A stretch of 64,000 nucleotides of DNA from Acidimicrobiia bacterium (lineage in GTDB: Bacteria; Actinomycetota; Acidimicrobiia; IMCC26256; JAENVU01), in NCBI GenBank assembly GCA_031422675.1, contig JANPMG010000002.1, positions 4,379 through 68,378 of the forward strand, given 5' to 3'. Every line of letters begins with the position of its first letter. Within the stretch, counting starts at the first letter, position 1. The position numbers were made by a program, and so were the translations under genes. The notes beneath the pieces are model-generated. The model saw only the letters and a program-made list of their open reading frames with translations, was not told the origin of the DNA and searched no databases. Below are positions 1-64,000 of the stretch, one piece after another.

Positions 1-716
1 GTGATCGCCTCGAACACGCCGCCGCCGCCGTCGGCCATGCCGTGGATCAGCTCGCGCAGCTCGACGTCGGTCGCGTAGGTGCCCGGTACCGCGTCACCGC
101 CGATGGAACGGTGGAAGATCGTGCGCGACGTGGAGAACCCGACGGCGCCCGCCGCGATGGACTCGGCGAGGAGCCGTCTCATCGCAGCGATGTCGGAGGC
201 CGACGCGTCTTCGTTCTTGACGCCGCGCTCACGCATGACCTCGAACCGCAACGATCCGTGGGCAACCTGCGCGGCGATGTCCATCGCGTACCGACGCGCG
301 TCGAGGAAGTCCAGGTACTCCGGGAACGTTTCCCACGCGCCCCACGGCACGCCTTCGTTGAGCGCGCTGCCCGGGATGTCCTCCACGCCCTCCATGAGTT
401 CGATCAGCGTCGCCTGCTCGCCCGCCGGGCACGGCGCGAAGCCGACCCCGCAGTTCCCCATCACGAGGGTGGTCACCCCGTTACTGAACGACGGGTCGAG
501 CTGGTCGTCCCACGTGGCCTGACCGTCGTAGTGGGTGTGGACATCGACCCAACCGGGCGTGACGACGGCGCCGTGGGCGTCGATGGTGCGGTCGCCGCTG
601 AGTGATCCGCCGATCGCGGTGATGACGCCGTCGTCGATCCCGACGTCGCCGGAGAATCGATCCGCGCCGGTGCCGTCGACGATCGTGCCGCCCGAGATCA
701 CCAGATCGTGTGCCAT
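1..716 (-). CDS. D-aminoacylase / N-acyl-D-amino-acid deacylase family amidohydrolase (5' part; runs off the left edge)
   Basis: Reverse-strand ATG at 716-714. My translation reads MAHDLVISGGTIVDGTGADRFSGDVGIDDGVITAIGG...AVVTPGWVDVHTHYDGQATWD, with the HxH metal-binding motif, and continues to VPGTYATDVELRELIHGMADGGGGVFEAI. It is missing from the ORF track because there is no stop inside the window. Confidence 0.85.
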   Translation of the reverse strand, partial: MAHDLVISGGTIVDGTGADRFSGDVGIDDGVITAIGGSLSGDRTIDAHGAVVTPGWVDVHTHYDGQATWDDQLDPSFSNGVTTLVMGNCGVGFAPCPAGEQATLIELMEGVEDIPGSALNEGVPWGAWETFPEYLDFLDARRYAMDIAAQVAHGSLRFEVMRERGVKNEDASASDIAAMRRLLAESIAAGAVGFSTSRTIFHRSIGGDAVPGTYATDVELRELIHGMADGGGGVFEAI

Positions 717-730
717 CGCTCGTGCCCCGC

Positions 731-790
731 TTCGTCGTGGTTGTCGTGGTCGTGCTCGTGCTCGTCGTCGTTGTCGTTGTCGTTCTCGCT
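731..790. repeat. Imperfect trinucleotide (GTC-GTN / CTC-GTG) low-complexity tract in a divergent intergenic region
   Basis: ttcgtcgtggttgtcgtggtcgtgctcgtgctcgtcgtcgttgtcgttgtcgttctcgct. It reads as poly-Val/Leu or Ser-rich on the plus strand and as D/N/E/H-rich on the minus strand. Confidence 0.8.
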
Positions 791-939
791 GGAGTGCGGG
801 GCCCATCTTGTCCGGTCGGGGGAGCGCATGCACCCGGCGGCGATACCTCGTCCGGGTGGGGCCCGGTGGCCACGTCGGGTGCCGCGGCCCGGACCCGATA
901 CCCTGCCGAACGCCTCAGACCGCAAAACGGGAGACCACG

Positions 940-2382
940 GTGCAGATCTTCGACACGCTCTTCATCGGCAACCAGCACGTGAAGCCGGAGAGCAAGGACG
1001 TCATCGACGTCGTGTCACCTCACACGGAGCAAGTGATCGGCCAGGTGCCGGACGCGTCGCCCGCGGATATCGACAAGGCCGTCGCGTCGGCCCGGGACGC
1101 GTTCGAGAACGGCCCGTGGCCCCGCATGGCGCCCGAAGAACGCGGTGAGGCCATCGCCCGGTTGGCGACGGCACTCCAGAACCGGGCCGAGCCGATCGCG
1201 GACTTGATCTCGAGTCAGAACGGCTCACCGAAGCAGTGGTCGATCATGGGACAGGTGTTCTCCGCCACCATGGTGCTCGGCGGCTACGCGGAGTACGCCA
1301 AGACGTACCCGTTCGTGCAGGAGCGCACCGGTGCGTTGGGCGGCCGGTTGCAGGTGCGGCGCGCGCCGGTGGGCGTGGCGGCGGGAATCATCCCGTGGAA
1401 CGTTCCGCTGTTCATCATGGCGTTGAAGCTCGGCCCGGCCATGGCTGCGGGAGTCCCGATGGTGATCAAGCCGGCGCCCGAGACTCCGCTCGACTCGTAC
1501 CTCTTCGCCGATGCCGTGATCGAGGCGGGCATCCCCGAAGGTGTCATCAACATCGTCCCGGCCGGTCGGGAGAACGCGGACTACATCCTTCGTCACCCCG
1601 GCATCGACAAGGTGAGCTTCACCGGCAGCACCGCCGTCGGCAAGCACATTGCGTCGGTGTGCGGTGAGCAGCTCAAGCGGGTCACGCTCGAACTCGGTGG
1701 CAAGTCCGCGGCCATCGTGCTCGACGATGTTGCCCTCGATGACGCGCTGCTCGGCGAGATGGTGATGTCCGGCCTCATGAACAACGGTCAGGTCTGTGGT
1801 GCGCAGTCGCGCATCCTGGCGCCGCGCTCGCGCTACGACGAAGTGGTCGACGCCCTGGCCGCGGCCGTCGGCGCCATGACCGTGGGCGACCCGCTCGACG
1901 TGAGCACGCAGATCGGGCCACTCGTTGCGGAACGCCAGCGCACCCGGGTGGAGGGCTACATCGAAGCCGGGAAAGCCGCCGGGGCGCGGGTCGTCGCCGG
2001 TGGTTCCCGGCCCGACCACCCCACGGGTTGGTACGTCGCACCGACGGTCTTCGCCGACGTGGACAACACGATGCAGATCGCCCGCGAGGAGATCTTCGGG
2101 CCGGTGCTGTCGGTGATCCCGTACGACGGTGAGGACGAGGCCGTGCAGATCGCGAACGACAGCGACTACGGCCTCTGTGGGTCGGTGTGGACCAGCGATG
2201 TGGAGCACGGTGCCGAGATCGGGGCGCGGGTGCGCACCGGTGTGGTCGCGGTGAACTCGTCGACGATCCTGGACTTCAACGCACCGTTCGGCGGGTTCAA
2301 GCAGTCCGGAATCGGGCGGGAACTCGGCCCCGAGGGCATCGATCCCTACACCGAACTCCAGACCATCATCCTCCCGGCCTGA
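940..2382 (+). CDS. NAD(P)-dependent aldehyde dehydrogenase
   Basis: The conserved part of ORF 535..2382 starts at GTG 940, after the RBS-like gggag. Key motifs are IIPWNVPL, FTGSTAVGK, ELGGKSA and EEIFGPV, as expected for the ALDH superfamily. Confidence 0.92.
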   Translation: MQIFDTLFIGNQHVKPESKDVIDVVSPHTEQVIGQVPDASPADIDKAVASARDAFENGPWPRMAPEERGEAIARLATALQNRAEPIADLISSQNGSPKQWSIMGQVFSATMVLGGYAEYAKTYPFVQERTGALGGRLQVRRAPVGVAAGIIPWNVPLFIMALKLGPAMAAGVPMVIKPAPETPLDSYLFADAVIEAGIPEGVINIVPAGRENADYILRHPGIDKVSFTGSTAVGKHIASVCGEQLKRVTLELGGKSAAIVLDDVALDDALLGEMVMSGLMNNGQVCGAQSRILAPRSRYDEVVDALAAAVGAMTVGDPLDVSTQIGPLVAERQRTRVEGYIEAGKAAGARVVAGGSRPDHPTGWYVAPTVFADVDNTMQIAREEIFGPVLSVIPYDGEDEAVQIANDSDYGLCGSVWTSDVEHGAEIGARVRTGVVAVNSSTILDFNAPFGGFKQSGIGRELGPEGIDPYTELQTIILPA

Positions 2383-2425
2383 TCCCGGAGGGGTTGCGGG
2401 TCGCGTTCGGACCGACCGATCCACG

Positions 2426-2932
2426 ATGCTCGACGTGGTGTTGGTGGCCCCCCAGATCGCGGCGAACACCGGGAACATCGTGCGACTCTGCGCCAACGTC
2501 GGCGCGGGGCTGCATCTGGTGGGTCCACTCGGATTCGAGGTGGACGATCGTGCGCTGCGCCGAGCCGGTCTGGACTATCACGAACTGGCTGCCACTCGGA
2601 TCTGGGATTCGTGGGACGAATGTCGGTCGGGGATCGGGATCGCGCCGCGCTGGTTCGCGACCACCACCCGGCCGCCGCATCGCCGGTACGACACGGTCAC
2701 CTACGCACCGGGTGACGTCGTCGTGTTCGGATGCGAGGCGACGGGCCTCGGCTCGGACCGGTTGGACGCATTCGCGGACGACCGTCGGCTGCACATCCCG
2801 ATGCGGCCGGACAACCGGAGCCTCAACCTCGCGAACGCGGTGAGCGTCGTGGTCTACGAAGCGTGGCGTCAGCACGGTTTCGACGGCGCGGCGACCGGTA
2901 CGTTCGCCGAGTCCCCGCGGTCTTCGGAGTAG
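2426..2932 (+). CDS. trmL: tRNA (cytidine/uridine-2'-O-)-methyltransferase TrmL (SpoU family)
   Basis: LDVVLVAPQIAANTGNIVRLCANVGAGLHLVGPLGF..DDRALRRAGLDYHE...SLNLANAVSVVVYEAWRQ closely parallels E. coli TrmL along its whole length. Confidence 0.93.
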   Translation: MLDVVLVAPQIAANTGNIVRLCANVGAGLHLVGPLGFEVDDRALRRAGLDYHELAATRIWDSWDECRSGIGIAPRWFATTTRPPHRRYDTVTYAPGDVVVFGCEATGLGSDRLDAFADDRRLHIPMRPDNRSLNLANAVSVVVYEAWRQHGFDGAATGTFAESPRSSE

Positions 2933-3691
2933 CCCGGGAGCCTGCCACTGCAGACCGAGGAAGCCGCCGAGGAACGCCGCCACCGAGATGGCGAGCGCCA
3001 CCAGATCGGCGGTGCCGTCGTCGCTCGGATGCGCAACGACGTGTTTGGCGGCGACGGCGTAGAGCACGATGCCGACGATGATGGGGAAGTGGCCGAACGA
3101 GAACAGGTTGCGCGCGACGCGGCCGCGATTCGCGCTCTCTCGCAGCACAGTTTCGATCACGCCGGGGACGTAGGAGAAGTAGGTCCACCAGAACACGCAG
3201 GCCACCGAGACGGCGGCGATCACGCCGAGTCCGATCGTGGAGTCCAACCGAGTTTCGGACGCCGCAACGCCCACGGCAACGAGCACCTCGCCCAACGAGA
3301 TGATGACGAAGAGCGAGTGCCGTTCCACGAAGTGCACCGGGCCGATGGTCCACTCCGCGTCGCTCGTGCCGCCCCGGCGGCCGGCCCGGATCGCCGACCC
3401 GACGTGAAGACCGGCGACTGCGCACCACACGATGGTCCGCGGTCCGCGACCTCCCGCCGTGCCCACGAGGACGAGAATCGGTGCGGGCATCAGGGATCGC
3501 GACCGCCATCAACCGGTCAACAACAGGCTCCGGGCGAAGCTGGTGGGGCTGGTGTCAGAAGCAAAGACCCCGGCGATCTGGGTGACGGCGAAGACGAAGA
3601 CGAGGTCCAGGAAGAGTTCGAGATTGGACGCGTGACGCTCGGACTGTGGCTCAGTCTGCGGTTCGGGCCGCGCGTCGGGATCGCCGGTCAT
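2933..3691 (-). pseudogene. ltrA: LtrA (low temperature requirement A) family membrane protein, probably decayed: in-frame TGA and shortened
   Basis: Starts at ATG 3691-3689, overlapping the upstream stop as ATGA. The N-terminus SNLELFLDLVFVFAVTQ is the LtrA signature. An in-frame TGA sits at 3511-3509 (LLLTG*WRSRSLMPAP), and the same frame continues with HFVERHSLFVIISLGE...FWWTYF. Only about 60 codons separate the N-terminal motif from FxERH, where several TM helices are expected. The 3' end is undefined: the frame stays open to 2366, antisense to trmL. Confidence 0.55.
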
Positions 3692-4626
3692 CAGCGCGGT
3701 GGTGCGGTGGCGGCGCGTACGACGGCCGCATCCACATCCGCGATGACCGCTCCGGTGGGATCGAGGTCGAAGAACTCCACTCCGTCGGTCACGGTGGGTG
3801 CATCGGCGCCGAACGCCACCGCGATCTTGTTGGCTGCGTTGCGCGCGACGTCGAGGACGATCTCGGTGATCTGCGCCGTATCGAAGTGTTCGTGCACCGC
3901 TCGCACCAGGGCATCGTCGATCGCGCCGGGTTGGGTGACGAGTGCATCGGTGAGTCGGAGCGCAACTCGTTGGCGATCGGTGAACACTTCGTCCGCGGTC
4001 GCATCGTCCGCTGCCGTCCGAATGACCGCGAGGTCGCCGGCCTGGTCGAGTGCCGTCACGCTGATCCGAGACTGGCAGAGCCGGCACTCGTGGGCCCGCG
4101 CGCCGTGGAGTCGGATGAGTTCGGTCAGGAGTGGATCGAGGGTGTTGAGGCGCGCCACGGCGGCCATGAACGACTCGAGTTCGGGCCAGAGGCGCGCGGG
4201 GTCGATCACCGAACCGTTGAGGGTCGGCATCGGCGTTACGAACAACCGGTCCAGGCCGAGCCGGGCGCGCGTGAAGACGTCGTTGACGTAGACCGCCTGG
4301 ACGAAGAGGAACGCGTCGTCGCCCAGTGCCCGGGTCATGGCGGTGCGGTGCTCGCTGGTGATTGCGGCCACGTCCACCACGAACTGCTCCGCGAACGCGA
4401 GGCCCGCCAGTTCCCGGAGACCGGCGGGTGGTTCACCGCGTCCGGTGGTCGACGCGCCGAGCACGGCATCGATCATCCGGATGATCGGGCCGAAGACCTC
4501 GGGGTGAATGGCGGTTCGAGCCGTCGTGAGGATGTCGTCGAACTGGCGGAAGATCTCCGGCGCGATCGCGCGCCACGGTTGGTCGGAGTCGCCGGATGCG
4601 CGCAGGTCGGTCTTCGGATCGGACAC
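3691..4626 (-). CDS. Carboxymuconolactone decarboxylase / AhpD-like family protein
   Basis: The 311-aa ORF has normal composition. It carries an AhpD-like redox motif, HECRLCQS, in the context LIRLHGARAHECRLCQSR, and a second helical CMD-like half. Confidence 0.8.
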   Translation of the reverse strand: MSDPKTDLRASGDSDQPWRAIAPEIFRQFDDILTTARTAIHPEVFGPIIRMIDAVLGASTTGRGEPPAGLRELAGLAFAEQFVVDVAAITSEHRTAMTRALGDDAFLFVQAVYVNDVFTRARLGLDRLFVTPMPTLNGSVIDPARLWPELESFMAAVARLNTLDPLLTELIRLHGARAHECRLCQSRISVTALDQAGDLAVIRTAADDATADEVFTDRQRVALRLTDALVTQPGAIDDALVRAVHEHFDTAQITEIVLDVARNAANKIAVAFGADAPTVTDGVEFFDLDPTGAVIADVDAAVVRAATAPPR

Positions 4627-4733
4627 GGCCGGAGCCTACGAATCGCGGCGATGACCGGCAAGATCGCGGCGCGGGTTCGACGGCGGCGCGGCGCGAACGC
4701 GCACGCAACTCGCCGCTCGTGGTAGAGACAGGC

Positions 4734-5297
4734 GTGGCGAACGACCCCGTGACCGCGCCGGACCTCGACGCACAACTTCAGGCGCTCGTCGGGCAGCCGA
4801 TCGGCACGGGCGGCCCGTCGATCGCACCGGACCCGGTGAACCAGCCGATGATCCGCCATTGGGCGGCGGCGTTCGAGGATGCCAACCCGATCTACACCGA
4901 TCCGGAGACTGCCGCCGCGTCCCGTTTCGGCGAGATCGTGGCGCCGCCGCTGATGCTCCAGACCTGGACCATGGCGAACCCGAAAATCACCGGGATCCGC
5001 GAACGCGGTGGCTCGCCGGTGGAAGGGGAGGGCGCCGAAGTTCTGCGGCTGCTCGACGGCGCTGGGTTCGTCGGCACGCTCGCCACGAACTCCGAGTTCG
5101 AACTCGTGCGCTATCTGCGGCTCGGGGAGCGGGTGTCCGCGACCACGGTGGTGGACTCGATCTCCGCCGAGAAGCGGACTCGGATCGGTCCCGGTCGATT
5201 CCTCACCTGGGTCACCACCTACGTCGACGACGACGGTGCGGTCGTGGGCGTGCAGACGTTCCGCATCCTGAAGTTCAAGCCCGAGGTCCCCGCGTGA
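4734..5297 (+). CDS. MaoC-N-terminal-like hotdog-fold hydratase subunit (ChsH2-N / FAS1-like dehydratase)
   Basis: GTG 4734 is in frame with ORF 4596..5297. IRHWAAAFEDANPIYTDPETAAASRFGEIVAPPLM is the MaoC_dehydrat_N signature. Confidence 0.8.
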   Translation: MANDPVTAPDLDAQLQALVGQPIGTGGPSIAPDPVNQPMIRHWAAAFEDANPIYTDPETAAASRFGEIVAPPLMLQTWTMANPKITGIRERGGSPVEGEGAEVLRLLDGAGFVGTLATNSEFELVRYLRLGERVSATTVVDSISAEKRTRIGPGRFLTWVTTYVDDDGAVVGVQTFRILKFKPEVPA

Positions 5298-5311
5298 GCG
5301 ACCTCGCCGCC

Positions 5312-5361
5312 GACTTTCGTGCACTTTGGGGATTCCTGGCCCCCCAAAGTGCACGAAAGTC
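5312..5361. repeat. REP-like perfect palindrome (20-bp arms, 10-nt loop), copy A
   Basis: gactttcgtgcactttgggg (5312-5331), attcctggcc, then ccccaaagtgcacgaaagtc (5342-5361), followed by gagg. A related copy lies at 30546-30653. Confidence 0.85.
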
Positions 5362-5382
5362 GAGGTGGGTGTCGACGTGAGT

Positions 5383-5814
5383 ATGGGCGAGGCCGCAGAG
5401 CTGCCGGAGCGCCTCGCGCCGTCGATGACGCCCGACACCGCGTTCTTCTGGGACGGTGCGAAGGCGCGTCGGCTCCTCATCCAGCGGTGCCGCGGGTGCG
5501 GCCGGTTCCGCCACCCGCCCCGGCCCATGTGTCCGAACTGCCACGCGCTCGAGTGGGAGGCCGTCGAGGCTTCGGGGCGGGGTTCGGTGTTCAGTTTCGT
5601 GATGCCACGTCATCCGCAGTACCCCTGGTTCGAGCCGGATTACATCGTGGCGCTGGTGGAACTCGAAGAGGGGGTACGCCTGGTGACCAATCTCGTCGAG
5701 GTCGTCCCCGCCGACGTGACCATCGGGATGGCGGTCCAGGTCCGGTTCGACGAGTTCGCCGGCGGGCTCGTGCTCCCGATGTTCACGCCCGTGCGCCCAG
5801 GCGAGACGCCATGA
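5383..5814 (+). CDS. DUF35 OB-fold / zinc-ribbon protein (acyl-CoA-associated)
   Basis: Zinc ribbon CRGCGRFRHPPRPMCPNCH, followed by an OB-fold (GRGSVFSFVM...VALVELEEGVRLVTNL). The stop overlaps the next start as ATGA. Confidence 0.85.
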   Translation: MGEAAELPERLAPSMTPDTAFFWDGAKARRLLIQRCRGCGRFRHPPRPMCPNCHALEWEAVEASGRGSVFSFVMPRHPQYPWFEPDYIVALVELEEGVRLVTNLVEVVPADVTIGMAVQVRFDEFAGGLVLPMFTPVRPGETP

Positions 5815-6245
5815 TCCGTCGGCTCCGCTGGAACGAGATCCGGGTGGGGGACGAGTTGACCCCGCTCGTGATCGACGTGACCGCCACCGTCATCGCCGCG
5901 GGCGCGATCGCCACCCGTGACTTCATGCCCGTGCACCACGACCGGGACTACGCGAACGCGCAGGGTGCGCCCGACATCTTCATGAACATCCTCTCGGACA
6001 CCGCCTACTGCAGCCGATTCCTCACCGACTGGGCGGGTCCGGACGCGCGATTGACGCGGCTGGCGATCCGGCTCGGCGTCCCGGTGTTCCCCGGCCACAC
6101 CCTCACCTACACGGGGACCGTCAGTGCGGTCTCGCGGACCGACGACGAGGGTCTGGTGGACATCGAGTTCGCGGCCATCGACGATCTGGGTGAGCACGTC
6201 AGCGGCACCGCCACTCTGGGCCTCCCGCTCGGCGGCGCGTCGTGA
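5811..6245 (+). CDS. MaoC-like (R)-specific enoyl-CoA hydratase hotdog subunit (ChsH1-like)
   Basis: MIRRLRWNEIRVGDELTPLVIDVT...RDFMPVHHDRDYANAQGAPDIFMN...FPGHTLTYTG matches the MaoC dehydratase pattern. Confidence 0.85.
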   Translation: MIRRLRWNEIRVGDELTPLVIDVTATVIAAGAIATRDFMPVHHDRDYANAQGAPDIFMNILSDTAYCSRFLTDWAGPDARLTRLAIRLGVPVFPGHTLTYTGTVSAVSRTDDEGLVDIEFAAIDDLGEHVSGTATLGLPLGGAS

Positions 6246-6266
6246 GTGCGTCGTGATTTCCGCAAC

Positions 6267-6299
6267 GAGCCAGCCGTGAGCCAGCCGTGAGCCAGACGT
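6267..6299 (+). repeat. 3 x 11-bp tandem repeat immediately upstream of, and overlapping, the ltp-like start codon
   Basis: gagccagccgt gagccagccgt gagccagacgt. The last GTG (6298) is the predicted start. Confidence 0.8.
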
Positions 6300-7464
6300 G
6301 AGTTCATCGCTGCGTGACCGCGCTGCCATCGTGGGGATCGGCCAGACCGAGTTCTCGAAGGAGTCGGGTCGCACCGAACTCCAGCTCGCGTGCGAGTCGG
6401 TGCTCGCGGCGATCACCGACGCCGGACTGACCCCGGCCGATGTCGACGGGCTCGTGACCTTCACCCTCGACACCAGCGAAGAGATGGAGGTCGCGCGCAA
6501 CGTCGGAATCCCGAGCCTGTCGATGTTCGCCCGGATCCCGTACGGCGGTGGCGCATCGGCCGGGACGGTGATGCAGGCGGCGATGGCCGTGGCCACCGGG
6601 GTGGCCGACGTCGTGGTGTGTTACCGGGCGTTCAACGAGCGCTCCGGCATGCGTTTCGGCAACATCGGCGGCGCGATCACGGCGATGCCTCTGTGGCTGT
6701 CCTGGTACGCGCCCTACGGCCTGCTCACACCGGCTTCGTGGGTCGCGCTCCACGCGCAGCGCTACATGCACGAGTTCGGGGCCACCAACGAAGACTTCGG
6801 CCGGATCGCCGTGGTGGATCGGCTGCATGCGGCCACGAACCCGGACGCCTGGTTCTACGACCGGCCGATCACCATCGAAGATCATCAGGCTTCGCGTTGG
6901 ATCATCGAACCGGTGCTCCGGCTGCTCGACTGTTGCCAGGAGACCGACGGCGGAGTGGCGCTCGTGGTCACTTCGGCCGAACGGGCGCGTGACCTGCCGC
7001 ACCCGCCGGCGCTCATCACCGCCGCGGCGCAGGGTGCCACCTTCGACGGCGAAATGATGACGAGCTACTACCGCGACGAGCTCACCGGACTCCCTGAGAT
7101 GGGCGTGGTCGCCGATCGACTCTGGGCGATGTCGGGCCTGACGCCGGCAGACATCAGCACCGCGTTTCTCTACGACCACTTCACGCCGTTCGTCCTCATG
7201 CAGCTCGAGGAGCTCGGCTTTTGCGGTCCCGGTGAGGCGAAGGACTTCGCTACCGTCGAGCGACTCTCCATCGGCGGCTCGTTGCCGATCAACACCAGCG
7301 GCGGTCTTCTCGGTGAGGCGTACATCCACGGGATGAACGGGATCACCGAAGCGGTCCGTCAGCTTCGCGGCACGTCCGCCAATCAGGTGGACCGGGTCGA
7401 GCATGTCCTCGTGACCGCGGGCACCGGCGTGCCCACCAGCGGATTGATCCTCGGCGCACCGTGA
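6298..7464 (+). CDS. Thiolase-like lipid-transfer protein (SCP-x / Ltp2-like retro-aldolase family)
   Basis: AAIVGIGQTEFSKESGRTELQLA...VDGLVTF...CCQETDGGVALVV...NTSGGLLGEAYIHGMNG is a thiolase fold of the Ltp type. Confidence 0.88.
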   Translation: MSSSLRDRAAIVGIGQTEFSKESGRTELQLACESVLAAITDAGLTPADVDGLVTFTLDTSEEMEVARNVGIPSLSMFARIPYGGGASAGTVMQAAMAVATGVADVVVCYRAFNERSGMRFGNIGGAITAMPLWLSWYAPYGLLTPASWVALHAQRYMHEFGATNEDFGRIAVVDRLHAATNPDAWFYDRPITIEDHQASRWIIEPVLRLLDCCQETDGGVALVVTSAERARDLPHPPALITAAAQGATFDGEMMTSYYRDELTGLPEMGVVADRLWAMSGLTPADISTAFLYDHFTPFVLMQLEELGFCGPGEAKDFATVERLSIGGSLPINTSGGLLGEAYIHGMNGITEAVRQLRGTSANQVDRVEHVLVTAGTGVPTSGLILGAP

Positions 7465-7494
7465 TATCGGGGCCCGCCGAGGATCACCGCCGGT

Positions 7495-8868
7495 TCAGTA
7501 CAGGATCGCGCAGCTGCTCATGCGGATCTCGCCGCTGGTGCACTTGTCGGCACCGTCACCGCCACGGATGGAGTCGTCCCCGAGGCCACCGTCGATGATG
7601 TCGATCGCCGCGTCGCCGTACAGGTCGTCGTTCCCTGCTCCGCCGTCGATGGTGTCGGCTCCGCCACCGCCGTAGACGACATCGTTCCCGTCACCACCGC
7701 AGAGGAAGTCGCCCTTCCCGAGGCCCGAGATGATGTCGTTCCCGGCGAGGCCGTGGATCACGTCGATACCCGCCGTGCCGGTGATCGTGTCGTTGCCACC
7801 GGTTCCCACCTTGGTCGGGGTGCGACCCAGGCACGTCGGGACCGTCACCAGGTACGCGCACGAACGCGACGTGACGTTGCCGGCGCGGTCGAATCCGGTC
7901 AGCGTCGCCGATCGCAGACCCGCGATCGACGTATCGGCCGGAGCACCCACGGTGGCGGTGTTCACGCCCGAGAGTGCGTCGGCGACGGTTCCGCTGATGG
8001 TCGCGTTCGGATCGCCGAGGGTGAATGTTGGGCTCGTGTTGCAGGTCACCGTCGGTGCGGTGGCGTCGCGCTTGATCGTCGCGGATCCGGTTCCCGGACC
8101 TCCGAATCCGGCCGAGACGGCGGTGCAGGTCTGGGTGTATCCGGGAGTATCGGATGTCACGGTGACCGGATCGCAGCCGGTGGCGGAGACGATGGCCGAT
8201 TCCGGGTCCACCACGGACCAGCTGATGCCGACGTTGGACCGGTACCAACCGTTGTTGCCGATCGTGCCGGTGACCGTCGGGGTGACGACGGGCGCGGTGT
8301 AGTCGCGCCCGGCAGGTCGCCAGAGGAACACGCCGCGAATGGAGCTGGCAGCGTCGGCGTCCGGACCCAGGCCGATGCTGCCACTCGAGGTCGTACCGGT
8401 GCCGGCCGTGGAGTACCCCGCGCCCGCACCGATCGGCTGACCGGTTCCGGCATCGGTCGACGCCGTCCAGCCGCCGGTCCATTCGCTGTAGAAGTACGTC
8501 AACGATGTGTAGGTCGTCCAACGCATCACACCGAGAAAGCCGGCCGCGCCGAAGAATCCATCGATGCCGTCGACGGAGTCCGCCGTGGCGAGGCCCGGTG
8601 CGTAGGGCAACATGAGGTCTCGGACCTGGGGTGCGGTCGCCCACGTCCAGCCGGTGAGATCGCGGCCGCCGACGCTGCCCGAACACGCAGTGACACCGTC
8701 GGTCGGACAGACGGAGGCCACCTGTGACCAGGAGAGGCCCGTGGTCGTGTACAGCTCGCGCCACTCCCGGCCGTTCTCGGTGGGCGCAGCGCTCGCACTG
8801 GGTACCGCGACGGCACCCAGTGACCCGAGCAGTGCGATGACCCCGATGAGCGCGCGCGATCGCCGCAT
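7495..8868 (-). CDS. Secreted protein with C-terminal RTX-type (hemolysin-type) Ca-binding nonapeptide repeats
   Basis: ATG 8868 follows the RBS gggggA. The signal peptide is MRRSRALIGVIALLGSLGAVAVPSASA. The C-terminus carries GGxGxD repeats (GTGGNDTITG, GLAGNDIISG, GGDGNDVVYGGGGADTIDGGAGNDDLYG...). Confidence 0.85.
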   Translation of the reverse strand: MRRSRALIGVIALLGSLGAVAVPSASAAPTENGREWRELYTTTGLSWSQVASVCPTDGVTACSGSVGGRDLTGWTWATAPQVRDLMLPYAPGLATADSVDGIDGFFGAAGFLGVMRWTTYTSLTYFYSEWTGGWTASTDAGTGQPIGAGAGYSTAGTGTTSSGSIGLGPDADAASSIRGVFLWRPAGRDYTAPVVTPTVTGTIGNNGWYRSNVGISWSVVDPESAIVSATGCDPVTVTSDTPGYTQTCTAVSAGFGGPGTGSATIKRDATAPTVTCNTSPTFTLGDPNATISGTVADALSGVNTATVGAPADTSIAGLRSATLTGFDRAGNVTSRSCAYLVTVPTCLGRTPTKVGTGGNDTITGTAGIDVIHGLAGNDIISGLGKGDFLCGGDGNDVVYGGGGADTIDGGAGNDDLYGDAAIDIIDGGLGDDSIRGGDGADKCTSGEIRMSSCAILY

Positions 8869-8995
8869 AGCAAATCCCCCAATGCCGTTGCGGGCCGACG
8901 GTGGGCCCGGTCCCTTGATTATCGGCCCGCCTGGGTCGATGGACCACTGGACATTGGTCGTAGTACCCGGCTCGAGGTTGGGACGAATACCTTCT

Positions 8996-9013
8996 TTGCC
9001 GGGCACCCGGCAA
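8996..9013 (-). terminator. Possible hairpin terminator after the response regulator
   Basis: ttgccgg-gcac-ccggcaa, a 7-bp stem 19 nt past the stop at 9032. There is no U-tract. Confidence 0.3.
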
Positions 9014-9031
9014 CGAAACGTGGCGGGTCGA

Positions 9032-9670
9032 TCACGTACGGTGGTCACGCGCCCAGAGCGCAGCCTGGGTCCGGTCGGCCACGCCGAGAGCGGTGAAGAT
9101 CGACGTGAGGTGGGCCTTGACTGTGCGCTCCCGGATGCCGAGCCGGGTGGCGATCTGCTTGTTGGCCAGCCCGAGCGCAACGAGGTCGAGCACCTCGGCC
9201 TCGCGGGTCGTGAGCTTGGGAGTCCGGCGGTGCGATCGCTCGGCATCGAGCAGTGCTCGCGCCGCGAGCGGATCCAGCGGTGCCTCTCCGGCATGGGCCG
9301 ATCGGATGGCAGCGATCACCTCTTCCGGGGTGGCGTGCTTGAGTAGGTATCCGCTCGCGCCCGCGTGCAGCGCCGCGAGCACCGTCTTCTGTTCGGCGAA
9401 GGACGTGAGCGCGATGACGTGCACCCGCAGATCGAGCTCGGCGGCGCGGTCGCACACCTGCCGGGTGGCCTCGATGCCGCCGATGCCCGGCATCGAGAGA
9501 TCCATGAGCATGACGTCCGGTCGGTGCAGCTCGAGCAGGTCGACGGCCGCTTCGCCGGTGCCCACTGCGGCGATCAGCTCCATGTCGGCGACGTTGGCCA
9601 CAACCTGTTCGAGGCCACGTCGGACCACCTCGTGATCGTCGACCACCACGATCCGCAGCGGTTCGGTCAT
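9032..9670 (-). CDS. NarL/LuxR-family response regulator
   Basis: Receiver domain (IVVVDDHEVVRRGL...DVMLMDLSMPG) plus a LuxR HTH (LTTREAEVLDLVALGLANKQIATRLGIRERTVKAHL). Confidence 0.93.
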   Translation of the reverse strand: MTEPLRIVVVDDHEVVRRGLEQVVANVADMELIAAVGTGEAAVDLLELHRPDVMLMDLSMPGIGGIEATRQVCDRAAELDLRVHVIALTSFAEQKTVLAALHAGASGYLLKHATPEEVIAAIRSAHAGEAPLDPLAARALLDAERSHRRTPKLTTREAEVLDLVALGLANKQIATRLGIRERTVKAHLTSIFTALGVADRTQAALWARDHRT

Positions 9671-10992
9671 GTATGTGGGACCTCGATGTCAAGAGTGGTG
9701 CCGGTGCCGGGAACGGACGCGAACCTGAATGTACCGCCCGCTTCGGCGACCAGATCGCGAATGCCTCGCAACCCGAAATGGCCGCTCGCCGGTGCGGTCA
9801 GGACCGCTGCGGGATCACAACCGACGCCGTCATCGGTGACCCGGAGCTGAAGCCGGCCGTCGGTGTTCATCAGCGACACCCGAGCGCGGCTCGCTCGGGC
9901 GTGGGTGGTGATGTTCCGGACCGCTTCCTGCGCGGCGCGAAAAATGAGCGCGGCCAAGGTCTTTGGCACCGGCCCGTCGAGTCCGAGGACCTCGATTGAA
10001 GCATCGACCCCGCCGGTGCGCAGCCGCGCCACGAGATCGGTCAGCGCGGCGACGAGTCCCTCCTCGAAGAGGTTCGGTGGGTAGATCTCCACGAGCAGCG
10101 ATCGGAGGGCCTGCACGCTATCTCGGAGTTCGTGCTCGGTGCGCGACAACAGCTGCTCGACATCGCCGTCGATGCCGGGCCGGCGCGCGATCCCCCCGAG
10201 CGTGAACGCCGCGCCGGCGAGACCCTGCACCACCCCGTCGTGGAGATCGGCGGCCACTCGGCGCCGCTCCACCGTTGCCGCCTCGAGCGCCTGATGCAGT
10301 ACCCGTTCGCTCTCACGTTGCCGGCGCTGCAGCCGCCGGGCGAGCGACCACGCCAATGGAATCTGAACGAGCTGGAGCACGATGAGCGCACCGATCGTCC
10401 ACGGTGCCGAGTTGCGCCAGAAGCGCGAGCCGGCCGACGAGACGGTGTCGTAGGCGAAGTACGCCTCGAACAAGAGCCGCGCCCCGGGAAACGGACGGAG
10501 CGGCGTGTAGACCTCGAGCAACTTTCGGTCTCGGCGCTCGAACTGGTTCTCCGGGCTGGAGAGATCGCTGACGCCGGCGACCACCCGGCGCTCCGATCGG
10601 ACGACATCGATCTCCTCGCCATCGAGCTCGAACTGCCGGCCGATCAGCCGGTCTTCGTCGGAGTACACGATCGTGCCGTCGGCGGACCAGATCTTGATCC
10701 GGACGACCGATCGGTCGAGCACCGAACGCCTCACGACGTCGTCGAGCCGACGGCGCGCAGTGGGGTCGCCGAGTAGGAGCGCCGGTGTGACGTATGCGGC
10801 GACCACCTGGGCGCGCAAGAGAGTGGTGGCACGCGCGGCATCGATGGCGGACCGTTGACCGGCGTTCCGGCTCGCGAACTGGGTGGCCACACCCACCACG
10901 ATCATTGCGATGAGTCCAGCGATGCTGAACTGCACGACCGAGCGCAGAACGAGGCCGTCTCCACGGGGACGCGAGGCGGCGGCGGTGTTCAC
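9667..10992 (-). CDS. Sensor histidine kinase (HisKA_3 / NarX-DesK type)
   Basis: Contains a TM helix, an H-box (RRRVAADLHDGVVQGL) and an ATPase domain (RVTDDGVGCD...GLRGIRDLVAEAGGTF). ATGA overlap with the regulator. Confidence 0.9.
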   Translation of the reverse strand: MNTAAASRPRGDGLVLRSVVQFSIAGLIAMIVVGVATQFASRNAGQRSAIDAARATTLLRAQVVAAYVTPALLLGDPTARRRLDDVVRRSVLDRSVVRIKIWSADGTIVYSDEDRLIGRQFELDGEEIDVVRSERRVVAGVSDLSSPENQFERRDRKLLEVYTPLRPFPGARLLFEAYFAYDTVSSAGSRFWRNSAPWTIGALIVLQLVQIPLAWSLARRLQRRQRESERVLHQALEAATVERRRVAADLHDGVVQGLAGAAFTLGGIARRPGIDGDVEQLLSRTEHELRDSVQALRSLLVEIYPPNLFEEGLVAALTDLVARLRTGGVDASIEVLGLDGPVPKTLAALIFRAAQEAVRNITTHARASRARVSLMNTDGRLQLRVTDDGVGCDPAAVLTAPASGHFGLRGIRDLVAEAGGTFRFASVPGTGTTLDIEVPHT

Positions 10993-11015
10993 CGGCGGAG
11001 GCTACCGACCGTCCT

Positions 11016-12257
11016 TCACCCGGTGGTGACGGGGAGGGCGCTGAGCTGGCGGGTCACGAAGCTGGGGCGCCACTGCGGCGTTGGGTCCGCCGAGCGGAGG
11101 TGAGGGAACCGGCGCAGGACCGCGGGGATCACCACCTGCGCTTCGAGGCGCCCGAGCGCGGCCCCCACACAGAAGTGCAGGCCCTTTCCGAATGCGACAT
11201 GACGGCTGTTGTTGCGGTGCAGGTCGAAATGATCGGGATCGGTGAAGACCTCCGGATCGCGATTGGCGGAGCCGAGGAGCAGCCGCACCATGGTGCCGGG
11301 TTCGAGGGTGACGCCGTGGCACTCGACCCGTTCGTGGGGCCACCGCCCACCACCGGACGCCACCTGGAGGGGTCCCATGAACCGCAGGGTCTCCTCGACG
11401 ACCGCCGGCGCCGCGTTCGGGTTGTCGCGCACTTCGGCGGCGACGTCGGCGCGTTCCAGCAGCAGGTGGAGTGCCGTCGATATCAGGCTCATCGTGGTCT
11501 CGTGACCGGCGATGAGCAGCAGGATGATCAACGCCATGAGTTCGTCGCTGGTCAGCTGCTGCCCGTCCGCCTCCGCCGCGATGAGGGCGGAAATGAGATC
11601 GTCGCCGGGGTCGCGGCGGCGCCGCTCCACCAGGGCGCCGGCGTATTCGAGGAACGCGTCGGCCGCTCGGCCCGCAGCCGGGAGCGCCTCGACGTCGATG
11701 GGGATGTCGTCGAAGGCGGTGAGGTCGAGGGTCCAGTCCCGCAGCTGGTCGCGGTCGGTGTCGGGGACGGCGAGGAGTTCGGTGATGGCCATGATCGGGA
11801 ACGGTTCGGCGATCTCGTGCACGACGTCGAAGCTCGGTGCGGTCGCCAGTTGATCCAGGAGCGCGTCGATCATGTGGGTGAGGCGGGGGCGCAAGGCTTC
11901 GACGCGGCGAGGTGTGAACGCTTGTGAGACCAGGGCCCGGATCCGGGTGTGCTGTGGCGGGTCGACGAACAGCAAGAGGTTCTCGGAGAGCATCCGAACC
12001 GAAGGTGGGGCGACCGTGGCGAACGCATCGCGCCACGCCGGCGGGGTCGCAACGCCGAATCGGTCGTCGCGCAGGAGCGCATCCACATCGGCGTGGCGCG
12101 AGATCACGTATCCCACGTCCGGGTGATGGTGGACGGGCGCCTGTATCCGGAGCGCTCGATACCAGGGGATCGGGTCGTGGCGGAACGCAGGGTCGCGCGG
12201 ATTCCAGTCCCTCGGATCCAGGTTCGTGTGCGGGCCGGTGCTCTCCGATCGGGGCAC
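11016..12257 (-). CDS. Cytochrome P450
   Basis: C-terminal part of ORF 11016..14180. GTG 12257 overlaps the upstream TAG. Motifs are AGHETT, EETLR and the heme loop FGKGLHFCVGAALGRLE. Confidence 0.92.
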   Translation of the reverse strand: MPRSESTGPHTNLDPRDWNPRDPAFRHDPIPWYRALRIQAPVHHHPDVGYVISRHADVDALLRDDRFGVATPPAWRDAFATVAPPSVRMLSENLLLFVDPPQHTRIRALVSQAFTPRRVEALRPRLTHMIDALLDQLATAPSFDVVHEIAEPFPIMAITELLAVPDTDRDQLRDWTLDLTAFDDIPIDVEALPAAGRAADAFLEYAGALVERRRRDPGDDLISALIAAEADGQQLTSDELMALIILLLIAGHETTMSLISTALHLLLERADVAAEVRDNPNAAPAVVEETLRFMGPLQVASGGGRWPHERVECHGVTLEPGTMVRLLLGSANRDPEVFTDPDHFDLHRNNSRHVAFGKGLHFCVGAALGRLEAQVVIPAVLRRFPHLRSADPTPQWRPSFVTRQLSALPVTTG

Positions 12258-12889
12258 TACGACGTCATGCCGCCGAGGCCGACGAGACCGCGCGCGAGTT
12301 CGATCTCGCCCATGTGGCGGAGGCCGTGCTGATAGAGCCAACACTCGAAGCCGTCGAGCACGGTGATTCCCTCGGGCCCGGCGCACCGGGCGCTGTAGGT
12401 GGAGGCCACCTGCGGCGGGTAGGGCGGTGCAATGAGAACGCGAGAGAGGTCGTTCGGATCCATGGTGGCGAGATGACCCTCGGTCCGGTCGAACACTGCT
12501 CGCTGGTACTCCTTGAACGCCTCGTAATCGCCGATCCGCTGGTGAATCATCTCCTCCACACTGCGGTGCTTCCCGTGGTCGTCGATCGTCATCGCGACGC
12601 GCGCTTGCCACTCGTCGTTCCAGATCGGCGGAATACCGGTGATCATCATGAAGGACGCGTCCTGCATGTTCGTGTAGTGGAACAACGAGAACGCGATCGG
12701 GAGCACGCCGTCGCGCTCGAAATGGTTCACGTGGTCGAGGTCCATGCTCTCGACGGCTTGGTAGTACAGCGAGTGCATCGTCGCCATCCGGCGCTGCAAC
12801 GAGTCGAGCAGGACATCGCCGATCACAGGGCTCATGAGATCCTCCACCACGCCAATATCGCCGTTCGTGATGCGCACGGTAGGGCGCAT
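12257..12889 (-). CDS. DinB-like helical-bundle protein (function unknown)
   Basis: The 210-aa ORF has protein-like, low-Arg composition. LDHVNHFERDGVLPIAFSLFHYTNMQD and a C-terminal WLYQHGLRHMGEI resemble DinB_2-type His-rich bundles. It is translationally coupled to the P450. Confidence 0.55.
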   Translation of the reverse strand: MRPTVRITNGDIGVVEDLMSPVIGDVLLDSLQRRMATMHSLYYQAVESMDLDHVNHFERDGVLPIAFSLFHYTNMQDASFMMITGIPPIWNDEWQARVAMTIDDHGKHRSVEEMIHQRIGDYEAFKEYQRAVFDRTEGHLATMDPNDLSRVLIAPPYPPQVASTYSARCAGPEGITVLDGFECWLYQHGLRHMGEIELARGLVGLGGMTS

Positions 12890-12983
12890 CGACCGCTGCC
12901 GTCATCCTCGACTCCGGTAGGGCAGACTCACCCAGCAGTCCCCTGGCGAACGGAGCACTCTCATGGTTGGCGGCGCACTCAAG

Positions 12984-14279
<1,296 letters not shown>

Positions 14280-14281
14280 TC

Positions 14282-14638
14282 ATGCAGCCGCTCGACATCC
14301 ATCACGTGTCCATCAACGTCGCCGATGTCCCGGCCGCGGTCAGCTTCTATACCGACGTGCTCGGGGCTTCGCTCCGAGATGATCGCCCCGACTTCGGTTT
14401 CGGGGGTGCCTGGCTGGACTTCGGCGGCCGCCAGCTGCACCTCATCGAAGCTCCGGTGCCGGCCAACCACGGGCAGCACTTCGCGGTCCGGGTGGAGGAT
14501 CTTCCGGCCACGGTCGAGGAACTCCGCGGGCGCGGCTTCGACATCACCGACGCGACCCCGGTCGGATCCGGGCTGCAAGCGTTCATGACCGATCCGTCGG
14601 GCAACGCGATCGAGCTTCACCAGGTCGATGTCCGGTAG
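14282..14638 (+). CDS. VOC / glyoxalase-family protein
   Basis: IHHVSINVADVPAAVSFYTDVLG...HFAVRVEDL...FMTDPSGNAIEL. Confidence 0.85.
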   Translation: MQPLDIHHVSINVADVPAAVSFYTDVLGASLRDDRPDFGFGGAWLDFGGRQLHLIEAPVPANHGQHFAVRVEDLPATVEELRGRGFDITDATPVGSGLQAFMTDPSGNAIELHQVDVR

Positions 14639-17600
14639 CGATACCAACGTGGCGCCTGACCCCAATCAGCGGATCACGCCGTACCTGCCGCGGTTGGTGA
14701 TCGATTGGATCCGCGACGAACCCGCAGTGCTGGCGCGTCGCCTTGACGGCACGATCGTGTTCATCGACGTGTCCGGGTTCACCAAACTCTCCGAACGCCT
14801 GGCGCGCGCCGGAAACGTCGGTGCCGAAGAGCTCGCCGAGACGATCGGCTCCACCTTTTCCGAACTCCTCACGGTCGCCTACGCGAACGGTGGCGGTCTC
14901 GTGAAGTTCGGCGGCGACGCGCTGTTCCTCTTCTTCTCCGGTGAGCATCACGCCAGCCGAGCTTGCGCGTCGGCGATCGGCATGCGCGCGACGCTCCGAG
15001 ATCAGGGCACGCTGACCGTGCTCGGTCAGCACGTTCGGCTGCGCATGTCCATCGGAGTGCACACGGCCGGCTTCGAGTTCTTTCTCGTCGGGAACAGCCA
15101 TCGCGAACTGGTGGCCGCCGGTCCCGGCATCAGCGCGGTCGCCGAACTCGAAGGTGCAGCCGAGGCCGGCGAGATCCTGATCAGCCCCGAGACCGCCGGC
15201 CTGATCGCGCGGTCGCTGGTGGGAAACGCGAAGGGGCCGGGATTGCTCCTGCGGCGGGCGCCGCGCGGGAAGCTGGTCACCGCCGTTGATTTCACGCCGC
15301 TCGAACTGGACGGGGGGATCGACCTCGCCACCTGTGTCCCCGCCGGATTGCGGTCGTCGATCGTCGGCGCGAGTCAACGCGAGCACCGGCGGGTGGCGGT
15401 CGCGTTCATCCACTTCGACGGCACGGACGAACTCATCCGCGATTCGGCGCTCGATGAGGTTGCGGACCGCATCCGACAGTTGGTGACGACGATCCAGGAG
15501 GCAGCCGACCGGAACGGCGTCACGTTCCTCGCCACCGATGTCGACCGAGACGGCGGCAAGATCATCCTGACCGCCGGCGCGCCCTCGGGCTCGGGTGACG
15601 ACGAACGACGCATGTTGCTGGCGCTGCGTGAGATCGTCGAGGCACCGCTGACGATCCCCGTACGGATCGGTGTCAATCGAGGGTTCGTCTTCGCGGGCGA
15701 CGTCGGCCCGGCCTACCGCCGCACCTACACGGTGATGGGCGACACCGTGAACCTGGCGGCCCGACTCATGGCCCACGCGTCGCCCGGTGAGATCCTCGCC
15801 ACGAGAGAGATCCTCGATCGTTCGCCCACCGCGTTCGCGCTCGATCCGGTCGAGCCCTTCTTCGTCAAGGGGAAGACCGAACCGGTCGAGGCCTGGCGGG
15901 TCGGGCCGGTACTCGGTGCGAAACCCGACGTCGAGAAGCTCGTCTTGGCGTTCACCGGCCGCGAAGCGGAACTCACGGCGTTGACGGCCGCGCGCGATTC
16001 GGCCCGGGACGGGATCGGTCGGGTGGTCGAGATCGTGGGTGCGGCCGGGATGGGGAAGTCTCGCCTCGTCGACGAGATCCGGGCTCGGTGTGAGGGGATG
16101 ATCGCGTCTTCGACCCGGTGCGAGCTCTACGAAGCCACCACTCCGTACTTCCCGCTGCGCGCCATCCTGCGGTCGCTCCTCGGCTTGGACCCGAATCGTC
16201 GCACCGATGCTGATGCCGAGCGGCTCGGTGACGCGATCGGAGCGGTGGCCGCCGAACTGGTGCCCTGGGCGCCGCTGCTCGCGATCGTCGCCGACGTACC
16301 GATGGCGGGTACGCCCGAGACCGATCGGCTGGAGGAGAAGTTCCGCGCCGCGCGCCTCGAGGCGGTGGTGCGGGAGGTCTTCACCGCGCTGCTCCCGACC
16401 CCGACCGTCCTCGTGATCGAGGACGCACAGTGGATCGACGAATCGTCGGCCCGGCTGCTTCGATCGCTGCTCGCGGACGTGAGCGAGCGGCCCTGGCTGG
16501 CGGTGATCACGCGCCGCGAGGACGCGCTGCGAACCGCGTTCGTGCCGCCGGGCGGCGTGGTGATGCACCTCGGTCCGTTGGCCCGGGAGGACGTCACGAA
16601 CCTCTTGCGTGATGCCACCCAAGATGTGCGGATCTCGGACGATCAAATCGAAGCGTTGGCGGAACGGTCCACCGGGAACCCGCTGTTCGTGCAGGAGCTC
16701 GTGGCGGCCGCCGGTTCGACGATGGCGATATCGGGCATTCCCGAGTCGGTCGAGGCACTCGTGGGCGCGAGCATCGACCGGTTGCTTCCCCAGGACCGAG
16801 ACCTGCTCCGCCGGCTCGCAGTGCTCGGGCGGTCGTTCCCGGAACACCTCGTCTCGGCCGTGTTGGAGACCTCGACGGTCGACTCGTCGGCGTGGAGTCG
16901 AGTGGAAGAGTTCCTGGTGCGCGATTCGTCCGGGCGATTGAGTTTCGAACACGCCCTGGTGCGCGACTCGGCCTACGAAGGTCTCGCGTATCGAGCGCGC
17001 AAGGATCTGCACTCGCGCGTCGGCGATGCGCTTCGTGACCGCGCCGGCACCGAGGGCGACGACCCGGTCGAGCTGCTGTCGTTGCATTTTCTCCGGGCGG
17101 AGCGATACGCGGAGGCGTTCGGATATTCGCGCGCGGCTGCCGAAGCGGCGCGTGAGATCTTCGCGGACCGAGAAGCCGCGGAACTGTACGAGCGCGCCCT
17201 GGAAGCGGCCCGCCATCTGCCGGACGTCACCAGCCGCGACCACGCCGGGCTCCGTGAACTCCTCGGCGATGTCCGTCACCGCAGCGGCGCGTTCGCCGAT
17301 GCCTTGACCGCATACCGGGATGCACGCCGATTTGTGCGCGGCGACCCCATTATCGAAGCCCGCCTCCAGCTCAAGGTGGCGTGGATCCGGGGATGGCTCG
17401 ATCGGTATTCGGAGGCGCTCCGAGCCATCACTCGCGGTCTCCGAGTGCTCGATGGCGTCGAAGGTCACGACGCCGCATGTCAACGGACAGCGATGCTCGC
17501 GTGGTACGCGCAGTTCTGCGAGGAGGGCGGAAAACATCGCCGCGCGATCGCGTGGGCTGAGAAAGCCATCGAGGCGGCGGAGGCGGCGCCGGATCGGAGT

Positions 17601-18527
17601 GGGCTCGCCCACGCGCTGAAGATCATGGGCTGGGCGCAGATGGAACTCGGCGAGCTCGAGACCGCGTCCACGCTGCGCCGGTCCCTTGCCCTGTACGAGA
17701 CGCTCGACGACCTTCCCGGCCAGGCCAGCGTTCTCAACATGCTGGGTGGGTTCGCCTACTGGCGCGGTGAGTGGGACGAAGCGCTGCTCCGCTACGAACG
17801 TGCGCGCGAGCTTTCCTCCCGCACCGGCAACACGGTTCTGGGCGCGTTCTGCGCAACGAACATCGGGGAGATCGCACTCGACCGGGGCGAACTCGAGCTC
17901 GCCGGTGCGCTATTCCGCGATGCGGCGAGGGTGTGGCGAGTGGCAGGCGACCGGCCCGGCTCGGCGTTCGTGAAGTTGCTCCTCGGTCGCACCGCCGCCG
18001 GCGCGGGTCGCTACGACGAGGCGCTCGAACTCCTGACCGAGGCCCAACACGAGTCGATGGAGGTCGGCGCGCAGGTAGATGCGCTGGAAGCGGCCGCGCG
18101 TATCGCCGAGTGCCACCTGGCGGCTGGGCGCCCGGCGGACGCGCTGCGCGTGGTGGACGAGACGATGGCCCAGGCTCAGGCGCTGGGCGGGGTCGCCGCG
18201 CAGACGCCGATGCTCGAGCGGACGCGCGGCCTCGCCCTCGTGGGGCTGCGCCGGATCGACGAGGCTCGCGCCGCCCTCGACATGAGTCTCGGTTCGGCGC
18301 GTTCCCGGCACGCGGCGTTCGAGATCGCGCTTTCGATGCTGGCGCTAGTCCGAGTGATCGAAGACCCGGCCGAGCGGGCGCGGGCCCAGGACGAGAGCGC
18401 CGCCATCCTCGCTCAGTTGGGGGTCTGGGTGATTCCCGAGATCTTCAATGCGTGGCCGCCGGCCGCGAAGCCAGCCACCGAGCCAGCCACCGGGAATGCC
18501 GCGCCACAGTCCGACGAGCGCGGCTGA
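14628..18527 (+). CDS. Large signalling protein: two class III nucleotidyl cyclase domains + P-loop STAND/AAA ATPase + TPR-like C-terminal repeats
   Basis: Cyclase 1 is IVFIDVSGFTKLSE...GGLVKFGGDALFLFF. Cyclase 2 is VAVAFIHFDGTDEL...YTVMGDTVNLAARLM...FFVKGKTEPVEAW. The Walker A is IVGAAGMGKSRLV. A long helical repeat region (LALYETLDD..., AGRYDEALELL) follows. Confidence 0.88.
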   Translation: MSGSDTNVAPDPNQRITPYLPRLVIDWIRDEPAVLARRLDGTIVFIDVSGFTKLSERLARAGNVGAEELAETIGSTFSELLTVAYANGGGLVKFGGDALFLFFSGEHHASRACASAIGMRATLRDQGTLTVLGQHVRLRMSIGVHTAGFEFFLVGNSHRELVAAGPGISAVAELEGAAEAGEILISPETAGLIARSLVGNAKGPGLLLRRAPRGKLVTAVDFTPLELDGGIDLATCVPAGLRSSIVGASQREHRRVAVAFIHFDGTDELIRDSALDEVADRIRQLVTTIQEAADRNGVTFLATDVDRDGGKIILTAGAPSGSGDDERRMLLALREIVEAPLTIPVRIGVNRGFVFAGDVGPAYRRTYTVMGDTVNLAARLMAHASPGEILATREILDRSPTAFALDPVEPFFVKGKTEPVEAWRVGPVLGAKPDVEKLVLAFTGREAELTALTAARDSARDGIGRVVEIVGAAGMGKSRLVDEIRARCEGMIASSTRCELYEATTPYFPLRAILRSLLGLDPNRRTDADAERLGDAIGAVAAELVPWAPLLAIVADVPMAGTPETDRLEEKFRAARLEAVVREVFTALLPTPTVLVIEDAQWIDESSARLLRSLLADVSERPWLAVITRREDALRTAFVPPGGVVMHLGPLAREDVTNLLRDATQDVRISDDQIEALAERSTGNPLFVQELVAAAGSTMAISGIPESVEALVGASIDRLLPQDRDLLRRLAVLGRSFPEHLVSAVLETSTVDSSAWSRVEEFLVRDSSGRLSFEHALVRDSAYEGLAYRARKDLHSRVGDALRDRAGTEGDDPVELLSLHFLRAERYAEAFGYSRAAAEAAREIFADREAAELYERALEAARHLPDVTSRDHAGLRELLGDVRHRSGAFADALTAYRDARRFVRGDPIIEARLQLKVAWIRGWLDRYSEALRAITRGLRVLDGVEGHDAACQRTAMLAWYAQFCEEGGKHRRAIAWAEKAIEAAEAAPDRSGLAHALKIMGWAQMELGELETASTLRRSLALYETLDDLPGQASVLNMLGGFAYWRGEWDEALLRYERARELSSRTGNTVLGAFCATNIGEIALDRGELELAGALFRDAARVWRVAGDRPGSAFVKLLLGRTAAGAGRYDEALELLTEAQHESMEVGAQVDALEAAARIAECHLAAGRPADALRVVDETMAQAQALGGVAAQTPMLERTRGLALVGLRRIDEARAALDMSLGSARSRHAAFEIALSMLALVRVIEDPAERARAQDESAAILAQLGVWVIPEIFNAWPPAAKPATEPATGNAAPQSDERG

Positions 18528-18567
18528 GCGAAGGCGCTCCCGTGCCGCGCGGGTTGGCGCGGTTCGA

Positions 18568-20328
18568 TCAGCGGAACTTCGGGTCGTCGAGTCCGAAGAC
18601 CTGCCACGTGGTCACCAGGTTGGCGGTCGCGTTTGGCCTTGTGCTCTCGGACGCGATGCACCACGTCTCGCCGGCCGGGATCGTCGCGCTCGTGACGAGC
18701 CCGCCGCCGTCGAACTGAGGATCGACGCACCACTGCACCGGCTGGAACACGTTGCCGCCGCTCGGGTCATAGGTGAGCAACAGGGTGAAGGTGCCGGGTC
18801 CGCCGGCGATCGGTGCCGGGTCGGGTTCGAGGGTCACGAAGCCGCGGTAGGTGACCGACGCAGCGCCGGCGGGCTGGAACAACACCGTCCCGTCGGCCGC
18901 GGAGGCGTCGAGGACGTACCGCTTGCAGTTGAAGGCATCATCGAGCCGAGTGAAGGACCCGCTGATCCCGCCGTCGGTGTCGGTCACCGTGTCGTTGCTA
19001 CAGATCACGGGGAACACGGTGAGGGTCACCGTTGCGACGTTGGACTTGGCGGTCCCGTCGGACGCTTGGTAGGTGAAAGAAGCGGGCCCGGTGTAGCCGG
19101 GCGCGGGGGAGCTCGGCGGCGTGAAGGTCACGGTGCCGTTCGGGTTGGCGACCACGGTCGATCCCGCGGGGCTCACGTTGGCGAAATCGCCGGGCACGAG
19201 CGTGTCACCGTCGAGGTCGCTGTCGTTGCCGAGCACCGGGATCGAGACGCTGCTGTTCTGGTTCACCTCGGCGCTGTCATTCCCGGCGCTCGGAGCATCG
19301 TTGCCCGGGGTGACGGTGACGGCGACGTTCGCGTTGGTGCTCGCGGTGCCGTCGGACGCGGCGTAGGTGAACGAGTCCAGCCCGTTGTAGTTGGTGAACG
19401 GGGTGTAGGTGAAGTCGCCGGTGGACGTGAACGACAGGGAACCGTTGGTGGGTCCGACGATCAGCGCTGCACTGAGGGGGTTGCCGTCCGGATCAGAGTC
19501 GTTGCCAAGGACGTTGCCCGATACCGCGGTGTCTTCGGGGGTTGTGACGGTGTCGGCGGTCGGGGTGGGCGCGGCATTCGACAAGTAGAAGAGCGAGTCG
19601 AAGTTCGTGTTGTTCCCGAAGTCGTTGCTGCCCTCGAGGGCGACGGTTCCCCCCGAAACGGTGGTGAGGGTCACGGTGTCGAAGTTGAATCCGGGTTGAA
19701 CCGTCCACTGGCAGTTGTCGTTCTGACCGCTGTTCGGTCCCGAGCTGTTGGGCGCTGCGCACGCGTCGGTGGTATCACCGGGACTCGAACTGGCGAAGTA
19801 CGGCGCCGAGGTGTCGTAGCCCGCTTCGCTCGATTCGGCGGAGCTGATACTCGTGCCGGTCTGGAGTTGGTAGACGGCGCTCGTTGTGCTGTTCGACAGG
19901 GTCAGTTTCGCGATGGCGTTGCCCGTCAGCTCGAGGTCGAGGCGGACACCGCTGAAGCTGCGAGTGGCGATCCCGGTTCCCGGCTTCAGGCGCAGGCTCT
20001 CGGTGCCGTCGACCTGGGCACACGGGGTGCCGTTGCCGCTGCTGGACGATCCCTTGACTCCCAACGAGTCGGGTCCGAGACCGGGCGCCGACTGGCTCCC
20101 GGTCGAGGTGAGCCGCATCACCGGTTCGGCCGAGTTGACCTTGCAGGAGTTGGAAGCAGTGGTGAGGTTCTGGGTGGTGCTGCCGTACTGGAAGAAGCGC
20201 CCGTCGCTGCCGAGGTGGAGCCGCACCACACTGGGGGCGGCGCTTCCCGCGGTGGCCACTGCGACGCCGGCCGCGCCAGCGACCACCACCATCGTGATCG
20301 CGAGTCGAAGACTGCGGTTTCGAAACAT
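18568..20328 (-). CDS. Secreted protein with cadherin-like / VCBS-type Ig repeats
   Basis: Signal peptide MFRNRSLRLAITMVVVAGAAGVAVATAGSA. There are two repeats of the type TPEDTAVSGNVLGNDSDPDGNPL...FTYTP..GLDSFTYAASDG and VNQNSSVSIPVLGNDSDLDGDTL...FTYQASDG. Confidence 0.85.
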   Translation of the reverse strand: MFRNRSLRLAITMVVVAGAAGVAVATAGSAAPSVVRLHLGSDGRFFQYGSTTQNLTTASNSCKVNSAEPVMRLTSTGSQSAPGLGPDSLGVKGSSSSGNGTPCAQVDGTESLRLKPGTGIATRSFSGVRLDLELTGNAIAKLTLSNSTTSAVYQLQTGTSISSAESSEAGYDTSAPYFASSSPGDTTDACAAPNSSGPNSGQNDNCQWTVQPGFNFDTVTLTTVSGGTVALEGSNDFGNNTNFDSLFYLSNAAPTPTADTVTTPEDTAVSGNVLGNDSDPDGNPLSAALIVGPTNGSLSFTSTGDFTYTPFTNYNGLDSFTYAASDGTASTNANVAVTVTPGNDAPSAGNDSAEVNQNSSVSIPVLGNDSDLDGDTLVPGDFANVSPAGSTVVANPNGTVTFTPPSSPAPGYTGPASFTYQASDGTAKSNVATVTLTVFPVICSNDTVTDTDGGISGSFTRLDDAFNCKRYVLDASAADGTVLFQPAGAASVTYRGFVTLEPDPAPIAGGPGTFTLLLTYDPSGGNVFQPVQWCVDPQFDGGGLVTSATIPAGETWCIASESTRPNATANLVTTWQVFGLDDPKFR

Positions 20329-20406
20329 GTTCTGCCTCCCATGGCCCGGTCGCGAGCGGAACCTAGGGCCTGGGAGCAGAATCGGTCAAATACGACCAGA
20401 CGCGAC

Positions 20407-20433
20407 GAAGCCGCCGGGAGAACCGGCGGCTTC
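20407..20433 (-). terminator. Hairpin terminator downstream of cspA
   Basis: gaagccgccgg-gagaa-ccggcggcttc, an 11-bp perfect stem 19 nt after the csp stop. Confidence 0.6.
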
Positions 20434-20451
20434 GACGAGAGTTACGGGGTT

Positions 20452-20652
20452 TCAGATGACGCGGACGTTCTGCGCTTCCTCACCCTTGCGACCGGGAGCA
20501 GTGTCGAACTCGACGCGCTGGCCATCTTCGAGGGTCTTGTACCCATCGGCCTGGATCGCCGAGAAGTGAACGAACACATCCTCACCCGAGTCACGCGAGA
20601 TGAAGCCAAAACCCTTTTCGGCGTTGAAGAACTTTACGGTGCCTTGCTGCAC
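20452..20652 (-). CDS. cspA: Cold-shock protein (CspA family)
   Basis: GTG start. The sequence is [66 protein letters not shown], with RNP1/RNP2 motifs. Confidence 0.95.
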
Positions 20653-20774
20653 AGATTTCTCGTTTCTTTGTTCGCGATCGACCAAGGGATTTTGATCGAC
20701 TCGCGACGAACACCCTAGGGCGTGAACGAGCCCCGGCCGGCATGGGAGGCGAAAAAGGTTGGCACCGAGTGCGA

Positions 20775-21566
20775 TCAGGCGTTGATCTCGCCGCCGCGCC
20801 CGTGTTTCCAGTAACCGCGGATCGTGCAGTTCGAACGAGGAATCCCGACCTCGTCGAAACAGAACCGACGGATCCGCTGCATCGCCGAGGCTTCGCCGGC
20901 CGCCCAGACCCGACTCTGGACGGCGGGTGGGGCGGACCGCAGCGCGCGCACGAGCATCTCGCCGGGGGACGCGTCGGCGGGGAGATCGAGCCAGGTGGCG
21001 ACGGCGGTCGAGCGCGTCGTGATCGTCATCCGCGCGTCGGGGTGCGCAATCTCGATGAAAATCGATGCGTGAGCGTGCGCCGGCAGTGCGGGTATGACTT
21101 GCATGATCGCGGGGATGGCGGACTCGTCCCCGGCGATCACGAAACTCGTTGCCGTGTGGTCCGCCGTGTAACCGCGTCCCGGTCCCGAGATCGCGCCCGG
21201 CGCGCCCGGCCGCACGGTGGCCGCCCACTCCGACGCGATGCCGTGGCCGTGGATCACGACGTCGAGATCCAGTTCGAGCCGCTCGGGATCGAACGCACGG
21301 GGGGTGAAGGTCCGGATGACGGGCTTGGTGTCGTCGGGGAGGAGGAACTCGTTTCCGCGCCAGGTGGGAATGACGAGCTCGGACGTGCCGGGTGCCGGTA
21401 GCAACAGCCGCACACTGGCAGCCGGCTCATCGGCCGTGAATCCCGCGAGCGCGGCGCCGCGGAGCGTCACGCGCCGGAGACGGGGCGTGACCGGCTCGAC
21501 CCGTTCCACCTCGACCGCTCGGAACTTCGGTGGTGCGCGGCGGACGCGCAGAACGGCGGGAGTCAC
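20775..21566 (-). CDS. Siderophore-interacting protein family FAD-binding reductase
   Basis: GTG 21566 overlaps the upstream TGA as [25 protein letters not shown]...RTFTPR...GPGRGY...[12 protein letters not shown]...VWAAGEAS...RGYWKHG is typical of the SIP family. Confidence 0.85.
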
Positions 21567-22141
21567 GCGTTCGGGTTTGCCTCGGCGAGCGCCTCGAACT
21601 GGGCTCGGACCGTGGCGGCGTCGGGTCGGTAGAACAGCCGGGTGGTGCCGTCGGGTCTGATGAACACCCATGCGGGTTGGCCGCGCACGCCGAACTTCTT
21701 CCAGACCGTGAGATCGAAGTCCGCGCCGTTGGGGAAGTCCAGCGCGTACTTCTTCACGTAGTCGAGCATCGGTCCCTGATCATCACGACCGGCGATGCCG
21801 ACGACTGCGAGCCGATCTCGGTACTGGCGCGCCAACTGCGCGACACCGGGTGCCTCCCGGTTACAGACCGTTCACCAAGGTGCCCAGAACCACAGGGCCA
21901 GGGACTTGCCGGCGTAATCGGCGCCGCGGACCGACGGCCCGGTGACGCCGGGGAGGGTGAAGTCGAGCGCCGCCGGGACCGCCGGTGCCTCGGGAGCCGA
22001 GGTGGGTGCCGAGGTGGGGCCGGAAGCGGGTGCGGAGGACGAGGTCGACGTCCGGGCCGGCTCGCTCTGATCGGTGCCGGCGCTCGACCCGCATGCGGCC
22101 ACCACGAGCGAGGCGGCGACGAGGGTCACGAGACTGCGCAT
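21563..22141 (-). CDS. TlpA/DsbE(Mpt53)-like thioredoxin-fold lipoprotein with an in-frame TGA at the first redox Cys (candidate selenoprotein, or nonsense-mutated pseudogene)
   Basis: ORFs 21872..22468 and 21563..21835 are in the same frame and are separated only by TGA 21874-21872. The joined sequence is MRSLVTLVAASLVVAACGSS (lipobox)...GKSLALWFWAPW[TGA]TVCNREAPGVAQLARQYRDRLAVVGIAGRDD...GVRGQPAWVFIRPDG. This parallels the VLWFWTPWCPFCNAEAP region of Mpt53/DsbE-type proteins. Confidence 0.6.
21845..21861 (-). other. Candidate bacterial SECIS-like hairpin downstream of the in-frame UGA
   Basis: On the minus strand: UGA, acggucugua (10 nt), then ACCGGG-aggca-CCCGGU, a 6-bp stem with a G-containing 5-nt loop starting 16 nt after the UGA. 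Confidence 0.3.
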
Positions 22142-22353
22142 GACGCGAAGTGTAGAGACGATCACCGCGAGCGGGCGCGGTATCGCGCGTACGACGACGC
22201 GGCTGAGGCCAGGTTGTTGTTCATCACCGGCATCGTGCTGATGCTCCTCTGTGTACTTGCGTGTACGGCACCGGTCATCGGAGGACTGTTGGCCGGGTCC
22301 TTCCTGGATCAAGTGGTGTGACCTCTTCGTGTTCGCGGATCCGTCTCGACGGC

Positions 22354-22390
22354 TGGGATGGACGTCACGCCGAGCGTGACGCGAATCCCA
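22354..22390 (+). repeat. 37-nt hairpin-forming direct repeat, copy 1
   Basis: tgggatggacgtcacgccgagcgtgacgcgaatccca, with nested inverted repeats tgggat/atccca and gtcacg/cgtgac. Confidence 0.85.
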
Positions 22391-22514
22391 CACGCGGTTC
22401 GGAAGGGGGGACATTGCCGCGCGCCTGGGGGTAGCTGAAGCCAGTCCTCTGCGCAAAAGGCTCGCCACGGCTGCAGCCTCGTCCGTGCTGGCGTGTCGAT
22501 GCTCGTATTCCGAG

Positions 22515-22553
22515 ATTCCTGTTGGCTAGGACACGTGTATAGCTAACAGGAAT
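22515..22553. promoter_or_regulatory. AT-richer, roughly 39-bp near-perfect palindrome (possible operator or RNA hairpin)
   Basis: attcctgttggctagg-acacgtgt-atagctaacaggaat. The arms match except for one mismatch and one indel, and the core ACACGTGT is itself palindromic. Confidence 0.4.
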
Positions 22554-22572
22554 TCCCGAAAACGGGTGCGCC

Positions 22573-22602
22573 GTTGTGACGCGACCGCGGACGCGTCACA
22601 AC
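22573..22602. promoter_or_regulatory. Perfect 11-bp inverted repeat (hairpin or operator)
   Basis: gttgtgacgcg-accgcgga-cgcgtcacaac. It shares the GTGAC/GTCAC half-site with the 37-nt repeats. Confidence 0.4.
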
Positions 22603-22705
22603 GATCCGCACTCGCCGGCTCGACGTCCGGGGAAGCAGTCCGGGCCCACCGATTCTCGGGTGTGGGTACCGCGGCCCGGGTGTTCGGTGGACCGGTCTCG
22701 GCGAT

Positions 22706-22742
22706 TGGGATGGACGTCACGCCGAGCGTGACACGGATCCCA
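22706..22742 (+). repeat. 37-nt hairpin-forming direct repeat, copy 2
   Basis: tgggatggacgtcacgccgagcgtgacacggatccca. It matches copy 1 at 35 of 37 positions and starts 352 bp downstream of it. Confidence 0.85.
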
Positions 22743-22886
22743 CTCACTCCGTGATGCATCGCAGTGCGCCCGCGAAGCGCGCTCCGAGGTCCACGCGGCG
22801 ATCTGAACACGCTCGAGAACCTCAAGCGCGTGCTCGAAGCCACACCACGGCAGGGCTGACGACCGGCTTCGAGGCGCCGAGGTCCG

Positions 22887-23279
22887 TCAACGCTCGACAC
22901 CAGTTGCGGTCCGCAGCATCGTCACGATCCTGGCGAGATCGAGACGCGTCGCCGCCACGCGCATGACGAGTTCGTAGACGTCGTCGTTCCGGATCGCGGT
23001 GGCTCGAACGCCGTTGAGTTCGAGGAACACTGCGGTGGCCAACCATCCCAGTCGCTTGTTGCCGTCGACGAGGGCGTGATTGTTGACGATCGAGTCGAGC
23101 AGCGCGGCGGCCTTCGTCCAGAGGTCGGGATAGGCGTCGGTGCCGAACGCGGTGGCCTGCGGTCGGGCGGTCGCCGAGCCGAGCAGACCGAGGTCGCGAA
23201 TCGGAGGTGGATCGCCGAGCAGGAGCCCGGCCAACTCGACGACGTCGTCGAGTTCGAGGTACTCGATCGGGCGGGTCAC
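22887..23279 (-). CDS. doc: Doc (death-on-curing) / Fic-family toxin
   Basis: Fic/Doc motif HALVDGNKRLGW, in a 130-aa protein immediately after a small RHH-like gene with a 4-nt overlap. Confidence 0.88.
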   Translation of the reverse strand: MTRPIEYLELDDVVELAGLLLGDPPPIRDLGLLGSATARPQATAFGTDAYPDLWTKAAALLDSIVNNHALVDGNKRLGWLATAVFLELNGVRATAIRNDDVYELVMRVAATRLDLARIVTMLRTATGVER

Positions 23280-23479
23280 TGCCCCAGTCGGTCGAGCGCA
23301 TCGGCGTGCGCACGCGTGACGCGACGGGCGGCGGCGGACACGCGGTCGCGGTGCCGGCCAGCGGCGACGTACGCGCGCACCGCTTGGCGAGCCGCGTCCT
23401 GGAGCGAGATGCCTTCGGCGTCGGCGCGCTCGCGCAGGGCGGATTGCTCGTCGTCGGTCAAGCGCAACGTCATCGCCAT
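23276..23479 (-). CDS. Ribbon-helix-helix (CopG/Phd-like) antitoxin
   Basis: 67 aa, MAMTLRLTDDEQSALRERADAEGISLQDAARQAVRAYV. It has the beta-strand plus two helices of an RHH fold and overlaps doc. Confidence 0.75.
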   Translation of the reverse strand: MAMTLRLTDDEQSALRERADAEGISLQDAARQAVRAYVAAGRHRDRVSAAARRVTRAHADALDRLGQ

Positions 23480-23488
23480 CCGGCTATC

Positions 23489-23515
23489 GTATCAGTCTGG
23501 TATCAGTCTGATACC
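23489..23515. promoter_or_regulatory. Probable toxin-antitoxin operator: direct repeat plus palindrome just upstream of the antitoxin start
   Basis: The direct repeat gtatcagtct occurs twice (23489-23498 and 23500-23509). The palindrome ggtatcag-t-ctgatacc (23499-23515) is perfect, with 8-bp arms. The site lies 10-36 bp upstream of ATG 23479 and overlaps the stop codon of the PuuD-like gene. Confidence 0.5.
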
Positions 23516-24315
23516 AACTGCTCGAACAGCGCGAGGTGATCGGGGCGGTGGCGGAGGAACTCGGGATGCCACTGGATTCCGAGGACGTTGGCGGCGCCGT
23601 CGATCTCGATCGCCTCTACGTGCCCGTGCTCGTTCGTGGCGACCGCGCGCACCCCGGCGCCGAGCGCGTCGATGACCTGGTGGTGGAGCGTGTTCACGCC
23701 GAGCGTCCCGGTGCCGACGATCCGAGCGAGGCGCGAGGCCGGGTCGATCGTGACGGTGTGCGCGTCGAGGTTGTACTGGTCCAGGCGCATGTGATCCTCC
23801 ACGTGCTGGTGCAGCGTGCCGCCGAGCGCGACGTTCATGACCTGGATGCCGCGACATACCGCCAGCGTCGGCGTGTTGCGGCGGACGACGGCGCGCGCGA
23901 CCGCAATGTCGGCCGCATCCCGTACCGGATCGATCGGTCCGAGCTGGGGATGCGGATCCTGGCCGTATCCCGCCGGGTCGAGATCACGGCCGCCGGTGAT
24001 CACCACCGCGTCGACCGCGTCCAGGAGCGCGTCGACTTCGTTCGGATCAACGACGGGCACGATCATCGGCACTCCGCCCGCGCGCTGTACCGCCTTGACG
24101 TACGCCGTCGCCGCCATGAAGTGATCCACGGCGACTCCCTCGTCACCGTCCACCGCGTCGAGGTGCGCGACGATCCCCACGACCCTCAGTCCTCTTGGCC
24201 CTGCGGGCGTCACGATGGCGTCGCTCGCTGGCCGGGCAAACTTCGAACCGCTCCCTGCTCCGCTCGCTTCGCTGCCGGACGGGCCACGCTCCGCTGGCTC
24301 ATCGGCTGTGGTCAC
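23503..24315 (-). CDS. Gamma-glutamyl-gamma-aminobutyrate hydrolase family (PuuD-like, peptidase C26, class I amidotransferase)
   Basis: VVITGGRDLDP..YG, LAVCRGIQVMNVALGGTL (nucleophile Cys) and GIQWHPE. The start is uncertain: GTG 24315 gives a low-complexity N-terminal extension. Confidence 0.85.
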   Translation of the reverse strand: MTTADEPAERGPSGSEASGAGSGSKFARPASDAIVTPAGPRGLRVVGIVAHLDAVDGDEGVAVDHFMAATAYVKAVQRAGGVPMIVPVVDPNEVDALLDAVDAVVITGGRDLDPAGYGQDPHPQLGPIDPVRDAADIAVARAVVRRNTPTLAVCRGIQVMNVALGGTLHQHVEDHMRLDQYNLDAHTVTIDPASRLARIVGTGTLGVNTLHHQVIDALGAGVRAVATNEHGHVEAIEIDGAANVLGIQWHPEFLRHRPDHLALFEQLVSD

Positions 24316-24374
24316 CTTCCGGTTTCGCTTCGCTCTTGTTCCCCATCATCGACCCGGTGCCGGTCATGGGGCGC

Positions 24375-25748
24375 TCACGCGAGCTCGAAGTAGCGGTCGA
24401 GTTCCCAGGTGGTCACGGAATCGGCCATCGGGTCGCCGCCGGTGGTGTGGAACATGAGCCACTCCCAGCGGCGGGTGTTGATCCAGTAGCGGACGAACGC
24501 GGGGCCGAGCACCGACGCGAGGCCGGCGTCGGTCTCGAGCGCGTCCGCGGCCGCGGTGATCGAGCCGGGCAGATGGGGCCAGCCCTCGGGCGGAAGGCCC
24601 CACCCGGTGACGGCGATCGGGGGTGGAAGCTCGGCGGCGGCCTCGAGTCCGGCGATCCCGGCGGCCAGGGTGGACGCGAGGACCAGATACGGGTTGGCGT
24701 CACCACCGGCGATCCGGTTCTCGATGCGGGCCGCCTTCGGTTCGATCGAGAGCACGCGCAGCGCGGCCGACTTGTTGTCCTCACCCCATGATGCAACCGT
24801 CGGCGCCGCTGCGAACCCGACCATGCGCCGGTACGAGTTGATGGTGGGACAGAGGAAGGACGTGGTGGCCGCGGCGCTCGCCATCAGACCGCCGAGCCAC
24901 CGGCTCGTGGTGGCGCTCATCGCTCCGTCGGGCGCGTAGAAGACCGGCTCGCCCTCGCAAGTGAGCGAGTGATGAACGTGCAGTCCGTTGCCGTACTCGG
25001 CCGACGGTTTGGCCATGAACGTGACTGCGTGTCCCTGCTCCATGGCGACTTCACGCATCACTTGTTTCGCGCGGACGACGTAGTCGCAGGCGGTCACGGG
25101 ATCCGCGGGGTCGAGATTGATCTCGAACTGGGCCGGTGCGGCTTCGTCGTGCCAGCCCTCGACCGGGATACCGAGCGCCTCCAGGCGGGCGAGGACAACG
25201 TCGAGGTACACCAGCTGTTGGCGGGAGTTGTGCTGGAGGTAGCCGATCGGAACGTCGGTCGACATCGGTATGAGCCCTTGGAAGTGGCGGCGGCGCGCGG
25301 CGGGCAGCGGGTCGGTGAAGAGCATGGCTTCGATCTCGAAGGCGGCCTTGGCCGCGAATCCGTGCTCGGCCAGCTTCGCGAGCACGCGCTTCAGGACGCC
25401 GCGCGGACAGCTCGGGATCGCGTCACCCGCGGCGTCGACGAAATCGCAGATCACGTTCGCGGTCCGTGGACGATCGGGCGCCACGACGAGCGTCGCGAGA
25501 TCGGGCTGCTGGTAGATGTCGCCGAGCGCGTCGGCGCGCCAATCGTCCCACCACGCGAGGTAGGGGGTGCCGCCGAGGTCGTATCCGAGGACGAGTTCGG
25601 TGATCGCATTCCCACGGGGCAGACACTTGGTGAACTTCGGCCGACCGATGTGCTTGCCGATGACGAGGCCGTCGAGCGAGATGCCCTCAGTCTTCACCCA
25701 CCGGATGTCGTGGGCTTCGAGCCATCCGGGTACCGCGCCGCGCTCCAT
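24375..25748 (-). CDS. Glutamine synthetase-family ligase (GlnA3 / PuuA-like gamma-glutamyl-amine synthetase)
   Basis: GWHDEAAPAQFEINL, TFMAKP...GNGLHVHHSL, NSYRRMV and KSAALRV...RIENRIAGGDANPYL. Confidence 0.9.
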   Translation of the reverse strand: MERGAVPGWLEAHDIRWVKTEGISLDGLVIGKHIGRPKFTKCLPRGNAITELVLGYDLGGTPYLAWWDDWRADALGDIYQQPDLATLVVAPDRPRTANVICDFVDAAGDAIPSCPRGVLKRVLAKLAEHGFAAKAAFEIEAMLFTDPLPAARRRHFQGLIPMSTDVPIGYLQHNSRQQLVYLDVVLARLEALGIPVEGWHDEAAPAQFEINLDPADPVTACDYVVRAKQVMREVAMEQGHAVTFMAKPSAEYGNGLHVHHSLTCEGEPVFYAPDGAMSATTSRWLGGLMASAAATTSFLCPTINSYRRMVGFAAAPTVASWGEDNKSAALRVLSIEPKAARIENRIAGGDANPYLVLASTLAAGIAGLEAAAELPPPIAVTGWGLPPEGWPHLPGSITAAADALETDAGLASVLGPAFVRYWINTRRWEWLMFHTTGGDPMADSVTTWELDRYFELA

Positions 25749-25749
25749 G

Positions 25750-26430
25750 TCAGCGGCCCATCATGAACGCGAGTGATCGTCCCGTGAGCTGCGCGGTGTG
25801 GGCGAGCGACCCGACTCCGAAGAGGTGGCCGGCCAGGAGTTCTTTGCCGAACACGGTTCCGCCGGTGAACAACGCGCGGAGGCGATGGGCCGTGCCGTGG
25901 ATCTCGTACTCGGCCGGTGTGGTGCCGAAGCTGCGTTCGGTCCGTTCGTCGAGACAGACGATCCGCAGGCCCGCCGGCGACCCGGGATGGGGGGCGATCG
26001 CGGCCCAGAACCGTGCCGCCTCTTCCGGCCACGCACCGACCGGCGGCTCCAAGACTTTCGCCGCGGTGAGGGCGAGTCGCAGATGGGTCGCAGCTCCGCT
26101 CACTTTGGGTTTCGGGGCATCTTCCTCGCTCATGCGGTTGACGTCGGTGGCGATCGTCACGTGCGTGTCGGGGGCAACACCTCGTTCCACCAGAACGCGT
26201 CCGCGTTGGAACCGGATGGTCGCCGCCTGGGGATCGACGGTCGACGTGAGCGCGACGTTGCCCTTCGCCTTGGCCATCATCGCGGCCAGCCTCGGGGTCT
26301 CCTCGGCCCGCCGGAGCGTGGTGGCCACGATCAGGACGATCGGCGTGGGGTCGGCTTCGGTCTCCACGATCGACGGGCCGGCCGCGGCGGGCACCGGCAC
26401 GATCTCGGAATCCATGCCTGTACCTACCAC
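25750..26430 (-). CDS. Hypothetical protein, possibly a tandem SCP2-like domain
   Basis: The 226-aa ORF has normal composition and sits between coupled neighbours, with its stop 1 nt before the GS-like start. The SCP2-like pattern is weak (ATIRFQRGRVLVERGVAPDTHVTIATDVNRM; EYEIHGTAHRLRALFTGG). An alternative start is ATG 26415. Confidence 0.55.
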   Translation of the reverse strand: MVGTGMDSEIVPVPAAAGPSIVETEADPTPIVLIVATTLRRAEETPRLAAMMAKAKGNVALTSTVDPQAATIRFQRGRVLVERGVAPDTHVTIATDVNRMSEEDAPKPKVSGAATHLRLALTAAKVLEPPVGAWPEEAARFWAAIAPHPGSPAGLRIVCLDERTERSFGTTPAEYEIHGTAHRLRALFTGGTVFGKELLAGHLFGVGSLAHTAQLTGRSLAFMMGR

Positions 26431-26457
26431 GCGCTCGAGCGGGTCGGCACGTGCCCT

Positions 26458-28146
26458 TCAGTTGGGCGACGTGGCGGGTTCGAGTCGGTGGACGCCGCGG
26501 GGCACGAACGAGAGGCCGTCGGATTCACCCAGGAGATCGGCGGCGAGAGCCACGACGGCCATGAACATCTCGGTGCCCCGCAGACCGGGTTGATCTCGCC
26601 CGATCTGCCACGGAAATCCTTCCCCGTCGACCCAATTGGCGCAGACGCCCTCGAGCGCCGCGGCGATCGCAGTTCGGATCTCGGCCCGGCGGTAGTCGGT
26701 CTGGCGCCCCAGCAGCCAGACCGGGTGCACGACGTCCAACAGGTTGCACGCGTTGCGCGCCTCGGTGGCAAACCAGGCGTAGTCCCGTGCGTGGGCGAGC
26801 ACGGTGTCGATCGCGGCTTCGGGACGGGGGACGTCCACCCCGAACTGCCCGTATGTGCCTCTCGTCAGGCGGTAGAACCCGTTGACCGCCATGAGCCAGC
26901 GGTAGTCGTACTCGCCGACGGGTTCGAGGTACTCGCCCCACATGCCGCTGCGCCGGTCCTGGTGGGTCAGCAGCCAGGCCCAGAGAGTGGACGCGGTGTT
27001 GCTCGAGCCGTGATGCGCGCGATTCAGATACAGGCCGGTGCCGAAGCCGTCGATCCACGAACCACTCGGCCACGCGAAGTAGTCGAAGTTCAGACCGTCG
27101 AGCAGGGCTTCGAGTTCACCGGCGGAACACTCCTCGATGATGTGGACGGGATGCGCCGGTCCCGCGCCGAGGACTTCGAGCGCATACCCGCACGACAGGA
27201 GCCCGTACATGTCCCACTCGTCGTGCGACGGCGTGAGGGTCATCGGGTGGTCCGGCAGCCGCGGATCGCGAAAGAGTCCGGAGCGTGGGTCTTGGGTCGC
27301 TTGGATGCGCTCGACGAGTTCGGCGCGATCGGCGTGGGGTGGCAACGCGCCGAACATGCCCGCGATCTCGACGGCGTCGTTGAGCGGACGCGGGTCGAGC
27401 AGATCGGCGCCGGGGAACTCGACGAACTCGACGCGATCCGACTGAAGGACGCGGCATCGTTCGAGGACGGCCGGCCATTGGTCGGCGACGGTGGCGTCGA
27501 ACGCGGCGAGGGCGGTACGCCCGACTTTCGTGGGTCGGCGGTCACGCCGATCCCGGATCTTCCGAGCCGGAACTCCGGCCATCACGCTGAAGGGTTCGAC
27601 GTCGCGAGTCACCACCGCACCTGCGGCGATCACACTGTGCGCGCCGACGGTGACGCCGTCGACGATCACCGCGTTCGCACCGATCCACACGTCGTCTTCC
27701 ACGACCACACCGACCGACGTGATTCCTTGGTCCATGATCGGGATGTCGGGGTCGTCGAAGCGGTGGTTCTCGCCGACCAGGACCACGTAGGCCGCGATGC
27801 GGACCCGGGACCCGATGGTCACCCTGCCGATCGTGACGACGCCCGGATTGAGGCCGGTGAGTTCGCCGATCGTCAACTCGCCGCGGATCTTGCAACCACT
27901 CGCGATCGTGCTGCGTGCGCCGAGCGTGAAGGTGTCGGCGATCACGTTGGCGCCGAGCGCAACGAAACTGTTCGGATCCACGTGATATCCGGCGCGTGCG
28001 GTCAGCTCGGCGTGCGCGGCGATGCGCTCGGGCGAGGGGTCCCGGGCGTACTCCAACCACCAGGGTTCGTCCTCGATGCGTTGGGCCGGGAGTTCGGTCC
28101 ACCGATCCGGTGCTGACCCGCTCTCGGCGTGGTCGTCACGCGTCAT
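26458..28146 (-). CDS. Left-handed beta-helix (hexapeptide) acyltransferase fused to a roughly 350-aa C-terminal domain of unknown function
   Basis: The N-terminal half has hexapeptide repeats (IGSRVRIAAYVVLVGENH..., VVVEDDVWIGANAVIVDGVTVGAHSVIAAGAVVTRDVEPFSVMAGVPAR). The C-terminal half is W/Y-rich and helical (DPRSGLF..., DRRSGMWGEY..., NGFYRLTRG), reminiscent of alpha/alpha-toroid repeats. Confidence 0.8.
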   Translation of the reverse strand: MTRDDHAESGSAPDRWTELPAQRIEDEPWWLEYARDPSPERIAAHAELTARAGYHVDPNSFVALGANVIADTFTLGARSTIASGCKIRGELTIGELTGLNPGVVTIGRVTIGSRVRIAAYVVLVGENHRFDDPDIPIMDQGITSVGVVVEDDVWIGANAVIVDGVTVGAHSVIAAGAVVTRDVEPFSVMAGVPARKIRDRRDRRPTKVGRTALAAFDATVADQWPAVLERCRVLQSDRVEFVEFPGADLLDPRPLNDAVEIAGMFGALPPHADRAELVERIQATQDPRSGLFRDPRLPDHPMTLTPSHDEWDMYGLLSCGYALEVLGAGPAHPVHIIEECSAGELEALLDGLNFDYFAWPSGSWIDGFGTGLYLNRAHHGSSNTASTLWAWLLTHQDRRSGMWGEYLEPVGEYDYRWLMAVNGFYRLTRGTYGQFGVDVPRPEAAIDTVLAHARDYAWFATEARNACNLLDVVHPVWLLGRQTDYRRAEIRTAIAAALEGVCANWVDGEGFPWQIGRDQPGLRGTEMFMAVVALAADLLGESDGLSFVPRGVHRLEPATSPN

Positions 28147-29554
28147 CAGCGGATCCTCGCGCCAACTTCTTCACCCGGGTGAGCTCCACCCGATCGTCGT
28201 GCTCCTTGTAGAAGGGGTCCAGCGGGAAACAGCCCGACACCAGACCGTGTCTCGGCGCGGTGGTGCAATCCGAGAAGGTCCGGCAGATCTGCGCGCGGTG
28301 GAGTTCTCGGCCGGACAGGACATCGGCCGGGAGTTCGGGATAGGAGAGCACCATCCGCCCGAGCCCCACCATCGTCGCATCGCCGCGTTCGATCGCCGCC
28401 TGGGCCACATTCGGGAGCCAGTCCTGGAGGTAGGAGTAGCCGGACCCGACCACTGTGAGATCCGGGTGGCGCCGGGTGATCTCGGCGGTCACCGCGAGTT
28501 GGCGGGCCACGCCGACAAGCGGATCCTCGGGCGGTCGGTAACCGTCCGACGGCGGGAAGTACGCCGGCCGTTGCACGTGAGGGTTGTAGTACGGACTGCC
28601 GGCCGTGATGCTGACGAGTCCGATGCCCAGGTTGCGAACGAGCTCGAGGAAGGCGTGCGTCTCGGTGAGGTCGATGCCGAGACCGGTTCCGTCGCCGCCG
28701 AACGCGTACGGGTAGCGGTTCTCGGTGGTCGGTTCGGGTACGCCGATTCCGTCGACCCCGGGCGAGAACGGCATGAGATCGAAGGCGGAGAGCCGGACCG
28801 CGATCGCCAGGTGCGGCGCGCGCACTCGGATCCCGTCGACGACGGTGCGTAAGAACTGGGTGCGGGCGTGGAGGTCACCTCCGTACCGGCCGGGACGATC
28901 GTGGGCGGAGAGCAACTCGTGCAACAGGTAGCCGTGACAGTGCTTGATGTCGACGAAGTCGAAGCCGGCATCCTGGGCGAGAACTGCGGCATCGACGTAG
29001 TCCTGCGTGAGGTCGTCGAGCTCGGCGTCCGAGAGCAGCTGAGATTCGGTGGCGGCGACGCGCGGGTCGAGCAACGGATGGGAGTACGCAATGCGCGGTC
29101 GGGGTTCGCCATTCGGCCGGGACCAGCGCCCGGAATGGGTGAGCTGGAGACCGGCAACCTGGTGGGGTGCGAGGAGCGCGCGCAGCGCCGCAAACTCGTG
29201 CACGGTGGTGGCGTCGAGCAGGAGTTGGCGTGGATTCGCGCGCCCGTCGGCGCGCACTGCGGTGGCCTCACACCAGGCGAGACCGGCCCCGCTCGCACCG
29301 ATGCGTTGCCAGCGGCGGCGGACCAGATCCGTCGGCCGGCCTTCGGTGGTGCCGTCCCACCCTTCCATCGGCAGGATCGCGAACCGGTTCGGCGCGGTGA
29401 GGGTGCCGACGTGTCCGTCGCGAATCGTCACCGGGTCGGCGAGCGGCCCGGGGGCGCGGGCGTGATCGGACACGGCGATGTCCAACCCGAGGTCGGCGAC
29501 GTGCGCGCGGAACTCGGCGGCGGTGCGGAGTCGCTTGACCTGGGTGTACCTCAT
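28136..29554 (-). CDS. NADH:flavin oxidoreductase (Old Yellow Enzyme family)
   Basis: NRFAILPMEGWD, LQLTHSGR, GFDFVDIKHCHGYLLHELLS and AVRLSAF...GLVSITAG are hallmarks of the OYE TIM barrel. Confidence 0.85.
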   Translation of the reverse strand: MRYTQVKRLRTAAEFRAHVADLGLDIAVSDHARAPGPLADPVTIRDGHVGTLTAPNRFAILPMEGWDGTTEGRPTDLVRRRWQRIGASGAGLAWCEATAVRADGRANPRQLLLDATTVHEFAALRALLAPHQVAGLQLTHSGRWSRPNGEPRPRIAYSHPLLDPRVAATESQLLSDAELDDLTQDYVDAAVLAQDAGFDFVDIKHCHGYLLHELLSAHDRPGRYGGDLHARTQFLRTVVDGIRVRAPHLAIAVRLSAFDLMPFSPGVDGIGVPEPTTENRYPYAFGGDGTGLGIDLTETHAFLELVRNLGIGLVSITAGSPYYNPHVQRPAYFPPSDGYRPPEDPLVGVARQLAVTAEITRRHPDLTVVGSGYSYLQDWLPNVAQAAIERGDATMVGLGRMVLSYPELPADVLSGRELHRAQICRTFSDCTTAPRHGLVSGCFPLDPFYKEHDDRVELTRVKKLARGSADDA

Positions 29555-30525
29555 GTGAACTCGTGCAACCGGCCGAGGATGGCGGCCAACACGGCGCGGT
29601 CGGACTCGGGTCGGCGGGCCACGCCGGGGGGAGTGCCGTCGGTCCCAGCCCAGCCGCGGAGTTCGAAGAACATCGCCGCGTCATGCCGGTACGCCGGCAC
29701 CGGATCGCGAAAGGCGAACGCACCGAGGTATTGGAGGAGATCGTTGAGTTCGTAGAAGCGCGGATCCCCGAGTTGCCACATCCGATCGCGCATGGCGAAC
29801 GCCTCGGGCGCAAAGGTCGAGAGGCCGAGGAGATAGTCGGAGCCGTACATGACCATGTCGATCGCGAGATCGTTGCCGGTGAAGACCGTGAACTCGGGTC
29901 GCAACTCGTCGCGGATCTGCAACCGGTCCCATTCGAGTTGTCGGCTGAGCGAGCTGTGCTTCGCGCCCAGGCACTGTGGAATCTGGACGAGTTCACGGTA
30001 CGCGTCGAGCGAGACGATCCGACCGTACGGCACGAACATCGGGCCGAGCTCGAACCCGATGAACCGATCGAGATGGGTGGCCAGGGCTCGGTGGGCTTCG
30101 ACCCAGCCGTCGTCGCTGAGTTCGTTGAGTCCGTGCGACGGAAAGATGACCGGGGTGCCGCCGCGGGTGGCGATTGCATCGGCGGCGCGGCGGTACGCGT
30201 CGAGATCGAAGGTTTCTCCGCCTGCATCGGCCACGTACGCGCCGGCGACGAACGCCCCGCCGGTGACAGCGGCGGCGAGGTCGAGTACGCGGTCCTGGTC
30301 TCGGGTTGCGAGCAGCTGGACGTAACCGGTGTCCATGTTGACGGCGGGCGTGAGCCCGGCGGCGTGGGTGCGCTCGATGTGGGCCTCGACCCCCGGCCAG
30401 TCGATGGTGTCCTCCGCGGTGAACGGTACGAGCACGGCCGACACCCCGGTGACTGTTCGCCGCGGCCGCACACGCGTGCTGATGTCGAGATCGGCGCCGT
30501 CGGTCACGCGCCGATCCTCGCGCAC
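29551..30525 (-). CDS. Dihydrodipicolinate synthase / N-acetylneuraminate lyase family (DapA-like) class I aldolase
   Basis: GTG 30525 follows a GGAGG RBS. VSAVLVPFTAEDTIDWPGVEAHIER..., a Schiff-base Lys in the context CLGAKHSS. ATGA overlap with the OYE gene. Confidence 0.75.
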   Translation of the reverse strand: MREDRRVTDGADLDISTRVRPRRTVTGVSAVLVPFTAEDTIDWPGVEAHIERTHAAGLTPAVNMDTGYVQLLATRDQDRVLDLAAAVTGGAFVAGAYVADAGGETFDLDAYRRAADAIATRGGTPVIFPSHGLNELSDDGWVEAHRALATHLDRFIGFELGPMFVPYGRIVSLDAYRELVQIPQCLGAKHSSLSRQLEWDRLQIRDELRPEFTVFTGNDLAIDMVMYGSDYLLGLSTFAPEAFAMRDRMWQLGDPRFYELNDLLQYLGAFAFRDPVPAYRHDAAMFFELRGWAGTDGTPPGVARRPESDRAVLAAILGRLHEFT

Positions 30526-30545
30526 GCTGGCTCCGCCTCCTTCCC

Positions 30546-30653
30546 GATCTTCGTGCACTTTGGGGACCCTCGCCTCCGAAAAGTGCACGAAAGTCGAGGA
30601 TCCGGGCGAGGATCAGAGCGCAGCGCACGAAAGTCGAGGATCCGGGCGAGGAC
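30546..30653. repeat. REP-like element, copy B: imperfect palindrome plus a 40-bp tandem duplication
   Basis: The arms are gatcttcgtgcactttgggg (30546-30565) and ccgaaaagtgcacgaaagtc (30576-30595), with 16 of 20 positions pairing. g[t/c]gcacgaaagtcgaggatccgggcgagga then occurs twice (30583-30612 and 30623-30652). It shares gtgcacgaaagtcgagg with copy A. Confidence 0.85.
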
Positions 30654-30672
30654 AGCCCTGCTGCGGCGGCGA

Positions 30673-32241
30673 CTACACCGGGGCTTCGACGTCCAGACGG
30701 GGGGTGTGGGCGGGGGGCTGATGGTCCCAGAGGTCGGCGACGAGATCGGATTGGAGTGCGGCGACGGCCGGGTCGTTCCAGCGGTTGTGGTGCTGGAACG
30801 GGTCGGTGCCGAGCTCGTACAACTCGCCTTCGGTGCCGTCGTGGACGAACCCCGGCCGGTAGGCGGTGCAGACCCATCCGTCGCGGGTGATGGTGCGGAG
30901 GTGGACCGCCACCCCCCAGAGCTCGCTGTCCCACTCGGTGAGCACCCGTTCCTTGCCCCGGGCCGCGGCGTCAGCGTCGTCGACGGGCAGCGTCGTCGCC
31001 TGCAAGTAGTCGGGCGCGTCCACGCCGGCGATCGCGCAGAACGTGGGCGCGAGTTCCACCAACCCGACCGGCGTCGTGACCACCGCGGCCGGCACGTTCG
31101 CGGCCGGCGCGGGACGCCAGATCAGCGGGAGTCGCATCAACGAGTCGGTGTGGTACGGGCCCTTGAACAGAAGCCCGAAGTCGCCCTGGAGCTCGCCGTG
31201 ATCCGTGGTGAACACGATGTCGACGTCGTCGGTCCAGCCGCGTGCGTCGATCGCAGCCAGCACGCGGCCGAGAGCTTCGTCGATGAGTTCGCATTCGACT
31301 GCGTTGCGCGCGTTGACCTCGCGCACCTGGTCCGCAGTCATCGCGGCCGGCACCCAGTGCTTCGGTGCTTCGTAGTTCGAGACGAGCTCGCCGTCGTACC
31401 ACATGCGCCAGTGGCGCGGTTTGTCGTCGAGAATCCGCTCGCGCTCGGCTGCGGTGGTTGGGTAACCCGCGGGGAGTGGCGTGTCGTGCCAGTCGATGCG
31501 GTGCATCTCGGACTCGGGTGGATCCCACGGGTGGTGCGGATCTGGGAAGCTCATCCAGCAGAACCAGTCGTCCGCGGTGTCGAGGCCGTCGAGCCACGCG
31601 ATCGTGCGATCGGCCACCCAGTCGGTGTGATACCAGTCGCGCGGAATCGGGTTGGCTTTCACTTGGGGCGCGTCGGTGTCTCCGCCGCCGAGCGCGCTCA
31701 CGTTCCAGCCGGCGTCGATCGCGGCGTAGAACATCCCGACCGCTTCGGGATGGTGGGTGCCGAGCCACTGTGCGTAGTGCAACATTCCGGCTGCGCCGTG
31801 CGTGGCGAACTCGAGGTGGTCGAAGCCGCGGTGGGGGCCGACGGTGCCGTCCGCCCACGGCCGTGGCGCGGTCTCCTCGCCGGACCGGGCGAGCAGGTTC
31901 TCGGTGAAGCGGCCGAACGCGTCCATGAAAGGTTCGAAGTGCGCCTTGCCGATGAGGGCGGTTCGATATCCGGCGCGGTGCAGATCGGCCGCCACCGACG
32001 GCGCGTCCACCGGCAGCGGGACACCGTTCATCCACACGCCGTGGGTACTCGGGTACTGACCCGTGAGCATCGTGGACCGGCTCGGCATGCACACCACGGA
32101 CTGCGGGATCGCTCGTTCGTAGCGGATGCCACTGGCGGCGAGGGCGTCGACGACGGGAGTGCGCGCCAGCGTTCCACCGTTGCACCCCAGCGTGTCGTAC
32201 CGCTGCTGGTCGGTCGTGACGAACAAGATCTTCCGGCCCAT
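30673..32241 (-). CDS. Sulfatase (formylglycine-dependent arylsulfatase family)
   Basis: ILFVTTDQQRYD...SVVCMPSRSTMLTGQYPSTHG, with the CxPxR formylglycine motif. Confidence 0.92.
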   Translation of the reverse strand: MGRKILFVTTDQQRYDTLGCNGGTLARTPVVDALAASGIRYERAIPQSVVCMPSRSTMLTGQYPSTHGVWMNGVPLPVDAPSVAADLHRAGYRTALIGKAHFEPFMDAFGRFTENLLARSGEETAPRPWADGTVGPHRGFDHLEFATHGAAGMLHYAQWLGTHHPEAVGMFYAAIDAGWNVSALGGGDTDAPQVKANPIPRDWYHTDWVADRTIAWLDGLDTADDWFCWMSFPDPHHPWDPPESEMHRIDWHDTPLPAGYPTTAAERERILDDKPRHWRMWYDGELVSNYEAPKHWVPAAMTADQVREVNARNAVECELIDEALGRVLAAIDARGWTDDVDIVFTTDHGELQGDFGLLFKGPYHTDSLMRLPLIWRPAPAANVPAAVVTTPVGLVELAPTFCAIAGVDAPDYLQATTLPVDDADAAARGKERVLTEWDSELWGVAVHLRTITRDGWVCTAYRPGFVHDGTEGELYELGTDPFQHHNRWNDPAVAALQSDLVADLWDHQPPAHTPRLDVEAPV

Positions 32242-32327
32242 TGCCCACTTTCCTTCCGCTCATGGCGCCTGCGGCGCCGTGCCGCTCGGGCCACGCCTCG
32301 CCGCGTCGTCCGAGCGTGTTCTGGGGT

Positions 32328-32750
32328 TCAGCGGCGAGTCTCTTGTTCTCGGACTTGTACTTGTACTTGTTCGAGCTGTCGTTTGAGTTCTTTCAGTGCG
32401 TTGCCGGTGGCACCGCCGATCATCAACGCCAACGCGGCCGGTTCGCAGTCGGTGGAGTAGGCCACGAGGCTGGTGCCGTCACCGACGTCGAACACGTCGA
32501 TGGTGCCGAGGTGATCCTGAATGAATCCGGGCGCCAACCGGTATTGGAACCGACGTTGGATCGCGTCGTTGGTGACGATCTCCTCGGCCATCGGGAGTCC
32601 GGACACGGTGGTGATCGTCCGCGTGGTGCCGTCGACCTCGGCGCTCACCATCCCGGGAAACCAATCGGCGATCGTGGCCGGGTCGCCGATGACCGCGTAG
32701 ACGTCGTCGGGCGATCGATGGATGATGGCCTGGCGCCGTACCGATGCCAT
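32328..32750 (-). CDS. SRPBCC (START / polyketide cyclase-like) ligand-binding protein
   Basis: 140 aa. RRQAIIHRSPDDVYAVIGDPATIADWFPGM...RFQYRL..., typical of the SRPBCC family. Confidence 0.75.
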   Translation of the reverse strand: MASVRRQAIIHRSPDDVYAVIGDPATIADWFPGMVSAEVDGTTRTITTVSGLPMAEEIVTNDAIQRRFQYRLAPGFIQDHLGTIDVFDVGDGTSLVAYSTDCEPAALALMIGGATGNALKELKRQLEQVQVQVREQETRR

Positions 32751-32754
32751 GCGG

Positions 32755-35043
32755 CTACTGCCGGCTCATGGTGGCGCGCTCGATCGACGCGGCGTTGGCG
32801 GCTTCGTCGGCCGGGCGTTCGGACACGAGTTGGATGTCCACGCGGTCGAGTCGACCTTCGAACGGGAATGCGTCGGTATAGCGCTCGCTCACGGGTGAGC
32901 CGTGGTCGAAGCCGACGCTGGGGCCGAGGCTCGAGATGATGCGCATCGCGAACGGGATCTCGACGGTGCCACATTCCTCACCGTCGATCACCAGCGTCGC
33001 CCGGCCCGCCTCGCGGCCGACGCGACGGAAGCGAACGCCGATGACCGACGCGCCCTCGGGCACCGCCCGCTCCGACTCGACGATGGTGTGACTTCCGAAG
33101 CAGTTGTAATCGAACACGAGTCGATCCTTCTGGACGAACAGACTCGCGCCCGAGTTGCCGTTACCGGTCGCGTACAGGACGCCGCCCTCGCCCTTCCTCC
33201 GTTCGACGGCGGCATCGAGATCCCAGTTCCGACCGCCGATCCCGGCACCGACCTGCGCGGGCATCGGGGCCAGGGGTGGCCGGTAGGTGTAGTGCCGGCT
33301 CTCGGGATGGGGCGACCGGTCCCGGAAGCGCGCACCGAAGAGCTCGACCGTCCGATCGTCGAGCGGCAACACGCCGTGCGCCTCGGCCTCGGTCCACCAG
33401 AGCTCGACGAGTTCGGCGAGCTGGTCGGGCATCGTCGCGGCAAGGTCGTTGCACTCCGACCGATCCTGCGCGAGGTGGTAGAGCTCCCACTGATCGTCGT
33501 CGAACGGCGTGCCCGACTGATGGCGGGTGACGGCCTTCCATCCGTCGGAGTAGATGGCGCGATGGCCCATCATCTCGAAGTACTGCACCCCTTTGGCGGC
33601 GGGCGCGTCCGGTGCGGCGAAGGTGGAGAGCATCGATGTTCCGGTGATCGGCATCTGGTCGTGGCCGCGATAGGTGGTGGGCGCCTCGATCCCGAGCGCC
33701 TCGTAGATCGTGGGCACGATGTCGTTCACGTGATGGAACTGATCGCGCAGGTTCGTGGCCCCACCCACGCCCGATGAACCGCTGGGAATGCGATCGGGCC
33801 AATGCATCACGAGCGGGACGTGCACCCCGCCTTCGTGGGTGTTCTGCTTGTACCACTTGAACGGCGTGTTCCCCGCTTGGGACCAACCCCAGGGGTAGTT
33901 CGTGTGACTGTTCGGACCGCCGATGTCGTCGATGCGATCGATGGCTTCGTCGGGGGTCTCGAGAATGAAGTTGAAGAACTTCCACTCGTGCAATACGCCG
34001 AACGGGCCGCCTTCTTGTGACGCGCCGTTGTCGGACAGCAGCACGATCATTGTGTTGTCGAGTTCGTCGAGATGGGTGAGGGCATCGACGAGCCGGCCGA
34101 TCTGCGCGTCGGTGTGGTCCAGGAATCCAGCGAACGCTTCTTGCAGGCGCGCCGCGAGCTTGCGGTGATTCTCGGGCATGTCGTCCCACGCGTCGACGCC
34201 GGGATTGCGCGGCGCGAGCTGCGTGTCGGCGGGGAGCAGACCGCGCTCGATCTGGTTGGCGTGCCACTCGGCGCGAGTCACGTCCCAACCGGCGTCGAAC
34301 GCGCCGCGGTACTTCTCGAGGTATTCGGCGGGCGCTTGGTGGGGCGCGTGAGTGGCGCCGAACGCGAGGTAGAGGAAGAACGGCCGATCGGGCCGGATCG
34401 ACTTCGTGTCGTGCACGAACTCGATCGCGTGGTCGACGAGATCCTCGCTCAGGTGATACCCGTCGGCCGCGGACTTCGGTGGATCGACATGGTGGTTGTC
34501 GTAGACGAGTTCGGGATGGAACTGGTCGGTCTCGCCGTCGAGGAAACCGTAGAACCGGTCGAAACCTCGCCGGCACGGCCACTGGTCGTGCGGGCCGGCG
34601 GCGGACGCGTTCTCCATCTGGCTGAGGTGCCACTTGCCGACGGCGAAGGTGGTGTAGCCCTCGTCCCGCAGCACTTCCGCCGCGGTGGTGGCGTGGTTCG
34701 AGATGTGACCGCGCATGTTGGGGAAACCGGTGTTGAAGTTGCTCACCGAACGCATCCCGACTTCGTGGTGATTGCGGCCGGTCAGGAGCGCGGCCCGGGT
34801 GGGTGAGCACAACGGGGTGACGTGGAAGTTCGTGTACTGGAGTCCGTTGGCCGCGAGCCGGTCGATGTTCGGGGTCTCGATGGTCGAGCCGTAACACCCG
34901 AAATGGGAGAAGCCGAGGTCGTCCAACAGGATGACGACGACGTTGGGCGCCGTCTCGCCCGGGTGCGGAGCGTCGGGCCACCAGGGTGTCGATTCCGCCA
35001 GCGTCCGGCCGATGGTGCCCTGGAAGTTCTCGGAGTCGGTCAT
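32755..35043 (-). CDS. Large arylsulfatase (formylglycine-dependent)
   Basis: ATG 35043. NVVVILLDDLGFSHFGCYG...TPLCSPTRAALLTGRNHH (CxPxR), GKWHLS and LLSDNGAS. Confidence 0.92.
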   Translation of the reverse strand: MTDSENFQGTIGRTLAESTPWWPDAPHPGETAPNVVVILLDDLGFSHFGCYGSTIETPNIDRLAANGLQYTNFHVTPLCSPTRAALLTGRNHHEVGMRSVSNFNTGFPNMRGHISNHATTAAEVLRDEGYTTFAVGKWHLSQMENASAAGPHDQWPCRRGFDRFYGFLDGETDQFHPELVYDNHHVDPPKSAADGYHLSEDLVDHAIEFVHDTKSIRPDRPFFLYLAFGATHAPHQAPAEYLEKYRGAFDAGWDVTRAEWHANQIERGLLPADTQLAPRNPGVDAWDDMPENHRKLAARLQEAFAGFLDHTDAQIGRLVDALTHLDELDNTMIVLLSDNGASQEGGPFGVLHEWKFFNFILETPDEAIDRIDDIGGPNSHTNYPWGWSQAGNTPFKWYKQNTHEGGVHVPLVMHWPDRIPSGSSGVGGATNLRDQFHHVNDIVPTIYEALGIEAPTTYRGHDQMPITGTSMLSTFAAPDAPAAKGVQYFEMMGHRAIYSDGWKAVTRHQSGTPFDDDQWELYHLAQDRSECNDLAATMPDQLAELVELWWTEAEAHGVLPLDDRTVELFGARFRDRSPHPESRHYTYRPPLAPMPAQVGAGIGGRNWDLDAAVERRKGEGGVLYATGNGNSGASLFVQKDRLVFDYNCFGSHTIVESERAVPEGASVIGVRFRRVGREAGRATLVIDGEECGTVEIPFAMRIISSLGPSVGFDHGSPVSERYTDAFPFEGRLDRVDIQLVSERPADEAANAASIERATMSRQ

Positions 35044-35299
35044 GCGGTGCCCCCCGTGCCTCGGATCTGCGCACCCTATGTATTGACACTCCAACTGTCA
35101 AAAGTTCGATGTGCAATGTTTGGCGACCATGACTGGTACTCAGAGTCCACCCACGCCCGGGCCGCAGCGCGGCGGAGACGAGCAGCTCGGGAGGGAACCC
35201 GCGAGTTTTCCGACTCCCGTGGACGGCGACCGGACGAGCAGAAATCTGGGTCACGCGGAACACATTCGGGGGGCAGATCAGCGGGGGTTGGCGGGGGAG

Positions 35300-36640
35300 A
35301 TGCCACGCCCGGTGAAGGTCACGATGCTCGGCGCGGGGAGCATGTTTACGCCCGAGTTGGCGAAGGATCTGTTCCTCATCCCGGGCAACGTCGGCGGCAC
35401 CGTGGCGCTCGTGGATATCGACGAGGGTCGGCTCTCCACCATGGCGAAGTTGGTGGAACTTCTGGCCGAAGAGTTGGGGGTGGCCGACCGTTGGACGGTG
35501 GTGGCCACCGTCGACCGGCTCGCCGTACTGGCCGGGACGGATTACCTCGTCAACTGCATCGAGGTGTCCGGGGTGGACTGCGTGGGGTTCGACTCCGACA
35601 TTCCCGCGTCGTACGGCGTGGACCAGTGCATCGGCGACACCATCGGCCCGGGTGGTGTGTTCAAGGCGCTGCGCACCATCCCCGTGTGGCTCGAGGTGTT
35701 GGCCGATGTCGAACGGCTCTGCCCCCGCGCGTTGGTTCTGAACTACACGAACCCGATGAGCATGATGTGTCTCGCGGCCGCTCGGACGTCGCCGGTGACG
35801 GTGCTCGGCCTGTGTCATTCCGTGCAGGCGACGAGCCGGGTGCTGGCCGCGCGCGCCGGGATTCGGTGGTCTCAGCTCACGTGGGAATGCGCGGGGATCA
35901 ACCATCTGAGCTGGTTCACGCGGTTGGAACACGACGGAGTGGATCTCTACCCGCAGTTGATGGCGCGGGCCCGGCGTGACCTGGCGGGCGACCCCACGGA
36001 AGAGTGGGACGCGGGCGATCTGGTGCGCAAGGACATGATGATCCATTTCGGGGCGTTCATCACCGAGAGCAGTGGCCACCTGTCCGAGTATCTGCCGTAC
36101 TACCGGACCCGATCCGAGATCCAGCAGCGGTACTGCGGCGCGGAGTACGACGGTGAGTCGTTCTTCTACGCCACCAACTGGCCGCAATGGCGGGTCAACG
36201 CAGACGCGGCGCGAGACCGGATGCTCGCCGGTGAAGAACCGGTGATCGCGAAACGTTCGTGGGAGTACGCGACCTGGATCATCGAGGCGCGCGAGAAGAA
36301 TGTCCCGTACAGCATCAACGCGAATGTCCCCAATCGCGGCGGGTTGATCGACAACCTCGCGCACGACGGCATCGTGGAGGTCGCCACCATGATCGACCGC
36401 ACCGGCGCGCGACCCACCCGGTACGGAGCGCTGCCGGTGCAGATGGCCGCGATCTGCGCATCGAACATGCCCACCTACGACCTGGCCGCGCGCGCAGCCG
36501 TGGAGCGGTCGAAGGACGCCGCGATCCTCGCGGTGACCTTGGACCCGTTGACGTCCGCCGTGTGCAGCCCGGCCGAGATCCGCGCCATGGTCCTCGAACT
36601 CTTCGACGCCGAAGCCGCGTACCTGGCCGGCTACTCCTGA
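35300..36640 (+). CDS. Glycoside hydrolase family 4 (NAD+/Mn2+-dependent alpha-glucosidase/galactosidase type)
   Basis: ATG 35300 follows gggggaga. VKVTMLGAGSMFTP (Rossmann fold), NYTNPM, GLCHSV and INHLSWF. Confidence 0.9.
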   Translation: MPRPVKVTMLGAGSMFTPELAKDLFLIPGNVGGTVALVDIDEGRLSTMAKLVELLAEELGVADRWTVVATVDRLAVLAGTDYLVNCIEVSGVDCVGFDSDIPASYGVDQCIGDTIGPGGVFKALRTIPVWLEVLADVERLCPRALVLNYTNPMSMMCLAAARTSPVTVLGLCHSVQATSRVLAARAGIRWSQLTWECAGINHLSWFTRLEHDGVDLYPQLMARARRDLAGDPTEEWDAGDLVRKDMMIHFGAFITESSGHLSEYLPYYRTRSEIQQRYCGAEYDGESFFYATNWPQWRVNADAARDRMLAGEEPVIAKRSWEYATWIIEAREKNVPYSINANVPNRGGLIDNLAHDGIVEVATMIDRTGARPTRYGALPVQMAAICASNMPTYDLAARAAVERSKDAAILAVTLDPLTSAVCSPAEIRAMVLELFDAEAAYLAGYS

Positions 36641-37673
36641 TGCCGGCCTCCGTGTCCGAATCGACTCCAACCCGTCGATCCCGGCCCCGTGTCCGCGCGC
36701 TCGCGGTCTCGGCCGTGACGGTGCTCGCCGACGCACCGGCCACGCCGATCCGTGACCAGGGCATTGATGGAGCTCCGCGTGCAGGACGTCGGGCGCCGTC
36801 CGGTGCCGCTCGGCCTCTACTCGCGAGACGGATGGAGTCACCCGGGGCCGCTCGTGTTCTACACGTTGGCGATTCCGTACCAGATCTTCGGGAGTTCCAC
36901 CTCGGCGATGGTCGTCGGTGCGCCGTGACGCGGCGGTCCTGCGCCTCGCGGCGGTGGTCGCCGGCGTGATGATGCTCGGCGTCGTTTCGGTCGCCCGGAC
37001 AATCGGTGTGATGTACGAGTACCGCCTCCTCTGGACCTGGGTCGTGGGCGCGCTGGCGATGGCGGTCGTCGGTTGGGTCGCGTGGAATGAGCTCCGGCGC
37101 CGCTGGCCGCAGAGTGATTCCTGGATCAGCGTCCTCGCCCTCGTTGCGGTCGCCGCGCTCGGCGTGGCCCAGGTCGTCGCGGTGAGCAACCAACCGACGT
37201 CGGACTGGGACTCTCGTCGCGGCGCGCGGTGGTGCGTCAGTTGATCCCCACGTTGGCGCGCGACGGCGCCGGTCAGGTTGTGCTGGGCGCAGACCACCGA
37301 CGGCGAGTGGTACCTCCAGGGGCTGCTGCTCGACCTCCGAAAGCGTGGGTTCGACGCGCGCGTACGCGGTATTGGCGCCGGCCTGTATCCCGACCATCTC
37401 GTGGTCGACTCAGGGCCGGTACGTGAACGGCTCGTGGTGTTGGCGGCGTCCGATATCAACAAGCTGGGCTTCGCTCGCGCCCGGCGCGTGATCGCCTACG
37501 GCGGTCCGTTGCCCTTGCGTCGCCAGATCGAGATGCTGCGGGCGCGCGATGTGAAGGCGCAGCGGCTCCTCGACCGGTTCGCGGCCGGCGCGATCACCCG
37601 GCCGGAGCTCGAACGGCGGGCCGAGCGCTTGGCGATCACGACCCCCGCCGCGGTCGCGATCGTGCGGGCGTGA
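36640..37673 (+). pseudogene. Decayed membrane-protein gene (multiple frameshifts and an in-frame stop)
   Basis: Protein-like segments lie in at least three frames. The first runs from ATG 36640, overlapping the GH4 stop. The second, MELRVQDVGRRPVPLGLYSRDGWSHPGPLVFYTLAIPYQIFGSSTSAMVVGA, ends at about 36928. A TM-rich segment covers 36918..37244. VRQLIPTLARDGAGQVVLGA is in another frame. The last segment, 37278..37673, shares the frame of 36918 but follows TGA 37242. Confidence 0.45.
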
Positions 37674-37720
37674 CCGCACCGGATGCAGCTGAATGAACGG
37701 TGCTGCCGATCATGCGCCGG

Positions 37721-38946
37721 TCAGTACGACTTCGGCAGGCCGAGCGATTGCTGCGCGACGAAGTTCAGCACCATCTCGGCGCTGACCGGCGCGATCCGGA
37801 GCAGTCGCACCATCCCCCAGAGATCGGCGAGCCCGTACTCGGTCGCCAGTCCGTTGCCCCCGTGGGTCTGGATCGCGGCATCGAGCGCGTGCAGCCCGGC
37901 CTCGGCCGCCGCGTACTTGGCCATGTTCGCGGCCTCCGCCCCCGCCTCATGGGTCCTGCGCCCGGTGCTCTCGGGGCCGGTGCCGGTCATCTCTAGCCGG
38001 TCCCGGTGCGGCGTGCGGCGGTGTTCTGGTCGTGGAGCCAGGCCGCCTTGAGGGTCATGAGCCGGGCGAGTTCGAGTTCGATCTTTGCGGCCGCGAGCGG
38101 ATGCGCGATGCCTTGGTGGCGGCCGATCGGCGTCCCCCATACCTCGCGTTCGTTCGCGTACGCCGCCGCCTTCTCGAGCGCGTAGCGGCCGATGCCCGTG
38201 CAGATTGCAGCACCCATGATGCGTTCGGGGTTCAAACCGACGAACACCTGGCGAAGCCCTTCACCCTCGGCGCCGAGCAGCCGATCGGCGGGTACCTCCA
38301 CGTTGTCGAAGAACAGGGTGAACTGCTTCTCCGGACTCCTGATCTCCATCGGGATCAGGGTCCGCTCGAGCCCGGGCGAGTCGGTGTCGACGACGAAGAG
38401 CGACAACCGAGCCCGGCCCGAGCCGGGATTGGTGCCCGTGCGGGTGACGACCACCATCGCGTCGGCCTCGTCCACGCCGGAGATGTAGGTCTTCGAGCCG
38501 TTGAGCCGGTAGACGTCTCCGTCCCGAGTGGCGGTGGTGGCGATGTTGTGGCTGTTCGAACCCGCGTCCGGTTCGGTGATCGCGAACACCATCTTCTTGC
38601 CGGCCGCCATCGGTCGTAGCCACGCGTCTTTCTGTTCGCCGGTCCCGAAGGTGGCGATGAGTTCGCCACAGATGGCCGGCGAAACGAGGATCAGCAGCAG
38701 CGGGCACCCCTGTGCCGCAAGCTCCTCACAGACGATGGCGAGTTCGACCATGCCACCCCCGCCGCCGTCGTACTCCTCGGGCAAGGCGACGCCGAGGAAA
38801 CCGAGCTCGCCGATGGCGTCCCAGAGTTCGGTGGTGCGGCCGTCGGTCCGAGACTTCGCCGCGAAGTACTCATGCCCGTACCGCGCGGCGATGTCGCGCA
38901 CCGCGGCGCGCAACATCTCATGTTCGGAACTCTCGGCGAAGTCCAT
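37721..38946 (-). pseudogene. Acyl-CoA dehydrogenase split by a stop and frame change near codon 317
   Basis: The N-terminal and middle domains (37993..38946; FAITEPDAGSN, GSKTYISG) end at TAG 37995-37993. The C-terminal helical domain (AEAANMAKYAAAEAG...QTHGGNGLATEYGLADLW...SAEMVLNFVAQ) continues in another frame, with ATG 37990 only 2 nt after the stop. TGTG is encoded on both sides of the junction. Confidence 0.6.
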
Positions 38947-39047
38947 CGGTATCCTCGGTGCGAACGGCGGATGCGCGTGATGCGACCGACGAGAAGATAC
39001 GACGTGCCCGCACCCCAGACGGGCCCGCTGCCTGTGGAGGAAGCGAC

Positions 39048-39839
39048 GTGCCGGTTGACCTCATGATGCTCGTGAAGGATCTCGAGACCGAGACGGCCGA
39101 ACTGGATCGAGTGCTCGCGGGCCTCGACGCGCACGGATGGGAGCTGCCGACCCCGGCCCCCGGGTGGCGGATCCAGGAGCAGATCGCCCACTTGGCCTAC
39201 TTCGACGAAGCGGCCACGACCGCGGCCACCGATCCTGATCAGTTCCAGCGTGAGCTGATCGAGGCGCTCGAGGATCCCGACGGCATCACCGAGCGCATCA
39301 GCCGGCGAGCGCGGGCGATGTCACCCGCCGAGGTGGCGGCGTGGTTCGCAAGCGCGCGCGCCGCGATGATCGAGACGTTTCTCGCGCTCGACGCTTCGAC
39401 ACGGGTGCCTTGGTACGGGCCGCCGATGAGTGTTGCGTCGTCGCTTACCGCCCGGATCATGGAGACCTGGGCGCACGGTCAGGACATCTTCGACGCGCGG
39501 GGCGAATCGCATCCGCCCACCGGCGCGCTGCGTCACGTCGCCCATATCGGCGTGTCGACGTTCGGCAACTCGTACGTGACCCGAGGGCTCGATGTTCCCG
39601 ACACGCGGGTGTTCGTGGATCTCCGGGGTCCCGACGGTTCGGTGTGGACCTGGGGCGACCCGACCGCCGACGAACGGGTCTGGGGCCGGGCGGAGGACTT
39701 CGCCCTGGTGGTTACGCAACGGCGTCACGTCGACGACACCGAACTCGAGACTCAGGGATCGGTGGCCGCGGAGTGGATGACGATCGCGCAGGCGTTCGCC
39801 GGACCACCCGGCGCCGGTCGCGCGTCGTCGAGCAGTTGA
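39048..39839 (+). CDS. DinB/MDMPI-like (mycothiol maleylpyruvate isomerase N-terminal domain, TIGR03084-like) protein
   Basis: GTG 39048 follows the RBS ggagga. WRIQEQIAHLAYFDE...TARIMETWAHGQDI... Confidence 0.7.
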   Translation: MPVDLMMLVKDLETETAELDRVLAGLDAHGWELPTPAPGWRIQEQIAHLAYFDEAATTAATDPDQFQRELIEALEDPDGITERISRRARAMSPAEVAAWFASARAAMIETFLALDASTRVPWYGPPMSVASSLTARIMETWAHGQDIFDARGESHPPTGALRHVAHIGVSTFGNSYVTRGLDVPDTRVFVDLRGPDGSVWTWGDPTADERVWGRAEDFALVVTQRRHVDDTELETQGSVAAEWMTIAQAFAGPPGAGRASSSS

Positions 39840-39852
39840 GGACGGCGCGGCG

Positions 39853-41145
39853 TCACGCGACGGGTTCGACCGAGAGCCGGCTGACCGTCGGGAACGCGCA
39901 GTAGTAGAGATCGCGCCCGAAACCGGGAGCAAGGAACACCACGCTCTGGAGCGGACTCCCGGTCTCGGCCCGAGCGCGCTCCTCGCCAGTCTCGATGTCG
40001 AGCACCACGATGTGATCCATCATCCGATCACCGTCGTGGTCGGCGGTGACGATCTCACCGGTGTCCGGATAGAGCAGTGGGTGGCACGCATGGTTCTGCT
40101 CACGTTGCCAACGCGGCGTGCACGTGCCATCGGGCTCGATGTCGAACGCAGCCAGGATTCCGTTCCCGCTGTCGTACCCGACGGCGATCGCGCGGCTGAC
40201 GTCGATCGCAGGTGGGTTGGCCACGATGCCGCGAGGGAGTCCACAGATCTCGGTGAGCGTGACCGTCGCGGTGGCGAGGTCGACGCGCACCAGGTGGAGG
40301 GGTGCGTCCGAGACGCCTCGCCCGCGAAACGTGCCGGCGTACCCCTCGCTTCCCGCACCGTTGTCGAGGAACCACGCCGCGTCGTCCGTGAGCACGGCGT
40401 CCCAGCCGTAGGTCTGGCCCGGAACTATTCGGTACCGAGGCCGGAACGTGTCGTCGAGCGTGAGGTGCGTTCCGTTCCAGCGGGCGCGCCAGAGGTGCGT
40501 GTCACCCACCACGTAGATGGTGTCGCCGTCGGCGGACAGCCGCGCAATCGAACGCTCGGGGATCGTGACGCGACCTCCGATCGCGAGGGTTTCCGGGTTG
40601 ATCACGAGGAGTTCGCAGGAGTCGTCGCCCGTCATCTCGACGCCGGCCGGCAGCACGCCGCCGAAATCCTTCAGGGCCAGCGCGCCGTCGGGCAGGATCA
40701 CGAAGCTGTTGTACGGCCGATCACGCGGGAGTTCGGTCGAGCCCGTCACCGCGAGGTCGGCGCCGAGCCGGTGCAGGTGACGCCCGAAGGCAACGTAGAG
40801 CGAGCCGTTCGCGTGCGCCGCGATCCCGCCCGGCCAGGTCTTGCCGCCCGGCAGGTCGATCGAGCGCGCAATGAGTTCGAGCGAGACCGGATCGATCTGT
40901 TCCACCCAGGCCACGGCATCGTTCCCTCCCGTATGACAGAGGAGGTACACCTCGCCCGGGTCGCGCAGCACCACCATCGTGGCCACGACGGCATCGCGCG
41001 CCGTGACGGACAGGTACTCCGCCGGGGTGATCGCGAGCCCGTCACCCGAGCGGGGGATCGCAGTCCGGCGCGGCCCGCCGTCCTCGCCCGGCCATCGATT
41101 CGGCCAGTAACCCGGCGATAAATCCGGCGAGGAACCGCTCGCCAT
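39853..41145 (-). CDS. Hypothetical beta-propeller-like protein
   Basis: About 430 aa from ATG 41145, with beta-rich repeats (VYLLCHTGGND, GSLYVAFGRHLHRLG, DTIYVVGDTHLWRARW, GILAAFDIEPDG). No catalytic motif recognised. Confidence 0.65.
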   Translation of the reverse strand: MASGSSPDLSPGYWPNRWPGEDGGPRRTAIPRSGDGLAITPAEYLSVTARDAVVATMVVLRDPGEVYLLCHTGGNDAVAWVEQIDPVSLELIARSIDLPGGKTWPGGIAAHANGSLYVAFGRHLHRLGADLAVTGSTELPRDRPYNSFVILPDGALALKDFGGVLPAGVEMTGDDSCELLVINPETLAIGGRVTIPERSIARLSADGDTIYVVGDTHLWRARWNGTHLTLDDTFRPRYRIVPGQTYGWDAVLTDDAAWFLDNGAGSEGYAGTFRGRGVSDAPLHLVRVDLATATVTLTEICGLPRGIVANPPAIDVSRAIAVGYDSGNGILAAFDIEPDGTCTPRWQREQNHACHPLLYPDTGEIVTADHDGDRMMDHIVVLDIETGEERARAETGSPLQSVVFLAPGFGRDLYYCAFPTVSRLSVEPVA

Positions 41146-41266
41146 GTCCGAAATATTCACGGACCGATCCTCGCAGAAGAGGGGCGGCGCGGAAGAACGT
41201 TGGAGATCGTTGACCCCGGAGAGGCCCCGTGGTTGACTCATCCGGCGGGCGGGAAAGGACGATCGG

Positions 41267-42148
41267 ATGATGTGGTTCCGCGCGCCGCGCCGGGTGCGAC
41301 CGATGTACGGATCGGCGCGTTTCCTGGTGACGTCCTCGTTGCTCGCGGCGGTCGTCGCCATCCCGCCCGCGACGTTCCGGACTTTTCCGAACCCCTGGTC
41401 CGGTGGCGTCGGCGGCCGAGGAGTGCTGACCCCGGACGACGACGATTCCTACCGCTACACGAGTTCGAGCGGAACCATGGATGCGGCTGCGCTGCCCTCG
41501 AACCGGTCCGCGAACTTGCGCGCGGTGTTCTGGCCATCGCACGCAGTCGCCGCGCGCGACCAGCAGAGCTGTGCCACGTGGGCGTCCGAATCGACGTGGC
41601 GAGCCCAACAGGGCGCGGCGCTGCGAGTCGATGTCGAGCGCAGCGGCGCCATCCACGCGATCACCGTCACCAAGAACGTCTGGTACGGCGCAACGTGGAT
41701 CTTCAACGTTCATGTGTGGAACTCGGCGACGGTGCCCGCGCTCCGACAGGTCGGTGTCTTCAACCTTGAACGGGTCTTTCGCGGCCGCGACGGTCTCGGT
41801 GTCCCACTGCCGTGGAGACTCTGTGCCCGCGTGGTGGGCGATGTTCTCGATTTCAAGGTATGGCGGCTCCCCGGATCGGAGCCCGCGTGGGGTGATGCCA
41901 CTCACGGCGGACGGGTGTCGGTTCCGATGGATGCGCCGCGTTCGGGGTTCACCGGCTGGTACATCGGCCACCTCCCGGCCGGAGGGAGCGCGTCCTTCAC
42001 CGGGCTCGGGACCTGGTCCTTGCCGAGCGGCGCCTCGAGTTCGAGACTCGCGTCCGCGTTGGCGGCGCGCCAGTCCCGGGCAATTTTTGGATCGGTTTCG
42101 GCGCCGGGGTCGAGCATCGTGATCCGACAGCCGACCGGCGTGGGCTGA
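41267..42148 (+). CDS. Secreted hypothetical protein
   Basis: Signal-like N-terminus (MYGSARFLVTSSLLAAVVAIPPA; an alternative start is ATG 41303). The Trp-rich body includes ITVTKNVWYGATWIFNVHVWNS. No family recognised. Confidence 0.6.
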   Translation: MMWFRAPRRVRPMYGSARFLVTSSLLAAVVAIPPATFRTFPNPWSGGVGGRGVLTPDDDDSYRYTSSSGTMDAAALPSNRSANLRAVFWPSHAVAARDQQSCATWASESTWRAQQGAALRVDVERSGAIHAITVTKNVWYGATWIFNVHVWNSATVPALRQVGVFNLERVFRGRDGLGVPLPWRLCARVVGDVLDFKVWRLPGSEPAWGDATHGGRVSVPMDAPRSGFTGWYIGHLPAGGSASFTGLGTWSLPSGASSSRLASALAARQSRAIFGSVSAPGSSIVIRQPTGVG

Positions 42149-42175
42149 ACGGAACATCCAGGACCCGACGGTCGC

Positions 42176-43246
42176 ATGGAGCCCTCCTGGCGCGGCCCGG
42201 AGAATGCGAGACTCCCTGCCATGACTGCCGACATTGACATCGTGCGTCGCCGGCTGCGCGAGGCCGGGGCATCCGAGGCAGACCTCGAAGTGGCGACCAC
42301 CCTGGAGCAGATGTACCGCCTCGCCGGTGATCTGGGCAACCGCCCGCTCGGTGAGCAGCTCAGCGTGCGCGAGCTCGCCACTCGCGCCGACGTCGACGTC
42401 GACGTGGTCCAGCGGTTTCTGCGCGCGGCCGGTTTGGCCGCCGACGACCTCGACGTCCGAGTGTGGTATTCCTCGGACGCCGAATGGATTCGGGCTGCCA
42501 ATGCTGCTCGCCGCGCGTTCGGCGACGAGGCGATTTCGGTCATCCTTCGCCGTTCCGGGGCGGCAATGTCGCAGGTCTCGACCGCGGCGTCCTCGGTGTT
42601 CCGCGTCAACCTCGTCGATGCGGAGACGCTGGACCCCATGACGATTGTGGAACGGAATCTTGCGACCCGACCGTTGATCGACGCGTTGGTCCTGACGCTC
42701 TCACAGCTCTACCGCTACCACTCGCGTCTTTCGTTCCGGGACGACACCGTCGCGGCCGGAACGTTCGGTGAACTGCGCACGATGACCGTGGGGTTCGTCG
42801 ATCTCGCATCGTCGACGGAACTCGGTGCTCGGTTGAGCGCCGCGGATCTGGCGCGTTCGATCAACGACTTCAACCGCGCCGCGTTCGACGCGTCCACTCG
42901 GCATGGCGCGCGTCTCGTCAAGACGATCGGGGACGAAGTGATGCTGAGCGCGCTCGACCCGAACGCGGTGTGTCGCGCCGCGCTGGCCCTCGTGACGTTC
43001 AGTCATGAACACCCGACGTTCACCAACGCGCGTGGTGGGATCGCGCACGGTGACGTCTTGGACCAAGACGGAGACTGTTACGGACCGGTCGTCAACCGGG
43101 CGGCGCGGTTCGCGGCGTCAGCCCCGGATGGCAGTGTCATGATCGACGCCGCGGCGAGGCTGCTCGCGCCGGATCTCACGGCGACCGCCTGGCCCGCGAT
43201 CGAACATCGGGGGATCGGCGTCGTGGAGTGGTTCGCCGTCGCGTAG
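42176..43246 (+). CDS. Class III adenylate/guanylate cyclase with an N-terminal helical (HTH-like) region
   Basis: Cyclase core MTVGFVDLASSTELG...LVKTIGDEVML...YGPVVNRAARFA. The N-terminus has LSVRELATRADVDVDVVQRFLRAAGL. An alternative start is ATG 42221. Confidence 0.85.
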   Translation: MEPSWRGPENARLPAMTADIDIVRRRLREAGASEADLEVATTLEQMYRLAGDLGNRPLGEQLSVRELATRADVDVDVVQRFLRAAGLAADDLDVRVWYSSDAEWIRAANAARRAFGDEAISVILRRSGAAMSQVSTAASSVFRVNLVDAETLDPMTIVERNLATRPLIDALVLTLSQLYRYHSRLSFRDDTVAAGTFGELRTMTVGFVDLASSTELGARLSAADLARSINDFNRAAFDASTRHGARLVKTIGDEVMLSALDPNAVCRAALALVTFSHEHPTFTNARGGIAHGDVLDQDGDCYGPVVNRAARFAASAPDGSVMIDAAARLLAPDLTATAWPAIEHRGIGVVEWFAVA

Positions 43247-43267
43247 AACGCCGAGCCATACGTTGCG

Positions 43268-44341
43268 TCAAAGACGTAGTTGCGCACCGCCGGTGATGAG
43301 CGGCAAATCGAGCGGACTCACCGGTCCCGACGGCGCGTCGCACACTGCGGGAATGGCATTCACGATGCGGTTGGCCGCGCTGGCGTTCCCGCCGCCGGCC
43401 GCACCGGGTTCGCCCGGTTCCGTGCCGTGCACGGTGACGGTCAAGTTGGGATGTCCGCTCAGTACGACCCGGTGTTCGCCGCCGGGCGAACTCGACGTCG
43501 GCCAGTCGGGCGCACAGTCGTCGTCGATGCGCGTGACGTGTTCCACCACGAGCGGCGCGCGATCACCGACCATGGCGCGCACCTCGAACCGGAACGCACC
43601 TTGCGTGCCGGCATCGAAGGTACCCATTCCCGGAACGTCGATCGTGCGCGCCAACGGACGACGGTCGACGTGGGTGGTCACCGCGTCCAGTTCCAGGTGG
43701 AGGAAGTCGGCGAGGACCCGCAGCATCGGGGCCCACACCATCTGGAGTGAGAAGTCGAGCAACATCAGCGGCGTCTCGTCCATCGGGCCGCCGAAGCCGA
43801 TCACCTCTCGGACGACGGCAGGCTGGTCGTAGAGCGCGTAGTTGAAGAGTTCTTGGACCCGGATCTCGGTGATCCCCGCACCGACCCCGCTCACGAGGAC
43901 CGGCAGGATGTCCAGTGCCCAACCGGGGTCGATGCCCGACACGAACACGGATGCATTCCCACGCGCGCACGCCGGCTCGACGACGTCGAGCAACTCGCGA
44001 GGCGCGCTCGCCGGGTGCAACAAGGGATAGAAGGACGTCGACACCACGTTGACGCCCGCCTCGAGACACTGCAACAGATCCGCGTAGGCCGCGTCGGGTC
44101 GAGTGTCGGCGGTCGCGGTGTAGACCACCGCGTCGACGTCGGCGGCGAGAGCAGCCTGCGTGTCGTCGGTGGCCACGACACCGAGCGGCGCGATTCCCGC
44201 GAGTTCGCCGGCATCGCGTCCCACCTTCTCGGGGGAGGACACCACAGCGCCCACCAACTCGAGGTCCCGATGCGCCGCAACCGCGCGGATCGCCGGCCGG
44301 CCCACGTTGCCGGTGCCCCACACCACGACTCGGCGGTTCAC
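43268..44341 (-). CDS. NAD(P)-binding DapB-N-domain-like oxidoreductase (dihydrodipicolinate reductase / diaminopentanoate dehydrogenase-like)
   Basis: GTG 44341 overlaps the upstream TGA as GTGA. RVVVWGTGNVGRPAIRAV (Rossmann fold)...NVVSTSF...SGIDPGWA. Confidence 0.75.
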   Translation of the reverse strand: MNRRVVVWGTGNVGRPAIRAVAAHRDLELVGAVVSSPEKVGRDAGELAGIAPLGVVATDDTQAALAADVDAVVYTATADTRPDAAYADLLQCLEAGVNVVSTSFYPLLHPASAPRELLDVVEPACARGNASVFVSGIDPGWALDILPVLVSGVGAGITEIRVQELFNYALYDQPAVVREVIGFGGPMDETPLMLLDFSLQMVWAPMLRVLADFLHLELDAVTTHVDRRPLARTIDVPGMGTFDAGTQGAFRFEVRAMVGDRAPLVVEHVTRIDDDCAPDWPTSSSPGGEHRVVLSGHPNLTVTVHGTEPGEPGAAGGGNASAANRIVNAIPAVCDAPSGPVSPLDLPLITGGAQLRL

Positions 44342-44943
44342 GGTGTCAAGCTCTGCGTTGGGGCTCCCGCCGGGGTGCGCGGCCGCGCGTCCGCGGCCTG
44401 CACGGCGCGAATCACGTCGTCGCCGATGGGGAGTGGCGCACAGCCGTGGGTCTTCTCGCAGACGAGGTCGAACTTGCCCTGCGCCGCGGCGTGGCACGCG
44501 AAACAGTTGCCGCCGAACCGGTTGACCACTTCTTCGCCGCCGCGGGTGTCGATCCTGGTTCCGGTGGAATCGGTGGTGAGGAAGAAGAACTCCCAGTCCT
44601 TGGTCTTCGGGTTGAACCCGGGCCGCCGCTTGACCATCGCCTCTTGCGGGACGAGTTGGATCACACTGCCGACGGGATATTTCCCGCCGGTGGTCGAGTT
44701 GGCGACGGCGAGGGTCGCCTTCAGGTTGCCGAGTGGGTTGGAGACGAAGAACCCGCGGACGGGGGTCATGTCCTTGAGGTTCACGAAGTCGGCGGCCGAC
44801 ATGTTGATGTCTTCGATCGGCTCGGGTGTTTCCACCCGGGGTGCGGTCTTGGGTGCGTCCGAGCCGCACCCGCCGATGACCAAAAAGATCGCGAAACAGA
44901 GCGCGGCGAGCGACAGCCAGGCGGGGCGAAGTGCGGAACGCAT
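44338..44943 (-). CDS. Lipoprotein with a cytochrome P460-like domain and a CxxCH heme-binding motif
   Basis: ATG 44943 follows GGAGGA. The lipobox is LVIGGCGS. YPVGSVIQLVPQE...KDWEFFFL...GGNCFACHAAA. Confidence 0.7.
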   Translation of the reverse strand: MRSALRPAWLSLAALCFAIFLVIGGCGSDAPKTAPRVETPEPIEDINMSAADFVNLKDMTPVRGFFVSNPLGNLKATLAVANSTTGGKYPVGSVIQLVPQEAMVKRRPGFNPKTKDWEFFFLTTDSTGTRIDTRGGEEVVNRFGGNCFACHAAAQGKFDLVCEKTHGCAPLPIGDDVIRAVQAADARPRTPAGAPTQSLTP

Positions 44944-45118
44944 GAAGTCCTCCGAGGTTCCGCCACCGGTGGGGGCGGGCCGCGGAGCGTATCGGCGGGC
45001 CCGTGTCGGCACGGTGTCCGACGCGATTGGGTGATATTTGCTCCCCTGCCCCCCTGCACGTAGGTTGTCGCTTACGGGACGGTTTGTAAGTTTCGGTGGT
45101 GAGTGGCGGGAGGAACCC

Positions 45119-47686
45119 ATGAGTTCGAAGTTCTTGACGACCGGTTTCGAGCAGCCGGTCCGGCGAATGTCGGCCTTGGTCGGGGTTCTGGCGGTGGCGC
45201 TGATGCTGCCGGCATCCGCGCAGGCTGCGGACTGGTCGAACGCACGGGGCGACGCCGGGAACACGGGAAGCTCCGCGGAGACGCTCACGCTCCCCCTGAC
45301 CGAACGGTGGCACTCGAGTGCGCCGGACGTCGAGGAGAACGGGGCGGTGGTCTCCAACGGCATCGTCTACATGTCGAGTGAAGACGGCCAGCTGTACGCG
45401 TTCGATCCCGCGGGCGCCCCGGTGACCGGGTTCCCGGTCGTGACGAGCCCGAACTACGGCGCGCCGGCCGTCGACGCGGTGAACGCGAAGGTCTACGTCC
45501 TGGCGAGCAACACGCTCTTTGCGTTCAACCTCAACGGGACGCCGGCGTGGACGGCGGACGTTGGTTCGACGGGCTCCAACTACAACGTGGGTCCGATCGT
45601 CGACGGCGGTTTCGTGTACCTCAAGGCCAACGACACCCTGAAGAAGTACAACTCGGCCGGAGGGTTGCAGTGGTCGGTGCCCAGCGCCGGCAACAGCACC
45701 CAGCCCGCCATCATGGGTGCCGACGTCTACGTGAACACGAACGCAGGCGAGATCAGAAAGTACGACAAGACCACGGGCGTGGAAGTCACGACGGCCGGCT
45801 TCCCGGTGGCCACGGCCGCGAGCGAGGCCGGCATTGCGGTGGTGGACGGACGGATCTACCACAAGGCCGACCAGCTCTACGCGTACAACGCGAGCACGGG
45901 CGCCCTCGCGTGGTCGGCACCCGCCGGCGGCGACAGTACCTACTACGACTCACCCGCGGTTTCGAACGGCGTCGTGTACGTCTACGGCTGGGACAGCAAG
46001 CTGTACGCATTCGACGCGGCAACTGGCGCAACGAAGGCCGGGTTCCCGACTGCAGATCTGGCAACCCCCTCCGACCGCAACTACGGCTCACCCACGGTGG
46101 CCGGAGATCTGGTCTTCGTCGGCGCCGGTACGACCCAGAAGCTGAAAGTGCTCGGGGCCGCCGGGACCGCGAACGCAGGGACGGTGCTCGAGGAGCACCT
46201 GACCTTCTCGGATGATCCGCAGGGCTTCGACGTGACGTCGCCGGTTGTTTCGGGCGGCATCGTGTACGTGATGCTCGACGGTGGTGGGCTGTACGCGTTC
46301 CTTCCGTCGGACGCGCCGTGGACCGGCGGAGGCGTCACCATCAACGCCGGGGCCGCCTGCACCGAATCTTCGGCGGTGACCCTGGCGATCGACGTCGGGT
46401 CGAACCCCGACGTCGCTCAGATGCGAATCTCCGAAGACCCGCTCTTTGCCTCGGCAACGTTCGAGCCCGTCGCATCGTCCAAGGCGTTCACTCTCTCGGT
46501 CGGGTTCGGGACCAAGACCGTCTACGTTCAGTTCCAGGACGGGTCCGAACAGCTCTCGAACGTCTTCAACGACCAGATCCAGTTCGCGGCGAGCTGTGCA
46601 CCGACCCTCACGGTGGCGAAGGCGGGTTCTGGTTCGGGCTTGGTGGCGAGCACCCCGGCCGGTATTTCGTGTGGGGCCACGTGCTCGGCCGAGTTCGCTG
46701 ATGGTGCGAGCGTGGGTCTGACGCCGACGCCGGACGAGGGTTCGACGTTTGCGGGTTGGTCGGGTGCGTGTACCGGGACCGGTGCGTGCACGGTGACCAT
46801 GAGTGGTGACCAGTCGGTGACCGCCACGTTCACCGCAACCGGTGAAACCGGGGTGAGCATCGTCAGCTCGTCGCAACCGGAGACGATCACGTCCGGCAGC
46901 GCCGGGCTGGCCCGTTTCGAGATCACCAACGCCGGCCCGGACGCGCTCGAAGGGGCCTACGCCATCGTCACCGTTCCTGCGGGAATCATGCCGGTATCGG
47001 CGACGAGTTCACAGGGTGGGTGCACGGGATTCAGTGGCCAGCAAGCCATCTGTCTCATCGGGACGATCCCGGCCGGGTCGACCGTCACCCTCGACGTCGT
47101 GGGTCAGACGCCGCCGGGCTTCCCGCCGACGAGTTCGCTCGGCATCGGCGTCAGCCTCGCCGGATCCGGGATCGATCCGATCCAACAGACCGGCGGACCG
47201 GCCGTCACCGCGGCCACGGGCAATGAAGCCGCCGGCTTCGTACCGCCGGGTGGAACGATCTCCACGGGTACCGAGGCGACGCCGGAGAACAACACGATTG
47301 CGGGGTTCCGGCTCCCGAACTCCGGCGCGGGCGCGCCGATCGTGCTCCGGGCCGAGACCGAAGGCGCCGCGACGTTCTGCGGTGGACGCGCGTGTCGGGG
47401 CAAGATCATGTTCCTGTCGCCGTTCGCGGGGTACGACGACCCGCACCATGCTCCGCTGCTCACGATCACGTGGGACAAGACCGTCGCCGGCAAGGGGACG
47501 AAATCCAAGCTGTACGTGCAGAAAGAGCCGGGTGGTCCGGTGACGCGCGTCGAGCGGTGTGTGAAAGCGAGTCCCGCCGTCGCCGTCCCGTCGCCGTGCA
47601 TCCATGAAAGGGTCAAGATCCGGGGCGGAGACATCCGGTTCAAGATCCTCATCCTCTCGATGGATCCGCGGTTCGCTCGCCGCTGA
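45119..47686 (+). CDS. Secreted PQQ-like beta-propeller protein with InlB-B-repeat-like and DUF11-like C-terminal domains
   Basis: ATG 45119 follows gggagga. The signal peptide ends in ...LPASAQA. Repeated GxxYxxS.DGxLYAFD blades, a Cys-rich GWSGACTGTGACTVTM segment, and FEITNAGPDALEGAY...GSTVTLDV. Confidence 0.85.
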   Translation: MSSKFLTTGFEQPVRRMSALVGVLAVALMLPASAQAADWSNARGDAGNTGSSAETLTLPLTERWHSSAPDVEENGAVVSNGIVYMSSEDGQLYAFDPAGAPVTGFPVVTSPNYGAPAVDAVNAKVYVLASNTLFAFNLNGTPAWTADVGSTGSNYNVGPIVDGGFVYLKANDTLKKYNSAGGLQWSVPSAGNSTQPAIMGADVYVNTNAGEIRKYDKTTGVEVTTAGFPVATAASEAGIAVVDGRIYHKADQLYAYNASTGALAWSAPAGGDSTYYDSPAVSNGVVYVYGWDSKLYAFDAATGATKAGFPTADLATPSDRNYGSPTVAGDLVFVGAGTTQKLKVLGAAGTANAGTVLEEHLTFSDDPQGFDVTSPVVSGGIVYVMLDGGGLYAFLPSDAPWTGGGVTINAGAACTESSAVTLAIDVGSNPDVAQMRISEDPLFASATFEPVASSKAFTLSVGFGTKTVYVQFQDGSEQLSNVFNDQIQFAASCAPTLTVAKAGSGSGLVASTPAGISCGATCSAEFADGASVGLTPTPDEGSTFAGWSGACTGTGACTVTMSGDQSVTATFTATGETGVSIVSSSQPETITSGSAGLARFEITNAGPDALEGAYAIVTVPAGIMPVSATSSQGGCTGFSGQQAICLIGTIPAGSTVTLDVVGQTPPGFPPTSSLGIGVSLAGSGIDPIQQTGGPAVTAATGNEAAGFVPPGGTISTGTEATPENNTIAGFRLPNSGAGAPIVLRAETEGAATFCGGRACRGKIMFLSPFAGYDDPHHAPLLTITWDKTVAGKGTKSKLYVQKEPGGPVTRVERCVKASPAVAVPSPCIHERVKIRGGDIRFKILILSMDPRFARR

Positions 47687-47713
47687 TCCGCAGTCGCTTC
47701 TACGCTTCAGGGC

Positions 47714-48001
47714 ATGTGCAGAAACATCACCGAACTCAGAGGCCTGGAACCTCCCGCGACCCGGGACGAGATCGAGGCTGCGGCGCGTCAGTTCGTCCGC
47801 AAGATCAGCGGTGTGACCAAGCCCACCGGTGATGTCGCGGCGGCGATGGAAGCTGCCGCGTTGAAGATCGCGCACGTCAGCGAGCATCTCCTGGCCGACT
47901 TGCCGGCCCGTCGCCAACCGCCGAAGCACGACCCGCCGCTGCGCCGCCCCGAGGTACGGAAGCGACTCGGACTGCCGGAGTTCGACGCCCGGCCGGCCTG
48001 A
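47714..48001 (+). CDS. DUF2277 domain protein
   Basis: MCRNITELRGLEPPATRDEIEAAARQFVRKISG matches the conserved DUF2277 N-terminus. Confidence 0.75.
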   Translation: MCRNITELRGLEPPATRDEIEAAARQFVRKISGVTKPTGDVAAAMEAAALKIAHVSEHLLADLPARRQPPKHDPPLRRPEVRKRLGLPEFDARPA

Positions 48002-48028
48002 GTCGCGAGCCCGATCGGTACGCAACGG

Positions 48029-48535
48029 ATGCCGGTCGTGCCGATGTTCTCAACCGCGCCCCTGCACCCGACGAGCGAGTGGCGGGCCTGGGCGAACTCG
48101 GTGTTCGACGCGGAATGGGGTGGTGTCGTCGCGCGCGGCGGCGAACTCGTGGATCCGAACAGCCTGGACGGTGTGGTCGCACTCCGGGACGGCGTGCCGG
48201 TGGGGGTGGTGACGTACCGCCCGACCGTCGCGACGTGGGAGGTCGTGACCCTGAACGCGATCGAACGACGTCGTGGGATCGGCCGGGCGCTCGTGAGCGC
48301 GGTGGTCGAGCGCGCGACGCGCGCGGGCGCCGAGTCGATCGGGCTCGTCACTACCAACGACAACCTCGACGCCATCGCGTTCTACGAGGCGATGGGCTTC
48401 GAGCGGGTCAGGACCGACACCGGCGCGGTCGACGCCGCGCGGCGGGAGCTCAAGCCCTCGATACCGATGTACGCCGCCAACGGGATCCCGATCCGGGACG
48501 AGTTGGAGTACCGCCGCTCGCTTCGCGCCCCGTGA
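48029..48535 (+). CDS. GNAT family N-acetyltransferase
   Basis: Acetyl-CoA motif A (RRRGIGRALVSAVVERA), followed by AIAFYEAMGFE. Confidence 0.85.
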   Translation: MPVVPMFSTAPLHPTSEWRAWANSVFDAEWGGVVARGGELVDPNSLDGVVALRDGVPVGVVTYRPTVATWEVVTLNAIERRRGIGRALVSAVVERATRAGAESIGLVTTNDNLDAIAFYEAMGFERVRTDTGAVDAARRELKPSIPMYAANGIPIRDELEYRRSLRAP

Positions 48536-48589
48536 CGGTCGGCTCGTGAACCATCGGCGGCCGTTCGGGGTGTGACCCGACGCCGCGGT

Positions 48590-50017
48590 TCAGCGGTGGC
48601 GGGTCAACGCCAGCGTCGCCGCGTGGTGGCCGCCCATGCCGTGGACTCCGCCACCGGGAGGAGTCGACGAAGAACAGAGGTACACGCCGTCGAGTGACGT
48701 GGCCCAGGGGTGGAGCGACACGACCGGCCGGGTGAAGATCTGGCGGAGGTCACCGGCACCACCGTTGATGTCGCCGCCGACGTAGTTGGGGTTGTGCGTC
48801 TCCATCGCCACGGTGTTCATCACGTGCCGCGCGAGTACGACGTCGCGGAATCCCGGTGCGAACCGCTCGATCTGGCTCTCCATGGCCTCGGTGCGGTCCA
48901 GCGTTGATCCGTTCGGCACGTGGCAATAGGCCCACGCCACGTGTTTGCCGGCCGGCGCCCGACTCGGATCCATCACCGTCGGCTGCACCAGGAGGGTGAA
49001 CGGCTGCTCGGGATGACCGCCGGTCGCAACTACGTCCTCGGATGCGGTGATCTCGTCAAGCGTGCCGCCGACGTGCACCGTGCCACTCGTTCGGGCGCCG
49101 GGGTTGGTCCACGGGATCGGGCCGTCGAGTGCCCAGTCGATCTTGAACACACCGGGTCCGTACCGGTACCGCGTGAGGGCGCGTCGCGCGTGACCGGTGA
49201 CGCGGTCGCCGGCCATGGCGAGGAACTGGCGCGGCGTGACGTCGAGCAGCGTGATGGGCGCGGGGGGAAGATCGGCGAGATCGGCGACGAGGTGATCCAC
49301 GACGATCTCGCCGCCACCGCGGACGAGAATCGCGCCGAGGGCATCGGCGAGTCGCTGGCTGCCCCCGCGCGCGACCGGCCAACCGTTCGCGTGGGCGAGC
49401 AGGTTGAGGAACAACCCGTAACCCGCAGTCCCGAGGTGGTCCAAGGGTTGGATCGCGTGCGCGGCGGATCCGGCGAGCAGGGCCCGGGGCTCGTCCTCGC
49501 GGAAGTGAGCACGCGCCAGGCCGCGAGCGCTCCGGATCGCGTGACGACCGAACGCCGCGGCGCGGAACGGAGCCCGGGGAAACCGCAGTGGTGAGAGCAG
49601 GGTTGCGACGAGGGTCTCCCGGTGTGCGACGAGTGGTCCCATCAGCGCTCGGTACCGCCGCCCGTCGTCGGGACCGAACGCGGCGGTGGTCGCGCTGATG
49701 TCGCGGTGGAGTAGCGCGGCGCGGCCGCCGTCGAGCGGATGGGCGATGGCGATCTCGGGCGTGCACCACTCGACGCCGTGCGCTTCGAGCGCGAGGTCGG
49801 CAAATGCGGGCGACGCGACTCCGAGCGCCTGCACCGTCGAGCAGATGTCGTGGACGAAGCCGGGCCGGGTGAGTTCGGCCGAACGCATCCCCCCGCCGAT
49901 GACCGATGCTGCTTCGAGGAGCAGCACCCTCCGACCGGCCCGGGCCAGGGTGATCGCACCCACGAGACCATTCGGCCCGGCCCCCACCACGACCGCGTCG
50001 TACTCGCTGGTGCTCAT
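48590..50017 (-). CDS. FAD-dependent oxidoreductase (phytoene desaturase/CrtI-like family)
   Basis: ATG 50017. YDAVVVGAGPNGLVGAITLARAGRRVLLLEA (GxGxxG), with the C-terminal LCSSSTPPGGGVHGMGG. Confidence 0.85.
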   Translation of the reverse strand: MSTSEYDAVVVGAGPNGLVGAITLARAGRRVLLLEAASVIGGGMRSAELTRPGFVHDICSTVQALGVASPAFADLALEAHGVEWCTPEIAIAHPLDGGRAALLHRDISATTAAFGPDDGRRYRALMGPLVAHRETLVATLLSPLRFPRAPFRAAAFGRHAIRSARGLARAHFREDEPRALLAGSAAHAIQPLDHLGTAGYGLFLNLLAHANGWPVARGGSQRLADALGAILVRGGGEIVVDHLVADLADLPPAPITLLDVTPRQFLAMAGDRVTGHARRALTRYRYGPGVFKIDWALDGPIPWTNPGARTSGTVHVGGTLDEITASEDVVATGGHPEQPFTLLVQPTVMDPSRAPAGKHVAWAYCHVPNGSTLDRTEAMESQIERFAPGFRDVVLARHVMNTVAMETHNPNYVGGDINGGAGDLRQIFTRPVVSLHPWATSLDGVYLCSSSTPPGGGVHGMGGHHAATLALTRHR

Positions 50018-50179
50018 GTGGATCTCCGATCCGACCGAGATTGCTGACGTTCCATTCTCGATCTCCATCGTGCGCGAGACGAGTGCGTCCCCATGAACGT
50101 CGACGGTGATGCTGACACCCTCGACTCACGATCATCGGAAAGCGCCGCGATCAGCCGTACCGCGTTCTAACCTCAGCTC

Positions 50180-50842
50180 GTGGCATTTCGGGTCGTCGTG
50201 GCCGAGGACAACTACCTCGTGCGGGAAGGCGTGGTGCGCCTCCTCGATGCGCAGCCGGAGATCGAAGTGGTCGGCGCGTACGAGGACTTCGACACGTTGC
50301 TCGCCGGCGTCGCCGCGGTGCAACCCGATGTCGTGATCACCGACATCCGGATGCCGCCCACCGGGACCGACGAGGGGGTCCGCGCCGCGAATGTACTCCG
50401 AGAGGAGTATCCCGGCATCGGGGTCGTGGTCCTCAGCCAGTACGTGGAACCGGCGTATGCCCTCGCGCTCCTGGAGTCCGGCTCGGATCGTCGTGCCTAC
50501 CTCTTGAAGGAACGGGTCTCGGACGTCGATCTGCTCATCCGCGCCATCGAGGCGGTGGCCGACGGCGGTTCGGTCATCGATCCTCAGGTGATCGACGCCC
50601 TGGTGGCCGCCCGATCTCGCCACCGATCGCCGCTCGATTTCCTCACGCCCCGTGAGGGCGAAGTCCTCACCGAGATGGCACTCGGTCGGAACAATGCCGG
50701 CATCGCCGGCGCACTTGGACTCTCGGAACGCGCAGTCGAGAAGCACATCAACGCGCTGTTCTCGAAGCTCGGCGTCTCGGAAGAGCCTGATGTCCACCGC
50801 CGCGTGAAAGCGGTGTTGCTGTGCCTTTCGGAGCAATCGTGA
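50180..50842 (+). CDS. NarL/LuxR-family response regulator
   Basis: GTG start. VVVAEDNYLVREGV...VVITDIRMPP and the LuxR HTH LTPREGEVLTEMALGRNNAGIAGALGLSERAVEKHI. Confidence 0.92.
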   Translation: MAFRVVVAEDNYLVREGVVRLLDAQPEIEVVGAYEDFDTLLAGVAAVQPDVVITDIRMPPTGTDEGVRAANVLREEYPGIGVVVLSQYVEPAYALALLESGSDRRAYLLKERVSDVDLLIRAIEAVADGGSVIDPQVIDALVAARSRHRSPLDFLTPREGEVLTEMALGRNNAGIAGALGLSERAVEKHINALFSKLGVSEEPDVHRRVKAVLLCLSEQS

Positions 50843-50960
50843 GCGGCGGCACGCCCCGCAGTCGGCTCACCAGGTCGGCGGCGTCGGGGGTACTGGCACC
50901 CCCGACCCGGGCCACACGGGCACGGTTCCCCCGGTGACCGACTCACGCGACGATGACGCC

Positions 50961-51335
50961 ATGACGGCGGTTCCCGTGCTCATTGTCGACGACCAAGTGC
51001 CGTTCCGACGCGCCGCACGGATGGTCGTCGCGGTCACGCCCGGCTTCGAGGTGGTCGGCGAGGCGACGTCGGGCGAGGAAGCGGTGGAGCAGTTCGAGAT
51101 GCTGGAACCCGGGCTCGTCCTCATGGACATCAACCTGCCCGGGATCAGCGGCATCGAAGCCACGCGTCGGATCACCGAGTCGCATCCGGACGCAGTGGTC
51201 GTCCTGCTGTCGACCTATCGGGCCGATGATCTCCCGGCCGACGCCGCGACCTGCGGCGCCGCGGGCTACGTGAACAAGGAACAGTTCGAATCGGCCGTGG
51301 TCGTCGACCTTTGGGCGCAACGCAACCGCCCCTGA
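50961..51335 (+). CDS. Stand-alone receiver-domain (CheY-like) response regulator
   Basis: MTAVPVLIVDDQVPFRR...LVLMDINLPGISG...VVVLLSTY...GYVNK. No output domain. An alternative start is GTG 50934. Confidence 0.88.
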   Translation: MTAVPVLIVDDQVPFRRAARMVVAVTPGFEVVGEATSGEEAVEQFEMLEPGLVLMDINLPGISGIEATRRITESHPDAVVVLLSTYRADDLPADAATCGAAGYVNKEQFESAVVVDLWAQRNRP

Positions 51336-51357
51336 GGGGGCCGGGTGCGTCGCTGGT

Positions 51358-53511
51358 TCAGGCTTCCGGCAACGGGACGCGTCCACTGACCGTGGTGCCG
51401 CGACCGGGCGCGGATTCCACCTCGACCGAGCCGCCGAACGCACCGACCCGGTCGGCCATGTTGACGAAGCCGTGTCCGTGGGCGCCACCACCGGTCGAAT
51501 CGAACCCGGCGCCGGTGTCGCGCACGGCGAACAGCAACGCGCCCTGGTCCTCGCGGAGCGAAACCGTGATGTGGGCTTCGGCACCGGCGTACTTGCTCGC
51601 GTTCTGAAGCGCTTCGAGGCAACAGAAGTAGATCGCAGCCTCAACCGGTTGGGAGTAGCGGTCGACTCCCTCGGCCTCGACGCGGGTGGGGAGCGGGACC
51701 CGATCGCCGGCGGCCCGCAACGCATCGGGCAGACCGCGGTCCATGAGCAGCGGGGGATAGATGCCGTGCGCAAGATTGCGCAGTTCCTGCACCGCGTCCT
51801 GGAGGTCGCCGGCGATCTGGTCGAGCATCTCCTTGGTTGCGTCCGGATCCGAGTCGGCGAGTTGACGGGCCAGCCGGGTGCTGACCGCGAGTGCAACGAG
51901 ATGTTGCTGGGCGCCGTCGTGGAGATCCCGCTCGATGCGTCTCCGCTCGCGGTCGGTCGCCTCGACGATGCGGGCTCGGGAACGGCGGAGTTCGTCGGCT
52001 TGGCGTCGGACCTCGTCGAGCGAGTCCTGAAGGGCCGAGTCCAGTTTCAAGTTGTGAAGCGCGAGCCCGACCTGGCGGGCGAGCTCGGTGAGGGCACGAT
52101 CGTCCTCGTCGTCGAAGCCGGCCGCGCCGAGCGCGCGGGTCACCATGATCACGCCGAGGAGCTCGCCCGAGTTGGTCACGGGCGCGATCCGAATCGGAGG
52201 TTCGTCACCGTCGGGGAACGGCTCGAGGAACCTCGGCATCCACACCCGGATCCACGCCGGCCCGGACACCCCCGCGTGCGCGATAACGCCGAGTTCCTCG
52301 GGGCCGATCGGGAGCTGGGCGTGACCGCGGTCGGGGACCGATACCGATCGTTCCAACTGACCGCCGTTGCGGGTCCAGACTTCGGCCAGGTCGAGTCCCA
52401 TCGTCTTCTTCAGTGATTCGGCGAGTTGGAGAAGGAGTTCGTCGAGCGGGAGGGCGCGGGTGAGCCGGCTCCCGAAGGTCCGGATCACCTCGTCGGGAGC
52501 GTGCTGCTCGCCGTAGACCCGTCGATTCGCGTAGTCGCGGAGCCGTTCCCGCGCGGGGACCCACAGGAGCGCGGCGGTGGCGGCTCCGGCGATCGAGAGT
52601 CCGAGCACGCTGCGCTCGCCGGCGTCGAGCGAACGGCCGAGTACGGCGATCACTCCGAGGGTCACCACCCCGACAACCGCGGCGAGACCGCCAATGGTGA
52701 TGGTGCTCACGAGCAGCCGGTCGATGCGCACCGCGAGGGTTCGGTAGGCGCCGAGCGCGAGGGAGATCGGTACGAGAATCGTTGAAGCCACCGCCACCGC
52801 GAGGAGCGCTCTTGGCCAATGGACGACCGCATCGAGCAGCACCGCACCGGCGCTGATACCCGCGGCCGCGATGGTCGCCCAGGCCGGCCACTGCAACCGG
52901 GCGCGCTCAGCTTGGGTGCGCGCGCGTTGGCACCGACCCACGTAACCGACCACGCCGATGACCAACGCCGAAGCGGCGAGTCCGACGATTCCGGCCCACC
53001 GAAGATGGGGCCGGTCGACGAAGAGCCATCCGGCGACGACCGCGCCGACGAGATAGCCCGCCGCGGTCCAGGTTCGCCGGATTCGACTGTCGAGCCGGCC
53101 GTCGGGCAGTCCGAGGACGAGGTGAAGGCCGAGTGGCGCCAAAGCCGTGATCCCGATCACGCGTGCCAGCGCCACCGCCTCGTTGGATGGATGACGAGCA
53201 AACTCGGCGGCACCGAGCATGGCCAGGGCGATAGCGCCACCGACGAGCGTGAGGAGTCCCGCAAGGGGTTCGCCGGGCCGTTCGAAGCTCACCAGGAGGG
53301 CGGCGCCACACCAGGTGAGCGCGACCGCGAGTAATACGCCGCGCCCGGGTCCGAGGCGGGCATCGGTCGCGTCGAACGTGGCGACGATCGCGGCCGCGAT
53401 CGCCAAGACTGCGCCGAGCCGGACGAGCGTGGTTCTCCCGGTCGCGGAGTTCGAGGCCGGCGCCGGGTCTCGGAAGCTGGTGAGGTCGAGCGGCGTGTCG
53501 ATGCGGCTCAC
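51358..53511 (-). CDS. Polytopic membrane sensor histidine kinase (about 10 TM + GAF-like + HisKA_3 + HATPase)
   Basis: About 330 aa of TM helices, then a GAF-like segment (LDLAEVW...ELLGVIMVTR), the H-box RRRIERDLHDGAQQHL, and the ATPase region ALQNASKYAG...DTGAGFD...GHGFVNMADR. Confidence 0.9.
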   Translation of the reverse strand: MSRIDTPLDLTSFRDPAPASNSATGRTTLVRLGAVLAIAAAIVATFDATDARLGPGRGVLLAVALTWCGAALLVSFERPGEPLAGLLTLVGGAIALAMLGAAEFARHPSNEAVALARVIGITALAPLGLHLVLGLPDGRLDSRIRRTWTAAGYLVGAVVAGWLFVDRPHLRWAGIVGLAASALVIGVVGYVGRCQRARTQAERARLQWPAWATIAAAGISAGAVLLDAVVHWPRALLAVAVASTILVPISLALGAYRTLAVRIDRLLVSTITIGGLAAVVGVVTLGVIAVLGRSLDAGERSVLGLSIAGAATAALLWVPARERLRDYANRRVYGEQHAPDEVIRTFGSRLTRALPLDELLLQLAESLKKTMGLDLAEVWTRNGGQLERSVSVPDRGHAQLPIGPEELGVIAHAGVSGPAWIRVWMPRFLEPFPDGDEPPIRIAPVTNSGELLGVIMVTRALGAAGFDDEDDRALTELARQVGLALHNLKLDSALQDSLDEVRRQADELRRSRARIVEATDRERRRIERDLHDGAQQHLVALAVSTRLARQLADSDPDATKEMLDQIAGDLQDAVQELRNLAHGIYPPLLMDRGLPDALRAAGDRVPLPTRVEAEGVDRYSQPVEAAIYFCCLEALQNASKYAGAEAHITVSLREDQGALLFAVRDTGAGFDSTGGGAHGHGFVNMADRVGAFGGSVEVESAPGRGTTVSGRVPLPEA

Positions 53512-53553
53512 GGGTGCGCGTCTCCGAGCCGCACTGGGGTCGAAGATTCCACG

Positions 53554-54270
53554 TCAGACCGAGGCGGGATCGCGCGTGGAATCGCGGATCTCGGTGTCGG
53601 TCTCGATGCGACCATCGCGCATGAACACGATCCGATCCCCCGCTTCGGCCACATCCCGGTCATGGGTCACGAGCAGGATGGTCTGGCCGTTGGCATGGAG
53701 TCGACGGAACAGTTCGAGCACCTCGTGCCCACCCTCGGAGTCGAGCGCGCCGGTCGGCTCGTCGGCGAGGAGCAGCGTCGGTTCGTTGGCGAGGGCGCGC
53801 GCGATGGCGAGCCGCTGTCGTTGCCCGCCGGAGAGGACCCCGGGCGCGTCCTTCGCCTTCTCGGCGAGGCCGAGCAGGTCGAGGAGATCCCGAGCCCGGG
53901 TCTCGGCTTGTTTGCGGGGCGCACCGGCGATGACCGCCGGGAGCGTGACGTTCTCGAGCGCGGTCATCCCCTCCAGGAGATTGAAGAACTGGAACACGAT
54001 CCCGATATGGCGGCGACGCATGATCGCGAGTTCGTCCTCGGTCTGGCCGATGAGGGACTCCCCGGCCACTTCGAGCGTGCCGTCGGTGGCGGCGTCGAGT
54101 CCGGCGACCAAGTTCAACAAGGTCGATTTCCCACACCCCGACGGCCCCATGACGGACACGAAGTCGCCGCGGTGCATCTCGAAATCGACGCCGCGCAGCG
54201 CCCGCACCGGGGCACCTTCGGACTCGAAGTTCTTGCGCAGTCCCTGGGTCCGTACGACGACGTCAGTCAC
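53554..54270 (-). CDS. ABC transporter ATP-binding protein (MacB/LolD/FtsE-like), with no adjacent permease gene
   Basis: Walker A GPSGCGKST, Q-loop, signature LSGGQRQR, Walker B LLLADEPT and H-loop VTHD. Confidence 0.92.
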   Translation of the reverse strand: MTDVVVRTQGLRKNFESEGAPVRALRGVDFEMHRGDFVSVMGPSGCGKSTLLNLVAGLDAATDGTLEVAGESLIGQTEDELAIMRRRHIGIVFQFFNLLEGMTALENVTLPAVIAGAPRKQAETRARDLLDLLGLAEKAKDAPGVLSGGQRQRLAIARALANEPTLLLADEPTGALDSEGGHEVLELFRRLHANGQTILLVTHDRDVAEAGDRIVFMRDGRIETDTEIRDSTRDPASV

Positions 54271-54325
54271 GAAAATGCCCTTCTGGTTCGGCGGTTTGGT
54301 TCGGCGGTGCGGTCTGTGGTTCGAG

Positions 54326-55633
54326 TCATGGTCCGAGTCCTTCGATGCGGAACGCGCGGACGGGGGTCTGGCGACCCTTCACGAGCTGCTCGCCGAGGTC
54401 GTCATGCGCCGGCACGGTCTCGAGCGCGTCGAGGGTCGACTTCGCGACGACAACACAGCCGGCCGGTCGAGCCAGATCCTGGAGTCGTTGCGCCAAGTTC
54501 ACCGTGTCGCCGACGAGCGTGTACTCGAGGTGCTCTTCGGATCCGAGCATCGCCGCGGCGACGAGACCGGTGGAGATTCCGATTCCGAGTCCGAACGGTG
54601 CGAGGCCGCGCTGCGCCCAGTCGCCATCGAGTTCGACCTGGGCGCGGATCATGGCGAGCGCAGCGTCGAGACCGCGCTGCGCGTGGCTCGGTTGAGGAAC
54701 GGGCGCACCGAAACATGCCATCACCGCGTCCCCGACGAACTGCATGACCGTGCCGTCACGGTCGAGGATCGCCCGGTTCATCGCGGCGCGATGTTCGTTG
54801 AGCTGGCCGGCGAGCGCGCTCGGGTCCGCCTGCTCGGCAATGGCCGAGTAACCGCGTACGTCCGACATCAACACCGTGACCGTCAACTCCTCGGTCTCGC
54901 CGATCCGGCCGCCCCCGGCGCGAACTTTCGCGGCGACGCCGGTCGGCAACGATCGACTCAGTGTCTCGCCCTGCTCTTCGCGATCGACGATCGCTTGGTG
55001 GAGGAGACGGAGCCGGCGCAACGCGCTGGATCCCCCTGTCCTGGCTTCCTCCGAGAGCTTGACGAACATCGCTTCCACCGCAGTTGCGATCGCGGCCGGC
55101 GTCGTGCGCTCCATTGCCGCGATGGCCTTGATCGGCTTGCCCTCGGCGACGAGTTGGAGCAGCCGATCCTGCTCTGCGCTGAGGCCGCTGTCCTGCGCGA
55201 CAGGCGAGACGATCGCGGCGACGATCTTGGGGTCGAGCAGCGATCCGCCCGCCGCGACTTCGCGCACACTCCGCGCGAGCTGGTCGCCCTCCGCGATGCT
55301 GTCCTTCAGAAGGTAGGCGTAGCCCGCGGCACCGTCGGACAGCAACGCCACCGCGTACTCGGGGTCGTCGTACTGGGACAGGACCACCACCCCCATGCCG
55401 GGGTGGCGGCGGCGCAGCTCCTTGGCCGCATCGATGCCCTCCTGCTGGAACGTCGGTGGCATCCGAATGTCGGTGACCAGGACCTGGGGCGCGGCGTCGG
55501 TTGCACCGGTCATCAGCGTTTCGTAGTCGCCGGCGACGCCGACGATCTCGATGTCGGATTCCATGGTCAGGAGCGCCCGCACGCCCTCCCGGACGATGAC
55601 GTTGTCGTCGGCGAGGAACACACGGATCGGCAC
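54326..55633 (-). CDS. Response regulator receiver + LuxR-like HTH + class III adenylate/guanylate cyclase fusion
   Basis: REC: IRVFLADDNVIVREGV...VLVTDIRMPP. HTH-like: LSAEQDRLLQLVAEGKPIKAIAA. Cyclase: VTVLMSDVRGYSA...MQFVGDAVMACFG...YTLVGDTVNLAQRL...VKGRQTPVRAF. I prefer the GTG 55633 start; the alternative, ATG 55789, adds 52 disordered residues. Confidence 0.85.
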   Translation of the reverse strand: MPIRVFLADDNVIVREGVRALLTMESDIEIVGVAGDYETLMTGATDAAPQVLVTDIRMPPTFQQEGIDAAKELRRRHPGMGVVVLSQYDDPEYAVALLSDGAAGYAYLLKDSIAEGDQLARSVREVAAGGSLLDPKIVAAIVSPVAQDSGLSAEQDRLLQLVAEGKPIKAIAAMERTTPAAIATAVEAMFVKLSEEARTGGSSALRRLRLLHQAIVDREEQGETLSRSLPTGVAAKVRAGGGRIGETEELTVTVLMSDVRGYSAIAEQADPSALAGQLNEHRAAMNRAILDRDGTVMQFVGDAVMACFGAPVPQPSHAQRGLDAALAMIRAQVELDGDWAQRGLAPFGLGIGISTGLVAAAMLGSEEHLEYTLVGDTVNLAQRLQDLARPAGCVVVAKSTLDALETVPAHDDLGEQLVKGRQTPVRAFRIEGLGP

Positions 55634-55787
55634 CCGATCAGCATTCCTGCTCGGCGCGGCCGGAGCAAGGTGGTTCGTGCCCGCATCCGTGGTGGGGCTA
55701 TCACCCCCACGATGTTGGGGCTTGCGCCCTCGATCGCGGGCCGGCTCGGCCGTACCGTGAGCTTCGCCGGCCCTGGAGGGAGACGAC

Positions 55788-56786
55788 ATGCGTATCGAGA
55801 GTTCGGTCACATCCGTTTCGTGGATCCCGTCCGAAGCCGTGAGCGGCTTGAACAGGGGAGCCTTCGAATCTGGGTTCACGCACTACGACAACCCCCCGCC
55901 GGAGCGGATCGCGAACCTCGCTGCGCTCGGTGACGCGGACGGGTTCCGGTTCGCCAACCGGCTCGCGGCGTGGATCGACGTCGACGCCGATGGCCGGATC
56001 GCGGACGCGGGTTACGCCGGTGGGGGTGTGATGGGGGCGACCACGATTCGTCTCGGTCCGAAAGCCGCGACGTTCGAAGCGGTTGCCCTCGATGATCTCC
56101 AGACTGATGTGGTCCGCCTCGGACACGCGGTGCGCTTCGTGCAGACGACGGGCGGCAGAACCGCGCTCCCGGCGCCGCGTCGCGTCAACCGGCCACCCTT
56201 CGTGCAGTTCCGGGCGCCGACGGTGTGGACCACGCTCGCGCTCACGATCCGCACCGACGGAACGACCGAACACGAGGTGGTGGGCGCGAGCAAGTTCCCG
56301 CGCCACTGGATCTATGACGCGCGCCTCGAGCTGGTGGAGAAGATCGGACTCGCGGACTTCAAGGGGTGGTACCGCAACTCGTTCGGGCGCAAGACGCCGT
56401 GGGGGAATGAGAACTCGCCGGCGCTGGTGACGGCGGTCGAGACGGCACTCGAGCGACGCCTCTCCACCACGATCATGCGCGGTGGCACGAAGCCCGACGT
56501 GCGGACGGTGAAGGCCGGTGCGACGCTGGTCAGACAGGGTGACCCCGGGGACGAGTTGTTCCTCGTCCTCGACGGCGTGCTGCGGGTCGATGTGGACGGT
56601 GTGGCCATCGGCGAACTCGGCCCGGGTGCGGTGCTCGGCGAGCGGGCCGTGCTCGAAGGGGGTACCCGAACCTCCACCTTGACCGCGGCGACGAAGTGTC
56701 GGATCGCGGCGGTGCCGGCGGATCTCCTGGACCGTGAGGCTCTCGAAGCCCTGCGCACCGGCCACCGCCGCGAGGCGAAGGATTGA
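55788..56786 (+). CDS. Protein with an N-terminal domain of about 235 aa (unknown function) and a C-terminal cyclic-nucleotide-binding (CAP/CNB) domain
   Basis: The C-terminus, VKAGATLVRQGDPGDELFLVLDGVLRVDVDG..IGELGPGAVLGERAVLEGGTRTSTLTAATKCRIAAV, matches the cNMP-binding beta-barrel with a phosphate-binding cassette. The N-terminal part has no motif I recognise. Confidence 0.8.
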   Translation: MRIESSVTSVSWIPSEAVSGLNRGAFESGFTHYDNPPPERIANLAALGDADGFRFANRLAAWIDVDADGRIADAGYAGGGVMGATTIRLGPKAATFEAVALDDLQTDVVRLGHAVRFVQTTGGRTALPAPRRVNRPPFVQFRAPTVWTTLALTIRTDGTTEHEVVGASKFPRHWIYDARLELVEKIGLADFKGWYRNSFGRKTPWGNENSPALVTAVETALERRLSTTIMRGGTKPDVRTVKAGATLVRQGDPGDELFLVLDGVLRVDVDGVAIGELGPGAVLGERAVLEGGTRTSTLTAATKCRIAAVPADLLDREALEALRTGHRREAKD

Positions 56787-56949
56787 CTCGACTCACTGAT
56801 CTCGACGAACCGTATGAATCGGATGAAACCCGATGAAAAGCTCTCCCCATAAATGGGGATATCGGCCTATCTAGTGCGTACAGCCCGAGACAGTTGGAAC
56901 CCGACAAACGTACTATCGACTCCTTCTTCGGGCGATAGGGAGTTTGTCA

Positions 56950-59900
56950 GTGGTTGGTACAGCACGTCGTCTCTTCGCGGCCTTCGCCGGTGCGACCGTC
57001 GTTCTCTCCGGGCTGGCGGGACTCGGACTGGCGGGACTCGGGCCGGTCGGAGTCGGGCCGGCCGGCGCGGCGCCGACCGCCGGGATTCCGTCATTGTCGC
57101 TGAATCGCGCGTACACCACGGCACCGTTCGCCGGTACTGCAACCGCCGCGTCGGGGCAGGAGGGTTCCGCCTTCGTCCCGGCCGACAACGCGGTGTGGTT
57201 GGCGGACCCCACTAAGGCGTACGAAGTGGACGCCACCACCGACGCGTTGCGGCGGGTCATCCCGACCGCGAACTTCACCAACGCGCTCCCGGTCGGGGGG
57301 GTCGGTGCACCCGCCGGCGCCAGCCGCAGTGATTCCTTCGCCGCGGTGGCGTACGACCCGAGCGCGGACGCGCTCTATGTGTTCTCGCGCAACTGTTGCA
57401 CCGCGCTCGGCCTGGACCCGACGGTGTTCCGCCTCCTGCGGGACGGCGGCGGCGCGTTCCAGGTCGAGTCGTATCAAGCCCTGCCCGCGGGTATCGACCC
57501 GAAGGGTGCCGGCTACCGCGCCGGCGTCGGCCTGTACTTCGGCAAGGGCGCCAAGATCCGGACGTACGACTACGCGACGAACGGCCTCGGCGCCGACATC
57601 ACCATCCCCGGCATCGATGCCGCCGTCGGCGGTATGGCGTTCTCGCCGGACGGCAACGACCTGTACCTCACCACGTTCGTGGCTGCGGTCAGTCCCAACC
57701 CGGCGAGCATCAAGCTCGTGCGAATCAACACCGCCACGTGGACGGTCGTGCCGAACTGGAATCTCGACCTGACGTCGTTCGGTGTCCTCGACCCCCGGGC
57801 GGTCGAGCTGGTGGGTGACCAGATCTACGTCTCCGACGGCGGTGCTCGTCCGGCCGGCGATCCGTTGCGGCGGGCCGTCTTCGTGTTCGACGTGTTGGAC
57901 CTGAGCGTCCAACCGACCGCATCCTTCAGCGCCACCCCGGTCGCGGGTCAGTTCCCGCTTCCGGTGCAGTTCAGCGACACGAGTCAGGGCGGTCCCACGA
58001 GTTGGGCATGGGACTTCGGCGACGGCGCCACGTCGAACCTCACGAACCCGACCCACACCTACGCCGTCGCCGGGAGCTACACGGTCACCTTGACTGTCAC
58101 GAACTCGAAGGGCACCGACACCTCGACCCGGACGGATCTCGTCACGGTCCAGGATCAGCTCCCGATCGCGGGCTTCACCGCCACCCCGACCACCGGCCAG
58201 TACCCGCTGGCGGTCGACTTCACCGACACGAGCGTCAAGCACCCGATCTCCTGGGCGTGGGACTTCGGCGACGGTTCGACGTCGACGGCGCAGAACCCGT
58301 CACACACCTACGCCAATCCCGGCAACTACGCCGTGTCGTTGACCGTCACCAACGGCACGGGCTCGAACACGCGCGTGCGCTCGGACTTCATCCACGCCGT
58401 CGCCGGTACCACCACGTTGACGCCCGTCGCGGACTCCTACGTGCGCTCGGACCAGGCCAACGCGAACTTCGGGACCCAGACCACGCTCCAGGCCCAGTTG
58501 AACTCAGCGTCGTACCAGCCGTTCGTCCGATTCGATGTTGGTTCACTTCCGCAGCAGCCCACCAGCGCGACGCTGCGATTGTTCGTCACCGACTCGGGTA
58601 CGACGACCGGGGTCCTGCGCCAGACCACCGCGACCTGGGGTGAGGCGGCCCTCACGTGGAACAACAAGCCGTCCACGACCGGGCCACAGATCGGGACCGC
58701 CGCGGTTCCGACTGCGGGGTCGTGGGTCGAACTCGACGTGAGTTCGGTGGTCACGACCGCGGGCGCGTACGGCTTCGTGCTGACGAACAACAGCTCGGAC
58801 CCGGTCGCCTATTCGAGCCGTCAGGGCGCAAATCCGCCCCAGCTGCGACTCACGTTCGCCACCGCGCCGACGACCAACCTCCCGAACCCGCCGAATGTCG
58901 GGCTGCGCCTCAACCGCGCGTTCACCACGTCGCCGTTCCGCGGCACCGCGACGTCGGCCCGTGACGAAGAAGGTTCGGCCTACGTCCCGTCCGACAACGC
59001 GCTGTGGCTCATGGACGACAACGCCGGTCGCATGTACGAGACCGATGCCACCACCGGTGATCTGCGCCGCGTGATCCCGACCGCCGACTTCACGAATGCC
59101 TTGCCGGTTGGCGGCGGTGCCGCAGCGGGACCGACGCGTACCGACGACCTCGAGTCGTTGTCCTATGACCCGACCACCGACACGCTCTACGTTGCAAGCG
59201 GCAACTGTTGCGGGGTCGCGCCGTTCAACCCCACGATCTTCGAACTGACTCGTGACGGCGCCGGCCGATTCCAGGTCAAAGACTTCAACGCGCTGCCCGA
59301 AGGCACTGATCCCACCGGCTCGGCGTGGCGCGCCGGTCCCGGCGGCGGGATCCACTTCGTCAAAGGTCAGAACATCACCCCGTACGACTTCGCCACCAAC
59401 ACGGTCGGGACCCCGATTCAGGTCCTGGGTGTGGATGTCGGGCTCGTGGGTGCAACGTTCACCCCCGACGGGCAAGATCTGCTGGTCACCAGTCACCTGA
59501 ACAAGCTCTACCGGGTGGACCCCTCCACGTGGAGCGTCGTCCCCGGCTGGTCCTTCGACCTGACGCCGTACGGCATCGTCGATCCGCGCGCGGTCGAGGT
59601 CGTCGGTGACCAGTTGTTCATCTCCGATGGGTACGACTCCCGCCCGGTGGGCGACCCACTCCGCTACGCGATCTTCGTGCTGGACATCGTCGACGGCTCG
59701 GACGCGCCGGTGGCTGGATTCACCGCGTCGCCCACCTCAGGCATTGCGCCCCACGTAACCACCTTCACCGATCGCAGCACCGGGGTCCCGACCGTGTGGC
59801 TGTGGAACTTCGGCGACGGCACTTCCTCCGTGGAGCAGAACCCGGCGCACTCCTACCGCGACGCGGGCACCTACAGCGTCACGCTGACGGTGACGAACTC

Positions 59901-62220
59901 CAAGGGCACCGCGACCACCACCCAGACGGACCTGGTGACGGTCGCCGTCAACCCGCCGCTCCTCAACGCGAAGTTCACCGGCACGCCGACCTCGGGGGTG
60001 GCCCCGCTGGCGGTCCAGTTCACCGATGCCAGCGTCGGCGGAGTCACCGCCTGGGCGTGGGACTTCGGTGACGGATCCACGGAGACGGTTCAGAATCCCA
60101 CGCACGTGTACGCCGCCAACGGCACGTACACGGTGAAGCTCACGGTCACGTCGGCGAGCGGCACGAACACCCGTATCCGTTCGAACTACGTGAACGTGGC
60201 CGCGGCACCCGTGACCCTCGCCGCCGCCGCCGATAGCTACGTGCGATCGAACGCGACCGGGTCGAACTTCGGTACCGAAGCCTCCGTCCAAGGTCAGAAC
60301 ACCGGTGGCCGGAACGCGGTCGTCTACCAGCCGTACTTCCGGTTCTCGGTAGGAAGCCTGCCCGCCGCGCCGACGAGTGCGAAGGTCCGCCTGTTCGTCA
60401 CCAACGCGAGCGCAACGAGCGGTCAGCTCTTCCGGACCGCCTCGGCCACCTGGTCCGAGACCGGGATCACGTGGAACAACCGGCCCGGAACCACGGGCGT
60501 GTCGCTCGGCGCAAGCCGCAACGCGCCGCTCGGCCAATGGGTCGAGTTCGACGTGAGTTCCACCGTCACCGGGCCCGGCCAGTACAGCTTCACGCTGACC
60601 AACTCGAGCAACGACCTGGTGGCGTACTCGAGTTGGCAGGGCGCGAATGCACCCCAGCTCGTGCTGAGTTTCCCGGCCCCGACGACGAGTGGGGGACTTC
60701 CCGCGCTCGCCACGCCGAGTCTGGCGTTGAGCCGCACGTTCACCGCCGCACCGTTCTCGAACACGAGCGTGCTCGCGCACGACCTCGAGGGTTCGGCCTA
60801 CGTTCCGGCCGACGACGCACTCTGGCTCTCGGACGACAACTGGGACCGCGCCTACGAAGTGGACGCGACCACGAGCATCCTGCGCCGCACGCTCGCCCGA
60901 TCGGACTTCTCCGAGGCGCTGCCGGTCGGTGGCGTGGGCGAGCCGGCCGGTCTCAGCCGGACCGACGATCTCGAGTCCATAGCGTATGACCCCGTCGGCG
61001 ATGTGCTGTACCAGTTCTCCGGGAACTGCTGTGGCGCGGGTCCGATGGATCCGACCGCGTTCCGCCTACTGCGCGACATCGACGGCAACTTCCAGGTGGA
61101 GTCGTACCAACCGTTGCCCGAGGGGACCGACCCGACCGGCGCGGGATGGCGTCCCGGAAGTGGCCTGTTCTTCACCCACGGCGGCGGTGTCGCCGACTAC
61201 GACTACGCGTCCAACACCGTCGGCGCCACCAACCTCGTGACGGGCGTCAACGGCGGCATGGCCGGCGTGACCTTCACGCCCGACGGCACACAGATGATCG
61301 TCGTCACCACGACCGATCGGTTGCAGGTGATCGACGTCGCGACGTGGACCGTGATGCCGGGGCTCGACTTCGATCTCGCGCCCCACGGAGTGGTCGACCC
61401 TCGGGCCGTGGAACTCGTGGACGGCCAACTCTTCGTCTCCGATGGCGACGACCTCCGCTCGCCCGAGGATCCGCTGGAGTACGCCGTCTTCGTCTTCGAC
61501 CTGGCCGAGGCCCCACCCTCGCCGGAGTTCACCGCCACGCCCACCTCCGGTGCCGCACCGCTGACGGTGCAGTTCACGGACGCGACCATCGGTGTCGCGA
61601 CCGGTCGGATCTGGGACTTCGGTGACGGCACGAGGTCGATCGCGACGAACCCGTCGCACGTGTACACGTCGGTCGGTCAGTACACCGTGTCACTGGTGGC
61701 GGCGAACGCGAACGGTTCGAACACCGTGACCAAGCCGAATCTGATCAGGACGACGTTCGCTCCAGTGACCACGACTGCGGTGGCGGACAGTTACGTGCGC
61801 TCGGACCGGTCCAGCTCGAACTTCGGCACGGCCACCACGATGCAGGGCTACCGGAAGGGCGGCACCACGTACGAGCCGTACTTCCGGTTCTCGGTCGGCG
61901 CGTTGCCTGCAGCACCGGTCACGGCCAAGGTCCGGCTCTTCGTGACGGACTCGAGCAATGTGACGGGTTCGCTCTATCGGTCGGCGAACACTACGTGGAC
62001 CGAGACCGGAATCACGTGGAACACGCGACCCGGCACGATTGGCGCAGCGCTGAGCGCGAGCAAGAACGCGCCACTCGGCCAGTGGGTGGAGTTCGACGTG
62101 ACGACGACGGCCACCGCCGCCGGTGAATACAGCTTCACCCTCACCGGTGCCGGCACCAACCGGGTGGCGTTCTCGAGCCGCCAGGGTGCCAACGGGCCGC
62201 AGCTCGTCCTCGGTTTCTGA
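56950..62220 (+). CDS. Giant secreted protein: 3 x [beta-rich module + PKD domain(s) + DNRLRE-like carbohydrate-binding-type domain]
   Basis: GTG 56950 follows the RBS agggag; the ORF track starts at TTG 56944. The N-terminus is signal-like. PKD signatures (WDFGDG..S....P.H.Y...G.Y.V.L.V.N) occur 5 times. DSYVRS...NFG...Y.P.FRF.V.SLP......A.LRLFVT........TW.E..ITWN..P domains occur 3 times. Confidence 0.9.
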   Translation: MVGTARRLFAAFAGATVVLSGLAGLGLAGLGPVGVGPAGAAPTAGIPSLSLNRAYTTAPFAGTATAASGQEGSAFVPADNAVWLADPTKAYEVDATTDALRRVIPTANFTNALPVGGVGAPAGASRSDSFAAVAYDPSADALYVFSRNCCTALGLDPTVFRLLRDGGGAFQVESYQALPAGIDPKGAGYRAGVGLYFGKGAKIRTYDYATNGLGADITIPGIDAAVGGMAFSPDGNDLYLTTFVAAVSPNPASIKLVRINTATWTVVPNWNLDLTSFGVLDPRAVELVGDQIYVSDGGARPAGDPLRRAVFVFDVLDLSVQPTASFSATPVAGQFPLPVQFSDTSQGGPTSWAWDFGDGATSNLTNPTHTYAVAGSYTVTLTVTNSKGTDTSTRTDLVTVQDQLPIAGFTATPTTGQYPLAVDFTDTSVKHPISWAWDFGDGSTSTAQNPSHTYANPGNYAVSLTVTNGTGSNTRVRSDFIHAVAGTTTLTPVADSYVRSDQANANFGTQTTLQAQLNSASYQPFVRFDVGSLPQQPTSATLRLFVTDSGTTTGVLRQTTATWGEAALTWNNKPSTTGPQIGTAAVPTAGSWVELDVSSVVTTAGAYGFVLTNNSSDPVAYSSRQGANPPQLRLTFATAPTTNLPNPPNVGLRLNRAFTTSPFRGTATSARDEEGSAYVPSDNALWLMDDNAGRMYETDATTGDLRRVIPTADFTNALPVGGGAAAGPTRTDDLESLSYDPTTDTLYVASGNCCGVAPFNPTIFELTRDGAGRFQVKDFNALPEGTDPTGSAWRAGPGGGIHFVKGQNITPYDFATNTVGTPIQVLGVDVGLVGATFTPDGQDLLVTSHLNKLYRVDPSTWSVVPGWSFDLTPYGIVDPRAVEVVGDQLFISDGYDSRPVGDPLRYAIFVLDIVDGSDAPVAGFTASPTSGIAPHVTTFTDRSTGVPTVWLWNFGDGTSSVEQNPAHSYRDAGTYSVTLTVTNSKGTATTTQTDLVTVAVNPPLLNAKFTGTPTSGVAPLAVQFTDASVGGVTAWAWDFGDGSTETVQNPTHVYAANGTYTVKLTVTSASGTNTRIRSNYVNVAAAPVTLAAAADSYVRSNATGSNFGTEASVQGQNTGGRNAVVYQPYFRFSVGSLPAAPTSAKVRLFVTNASATSGQLFRTASATWSETGITWNNRPGTTGVSLGASRNAPLGQWVEFDVSSTVTGPGQYSFTLTNSSNDLVAYSSWQGANAPQLVLSFPAPTTSGGLPALATPSLALSRTFTAAPFSNTSVLAHDLEGSAYVPADDALWLSDDNWDRAYEVDATTSILRRTLARSDFSEALPVGGVGEPAGLSRTDDLESIAYDPVGDVLYQFSGNCCGAGPMDPTAFRLLRDIDGNFQVESYQPLPEGTDPTGAGWRPGSGLFFTHGGGVADYDYASNTVGATNLVTGVNGGMAGVTFTPDGTQMIVVTTTDRLQVIDVATWTVMPGLDFDLAPHGVVDPRAVELVDGQLFVSDGDDLRSPEDPLEYAVFVFDLAEAPPSPEFTATPTSGAAPLTVQFTDATIGVATGRIWDFGDGTRSIATNPSHVYTSVGQYTVSLVAANANGSNTVTKPNLIRTTFAPVTTTAVADSYVRSDRSSSNFGTATTMQGYRKGGTTYEPYFRFSVGALPAAPVTAKVRLFVTDSSNVTGSLYRSANTTWTETGITWNTRPGTIGAALSASKNAPLGQWVEFDVTTTATAAGEYSFTLTGAGTNRVAFSSRQGANGPQLVLGF
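57100..62217 (+). repeat. Three tandem intragenic modules (about 1809, 1818 and 1491 nt)
   Basis: The modules start at LNRAYTTAPF (57100), LNRAFTTSPF (58909) and LSRTFTAAPF (60727). By eye they are about 50% identical at the protein level. The third lacks one PKD domain. Confidence 0.85.
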
Positions 62221-62238
62221 GTCCGTCTCGCGCGCGCG

Positions 62239-62272
62239 GTCGGGAGCCGGTCCTTCGGGACCGGCTCCCGAC
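62239..62272 (+). terminator. Strong hairpin terminator after the giant gene
   Basis: gtcgggagccggtcc-ttcg-ggaccggctcccgac, a 15-bp perfect stem with a UUCG tetraloop, 19 nt after the stop. Confidence 0.7.
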
Positions 62273-62280
62273 TCGCACTC

Positions 62281-62886
62281 ATGGCGCTCGCCGATACGAT
62301 CGTTGCCGTGGCGCGCGCAACCTTCCCCATCACCGGTGATGCCGAGGCCGATCAGCTGCTCGTGGATGATCCACTCGCGCTGTTGATCGGCATGCTCCTC
62401 GATCAACAAGTGCCGATGGAATGGGCGTTCCGGGGTCCCGCGCGATTGAAGGAACGACTCGGTGCCCTCGATGCCGGCGCGATCAGTGCCATGGCGCCCG
62501 AGGAGATCGACGCCGTCTTTCGCGAGAAGCCGGCCCTCCACCGGTTTCCCTCGGCGATGGCCAAGCGTACGCACGCGCTCTGTGCCCACATCGTCGCCGA
62601 GTACCACGGGAAGCCGGCCAAGATCTGGCAGCGCACCAAGGACCCCGAGGTCGTTTTCGAGCGCATCCGCGCTCTGCCGGGCTACGGCGACGAGAAGGCG
62701 AAGATCTTCCTGGCCATCCTGGGCAAACGCCTCGGAGTGGCGCCGGCGGGCTGGGAACGCTGCGCCGGGCCCTTCGGTGATGCCTCGCCCCGTTCGGTTG
62801 CCGACATCGATTCGGCGGAGGCCTTCGCCCGAGTGCGGGCCTGGAAGAAGGAACAGAAGGCCAAAGGAAAATCGAAGGCCCAGTAG
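62281..62886 (+). CDS. HhH-GPD-type base-excision DNA repair family protein
   Basis: DPLALLIGMLLDQQVPMEWAF.GP..L..RLG...ALHRFP..MAKR...LPGYGDEKAKIFLAILGKRLG, with a Lys-rich tail. Confidence 0.75.
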   Translation: MALADTIVAVARATFPITGDAEADQLLVDDPLALLIGMLLDQQVPMEWAFRGPARLKERLGALDAGAISAMAPEEIDAVFREKPALHRFPSAMAKRTHALCAHIVAEYHGKPAKIWQRTKDPEVVFERIRALPGYGDEKAKIFLAILGKRLGVAPAGWERCAGPFGDASPRSVADIDSAEAFARVRAWKKEQKAKGKSKAQ

Positions 62887-62987
62887 GAAGGCGGTGGTTC
62901 CCGGAGATTCGGCCCCGCCCCGACTGCACACCGCGTGCAAACTTCGTTTAGGATGACGGGTCTTCTCGAATCTTTGGGGGTTCCCTC

Positions 62988-63899
62988 GTGCGTGTTTCTC
63001 GTTTCCTCGGCGTCGCGGCCATCGGTACCGCGCTGATGGTCGTTGCCGCCGGATGTGGCAGCAGCTCGAACAAGAGTGCCGACAAGAAGGCCGAAACGCC
63101 GGCGGCCAAAGCGGACGACCACAAGATGGCGGACGACCATGGGATGTCCGCGCAAGAGATGAAGTGCATGGACAGCCAGTTCGCCAAGGACAACCCGGCC
63201 AAGTGCGAAGGCGCCGCGGTCGAGAAGCGGCCCTACACGCTGGCGAATCCGATCCGCTACACCGCCGACGGACTGGTCGACCCCGAAAGCGTGGACCTCT
63301 CGGGCGTTGCGGGGGTGGGCCCGACTCAGCAGAAGGCGGCCGAGGAACTGTTGATCTCGACGGCCAAGACACTCCCGAAGTGGGCCGACATCGAGACGGC
63401 CAAGGCCGCCGGGTTCCAGTCGATCGGCGACGGACCCACCGGTGAGGAGCACCTCCTCCGTTGGGATTGGGTGGAGGACGAGATCATCTTCGACCCGAAC
63501 CAGCCGGAGTCGCTCGTCTACAAGGTGGACCGCGCCACCAACACCAAGACGCTCGAAGCCGCGATGTATATCCTCCCGCAGAAGTACACGTTGGACACTC
63601 CGCCGGCCGATCTGGACAGCCCGCTCGTGCAGTTCCACTACCACGACAACCTCTGCTTCTCCCCGGCCACACCCACCCAGGGCCCGCAAGTTCGGGGCCT
63701 GACCAACGCCGCCGGTGAATGCGGCAAGTCCTTCAACGGTGAGCAGTTGACCAAGTTCAACCCCAACATCCAGGTGCACGTCTGGATTCGCAAGAACGAT
63801 TGCGGTCCGTTCGCGTCGCTGCTCAACGTGGGTGCCGGTCAGATCAAGGACGGCACCGAGCGTTCCTGCGTCAAGGATCACTCCGAACTCGGTCTCTAA
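62988..63899 (+). CDS. Lipoprotein of unknown function
   Basis: GTG start. Signal and lipobox MRVSRFLGVAAIGTALMVVAAGCGSS. The 303-aa body has normal composition and several Cys residues. Confidence 0.7.
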   Translation: MRVSRFLGVAAIGTALMVVAAGCGSSSNKSADKKAETPAAKADDHKMADDHGMSAQEMKCMDSQFAKDNPAKCEGAAVEKRPYTLANPIRYTADGLVDPESVDLSGVAGVGPTQQKAAEELLISTAKTLPKWADIETAKAAGFQSIGDGPTGEEHLLRWDWVEDEIIFDPNQPESLVYKVDRATNTKTLEAAMYILPQKYTLDTPPADLDSPLVQFHYHDNLCFSPATPTQGPQVRGLTNAAGECGKSFNGEQLTKFNPNIQVHVWIRKNDCGPFASLLNVGAGQIKDGTERSCVKDHSELGL

Positions 63900-63940
63900 C
63901 GCAGCCAAGCCATCGGTCCGGTGAAGCCGGACGGCCCGAG

Positions 63941-64000
63941 ATGATCGAGTTCACGAAGGCGCAGGCGCGACGGATCGCGCTCGGTGCCCAGGGCTTCGGT
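63941..64000 (+). CDS. Start of a possible YcaQ/AlkZ-like (DUF1006, winged-helix) protein; runs off the right edge
   Basis: MIEFTKAQARRIALGAQGFG resembles the conserved N-terminus (..AR...L..QGL) of YcaQ-family proteins. Only 20 codons are visible. Confidence 0.4.
   Translation, partial: MIEFTKAQARRIALGAQGFG

Follow-up and report, generated by a model that had tools for sequence, protein, structure and literature searches.

A TGA codon predicted to specify selenocysteine in an Mpt53-like lipoprotein gene of an Acidimicrobiia bacterium

On the minus strand of the window, by which the whole 64-kb stretch of DNA analysed here is meant, a thioredoxin-like reading frame is interrupted by a TGA at the very position of its catalytic cysteine, and this raises the question of whether the TGA ends a broken gene or is read as an amino acid. 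Judged from sequence comparison, it is almost certainly a real selenocysteine (Sec) codon. We put a probability of roughly 0.9 on the locus being one intact selenoprotein gene, the product of which would be a thiol:disulfide oxidoreductase of the Mpt53(DsbE)/DsbF branch, exported and anchored by lipid, with Sec in place of the nucleophilic Cys. The features on which the argument draws are as follows.

22149..22154, minus strand: -10-like hexamer TACACT, 7 nt before the ATG
21563..22141, minus strand: predicted selenoprotein CDS, 192 codons plus stop TGA 21565-21563; start ATG at 22141
22091..22141, minus strand: signal peptide and lipobox (MRSLVTLVAASLVV-AAC), by pattern match
22091-22093, minus strand: Cys17, predicted lipidated residue
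21872..21874, minus strand: in-frame UGA, codon 90, predicted Sec at the N-terminal (nucleophilic) Cys of WCxxC
21863..21865, minus strand: Cys93 (TGT), resolving Cys of the UxxC redox motif
21845..21861, minus strand: hairpin H1, ACCGGG-AGGCA-CCCGGU, beginning 10 nt after the UGA; -9.4 kcal/mol
21826..21844, minus strand: hairpin H2, adjoining H1; -7.8 kcal/mol
21674..21676, minus strand: Pro156 in the GQPAWVF loop, aligned with the QPAFVF loop of Mpt53
21563..21566, minus strand: GTGA overlap of the selenoprotein stop and the GTG start of the SIP reductase gene
20775..21566, minus strand: SIP-type FAD reductase gene (SIP and FAD_binding_9), downstream and translationally coupled

Reading frame and fold of the interrupted gene

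The ORF list places two ORFs in one frame, 21872..22468(-) and 21563..21835(-), and the translation of 21563-22141(-), MRSLVTLVAASLVVAAC...LALWFWAPW*TVCNREAP..., has TGA 21874-21872 as its sole internal stop; both agree with the sequence-only reading, in which nothing but this TGA separated the two ORFs. Gene callers split the ORF, and the NCBI-derived fragment P0002, which stops at ...WFWAPW, returned no record on exact look-up. The N-terminus of the product carries a hydrophobic segment followed by the lipobox VAAC, at pattern level a putative export signal, and a hydrophobic segment with a lipobox Cys was likewise matched in 99 of the 106 family members whose N-terminus is complete. Upstream of the ATG, the TACACT hexamer sits within a CTACACT motif common to the orthologues, which hints at a promoter of the gene's own and at a transcript with little or no leader; a sigma-70 consensus scan gave no match at 22149..22154.

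Fold searches were carried out using the product with a Cys placed at the stop position. Pfam matches over residues 58-166, spanning the active site, were found to AhpC-TSA (1.3e-15), Thioredoxin_8 (1.2e-9, with 38.8 bits where the cut-off is 27) and Redoxin, and the closest solved structures are those of Mycobacterium tuberculosis Mpt53/DsbE (Rv2878c; 1LU4, E=1.2e-27) and DsbF (Rv1677; 3IOS, E=1.4e-25), aligned over residues 58-180. This match already fixes the fold predicted for the product, and the stop aligns with the first Cys of WCPFC/WCPTC in 1LU4/3IOS. The earlier claims that read-through would yield a thioredoxin fold with a lipoprotein signal, and that the stop lies exactly at the nucleophilic Cys, are thus borne out by Pfam and PDB matches that span the TGA, by the lipobox seen in the sequence and by Cys forms with TGC or TGT at this codon.

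Among TlpA-like proteins of the thioredoxin fold, the product falls in the actinobacterial Mpt53(DsbE)/DsbF branch. It has in common with Mpt53 and DsbF the WFW(A/T)PWCxxC...EAP active-site helix and the QPA(F/W)VF loop, and these are likewise exported actinobacterial thiol:disulfide oxidoreductases; however, their active site has Cys where Sec is predicted here, and the identity is moderate. M. tuberculosis DsbE acts as an oxidant, rather than as a cytochrome-c-specific reductant. Cys93 is invariant in all 110 Sec forms, the Gln of the GQPAWVF loop is nearly invariant across the family, and Pro156 is predicted from the alignment to be the cis-Pro of the fold, the cis conformation itself being presumed. 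The host of the window is an uncultured Acidimicrobiia bacterium, represented by a MAG, and not a mycobacterium; in a 2026 survey of 244 mycobacterial genomes, formate dehydrogenase was the sole predicted selenoprotein (PMC13449736).

ResA, TlpA and CcmG(DsbE) also share the TlpA-like thioredoxin fold, an extracytoplasmic location and WCxxC with the window product. However, the NCBIfam scores fall far below the cut-offs (ResA, 55.7 bits against 170; TlpA, 35 against 230; dsbE, 30.3 against 123) and no CcdA/DsbD or cytochrome c maturation (Ccm/Res) genes were found to recur beside family members, so that the window gene is not regarded as their orthologue. The NCBIfam model NF041054, a 'ResA-like WAxxUGC motif-containing protein', was also rejected (27.1 bits against 300), the motif here being WAPWUxxC and not UGC. 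No NCBIfam model reaches its cut-off on the window product; as the gene is in addition split or truncated by gene callers, family members may be missed or read as pseudogenes, a risk to annotation that applies to Acidimicrobiia and related MAGs. In a profile search of a large protein collection the best 120 matches were all full-length and presumably Cys forms, the named proteins among them all came from Actinomycetota, and these 120 held neither annotated Sec forms nor useful taxon labels for Sec forms.

Conservation of the TGA and of the hairpins behind it

The TGA is kept in relatives. Loci bearing it were found in four assemblies including that of the window, and in the three syntenic orthologues (L001, L003 and L083; 63-70% protein identity) it occupies the identical codon of an intact frame. 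The feature recurs in independent assemblies that come from separate projects (ENA, NCBI, JGI and Logan). Among the motif matches in the fetched relatives the codon at the first Cys is TGC in 67, TGT in 14 and TGA in five, the last being the window, the three orthologues and L087. The read-through frame is under purifying selection: over the 102 codons 3' of the TGA in the TGA-bearing orthologues, dN/dS is 0.10-0.30 at a dS of 0.46-1.12, and neither frameshifts nor further stops occur there. Beyond these genomes, WFWAPW-TGA-xx-C was found in at least 120 metagenome contigs, where by our own estimate fewer than one would be expected by chance; among the matches listed, 118 of 120 continue for some 85-108 in-frame codons of the conserved fold, and the median pairwise identity in the family is 40%. 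TGA is the ordinary stop of all eight verified neighbouring genes, the terminator of the selenoprotein gene itself included, which argues that the recoding is local and site-specific.

A hairpin at a fixed offset, in one of two layouts, follows the UGA in 103 of the 110 distinct Sec forms as against 6 of 79 Cys forms. In the larger, marine class the layout consists of a single hairpin with an invariant C[GGUC]G loop, and H1 is absent. In the class of the window two hairpins abut: H1, the 6-bp hairpin that had been noted 10 nt after the UGA and is indeed present at 21861-21845, and H2, whose stem CGCGC/GCGCG pairs 21842-21838 with 21832-21828 around the loop AGUUG (21837-21833), the loop consensus of the class being C[AGKUN]G. 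Both hairpin classes covary: doubly changed cells number 54 in the marine class, where shuffles give 10.6 (covariation score 0.40 against 0.11), and 25 in that of the window, where shuffles give 8.3; in both, the observed value was reached by 0 of 500 shuffles and slid controls were all lower. The constraint extends to a synonymous choice, as 107 of 109 Sec forms encode the Val at codon +10 by GUC, compared with 29 of 53 Cys forms (p=6e-12), whilst elsewhere in the same genes GUC makes up 51%. No relevant Rfam family was found over the region, whether at the gathering threshold or with E relaxed to 10; Rfam covers bacterial SECIS elements poorly.

As to which of the two hairpins SelB would bind, the sequence-only reading had noted that H1 lies at a position compatible with a bacterial SECIS, and a case for H1 can be made. 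H1 is the more stable (-9.4 against -7.8 kcal/mol), its loop has a G about 17 nt after the UGA, its spacing from the UGA is much like that in the SECIS of Escherichia coli fdhF, and the hairpin that recurs at its position in the class shows compensatory pairing (columns 15-29 and 16-28). However, that hairpin occurs in two registers with many loop sequences and no conserved loop, and the marine class does without it, the loop of its sole conserved hairpin resembling that of H2 and not that of H1. Pairing is also higher in H2, at 89.8% of cells with compensatory changes in four of seven pairs, than in H1, at 65% in one register, bearing in mind that classes were assigned by hairpin presence, which inflates the percentages paired although not the compensatory changes. 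H2 is moreover rare in Cys forms. H1 is real, as first described, and recurs in its class, but we therefore consider it unlikely to be the SelB-binding element; H2 is the probable apical hairpin of the SECIS, and H1 we read as a spacer or lower helix. The letters of the H2 loop lie in the codons of conserved residues (Q and V/L), and conservation of the loop is thus on its own no proof of recognition by SelB.

The arrangement resembles the fdhF type of SECIS: immediately 3' of the UGA, still inside the coding sequence, a stem-loop ends in a small apical loop that includes G and U. In fdhF this loop is GGUC, of which G23 and U24 are critical, and the invariant GGUC tetraloop of the marine class is like it. 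Compared with fdhF, the loop is more distant from the UGA, at nt 30-33 for the marine class and nt 38-42 for that of the window, and the latter class has the additional helix H1 between the UGA and the hairpin that carries the loop. It is possible, albeit somewhat on the improbable side, that the clade of the window has a distinct two-helix SECIS in which H1 brings H2, located some 27 nt past the UGA, into range, and that translation of the downstream SIP reductase is perhaps Sec-dependent as well. If the former were true, two SECIS designs would have evolved in one family with the peptide REAPxVAxV kept.

Competing explanations and a proposed mechanism

The sequence-only reading had itself offered an alternative, in which a nonsense mutation turned TGC or TGT into TGA in a Cys-type Mpt53-like gene, the frame behind it now decaying. 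This would fit the closest Cys form, L002, which is 62-63% identical and has TGC in a WCTVC motif with the same TV between the cysteines as in the window; the deletion of the whole gene in a close relative, L093, from which it follows that the gene is dispensable; and its treatment by gene callers as truncated. A decaying frame would not, however, be expected to share its TGA between four independent assemblies and at least 118 diverse metagenome genes, nor to remain free of frameshifts and extra stops at the dN/dS given above with dS near saturation, and the hairpins covary and are specific to Sec forms, so that a pseudogene is effectively excluded. Harder still to credit is an error of sequencing or assembly, or a pair of separate genes consisting of an N-terminal lipoprotein fragment and a C-terminal one from TTG 21835. 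The contig is MAG-derived and a TTG-initiated ORF of 90 aa does exist mechanically, but the same feature appears in assemblies from different projects, the internal TTG is not conserved, and each fragment would hold only part of a thioredoxin fold, as matches in Pfam and the PDB run across the TGA.

A further explanation accepts that the UGA is read but not as Sec: a tRNA for Trp or Cys, near-cognate to the codon, might for instance decode it with stimulation from the hairpins, or a suppressor tRNA might do so. Purifying selection downstream proves translation and not the identity of the inserted residue, and searches by tblastn with E. coli SelA, SelB and SelD (NC_000913.3) and by ARAGORN found no selA, selB, selD or tRNA-Sec, either in the window itself (64 kb) or in the fetched loci, which amount to some 1.6 Mb, the SelB probe giving only weak matches, presumably to other GTPases. 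Against this, the UGA takes the place of the catalytic Cys within a CxxC redox centre, the classic position for Sec/Cys exchange; Trp at codon 90 would abolish the redox site; the nearby genes all terminate at TGA, which speaks against general suppression; and one member of the family has already been classed as a selenoprotein in the 2005 paper discussed below (Genome Biol 6:R37). We hold this explanation to be very improbable. Sec machinery is present in 84 of 84 complete genomes of Actinomarinales, another order of Acidimicrobiia (bioRxiv 10.64898/2026.04.03.716425), and a Sec codon here would imply that the lineage of the window carries the machinery as well and needs selenium. A codon-position G+C filter applied to TGA-interrupted frames in the window returned seven sites, none with a redox-motif context, but it missed the known case and is thus uninformative.

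The selenoprotein candidate put forward by the sequence-only reading is accordingly upheld by the Sec/Cys pairing, the shared TGA, selection, the size of the family, the Sec-specific hairpins and a published relative. With Sec as the residue inserted, synthesis would proceed from a probably leaderless mRNA, and at UGA-90 SelB with Sec-tRNA(Sec) would be recruited by the SECIS lying just downstream within the coding sequence, which in this structural class would be formed by H1 and H2 lying end to end. H1 would probably serve as a spacer helix, starting 10 nt after the UGA, and H2, with its C-G closed pentaloop containing G and U about 35 nt after the UGA, probably as the site of SelB binding. 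The protein would then be exported and lipidated at Cys17, and outside the membrane the U90-C93 selenylsulfide/selenol-thiol couple may oxidise, reduce or isomerise disulfides of envelope proteins, its presumed substrates.

The published family and the neighbouring genes

Among the selenoproteins predicted in bacteria, no kind is commoner than UxxC proteins of the thioredoxin fold. Zhang, Fomenko & Gladyshev (2005, Genome Biol 6:R37) were the first to predict 'thiol-disulfide isomerase-like protein' selenoproteins, in Sargasso Sea metagenomes, and later reviews list the family as cd02966 (TlpA-like)/pfam13905 with the motif UxxC and with MAK15852.1 and MGB1650493.1 as representatives. The motif of the window, W-U-T-V-C, is a UxxC within a Thioredoxin_8/TlpA-like domain. 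One of the four Sargasso sequences, AACY01523057, reads ...LLWFWAPWuGGCNREAA... and has the hairpin GCGGC-GGUC-GCCGC (Genome Biol 6:R37); BLASTP aligns it with the window protein at 41% identity (122 residues, E=2e-26), WFWAPW-U/C falling in register, and the two have in common the motif WFWAPW-U-xx-C-NREA, the fold, the position of Sec and the type of 3' hairpin. The published examples come from the sea, have a lower G+C content and carry a single GGUC-tetraloop hairpin, whereas the window gene comes from a high-G+C clade, has the H1 and H2 layout and is coupled to a SIP reductase gene. The 2005 'family' is heterogeneous, AACY01592196 (DFETDWuTWC) looking unrelated, and the part of Zhang et al. 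(2005, Genome Biol 6:R37) that was available makes no mention of a lipoprotein nature or of an Acidimicrobiia host.

The window gene thus joins a selenoprotein family known since 2005; the call is sound, but as the family was predicted then, the gene is not a new kind of thing and opens no new class of system. What it adds is a clade of high-G+C Acidimicrobiia MAGs to a family first described from marine metagenomes, and the more than 100 diverse sequences now give a well-supported SECIS in two layouts which could improve models of bacterial SECIS elements.

The GTGA overlap with a siderophore-interacting FAD reductase gene, also pointed out from the sequence, was confirmed, the product matching Pfam SIP and FAD_binding_9. 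Two of the orthologues show the same arrangement, with GTGA as the overlap in L083 and ATGA in L003, whilst it is absent from L001 and from the wider family; the SIP partner described as unusual is therefore present in the window but is a feature of the clade only. Should translation of the SIP gene need Sec insertion, a flavin iron-reductase would be tied to the supply of selenium. Crude ORF picking around family members, which included some wrong-frame ORFs, found no partner gene conserved across the family, and by the same crude picking 14 of 69 members have a class-I pyridine-nucleotide disulfide oxidoreductase gene on their upstream side.

Read-through frame and orthologues

Comparative evidence supports the proposal of the sequence-only reading that the lipoprotein gene considered here encodes a selenoprotein, and we place the probability of this at about 0.9. 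The features concerned are as follows.

21563..22141, minus strand: TlpA/Mpt53(DsbE)-like lipoprotein gene
21874-21872, minus strand: in-frame TGA, codon 90
21861-21845, minus strand: hairpin H1, alignment columns 14-19/25-30, the hairpin first noticed
21844-21826, minus strand: adjoining hairpin H2, alignment columns 31-37/43-49, loop A-G-(G/U)-U-N
20775..21566, minus strand: siderophore-interacting-protein (SIP) type FAD reductase gene

From the ATG at 22141 the frame runs to the TGA at codon 90 and then meets no further stop until the TGA at 21565-21563, giving a read-through product of 192 residues which begins MRSLVTLVAASLVVAAC, with a hydrophobic signal and a lipobox Cys, and whose redox site reads LALWFWAPW-[TGA]-TVCNREAP. 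When the stop was replaced by Cys, the product matched Pfam AhpC-TSA (1.3e-15), as well as Thioredoxin_8 and Redoxin, over residues 58-166, which span the stop. The nearest solved structures were Mycobacterium tuberculosis Mpt53/DsbE (1LU4, E=1.2e-27) and DsbF (3IOS, 1.4e-25), and in both alignments the TGA lies opposite the first Cys of WCxxC. Translation, Pfam and the structural alignments thus bear out the earlier claims of an interrupted thioredoxin fold with its stop at the nucleophilic Cys; the factual statements made from sequence were all correct, including the hairpin ACCGGG-aggca-CCCGGU 10 nt past the UGA (H1) and the GTGA overlap with the SIP/FAD_binding_9 reductase gene. The host is an uncultured member of the Acidimicrobiia with a genome G+C of 68%, and not a mycobacterium; the window's CspA has the identical sequence to a protein annotated 'MAG: Acidimicrobiia bacterium'. 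The eight genes verified in this region, this one included, all end in TGA, so any recoding would be confined to the one codon.

The alternative raised earlier was a pseudogene, in which a TGC or TGT codon had mutated to TGA. Cys codons do occupy this position in relatives: in L002, the nearest Cys form, the codon is TGC and the same TV dipeptide follows, and motif matches in more distant relatives carried TGC 67 times and TGT 14 times. The TGA itself is kept at the same codon in three orthologous loci; its conservation in close relatives was one of the checks proposed. A second predicted protein from the protein search, P0084, likewise stops exactly at ...LALWFWAPW; in its DNA (L001), tgg-TGA-gag-gtc-tgt leads into an open frame, and cspA comes next. 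The other two, L003 and L083 (NCBI GCA_025361725.1), are syntenic, with GS-like genes upstream (and a Fic toxin too in L083) and the SIP gene downstream; L003, from 'Acidimicrobiia bacterium isolate OTE_25_metabat_154', ranked first among the syntenic orthologues from a set of species-representative genomes. Protein identity among the window, L001, L003 and L083 is 63-70%, and over the 102 codons past the TGA these four orthologues gave dN/dS values of 0.10-0.30 at a dS of 0.46-1.12 (Nei-Gojobori), so the region past the 'stop' is translated, and purifying selection acts on it. No nonsense pseudogene could yield such a pattern in four lineages, and comparative evidence therefore excludes it.

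Hairpins following the UGA

Two mutually exclusive hairpin layouts were found in the 60 nt past the UGA among the Sec forms (homologues with TGA at the redox-motif position). Of the 110 Sec forms, 103 had one or other of them, vs 6 of 79 Cys forms, and the GGUC tetraloop hairpin occurred in 0 of 79 Cys forms.

Hairpin layouts among Sec forms and their covariation, with values from shuffled alignments in brackets
Marine-type class (n=63): single hairpin whose tetraloop, C[GGUC]G, is invariant and occupies nt 30-33 from the U of UGA; cells paired 87.1% (69.9%); doubly changed cells 54 (10.6); covariation score 0.40 (0.11)
Window's class (n=40): two abutting hairpins, H1 + H2; cells paired 78.5% (72.4%); doubly changed cells 25 (8.3); covariation score 0.180 (0.091)

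In both alignments the observed values were reached by 0 of 500 shuffles and slid controls all scored far lower; the assignment of classes by hairpin presence inflates the percentage paired, but leaves the compensatory and synonymous-site signals unaffected. In many cases a compensatory change also alters residues, for example P-A-V-A-E to P-S-V-E-E as CUGC/GCAG becomes CCUC/GAGG, showing that RNA pairing is kept at the expense of protein sequence. As an independent sign, the choice among synonymous codons is narrow. The conserved Val 10 codons past the UGA is encoded by GUC in 107/109 Sec vs 29/53 Cys forms (Fisher p=5.6e-12); in the rest of these genes, GUC makes up 51% of Val codons. GCG encodes the Ala just ahead of this Val in 58/58, and the Pro preceding this Ala avoids CCG (3/76 Sec vs 36/73 Cys forms).

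For the window's class, the choice of SelB-binding hairpin lies between H1 and H2. The account of bacterial SECIS elements in PMC1088965, a stable stem-loop just past the UGA with a G in a small apical loop, is satisfied by both. Within this class, 89.8% of H2 cells are paired, with compensatory changes at four of the seven pairs (columns 36-44: GC 28, UA 7, AU 1), and 65% of H1 cells, the latter value because part of the class has its register shifted by 3 nt. The loop G of each hairpin also falls within the 16-37 nt from the UGA that bSECISearch requires. We somewhat favour H2 as the predicted SelB-binding element, since its loop is closed by C-G and carries G then U, like the GGUC loop that is invariant in the marine class; the loop of Escherichia coli fdhF is also similar. 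The H2 loop letters sit in codons of conserved residues, however, and their conservation by itself is no proof of recognition by SelB. H1 is disfavoured because its register and loop sequence vary and the marine class lacks it, and it may instead act as a spacer helix setting H2 at the right distance. L002 retains six of the seven H2 pairs, which look like a relic SECIS and hint at a recent change from Sec to Cys.

A known family and its extension

PMC1088965, the 2005 Sargasso Sea selenoproteome paper, defined a 'thiol-disulfide isomerase-like protein' family (UXXC) of four sequences, and one of these, AACY01523057, given in its supplement, reads ...REVLLWFWAPWuGGCNREAAAVAAL...SSQPSWI. This protein is 41% identical to that of the window (E=2e-26), and the two align at the Sec/Cys position; the AACY01523057 DNA past the TGA, GGTGGTTGCAACAGGGAAGCAGCGGCGGTCGCCGCTC, forms the marine-class hairpin GCGGC-GGUC-GCCGC. 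As reviews of 2022 and 2026 also enter the family, under pfam13905 / cd02966 (TlpA-like, UxxC), it has already been published as a predicted selenoprotein, and the present gene is a further member of a known, computationally predicted family. The family as given in that supplement is heterogeneous: AACY01592196 (MVLVDFETDWuTWCDRL...) has little in common with AACY01523057 beyond the WUxxC core, and the WFWAPWU lipoprotein group may merit its own family definition and model.

A scan of metagenome contigs with the back-translated pattern W-F-W-A-P-W-TGA-x-x-C (~21 specified bases) returned at least 120 matches, where we estimate fewer than one by chance. In 118 of the 120 listed the frame runs on for ~85-108 codons with conserved fold elements (...GRD..., ...QPA(W/F)VF...), L107 and L115 being the sole apparent chance matches. 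Deduplication left 110 distinct sequences (median pairwise identity 40%, minimum 26%), and a signal peptide with lipobox Cys was found in 99 of 106 members with a complete N-terminus. The best 120 family-profile matches are full-length proteins, presumably Cys forms, and those that are named all belong to the Actinomycetota, placing the Sec forms within the actinobacterial Mpt53/DsbE-DsbF group. Apparently new are a high-G+C Acidimicrobiia clade, the lipoprotein signal carried by nearly all members, the family's size and diversity, its two SECIS layouts and the SIP coupling inside the window's clade. No NCBIfam model scores above cut-off for the window protein, and this may explain its not being recognised as a selenoprotein; a corrected annotation and a well-supported two-layout SECIS alignment are the outputs of this work.

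Predicted function, selenocysteine machinery and neighbourhood

Given its homology to Mpt53/DsbE and DsbF, the product should be an extracytoplasmic thiol:disulfide oxidoreductase, which would be held at the membrane by its lipid anchor and work via a U90-C93 selenylsulfide couple. In selenoenzymes, Sec offers a lower pKa, higher nucleophilicity and resistance to irreversible over-oxidation. Orthology to ResA/TlpA/CcmG was rejected, scores being far below curated cut-offs and CcdA/DsbD or cytochrome-maturation neighbours not recurring.

No tRNA genes lie in the 64-kb window, and neither SelA, SelB and SelD (tblastn, E. coli queries) nor tRNA-Sec (ARAGORN) was found in the window and ~1.6 Mb of fetched loci. 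PMC1794560 counts the Actinobacteria as one of the phyla with many selenoprotein families, and all 84 complete genomes of the Actinomarinales (Acidimicrobiia) carry selC, selA, selD and a divergent selB, with ~5 predicted selenoproteins per genome (bioRxiv 10.64898/2026.04.03.716425). We predict that the window's lineage carries selABCD.

The SIP gene had been described as an unusual partner. The overlap is real and kept (as GTGA or ATGA) in the window, L003 and L083, but it is absent from L001, where cspA lies directly downstream, and from the wider family. In L093, a close relative with a GS-like neighbour at least 90% identical, the oxidoreductase gene is cleanly deleted and SIP retained, an in-frame remnant (MRRLVVLIAGA-TK-stop, 3256-3297) still overlapping the SIP start. 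The selenoprotein gene is thus dispensable in some strains, and the partnership is clade-local and not obligatory. One idea, drawn from the overlap, is that SIP translation might depend on successful Sec insertion. Elsewhere in the family, a Pyr_redox_2 + Pyr_redox_dim gene (~470 aa, class-I pyridine-nucleotide disulfide oxidoreductase) lies directly upstream in 14 of 69 members (L102, L108, L110, L114, L127, L129 and others), in many on the opposite strand; it could be a redox partner or reflect a mercuric/disulfide reductase context. Other neighbours include two with HMA domains and two with MauE.

Upstream of the gene, CTACACT, with a TANNNT-type -10 hexamer (TACACT, 22149-22154), ends 7 nt before the ATG and recurs in L083 (about 12846-12852), L003 (about 5885-5891) and L093 (about 3241-3247), a hint that the gene has its own promoter and that its mRNA is leaderless; a sigma-70 consensus scan did not report the site. 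Further upstream (22887-23479, minus strand) a 130-aa Fic/Doc toxin is paired with a 67-aa ribbon-helix-helix antitoxin (matches to DUF6290, NikA and FitA-like all below Pfam cut-offs), their stop and start overlapping. The pair has the peptidase C26/GS-like genes on one side and the selenoprotein gene on the other, an order kept in L083, L087, L090 and L093. Between the Fic toxin and selenoprotein genes lie two copies of a 55-nt direct repeat (22337-22391 and 22689-22743; 87% identical, 352 nt apart), each with a hairpin GTCACG-CTCGG-CGTGAC, and between the copies a perfect 16+16 palindrome and a 25-nt inverted repeat (22572-22603, 22504-22564); the region had no Rfam match. L083 has one copy, and the spacers in L083 and L003 are ~150 nt vs 745 nt in the window, pointing to a duplication or insertion of ~530-600 nt in the window.

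Among odd relatives, the Cys form L002 (9884-10396; TGC, WCTVC), whose neighbours are entirely different, has its lipoprotein signal peptide out of frame with the thioredoxin domain; the cause is either a frameshift or an indel error, the name of the contig pointing to long-read assembly. P0052, from an ENA contig of 538 nt, joins an N-terminal part resembling GalT (PF01087) to the C-terminal ~60 residues of an orthologue of the present gene (82% identical) and is probably an assembly chimera or rearrangement breakpoint. Just downstream of the window's cspA (18568-20328, minus strand) are genes for large secreted proteins that carry cadherin-like, Big_9 and CLIPPER repeats, and equivalent genes are conserved in the relative L083 (14642-18308).

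Follow-up and report, generated by a model that had tools for sequence, protein, structure and literature searches.

What fills the 745 bp between the gene of a Doc toxin and that of a candidate selenoprotein in an uncultured member of the Acidimicrobiia, and does this DNA regulate or encode anything? The interval occupies positions 22142-22886 of the window, i.e., the whole 64,000-nucleotide stretch of DNA that was analysed. The initial annotation described it as gene-free, AT-richer than its surroundings and dense in hairpins, and preferred to see in it repeated binding sites for one dimeric regulator, with a structured ncRNA or the scar or ends of a small non-autonomous element as other possibilities. 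The neighbouring genes follow each other in this order:

Minus strand: GlnA-like gene, the first in gene order toward the interval.
23503-24315, minus strand: Peptidase_C26/GATase gene, the puuD side of the junction.
23276-23479, minus strand: RHH antitoxin.
22887-23279, minus strand: Doc/Fic toxin, directly before the interval.
21563-22141, minus strand: thioredoxin-like lipoprotein (redoxin, candidate selenoprotein) with an in-frame TGA in WAPW-TGA-TVC.
Minus strand, after the redoxin: siderophore-interacting protein (SIP), then CspA.

The GC content of the interval is 65.2%, compared to 67.8% for the whole window; the direction of the reported AT bias was right, but the bias is marginal. 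The interval contains no intact gene, and no ORF of 30 aa or longer inside it produced a Pfam match, but the description "gene-free" needs correction, since two gene fragments are located within 22157-22318. The interval had also been described as the longest non-coding stretch; a crude GC3 filter left other gaps of 600-800 bp in the window, and the same filter also missed real genes. The BLASTN search with the 745 bp against plasmid and phage collections gave no match. A tRNA-Sec gene beside the candidate selenoprotein was considered as well; the tRNA/tmRNA scan of the whole 64-kb window was negative.

The two fragments are remnants of neighbouring genes of one operon:

22157-22228, plus strand: merR relic with about 21-24 codons left (...YRAYDDAAEARLLFIT), the HTH and C-terminal parts being deleted.
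22223-22321, plus strand: relic of a gene for a Cys-rich membrane protein (82/84 aa, same operon), which continues the reading frame of the merR relic and ends with the stop codon at 22319-22321.

The plus-strand frame 22142-22321 translates as ...RERARYRAYDDAAEARLLFIT continued directly by GIVLMLLCVLACTAPVIGGLLAGSFLDQVV and a stop, which is an in-frame fusion of the two fragments (22157-22318). The merR part is identical in 16 of 21 positions to residues 34-54 of the MerR protein of the related locus L009 (BLASTP, E 4e-8) and shows 75-100% identity over 16-24 aa to the MerR proteins of L025 and L022 (tblastn); at the nucleotide level, it is 88-92% identical to the merR genes of L009, L022 and L025 (blastn), which are intact and match Pfam MerR. 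As only about 21-24 homologous codons are present, with no intact HTH_MerR domain and no Pfam match for the 59-aa reading frame of the relics, 22157-22228 is regarded as a relic and not as a gene. The membrane protein part shares 25 of 32 residues with residues 21-52 of the 84-aa protein of L009 (BLASTP, E 2e-16), is 75% identical over 32 aa to the 82-aa protein of L027 (tblastn, E 5e-15), and its DNA is 80-82% identical to L009, L025, L026 and L027 (blastn). It is nearly certain that these relics are real.

The homology to the small membrane protein stops at about 22319-22328, where the first of two hairpin elements starts:

22328-22415, minus strand: hairpin copy A, core 22354-22390 (nhmmer family profile, 68.8 bits, E 7e-20).
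22676-22760, minus strand: hairpin copy B, core 22706-22742 (nhmmer, 66.7 bits).

The two cores are direct repeats, identical in 35 of 37 positions and 352 bp apart, exactly as the initial annotation had it, and the similarity between them reaches 55 nt (22337-22391 and 22689-22743, 87% identity). The 27-nt exact core of the repeat occurs twice in the 64 kb, compared to zero expected from shuffled sequences. Each repeat folds into the nested hairpin that had been proposed, with an outer GGGAT/ATCCC stem, an internal loop of about 3x3 nt and an inner 8-bp stem. Copies A and B have the same orientation, and the nhmmer profile search of the window revealed no further degenerate copies.

The hairpin is not restricted to the window. 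The pattern GGGAT-N4-GTCACG-N5-CGTGAC-N4-ATCCC with 22 fixed bases was scanned against one genome per GTDB species and matched 10 contigs, all belonging to Acidimicrobiia MAGs: six in GCA_025361725.1, three in the JANLTQ MAG and one in CAVWPR. A search of relatives for further copies of the 37-mer had been suggested as a check, and copies of the hairpin pattern were found at these 10 loci in three Acidimicrobiia MAGs. The scan of JGI metagenomes yielded one matching contig of 1 kb, and scans of IMG/VR for the hairpin pattern and for that of the palindrome P1, described below, gave no match. Counted with the strict 22-base pattern in incomplete MAGs, there are at least six copies in one MAG, three to four in another and two in the 64-kb window. 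The doc loci of L022, L023 and L029 contain variants of the hairpin, which the profile search detected.

The alignment of 16 copies demonstrated 13 predicted pairs and the internal loop of about 3x3 nt in all 16, which is the stem-loop expected of REP/BIME sequences. The consensus reads ...TTCCGAAyCGCGTnT-GGGATCnnnGTCACGCTCGGCGTGACGtccATCCC-AAtCGCCGAGACCGATCC..., and conservation extends beyond the hairpin for approximately 20-25 nt on one side (...TTCCGAAyCGCGTnT) and 30 nt on the other (AAtCGCCGAGACCGATCCACCGCACACCCAAG). The conserved, asymmetric flanks indicate an element of approximately 85-100 nt with a defined orientation; the two window repeats each belong to an element of roughly 85-95 nt. 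Copy A possesses the consensus extension on the non-AATCGCC side, its other extension being diverged, and aligns with the copies of L013, L015 and L019 over 60-75 nt (82-85% identity). Only one flanking extension of copy B is consensus-like; copy A and the copy of L004 have the extension that is missing in B.

Every copy lies outside plausible ORFs, i.e., it is extragenic, as REP/BIME sequences are. Neighbouring genes identified by Pfam are CN_hydrolase, ADH_zinc_N, Dabb, OB_ChsH2_C, LigD Prim-Pol, PLP decarboxylase and SNase, and further neighbours, as read from the sequence, are presumably an Lhr-like helicase, a PBP, an MMPL protein and a VapB-like antitoxin. Toxin-antitoxin genes adjoin hairpin copies at two loci, that of the window and L004 and that of L013. 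The copies of L016 and L021 are located just downstream of stop codons, and L011 carries two inverted copies 36 nt apart between the stop codons of convergent genes. No target-site duplication was found among the flanks of different hairpin copies, and the flanks of the element are asymmetric.

The history of the interval can be followed in related genomes, where syntenic loci were gathered via identical CspA and via Doc homologues; exact-sequence contig look-ups of the window's Doc, P0001 and PuuD had no record. In L025, L026 and L027, the arrangement is intact: doc converges with an operon for a 198-aa membrane protein, the 82-aa protein and MerR, which in turn diverges from the redoxin gene, and a degenerate hairpin lies between doc and the operon. 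In L022, L023 and L029, doc is followed 5-15 nt past its stop by a hairpin, then by an unrelated 151-aa ORFan and a truncated merR. Only two homologues of this ORFan (that of L022) were found, one at the corresponding locus of a further MAG and one with no DNA on record. In the window, the order is doc, 143 nt, hairpin B, the palindromes P2 and P1, hairpin A and the relics, so that the 198-aa gene is gone and little is left of the 82-aa gene and of merR; tblastn with the 198-aa protein against the 297-bp insert between the repeats gave no credible remnant. In L004, the merR operon is wholly deleted, and doc, a hairpin and the redoxin gene follow directly. In L024, doc is followed by unrelated DNA of 374 nt, by what remains of the redoxin gene and by SIP, and in L001, L003, L006, L007 and L010, cspA comes directly after the GATase gene.

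The comparison with L004 involves one more segment:

22744-22886, minus strand: doc 3' flank, conserved with L004 in 22834-22886; the other 90 nt, 22744-22833, are specific to the window.

The blastn alignment to L004 breaks off at window position 22834 and picks up again at hairpin B, which is 96% identical over 55 nt to L004 8451-8505, compared to approximately 81% for the flanking genes. Judging by sequence, copy B and the hairpin that closely follows doc in the relatives are orthologous, and the shared position across the series of loci indicates that the toxin-antitoxin operon ancestrally carried this hairpin at its 3' end. A comparison of synteny had also been proposed as a check on the 352-bp unit, and the unit turned out to be variable: L004 has a single hairpin and does not contain the 297-bp segment. 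An origin of the L004 arrangement by recombination between copies A and B was considered and dropped, since the flank pattern only shows in which of the copies the consensus extensions have been retained. What follows the doc-locus hairpin on its AATCGCC side has been replaced in nearly all lineages. A second locus behaves likewise: the hairpin is common to L014 and L017, as are the ADH_zinc gene and the OB-fold gene, and on that side of the hairpin, L014 has a Dabb gene and L017 has a P2-P1 module and approximately 1.3 kb with two ORFs.

The palindromes between the two hairpins are as follows:

22491-22579, minus strand: P1, an AT-richer imperfect palindrome of about 60 nt, core 22504-22564.
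22565-22614, minus strand: P2, with 11-bp perfect arms GTTGTGACGCG/CGCGTCACAAC, core 22572-22603.

The palindrome P1 around ACACGTGT had been called near-perfect. It is real but imperfect, its arms 22504-22528 and 22540-22564 being 80% complementary; the half-site has the consensus GTTRGCTATAC and lies between arms that resemble TTCCGGAA. The perfect 11-bp inverted repeat of P2 was confirmed and extends to 16-nt arms at 94% (22572-22603). Both palindromes recur. Homologues of P1 were found at L017 1607-1691 and L019 2946-3025, each near a hairpin copy, and a homologue of P2 at L017 1565-1614 directly adjoins P1 in the same order, with the stem kept only in part. The P2-P1 module as a whole (window 22482-22604 in minus-strand order, L017 1573-1700) is 74.6% identical over 130 nt (E 1e-16), and the L017 P2-P1 and L019 P1 matches lie within approximately 220-270 nt of a hairpin copy. 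Besides these, L012 and L016 have members of another palindromic family, P3 (GACTTTCGTGCACTTTGGGG...CCCCAAAGTGCACGAAAGTC), beside their hairpins, and the window contains P3 at 5307-5366 and 30544-30602. Identification of P1 as an IdeR/DtxR iron box or a dif site was considered and dropped, as P1 seems not to match those consensus sequences.

The features listed above can be compared with the REPs and BIMEs of Proteobacteria as defined by Nunvar et al. 2010 (PMC2817692). Like a REP, the Acidimicrobiia hairpin is a short G+C-rich imperfect palindrome (35-37 nt) interrupted by an internal loop. Its copies share a conserved sequence and lie after stop codons and between convergent genes, with one inverted doublet (L011), and the hairpin is lineage-specific and occurs strictly outside genes. 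It also clusters with P1, P2 and P3 into mosaics, and the tendency of several extragenic palindrome families to cluster is the BIME picture described for REPs (PMC2817692). The differences concern size, arrangement and perhaps number. Classical REPs exceed 100 copies per genome (PMC2817692); the number measured here is far lower, at least six per MAG with the strict 22-base pattern, and the unit of approximately 90 nt with conserved flanks is longer than a REP of 20-40 nt. Regular spacing in alternating orientation was not observed: most copies are singletons, the inverted doublet occurs in L011 only, and the two copies in the window, 352 bp apart, are direct repeats, not inverted ones as in BIMEs or REPINs. 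No RAYT gene was seen, and the tblastn search of approximately 300 kb of sequence with approximate RAYT and IS200 TnpA query sequences gave no match. The literature search yielded general REP and MITE papers only, with no description of REPs in Acidimicrobiia or of this hairpin family; the family is familiar in kind, and no description of the family itself was found.

It is most improbable that the region encodes one or more structured ncRNAs. The hairpins are stable, the RNA folds of P1 and P2 have z-scores of -4.9 and -3.5, respectively, and the P2-P1 module is 75% conserved between non-orthologous loci, which would suit an RNA gene; the same sequences are, however, palindromic as DNA on both strands. 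The structured ncRNA suggested by the initial annotation was to be checked with Rfam and covariation analysis, and neither spoke for it. Rfam gave no matches at the gathering threshold in the whole 64-kb window and only chance-level matches (E about 1-8) at E<=10 in 21700-23400. The sigma-70 consensus promoter scan and the terminator scan of the region revealed no sites. In the hairpin, the 13 pairs are essentially invariant, which is partly ascertainment, 11 of them being fixed by the search pattern, and in the sole drifted copy found independently of the pattern, that of L025, pairs are broken and not compensated. Only 1 of the 22 pairs of P1 shows a compensatory change, and many are broken in the homologues.

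The reading originally preferred, according to which the hairpins and palindromes are operators of a dimeric transcription factor for the redoxin/SIP operon and other genes, is very unlikely. The dyad GTCACG-N5-CGTGAC is perfect and invariant and sits within GGGAT/ATCCC, the copies show conservation of sequence and not covariation, and several of them (L004, L014, L017 and L019) precede a start codon by 30-200 nt. As the stems are partly fixed by the search pattern, this sequence conservation is equally compatible with a protein-binding site. The recurrence of the GTGAC/GTCAC half-site is real (7 occurrences compared to 2.6 expected), but 4 of the 7 belong to the two hairpin copies, and the half-sites of P2 are not conserved in its L017 homologue. 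The positions of many copies do not suit an operator. The L011 pair lies between convergent stop codons, with no promoter there, which is incompatible with an operator role; the L016 and L021 copies come just after stop codons, and the orthologous copy in L022 and L025 lies 5-17 nt past the doc stop and faces another 3' end. Moreover, the neighbouring genes share no function, and the orientation of the copies and their distance to starts vary. The genes beside the hairpin copies, as far as their predicted products tell, do not resemble a regulon, and the idea of repeated sites for one dimeric regulator is not supported.

The redoxin gene seems to have a promoter of its own:

22149-22154, minus strand: TACACT, a -10-like box 7 nt upstream of the redoxin ATG (22139-22141).

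The box is kept 7-8 nt before the redoxin ATG in five lineages, those of the window, L004, L009, L024 and L025 (TAAACT in L025). It is present with or without a hairpin nearby (L009, L025), which again speaks against operators and suggests a self-contained leaderless promoter. It is likely that TACACT is the promoter of a leaderless redoxin-SIP transcript.

The third possibility put forward in the initial annotation, the scar or ends of a small non-autonomous element, came closest to the data. The scar is present as the merR-operon deletion, the hairpin is dispersed and P2-P1 recurs near hairpins elsewhere; on the other hand, the ends of the 352-bp unit are direct rather than inverted, with no target duplication, and no transposase was found in the approximately 300 kb searched. 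Small non-autonomous mobile or MITE-like repeats, such as ERIC/RU-1, Correia and RUP, have been reviewed (PMC3184786, PMC2229807). The Acidimicrobiia element resembles them in its size class (approximately 90-130 nt), in being hairpin-forming, intergenic and dispersed, and in that its presence varies between related genomes and its copies abut truncated genes. It differs from them in having no clear terminal inverted repeats beyond the central hairpin and no target-site duplication, and in its asymmetric flanks; the combination of terminal inverted repeats and target-site duplication was found neither in the element nor in the 352-bp unit.

A more specific version of a mobile unit is highly improbable, namely that the 352 bp represent a non-autonomous element of the IS200/IS605 type (PATE), with the same-strand subterminal hairpins as its ends, mobilised in trans by a Y1 (HUH) transposase. 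Y1 transposases recognise imperfect palindromes with an internal loop (IS608, RAYTs), and the hairpin with its conserved internal loop is a substrate of that kind; the unit also resembles a PATE in having two similar imperfect hairpins in direct orientation approximately 350 bp apart and no target duplication. However, the whole unit of hairpin-P2-P1-hairpin was not found a second time in any locus, the hairpin occurring elsewhere alone or as an inverted pair, and no match to a Y1 transposase (TnpA) was obtained in the approximately 300 kb searched by tblastn with the approximate queries. Furthermore, the orthology of copy B with the solitary hairpin in four other lineages implies that this end pre-dates the unit.

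The hairpin can also be considered as a site-specific recombination site, with the direct copies being attL/attR-like around a decayed or miniature segment P2-P1 and with cassettes exchanged on one side. The observations in its favour are that the 55-nt direct repeats flank a 297-bp segment absent from single-copy L004, that the AATCGCC side at the doc locus carries the intact operon, the 151-aa ORFan, P2-P1 with a second hairpin, or nothing, and that the same side at the ADH_zinc/OB-fold locus carries Dabb in L014 and P2-P1 with approximately 1.3 kb in L017. Such variable DNA on the same side of the hairpin at two independent loci hints at something more directed than passive repeats, and the adjacency of toxin-antitoxin genes at two loci (window/L004 and L013) points in the same direction. 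There is a resemblance to integron attC sites and Vibrio cholerae repeats (VCR) in the imperfect palindromes of approximately 60-130 nt, in their direct arrangement bounding short segments, and in the toxin-antitoxin module directly upstream of a copy with variable adjacent DNA. Nevertheless, this reading is unlikely. Sequence inspection revealed no attC core sites (R''/R', RYYYAAC/GTTRRRY), the copies are dispersed singly on many contigs and form no arrays, and neither an intI-like gene nor another integrase or recombinase was seen near the window site or in any locus examined. Besides, L017 has P2-P1 with no second hairpin, and copy B lacks one consensus extension that copy A and L004 possess, which is a misfit to a simple attB x attP product.

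A broader form of the same idea, that Acidimicrobiia possess an undescribed recombination system which recognises the GGGAT/GTCACG hairpin and swaps or captures DNA on its AATCGCC side, is quite unlikely. Such a system would account for the hypervariable DNA both at the ADH_zinc/OB-fold locus and downstream of doc, with the 352-bp unit as a captured segment that has no ORF. If true, it would mean an integron-like or REP-targeted cassette mechanism in this phylum, in which integrons are, to our knowledge, essentially unknown.

The interval is probably a mosaic of decayed genes and REP/BIME-like or small MITE-like palindromic repeats at a rearrangement-prone junction, and as a part of this reading, non-functional DNA is the best-supported interpretation, rather than a regulator array or an RNA gene. 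It starts from the observed membership of a repeat family, the gene relics and the synteny series. The ancestral locus would have had doc converging with an operon that encoded two membrane proteins, one of 198 aa and the Cys-rich one of 82/84 aa, and that contained merR, the latter diverging from the redoxin gene. A deletion would then have left the scar at 22157-22318, where about 22 merR codons run in frame into about 32 codons from the gene of the small membrane protein. The hairpin appears to behave as a REP or small-MITE family of uncultured Acidimicrobiia, extragenic, conserved in sequence, scattered and sometimes in inverted pairs. Copy B, the old one, closes the antitoxin-doc operon on its 3' side, and its role, if any, is probably that of a 3' stem-loop, a terminator or a stabiliser with no U-tract. 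Copy A is a second copy, abutting the truncated membrane protein gene, and P2 and P1, themselves repeated near hairpins elsewhere, may form with the hairpins a BIME-like cluster of different palindromic units. The repeats presumably spread by transposition or recombination via some enzyme and may promote local rearrangements. The redoxin operon would be driven by its own box at 22149-22154 and would need nothing further upstream. In this mosaic, the gap owes its length to the deletion of a merR-type operon and to the accumulation of small palindromic repeats.

With the gap explained in this way, the interval can be removed from the list of candidate regulatory or ncRNA loci. Lineage-specific extragenic palindrome families (the hairpin, P1 and P3) are documented in uncultured Acidimicrobiia, and such families could help in the assembly and binning of MAGs, in intergenic annotation and in strain typing. 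The analysis also flags a hypervariable junction between puuD/doc and the conserved block of the candidate selenocysteine-redoxin, SIP and cspA, and this junction could serve to study how such repeats promote rearrangement.

Comparing window positions 20452-24315 with loci L001-L010 and L022-L029 from related Acidimicrobiia contigs shows hypervariability across relatives in the segment that separates the Peptidase_C26/GATase gene from cspA. The following contents were found between the two genes:

L001, L003, L006, L007 and L010: nothing in between
L005: siderophore-interacting protein (SIP) gene alone
Window and L004: toxin-antitoxin module, redoxin and SIP genes
L008 and L009: different upstream genes

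A 90-nt stretch of the window running from the 3′ flank of the toxin gene doc to the doc-proximal hairpin copy (22744-22833) is missing in L004. Its plus-strand translation, ending in ...GDLNTLENLKRVLEATPRQG and a stop, resembles a piece of a genuine protein; no homologue was identified. A perfect 22-bp palindrome, AACTCGACGACGTCGTCGAGTT, is embedded in doc itself at 23233-23254, within the 5′ part of its coding region (LELDDVVEL). A second instance of the hairpin repeat adjoining a toxin-antitoxin module was observed in L013 (1-210), where some 85 nt separate a copy from the beginning of a VapB-like RHH antitoxin gene (MRTTIDLPDDLHRVAKAL...). The antitoxin gene is equipped with an operator-like, AT-rich sequence of its own in which ATGCA is repeated; a Pfam search with the 46-aa fragment gave no match.

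Besides the hairpin family, these genomes carry another dispersed palindromic repeat, P3, with the structure GACTTTCGTGCACTTTGGGG-loop-CCCCAAAGTGCACGAAAGTCGAGG. Its copies are located as follows:

Window: 5307-5366 and 30544-30602
L004: 796-860
L012: 3747-3823
L016: 4757-4825

At window positions 30586-30650, the P3 3′ arm and its flank (CACGAAAGTCGAGGATCCGGGCGAGGA) are present in tandem duplicate.

The redoxin gene of the segment is a candidate selenoprotein gene:

21563-22141, minus strand: thioredoxin-like lipoprotein (redoxin), in-frame TGA at 21872-21874

The TGA occupies the first Cys position of the CxxC motif (WAPW-TGA-x-V-C-N), and a conserved hairpin, AACCGGGAgGCnCCCGG, which looks SECIS-like, begins about 11 nt 3′ of it. 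The codon is kept in six lineages (window, L004, L009, L022, L025 and L029), where DNA identity is only about 77-80%. Together with the SECIS-like hairpin, this conservation favours a genuine selenocysteine codon rather than a pseudogene. A tRNA scan of the whole 64-kb window detected no tRNA-Sec.

The ancestral merR operon and the candidate Sec-redoxin gene are arranged divergently; the operon is intact at the following loci:

L009: 864-2174
L025: 5510-6814
L027: 749-1879

It comprises merR and genes for an 82/84-aa membrane protein, with a CxxxC motif and CGDGC at the C-terminus, and a 182-198-aa membrane protein. In L009, the sequence 5′ of merR reads TTGACC, a 19-nt spacer with the dyad ACCC-N7-GGGT, and TACCCT, a predicted MerR-type promoter. 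The arrangement points to a putative transport module of the heavy-metal or mercury type, tied to the redoxin.

In L024 (1392-1521), the redoxin gene itself has shrunk to a short relic (ATGCGCCGACTCGTGGTTCTCATCGCCGGCGCAACGAAGTGA) immediately preceding the SIP gene. Some lineages can thus do without the candidate selenoprotein.

Follow-up and report, generated by a model that had tools for sequence, protein, structure and literature searches.

The region 50180-56786 of the window (the whole stretch of DNA analysed here, 64 kb) carries six intact signalling genes, as judged from their Pfam domains and from a coding-type GC3 of 0.81-0.85 in all six. Based on their sequences, we consider it fairly probable that they constitute a conserved and probably self-regulating signalling cassette of Acidimicrobiia, in which a histidine kinase would act on a response regulator and on a receiver-linked cyclase, the product of the latter being read by a cNMP-binding (CNB) protein. 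The original prediction had described six signalling genes within 6.6 kb; all of them exist with the domains that it named (Pfam), and its interpretation as a whole is partly supported. No paper was found in a literature search for any member of the cassette family, and the known kinds of systems that cover the cassette are receiver-regulated class III cyclases and TCS-ABC modules. The features are listed in Table 1.

Table 1. Genes and candidate control elements of the cassette and its surroundings.
Feature	Coordinates	Strand	Remarks
NarL/LuxR-type response regulator	50180..50842	+	Response_reg + GerE; 220 aa
Stand-alone receiver	50934..51335	+	Response_reg only; 133 aa; start codon putative
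Sensor histidine kinase, ~10 TM	51358..53511	-	GAF + HisKA_3 + HATPase_c; 717 aa
MacB/LolD/FtsE-type ABC ATPase	53554..54270	-	ABC_tran; 238 aa
Response-regulator cyclase fusion	54326..55633	-	Response_reg + Guanylate_cyc; 435 aa
CNB protein	55788..56786	+	cNMP_binding at residues 239-315; 332 aa
Divergent control region, cyclase operon/CNB gene	55634..55787	.	Three conserved blocks, fixed spacing
Central 18-bp palindrome GGTGGGGCTATCACCCCC, family consensus GGGGTGGCTAGCACCACC	55691..55708	.	Candidate shared operator
18-bp palindrome GGGGGTACTGGCACCCCC, NarL regulator/lone receiver intergenic	50886..50903	.	Candidate operator
Weak palindrome-like site GGTGATGCTGACACCCTC upstream of NarL regulator gene	50105..50122	.	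PWM 10.0 bits
Class III cyclase	14628-18527		Guanylate_cyc + AAA_16 + TPR
Class III cyclase	42176-43246		Ad_Cy_reg + Guanylate_cyc
FAD/NAD-binding amine-oxidase/phytoene-desaturase-like oxidoreductase	48590..50068	-	Pfam NAD_binding_8 + Amino_oxidase

For phosphotransfer, cyclase activation, the nucleotide made, ligand binding, the binder of the palindromes and the role of the ATPase in sensing, we infer the following course from the sequences. The polytopic GAF/HisKA_3 kinase would sense a membrane or envelope cue, and in the cassette subtype present here sensing is likely tied to a putative MacB/FtsX-type ABC transporter, of which only the ATPase is encoded in the locus. The kinase would phosphorylate two paralogous NarL-type receivers, those of the regulator and of the cyclase fusion. 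Phosphorylation-driven dimerisation of the fusion would be passed through its helical linker (LLPxxVA) and assemble the homodimeric class III catalytic site. The cyclic nucleotide, cAMP by default with the choice left open by a Gln in the substrate site, would be bound by the adjacent CNB protein, which may act via its N-terminal domain. The lone receiver is probably a competing phosphate acceptor or a connector.

The conserved start of the cyclase gene is the GTG at 55633, the point at which the homologues begin, and a database protein (P0001) is 100% identical over the full length of 435 aa. A start at 55879 was rejected, as that reading frame (54326-55879) is over-extended and overlaps the CNB gene. 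The protein consists of a NarL-type receiver, a degenerate LuxR-type HTH, a helical linker with the LLPxxVA motif and a class IIIb-like cyclase (Response_reg 6.5e-16; Guanylate_cyc 7e-22). The best PDB match of residues 3-202 is DevR (3c3w, 3.4e-21), and DevR, NarL and VraR all align to residues 3 to ~200, while residues 246-430 match CyaB (3r5g, 3e-25) and CyaC (1wc0, 4e-23). The stand-alone NarL regulator (Response_reg 2.1e-13; GerE 1.7e-12) has the acidic pocket, D55, S86 and K109 on reading of its sequence. It had been judged a paralogue of the fusion with about 55% identity over the receiver; the measured value is 51% (61/119) for the receiver alone and 42% over 200 aa (BLASTP E 5e-45), and the homology runs through the HTH (hhalign 99.95% over cyclase residues 3-194). 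The proposal that the fusion had gained a C-terminal cyclase was correct as to the cyclase, but the fusion has also kept the degenerate HTH between receiver and cyclase.

In the cyclase family alignment, D258, D302, N379, R383 and K419 are each present in 81/81 sequences, T/S372 in 81/81 and Q298 in 80/81; the catalytic residues, the lack of which would have spoken against the original prediction, are all kept, namely the metal-binding Asp pair, the Asn and the Arg. Lys419 lies in a conserved VKGR motif and is presumably phosphate-binding. The phospho-acceptor pocket of the receiver is likewise invariant in 81/81 except for one D9-to-E exchange, which affects its first acidic residue. The adenine-specifying Lys is replaced by Gln throughout the family (GTVMQFVGD versus GTVDKFVGD in CyaC and CyaB), which makes the product nucleotide uncertain, so that cAMP is not to be assumed; the activity or the product of the cyclase may be unusual.

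Two known cyclases are informative here. Cyanobacterial CyaC (Spirulina/Anabaena), which together with Pseudomonas aeruginosa CyaB is among the closest PDB relatives of the cyclase domain by sequence, likewise has a cyclase of class IIIb type in which Thr occupies the second substrate position, with a receiver upstream of it. Phosphotransfer to the CyaC receiver reportedly activates the enzyme. CyaC, however, unites a kinase core and two receivers with the cyclase in one hybrid protein, whereas the kinase here is a separate polytopic protein; moreover, a degenerate LuxR HTH follows the NarL-type receiver of the fusion, and CyaC has the adenine-binding Lys in place of Gln. Rv0386 (Mclx1) of Mycobacterium tuberculosis, like the fusion, combines a class III cyclase and a LuxR-type HTH in one protein, and it is said to carry Gln for the substrate-specifying Lys. 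At the second substrate position it has Asn instead of Thr. Its order is reversed, with the cyclase first and the HTH last, it has an AAA ATPase and no receiver, and its HTH differs from the degenerate one of the fusion. Rv0386 is an active adenylate cyclase with ~20% guanylate cyclase side activity (PMC4452763), and its architecture was reported to be restricted to Mycobacterium (PMC3466318).

These data bear on a different reading, in which the fusion would be mainly a transcription factor or phosphate sink, with a cyclase domain that is inactive or serves only dimerisation and an HTH that binds the palindromes in place of the NarL regulator. The conserved LuxR-type HTH-like segment and the family-wide Lys-to-Gln exchange could be taken in this way, and with two paralogues and one palindrome family either protein could be the binder. 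GerE, however, was undetected by Pfam in the HTH segment even at E 5, and the recognition helix of the fusion (TPAAVAxAVE) has no conserved basic residue, as compared with RAVEKHI in the regulator, which is conserved at >=80-95% among 52 orthologues. The catalytic residues (two Asp, Asn, Arg and Lys419), invariant in 81 sequences, are not expected of a dead domain, and the Gln-bearing Rv0386 is active (PMC4452763). This reading is improbable.

The kinase matches HisKA_3 (2.1e-17), HATPase_c (4.4e-12) and GAF (1.4e-5), with the H-box HDGAQQ at 531, the N-box at 633 and the G1 motif DTGAG at 665; its residues 28-320 contain 9-10 hydrophobic segments, and the Pfam search found no match for this membrane domain. 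The description of a polytopic GAF histidine kinase was accordingly confirmed by ~10 hydrophobic segments followed by these three domains. As to its partners, receiver helix alpha1 is near-identical between the regulator and the fusion in the BLASTP alignment, which fits a shared kinase. The lone receiver (Response_reg 1.3e-22; DD, D65, S/T and K present on reading of the sequence), the best NCBIfam matches of which are NarL/UvrY-type receivers, has an alpha1 unlike the other two (26-29% identity) and may serve another kinase; of the up to three receivers that the original prediction had assigned to the kinase, it is the doubtful one. Comparable pairs of a GAF-HisKA_3 kinase and a NarL-type regulator are known, among them DevS/DosT-DevR (DosRS), in which the kinase likewise joins GAF, HisKA_3 and HATPase_c and the regulator a receiver and GerE. 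The DNA site of DevR is a palindrome rich in G and centred on A/T, a layout shared by the candidate operator described below. Unlike in DosRS, the kinase here spans the membrane with ~10 helices and has only one GAF, without signs of haem, and the pathway would branch to a cyclase and a lone receiver. The NCBIfam equivalog cut-offs were reached for no named system.

The ABC ATPase (ABC_tran 2.6e-33) has Walker A, Q-loop, LSGGQ, Walker B and H-loop, and its best NCBIfam models are MacB (2e-65) and LolD (3e-63), both under their cut-offs, as well as FtsE. It had been called an orphan, and indeed no FtsX-type permease was found in the 64-kb window by tblastn with 11 permease queries. In the relatives, on the other hand, the ATPase marks a permease-linked subtype: an FtsX/MacB_PCD permease lies within <=10 kb in 36/39 ATPase-bearing loci versus 0/19 without it (Fisher 2e-12), and this kinase type occurs in 33/39 versus 0/19 (Fisher 2e-10), counts and tests that overstate independence because the loci are related to one another. 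Judged from these sequences, the ATPase is part of a permease-linked cassette subtype and not an isolated signalling gene. A MacB/LolD-type ATPase gene beside a sensor kinase, joined in relatives by FtsX + MacB_PCD permeases, is also the feature of Bce/Mad- and MacB-type modules. In Bce-type systems the kinase needs the transporter to sense its cue. The present locus differs by the absence of a permease from the window, by a large membrane domain + GAF instead of a minimal two-helix sensor, and by NarL-type regulators; the matches to MadR (110 versus a cut-off of 300 bits) and MadS (41 versus 500 bits) fall far short in NCBIfam (background on MadRS: PMC12262736).

Gene order was compared in 80 related loci, each from a species-representative genome of GTDB; 74 have enough upstream sequence, 58 enough downstream sequence and 56 both flanks. 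As the loci are related, these counts, too, overstate independence. The CNB gene is found in 63/74 loci (divergent and adjacent in 49), and orthologues of the lone receiver, the NarL regulator and the ATPase (70-90% identity) in 52/58, 51/58 and 39/58, respectively. An orthologous kinase (>=40% identity) occurs in 33/58, only alongside the ATPase, and all five partners accompany the cyclase in 26/56; at least one partner is missing in half of the well-covered loci. In about one third of the loci two other GAF kinases take the place of the ATPase and this kinase, and such replacement together with the missing partners indicates that the kinase-receiver wiring is not fixed. The cassette proteins are 62-86% identical with conserved synteny in many species. 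Co-occurrence in related genomes, the lack of which would have spoken against the original prediction, was found: the gene set recurs in related Acidimicrobiia species, and its recurrence in species-representative genomes is more than chance. The six genes have remained neighbours in many uncultured Acidimicrobiia and therefore give the appearance of a single circuit.

The same counts could also be read as two modules that are merely neighbours: a two-component system linked to the ABC ATPase (kinase, regulator, receiver and ATPase), and a cyclase/CNB pair that depends on some other kinase. The cyclase-CNB pair is retained without this kinase and ATPase in 19/58 loci, some loci have the CNB gene or the regulator pair at a distance of several kb, and ABC + FtsX + HisKA_3 kinase + NarL regulator modules are common by themselves. 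Nevertheless, the regulator/receiver pair stands beside the cyclase in 50/58 loci irrespective of the kinase type, the neighbouring regulator has its closest paralogue in the cyclase receiver, the alpha1 helices of the two being almost the same, and one palindrome occurs at both the cyclase/CNB and the regulator/receiver regions. In addition, the cyclase, ATPase and kinase genes lie on one strand with gaps of only 55 and 42 nt, which fits one operon, and no convincing terminator was found in a scan between them. Two separate modules are therefore unlikely, and the single cassette is the preferred reading.

The control region that separates the cyclase operon from the CNB gene was aligned from 52 loci and its core from 35. 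The conserved blocks are symmetrical about the central palindrome, and the core is 74-77 nt long in the 35 sequences. With a palindromic PWM built from other species, the window sequence being excluded, this palindrome is the best palindromic site of the 64-kb window (18.8 bits; 19.6 and 18.9 on the two strands), and the site between the regulator and the lone receiver is the second best (13.7 bits), so that the two top sites both fall in cassette intergenic regions. The latter region, which was not in the training set, exceeds the 95th background percentile in 83% of 52 related loci and holds 30 of 139 sites of >=13 bits in 1.31 Mb; the cyclase/CNB position holds 40 of the sites of >=13 bits in the related loci. 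Upstream of the NarL regulator gene, the fifth-best score of the window and comparable sites ahead of 35% of 51 orthologues (5% background) give weak support for a third site. These results suggest that the palindrome serves as a common operator. The NarL regulator may bind it, being the best candidate for the GGTG..CTAG..CACC palindromes at cyclase/CNB and ahead of the lone receiver. The palindrome core, GTG-N8-CAC, would suit a CRP-type factor too. No promoter consensus was found by a scan of the control region, and the proposed, inferred hexamers match the sigma-70 consensus poorly.

That the intergenic blocks might instead be a structured, riboswitch-like 5'-UTR RNA of the cyclase operon, and not a DNA operator/promoter, was suggested by hairpins seen by eye in some sequences, in which some changes looked compensatory and G-U pairs were confined to the sense strand of the cyclase. 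RNAalifold, however, gave 0 consensus pairs in 35 sequences, no Rfam family was matched at E<=5, the blocks are fixed in spacing and symmetrical about the palindrome, the same palindrome occurs in another intergenic region, and transcription probably starts only downstream of the blocks. An RNA element is scarcely credible here, and the DNA operator is preferred.

The divergently transcribed cNMP-binding protein had been recognised correctly (cNMP_binding 5.6e-18). Its gene has a Shine-Dalgarno sequence (GGAGGGAG) ahead of the ATG, M1 is conserved among the homologues, and the phosphate-binding cassette G-E...R-T is invariant in them. Structural matches of the CNB domain include PKA/PKG regulatory domains, HCN and MloK1 channels and M. 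tuberculosis CRP. CRP/FNR-type receptors share this canonical domain with its intact cassette, but here it is C-terminal to a beta-rich domain of 235 aa, and there is no DNA-binding domain; the name 'Crp/Fnr family' of one homologue (P0219) is unsupported. The N-terminal domain (residues 1-235) has no Pfam match, belongs to a family of 1253 representative clusters, and the one fold that it matches in the AF2 model (pLDDT 73, pTM 0.73) is that of 3c5p, a functionally uncharacterised protein from Bacillus anthracis. The protein has no hydrophobic segment and is soluble.

A class III-type cyclase beside a CNB protein with a non-DNA-binding second domain resembles the two-gene core of Pycsar anti-phage systems. 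Were the locus such a system, infection would lead the cyclase to produce a cyclic (pyrimidine) nucleotide, and the CNB protein would be the effector that arrests or kills the cell. PADLOC PycC models match the cyclase (best 1.6e-19) and PycTIR/effector models the CNB domain (1.3e-8), PycTIR is among the PDB matches of that domain, and the Gln found where the base is specified is non-canonical, so that a different product is conceivable. Yet the PADLOC scores are no better than those of generic Pfam models (78 and 65 bits) and reflect shared domains only; the part that would be the effector is no TIR domain and spans no membrane; the two genes are divergent, not a two-gene operon; and the cyclase has a receiver and sits among a kinase and a regulator. 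The identity and synteny given above, together with the uniform composition in the window, are also unlike patchy defence islands. A Pycsar-like function is highly improbable, and the CNB protein is better viewed as the putative reader of the signalling cassette.

Among the neighbours, the giant secreted protein (56944-62220), once considered a target, stands beside the cassette in 0/80 loci, and no operator-like site was found upstream of it. In ~21/80 loci the cyclase has an oxidoreductase homologue (>=45% identity) no more than 10 kb away, often behind the CNB gene; this enzyme is a loosely linked neighbour whose membership of the cassette is uncertain. The two further class III cyclases that had been noted in the window both exist, as confirmed by their Pfam domains.

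The window has an even composition with a GC content of about 68%, and its top protein matches are to metagenome-assembled genomes of Acidimicrobiia. Six signalling genes with named domains had been predicted between positions 50180 and 56786, and all of them were found by Pfam searches, with third-position GC of the coding type in the six ORFs. The domains predicted for the cyclase gene were also recovered. Its ORF runs to 55879, but the conserved start is GTG 55633, which gives the 435-aa product of an identical database protein (P0001) and is where the homologues begin. An ORF extended to 55879 would overlap the gene of the cyclic-nucleotide-binding (CNB) protein, whereas the starts at 55633 and 55788 make the two genes divergent, with a spacer of 154 nt. 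The CNB start, ATG 55788, is preceded by the Shine-Dalgarno sequence GGAGGGAG, and Met1 is conserved in the homologues. The minus-strand order of cyclase, ATPase and kinase fits a putative single operon, with which the gaps of 55 and 42 nt are compatible; the regulator and lone-receiver genes lie on the other side of the kinase and are transcribed towards it.

Coordinates of the signalling cassette, of neighbouring and further features in the window, and of genes in related loci (handles beginning with L)
Feature	Position	Strand	Basis
Receiver + GerE (NarL/LuxR-type) regulator	50180-50842	+	Pfam
Lone receiver	50934-51335	+	Pfam
Kinase: 9-10 hydrophobic segments, then GAF, HisKA_3, HATPase_c	51358-53511	-	Pfam
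MacB/LolD/FtsE-type ABC ATPase	53554-54270	-	Pfam, ABC motifs
Receiver + class III cyclase fusion, 435 aa	start GTG 55633	-	database identity, homologue starts
CNB protein, C-terminal cNMP-binding domain	55788-56786	+	Pfam
Giant secreted protein, 1758 aa	56944-62220	+	
FAD/NAD-binding amine-oxidase/phytoene-desaturase-like oxidoreductase	48590-50068	-	
Cyclase + AAA_16 + TPR, Rv0386-like but without LuxR HTH	14628-18527	+	
Ad_Cy_reg + cyclase, Rv1264-like	42176-43246	+	
HisKA_3 kinase + NarL-type regulator pair	9032-10992	-	
FtsX + MacB_PCD permease	L004:12218-14605	+	
FtsX + MacB_PCD permease	L025:13590-15974	+	
Metallo-beta-lactamase-fold hydrolase, 283 aa	L047:7963-8814	-	Lactamase_B_2, HLHWDH motif

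In a scan that took a single genome from each species, at least 592 stretches were found to encode a relative of the cyclase fusion (tblastn, E ≤ 1e-3), and the best 80 of these were examined with 10-kb flanks by tblastn with the proteins of the window. Among the loci with enough flank, a CNB gene was present anywhere in the locus in 63 of 74 and was divergent and adjacent in 49 of 74, while the lone receiver was found in 52 of 58, the NarL regulator in 51 of 58, the ABC ATPase in 39 of 58 and an orthologous kinase (at least 40% identity) in 33 of 58; all five partners were retained in 26 of 56. The genes of the predicted locus do co-occur in related genomes, and thus the cassette is real. Cross-species identity in the best 80 of the at least 592 stretches is 62-86% for the cyclase and mostly 50-78% for the CNB protein. 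That these are separate modules merely sitting together is considered unlikely, although it deserves some weight; should the signalling model fail, the annotation of the locus as a group of ordinary signalling genes would remain correct.

The giant secreted protein downstream, which contains three repeats of a large module with three CBM96/DNRLRE and five PKD domains, had been suggested as a target of the cassette. This suggestion found no support, as the protein adjoins the cassette in none of the 80 related loci and no operator-like site lies upstream of it. On the other side, the oxidoreductase gene adjoins the NarL regulator in the window; about 21 of the 80 loci have a homologue no more than 10 kb from the cassette, usually behind the CNB gene and a hydrolase, and it may be an output gene.

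The kinase contains the H, N and G boxes (HDGAQQ at 531, EALQNASKYA at 633 and DTGAG at 665) and matches HisKA_3 (2.1e-17) and HATPase_c (4.4e-12) in Pfam, which identifies it as a two-component HisKA_3 kinase. Direct reading of the sequence revealed intact phospho-acceptor pockets in all three receivers. In the regulator, the acidic pocket, the phospho-acceptor Asp, the Ser/Thr and the Lys are followed by a GerE/LuxR helix-turn-helix (HTH), as in NarL/LuxR-type regulators, and the recognition helix RAVEKHI is highly conserved in 52 orthologues; no named NCBIfam equivalog cut-off was reached by this protein. The lone receiver shares 26-29% identity with the other two receivers.

The cyclase fusion was predicted to be a paralogue of the regulator that had gained a cyclase, and their receivers are indeed 51% identical, with a nearly identical alpha1 helix. 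The paralogy is wider than the receiver and covers the whole length of the regulator, including an HTH-like segment: BLASTP gave 42% identity over 200 aa, hhalign aligned the regulator with fusion residues 3-194 at a probability of 99.95%, and residues 3 to about 200 are matched by the structures of DevR, NarL and VraR. Although Pfam GerE no longer detects the HTH-like segment, the family has conserved it. Its recognition helix reads TPAAVAxAVE, compared with RAVEKHI in the regulator, so that basic and polar residues were lost; the segment would no longer bind DNA and may now serve as a structural link. Since the fusion retained this degenerate HTH, one can still recognise that the two branches arose from paralogues. 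The HTH segment is followed by a helical stretch ending in LLPTGVAxKV, which we take to resemble the "LLxxxLPxxVA" transducer motif ahead of class IIIa/b catalytic domains.

For the catalytic domain, the best alignments are with CyaB (3r5g) and CyaC (1wc0), both class IIIb enzymes. The expected catalytic residues are present: the metal-binding D258 and D302 together with N379 and R383 are invariant in 81 of 81 family sequences and have equivalents in both enzymes, and Lys419 of the VKGR motif is invariant in the 81 sequences as well. The second substrate residue, 372, is Thr in 57 and Ser in 24 of the 81. The position of the adenine-specifying Lys is occupied by Gln298 in 80 of 81 sequences (GTVMQFVGD vs GTVDKFVGD/GTIDKFVGD of CyaC/CyaB). 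The canonical Lys-Thr pair of class IIIb is thus incomplete, with Thr/Ser present and Lys replaced by Gln, which places the protein among the class III cyclases but outside the canonical IIIb adenylate cyclases. Rv0386 reportedly also carries Gln at the adenine-specifying Lys position, an observation ascribed to Castro et al. in 2005. Rv0386 is enzymatically active as an adenylate cyclase and has a guanylate cyclase side activity of about 20% (PMC4452763). By analogy with this enzyme, the fusion cyclase is probably active, and its product is not readable from the sequence. The opposite reading, in which the fusion is a DNA-binder or a phosphate sink with a dead cyclase, is quite unlikely given the residues retained. 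Searches of the protein database and the literature found no characterised close homologue of the fusion cyclase, and nothing relevant was found in the literature on receiver-HTH-cyclase fusions.

The CNB protein matches Pfam cNMP_binding (5.6e-18), and G284, E285, R294 and T295 of its phosphate-binding cassette are invariant in 20 homologues. A Foldseek search with the full-length model returned CNB domains only, at probability 1.0 (PKA/PKG, HCN, MloK1 and CRP binding domains). By sequence and fold it is a predicted cyclic-nucleotide receptor. The Arg-Thr pair is found in both cAMP- and cGMP-binding domains and is therefore compatible with either ligand. In residues 1-235, dozens of positions are invariant, although Pfam gave no match up to E 5. 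The family of this N-terminal domain comprises 1253 representative clusters; with lengths of about 330 aa, most of its members share the two-domain build. Modelled alone, the domain is beta-rich (pLDDT 73, pTM 0.73), and a fold search with this model gave a single significant match, to the functionally uncharacterised Bacillus anthracis protein 3c5p (E 3e-5, TM 0.43-0.52). Pfam and hydrophobicity analyses found no HTH and no membrane segment, and the chain ends about 17 residues past the CNB domain. The protein belongs to no described family beyond its binding domain. A CRP/FNR transcription factor was considered and rejected, as the protein lacks a C-terminal winged HTH and has its second domain, which is beta-rich, at the N-terminus. 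The homologue P0219 is publicly named "putative transcriptional regulator, Crp/Fnr family", which looks like over-annotation because this CNB family has no DNA-binding domain.

Pairing of a cyclase with a CNB protein could also suggest a Pycsar-like defence system, and PADLOC did return matches. These are generic domain matches, however; the proteins have no TIR domain and no TM segment, the cyclase and CNB genes are divergent, and synteny is conserved with 62-86% identity across species, so that a defence role is very unlikely. In 44 of the 80 related loci the CNB gene is immediately followed by that of the metallo-beta-lactamase-fold hydrolase. This protein is weakly similar to RNase Z/ElaC zinc phosphodiesterases in the PDB and is a candidate cyclic-nucleotide phosphodiesterase; it is missing from the 64-kb window (tblastn) and from the closest relatives (L001-L008).

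The cassette exists in two subtypes. The ATPase, which has all five ABC motifs (Walker A/B, signature and H-loop among them), occurs only with the present kinase type, in 33 of 39 loci with the ATPase vs 0 of 19 without it, and an FtsX/MacB_PCD permease lies within 10 kb in 36 of 39 vs 0 of 19, the loci in these counts not being phylogenetically independent. Where the ATPase is missing, a pair of other GAF kinases is found instead. The permeases near the cassette comprise about 795 aa and contain two FtsX halves, or else are shorter, at about 400 aa, and in one related locus (L004) a 795-aa permease is encoded between ATPase and kinase. The prediction of an orphan ATPase holds within the window, where no FtsX-type permease was found in 64 kb. 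The most economical reading, drawn from the relatives, is that the ATPase would be part of a MacB-type transporter tied functionally to the kinase, in the manner of Bce-type modules, with its permease elsewhere in the genome. The idea that the membrane domain of the kinase acts as the permease was dropped: this domain has no FtsX or any Pfam similarity, and the idea is unnecessary because relatives encode separate FtsX permeases.

Alignment of the cyclase/CNB spacer from 52 loci revealed three conserved blocks at fixed spacing. The outer blocks mirror each other (GCCTGCxCCCTTG) and probably hold the two -35 regions. Based on cross-species conservation, the proposed -35/-10 elements are TTGCTC-17-AATGCT before GTG 55633 and TACCGT before the CNB gene; this assignment is tentative because a sigma-70 consensus scan of 49900-57100 found no promoter. 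An 18-bp palindrome (consensus GGGGTGGCTAGCACCACC) forms the central block, which reads GGTGGGGCTATCACCCCC at 55691-55708. A weight matrix was built without the window sequence and without the regulator/receiver spacers. Over the whole window its top rank went to 55691-55708, followed in second place by 50886-50903 in the spacer of regulator and lone receiver; 50105-50122, ahead of the regulator gene, is weaker and came fifth. In 83% of 52 loci the regulator/receiver spacer exceeded the 95th percentile of the background, and it held 30 of the 139 strong sites in 1.31 Mb, though it makes up roughly 0.4% of the sequence. Distances from the palindrome to the coding anchors were too widely scattered to be of use, because of variable N-termini and narrow regular expressions. 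Because of the site ranks, the cross-species recurrence and the conserved recognition helix, it is proposed that the palindromes are a common operator of the cassette and that the NarL regulator is the likeliest protein to bind them; since the palindrome core reads GTG-N8-CAC, a CRP-type factor would be an alternative. Palindrome-like sites at 29345-29362 (12.0 bits, GGTGGTGCCGTCCCACCC), inside the 28136-29554 ORF, and at 2437-2454 (11.0 bits, GGTGTTGGTGGCCCCCCA), just inside the start of a SpoU methylase ORF (2426-2932), may be due to chance.

The spacer (55634-55787) contains apparent hairpins, as a structured RNA element would. RNAalifold predicted 0 pairs, no Rfam match at E ≤ 5 was found in 50000-57200 except a chance Guanidine-III match in the kinase gene, the block spacing is fixed and the same palindrome is present elsewhere; for these reasons an RNA element was rejected as extremely improbable. 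The weak Guanidine-III riboswitch match lies in the kinase coding region (52459-52516, minus strand; 17.3 bits vs gathering 36, E 4.1) and is taken as chance.

From the observed anatomy, intact motifs, paralogy, synteny and motif recurrence, we infer the following biochemical steps. The kinase would phosphorylate two paralogous receivers, those of the regulator and the cyclase fusion. In the transcriptional branch, the regulator would feed back on the cassette; in the second-messenger branch, the fusion would make a cyclic nucleotide and the CNB protein would read the product. The lone receiver may modulate the phosphate flow. The cassette resembles receiver-regulated class IIIb cyclases such as CyaC, Rv0386 with its cyclase, LuxR HTH and Gln at the substrate position, the GAF/HisKA_3 kinase and NarL-type regulator pair of DevRS, and transporter-linked two-component systems of the Bce/MacB kind; unlike canonical class IIIb enzymes, its cyclase lacks the complete Lys-Thr pair. 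None of the cassette proteins reached an NCBIfam equivalog cut-off, and the NCBIfam names MctRS and MadRS, compared with the literature, proved unrelated or only distant.

Acidimicrobiia are abundant in soil and water and mostly uncultured, and to our knowledge their signalling is essentially unstudied. The cassette is among their most conserved signalling loci; it is uncharacterised and testable, though not surprising in principle, and offers a compact case of a two-component system split into transcriptional and second-messenger branches. For biochemistry it singles out three questions: which substrate a Gln/Thr class III cyclase selects, what a widespread CNB-linked domain without family assignment does, and whether a GAF kinase receives information from a MacB-type transporter. 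A more far-reaching proposal, which we regard as rather unlikely, is a closed, autoregulated and Acidimicrobiia-specific circuit with a non-cAMP Gln/Thr cyclase, a new CNB effector domain, an MBL-fold phosphodiesterase and a transporter-fed kinase. If this were true, the cyclase would yield a pyrimidine cyclic nucleotide, cGMP or a mixture of purine products, the CNB protein would be its dedicated receptor, with a 235-aa N-terminal domain that is a new effector (either an enzyme or an interaction module), the MBL-fold hydrolase behind the CNB gene in many relatives would be the matching phosphodiesterase, and the MacB-type transporter would report its activity state to the polytopic kinase.

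Elsewhere in the window, sizeable coding-type ORFs at 62988-63899 (plus strand), 43853-45034 (plus strand) and 39853-41361 (minus strand) have no Pfam match at E ≤ 1e-4. The two further class III cyclases of the original prediction were both confirmed, which gives three cyclase-domain proteins in 64 kb, and a second, ordinary pair of HisKA_3 kinase and NarL-type regulator is also encoded.
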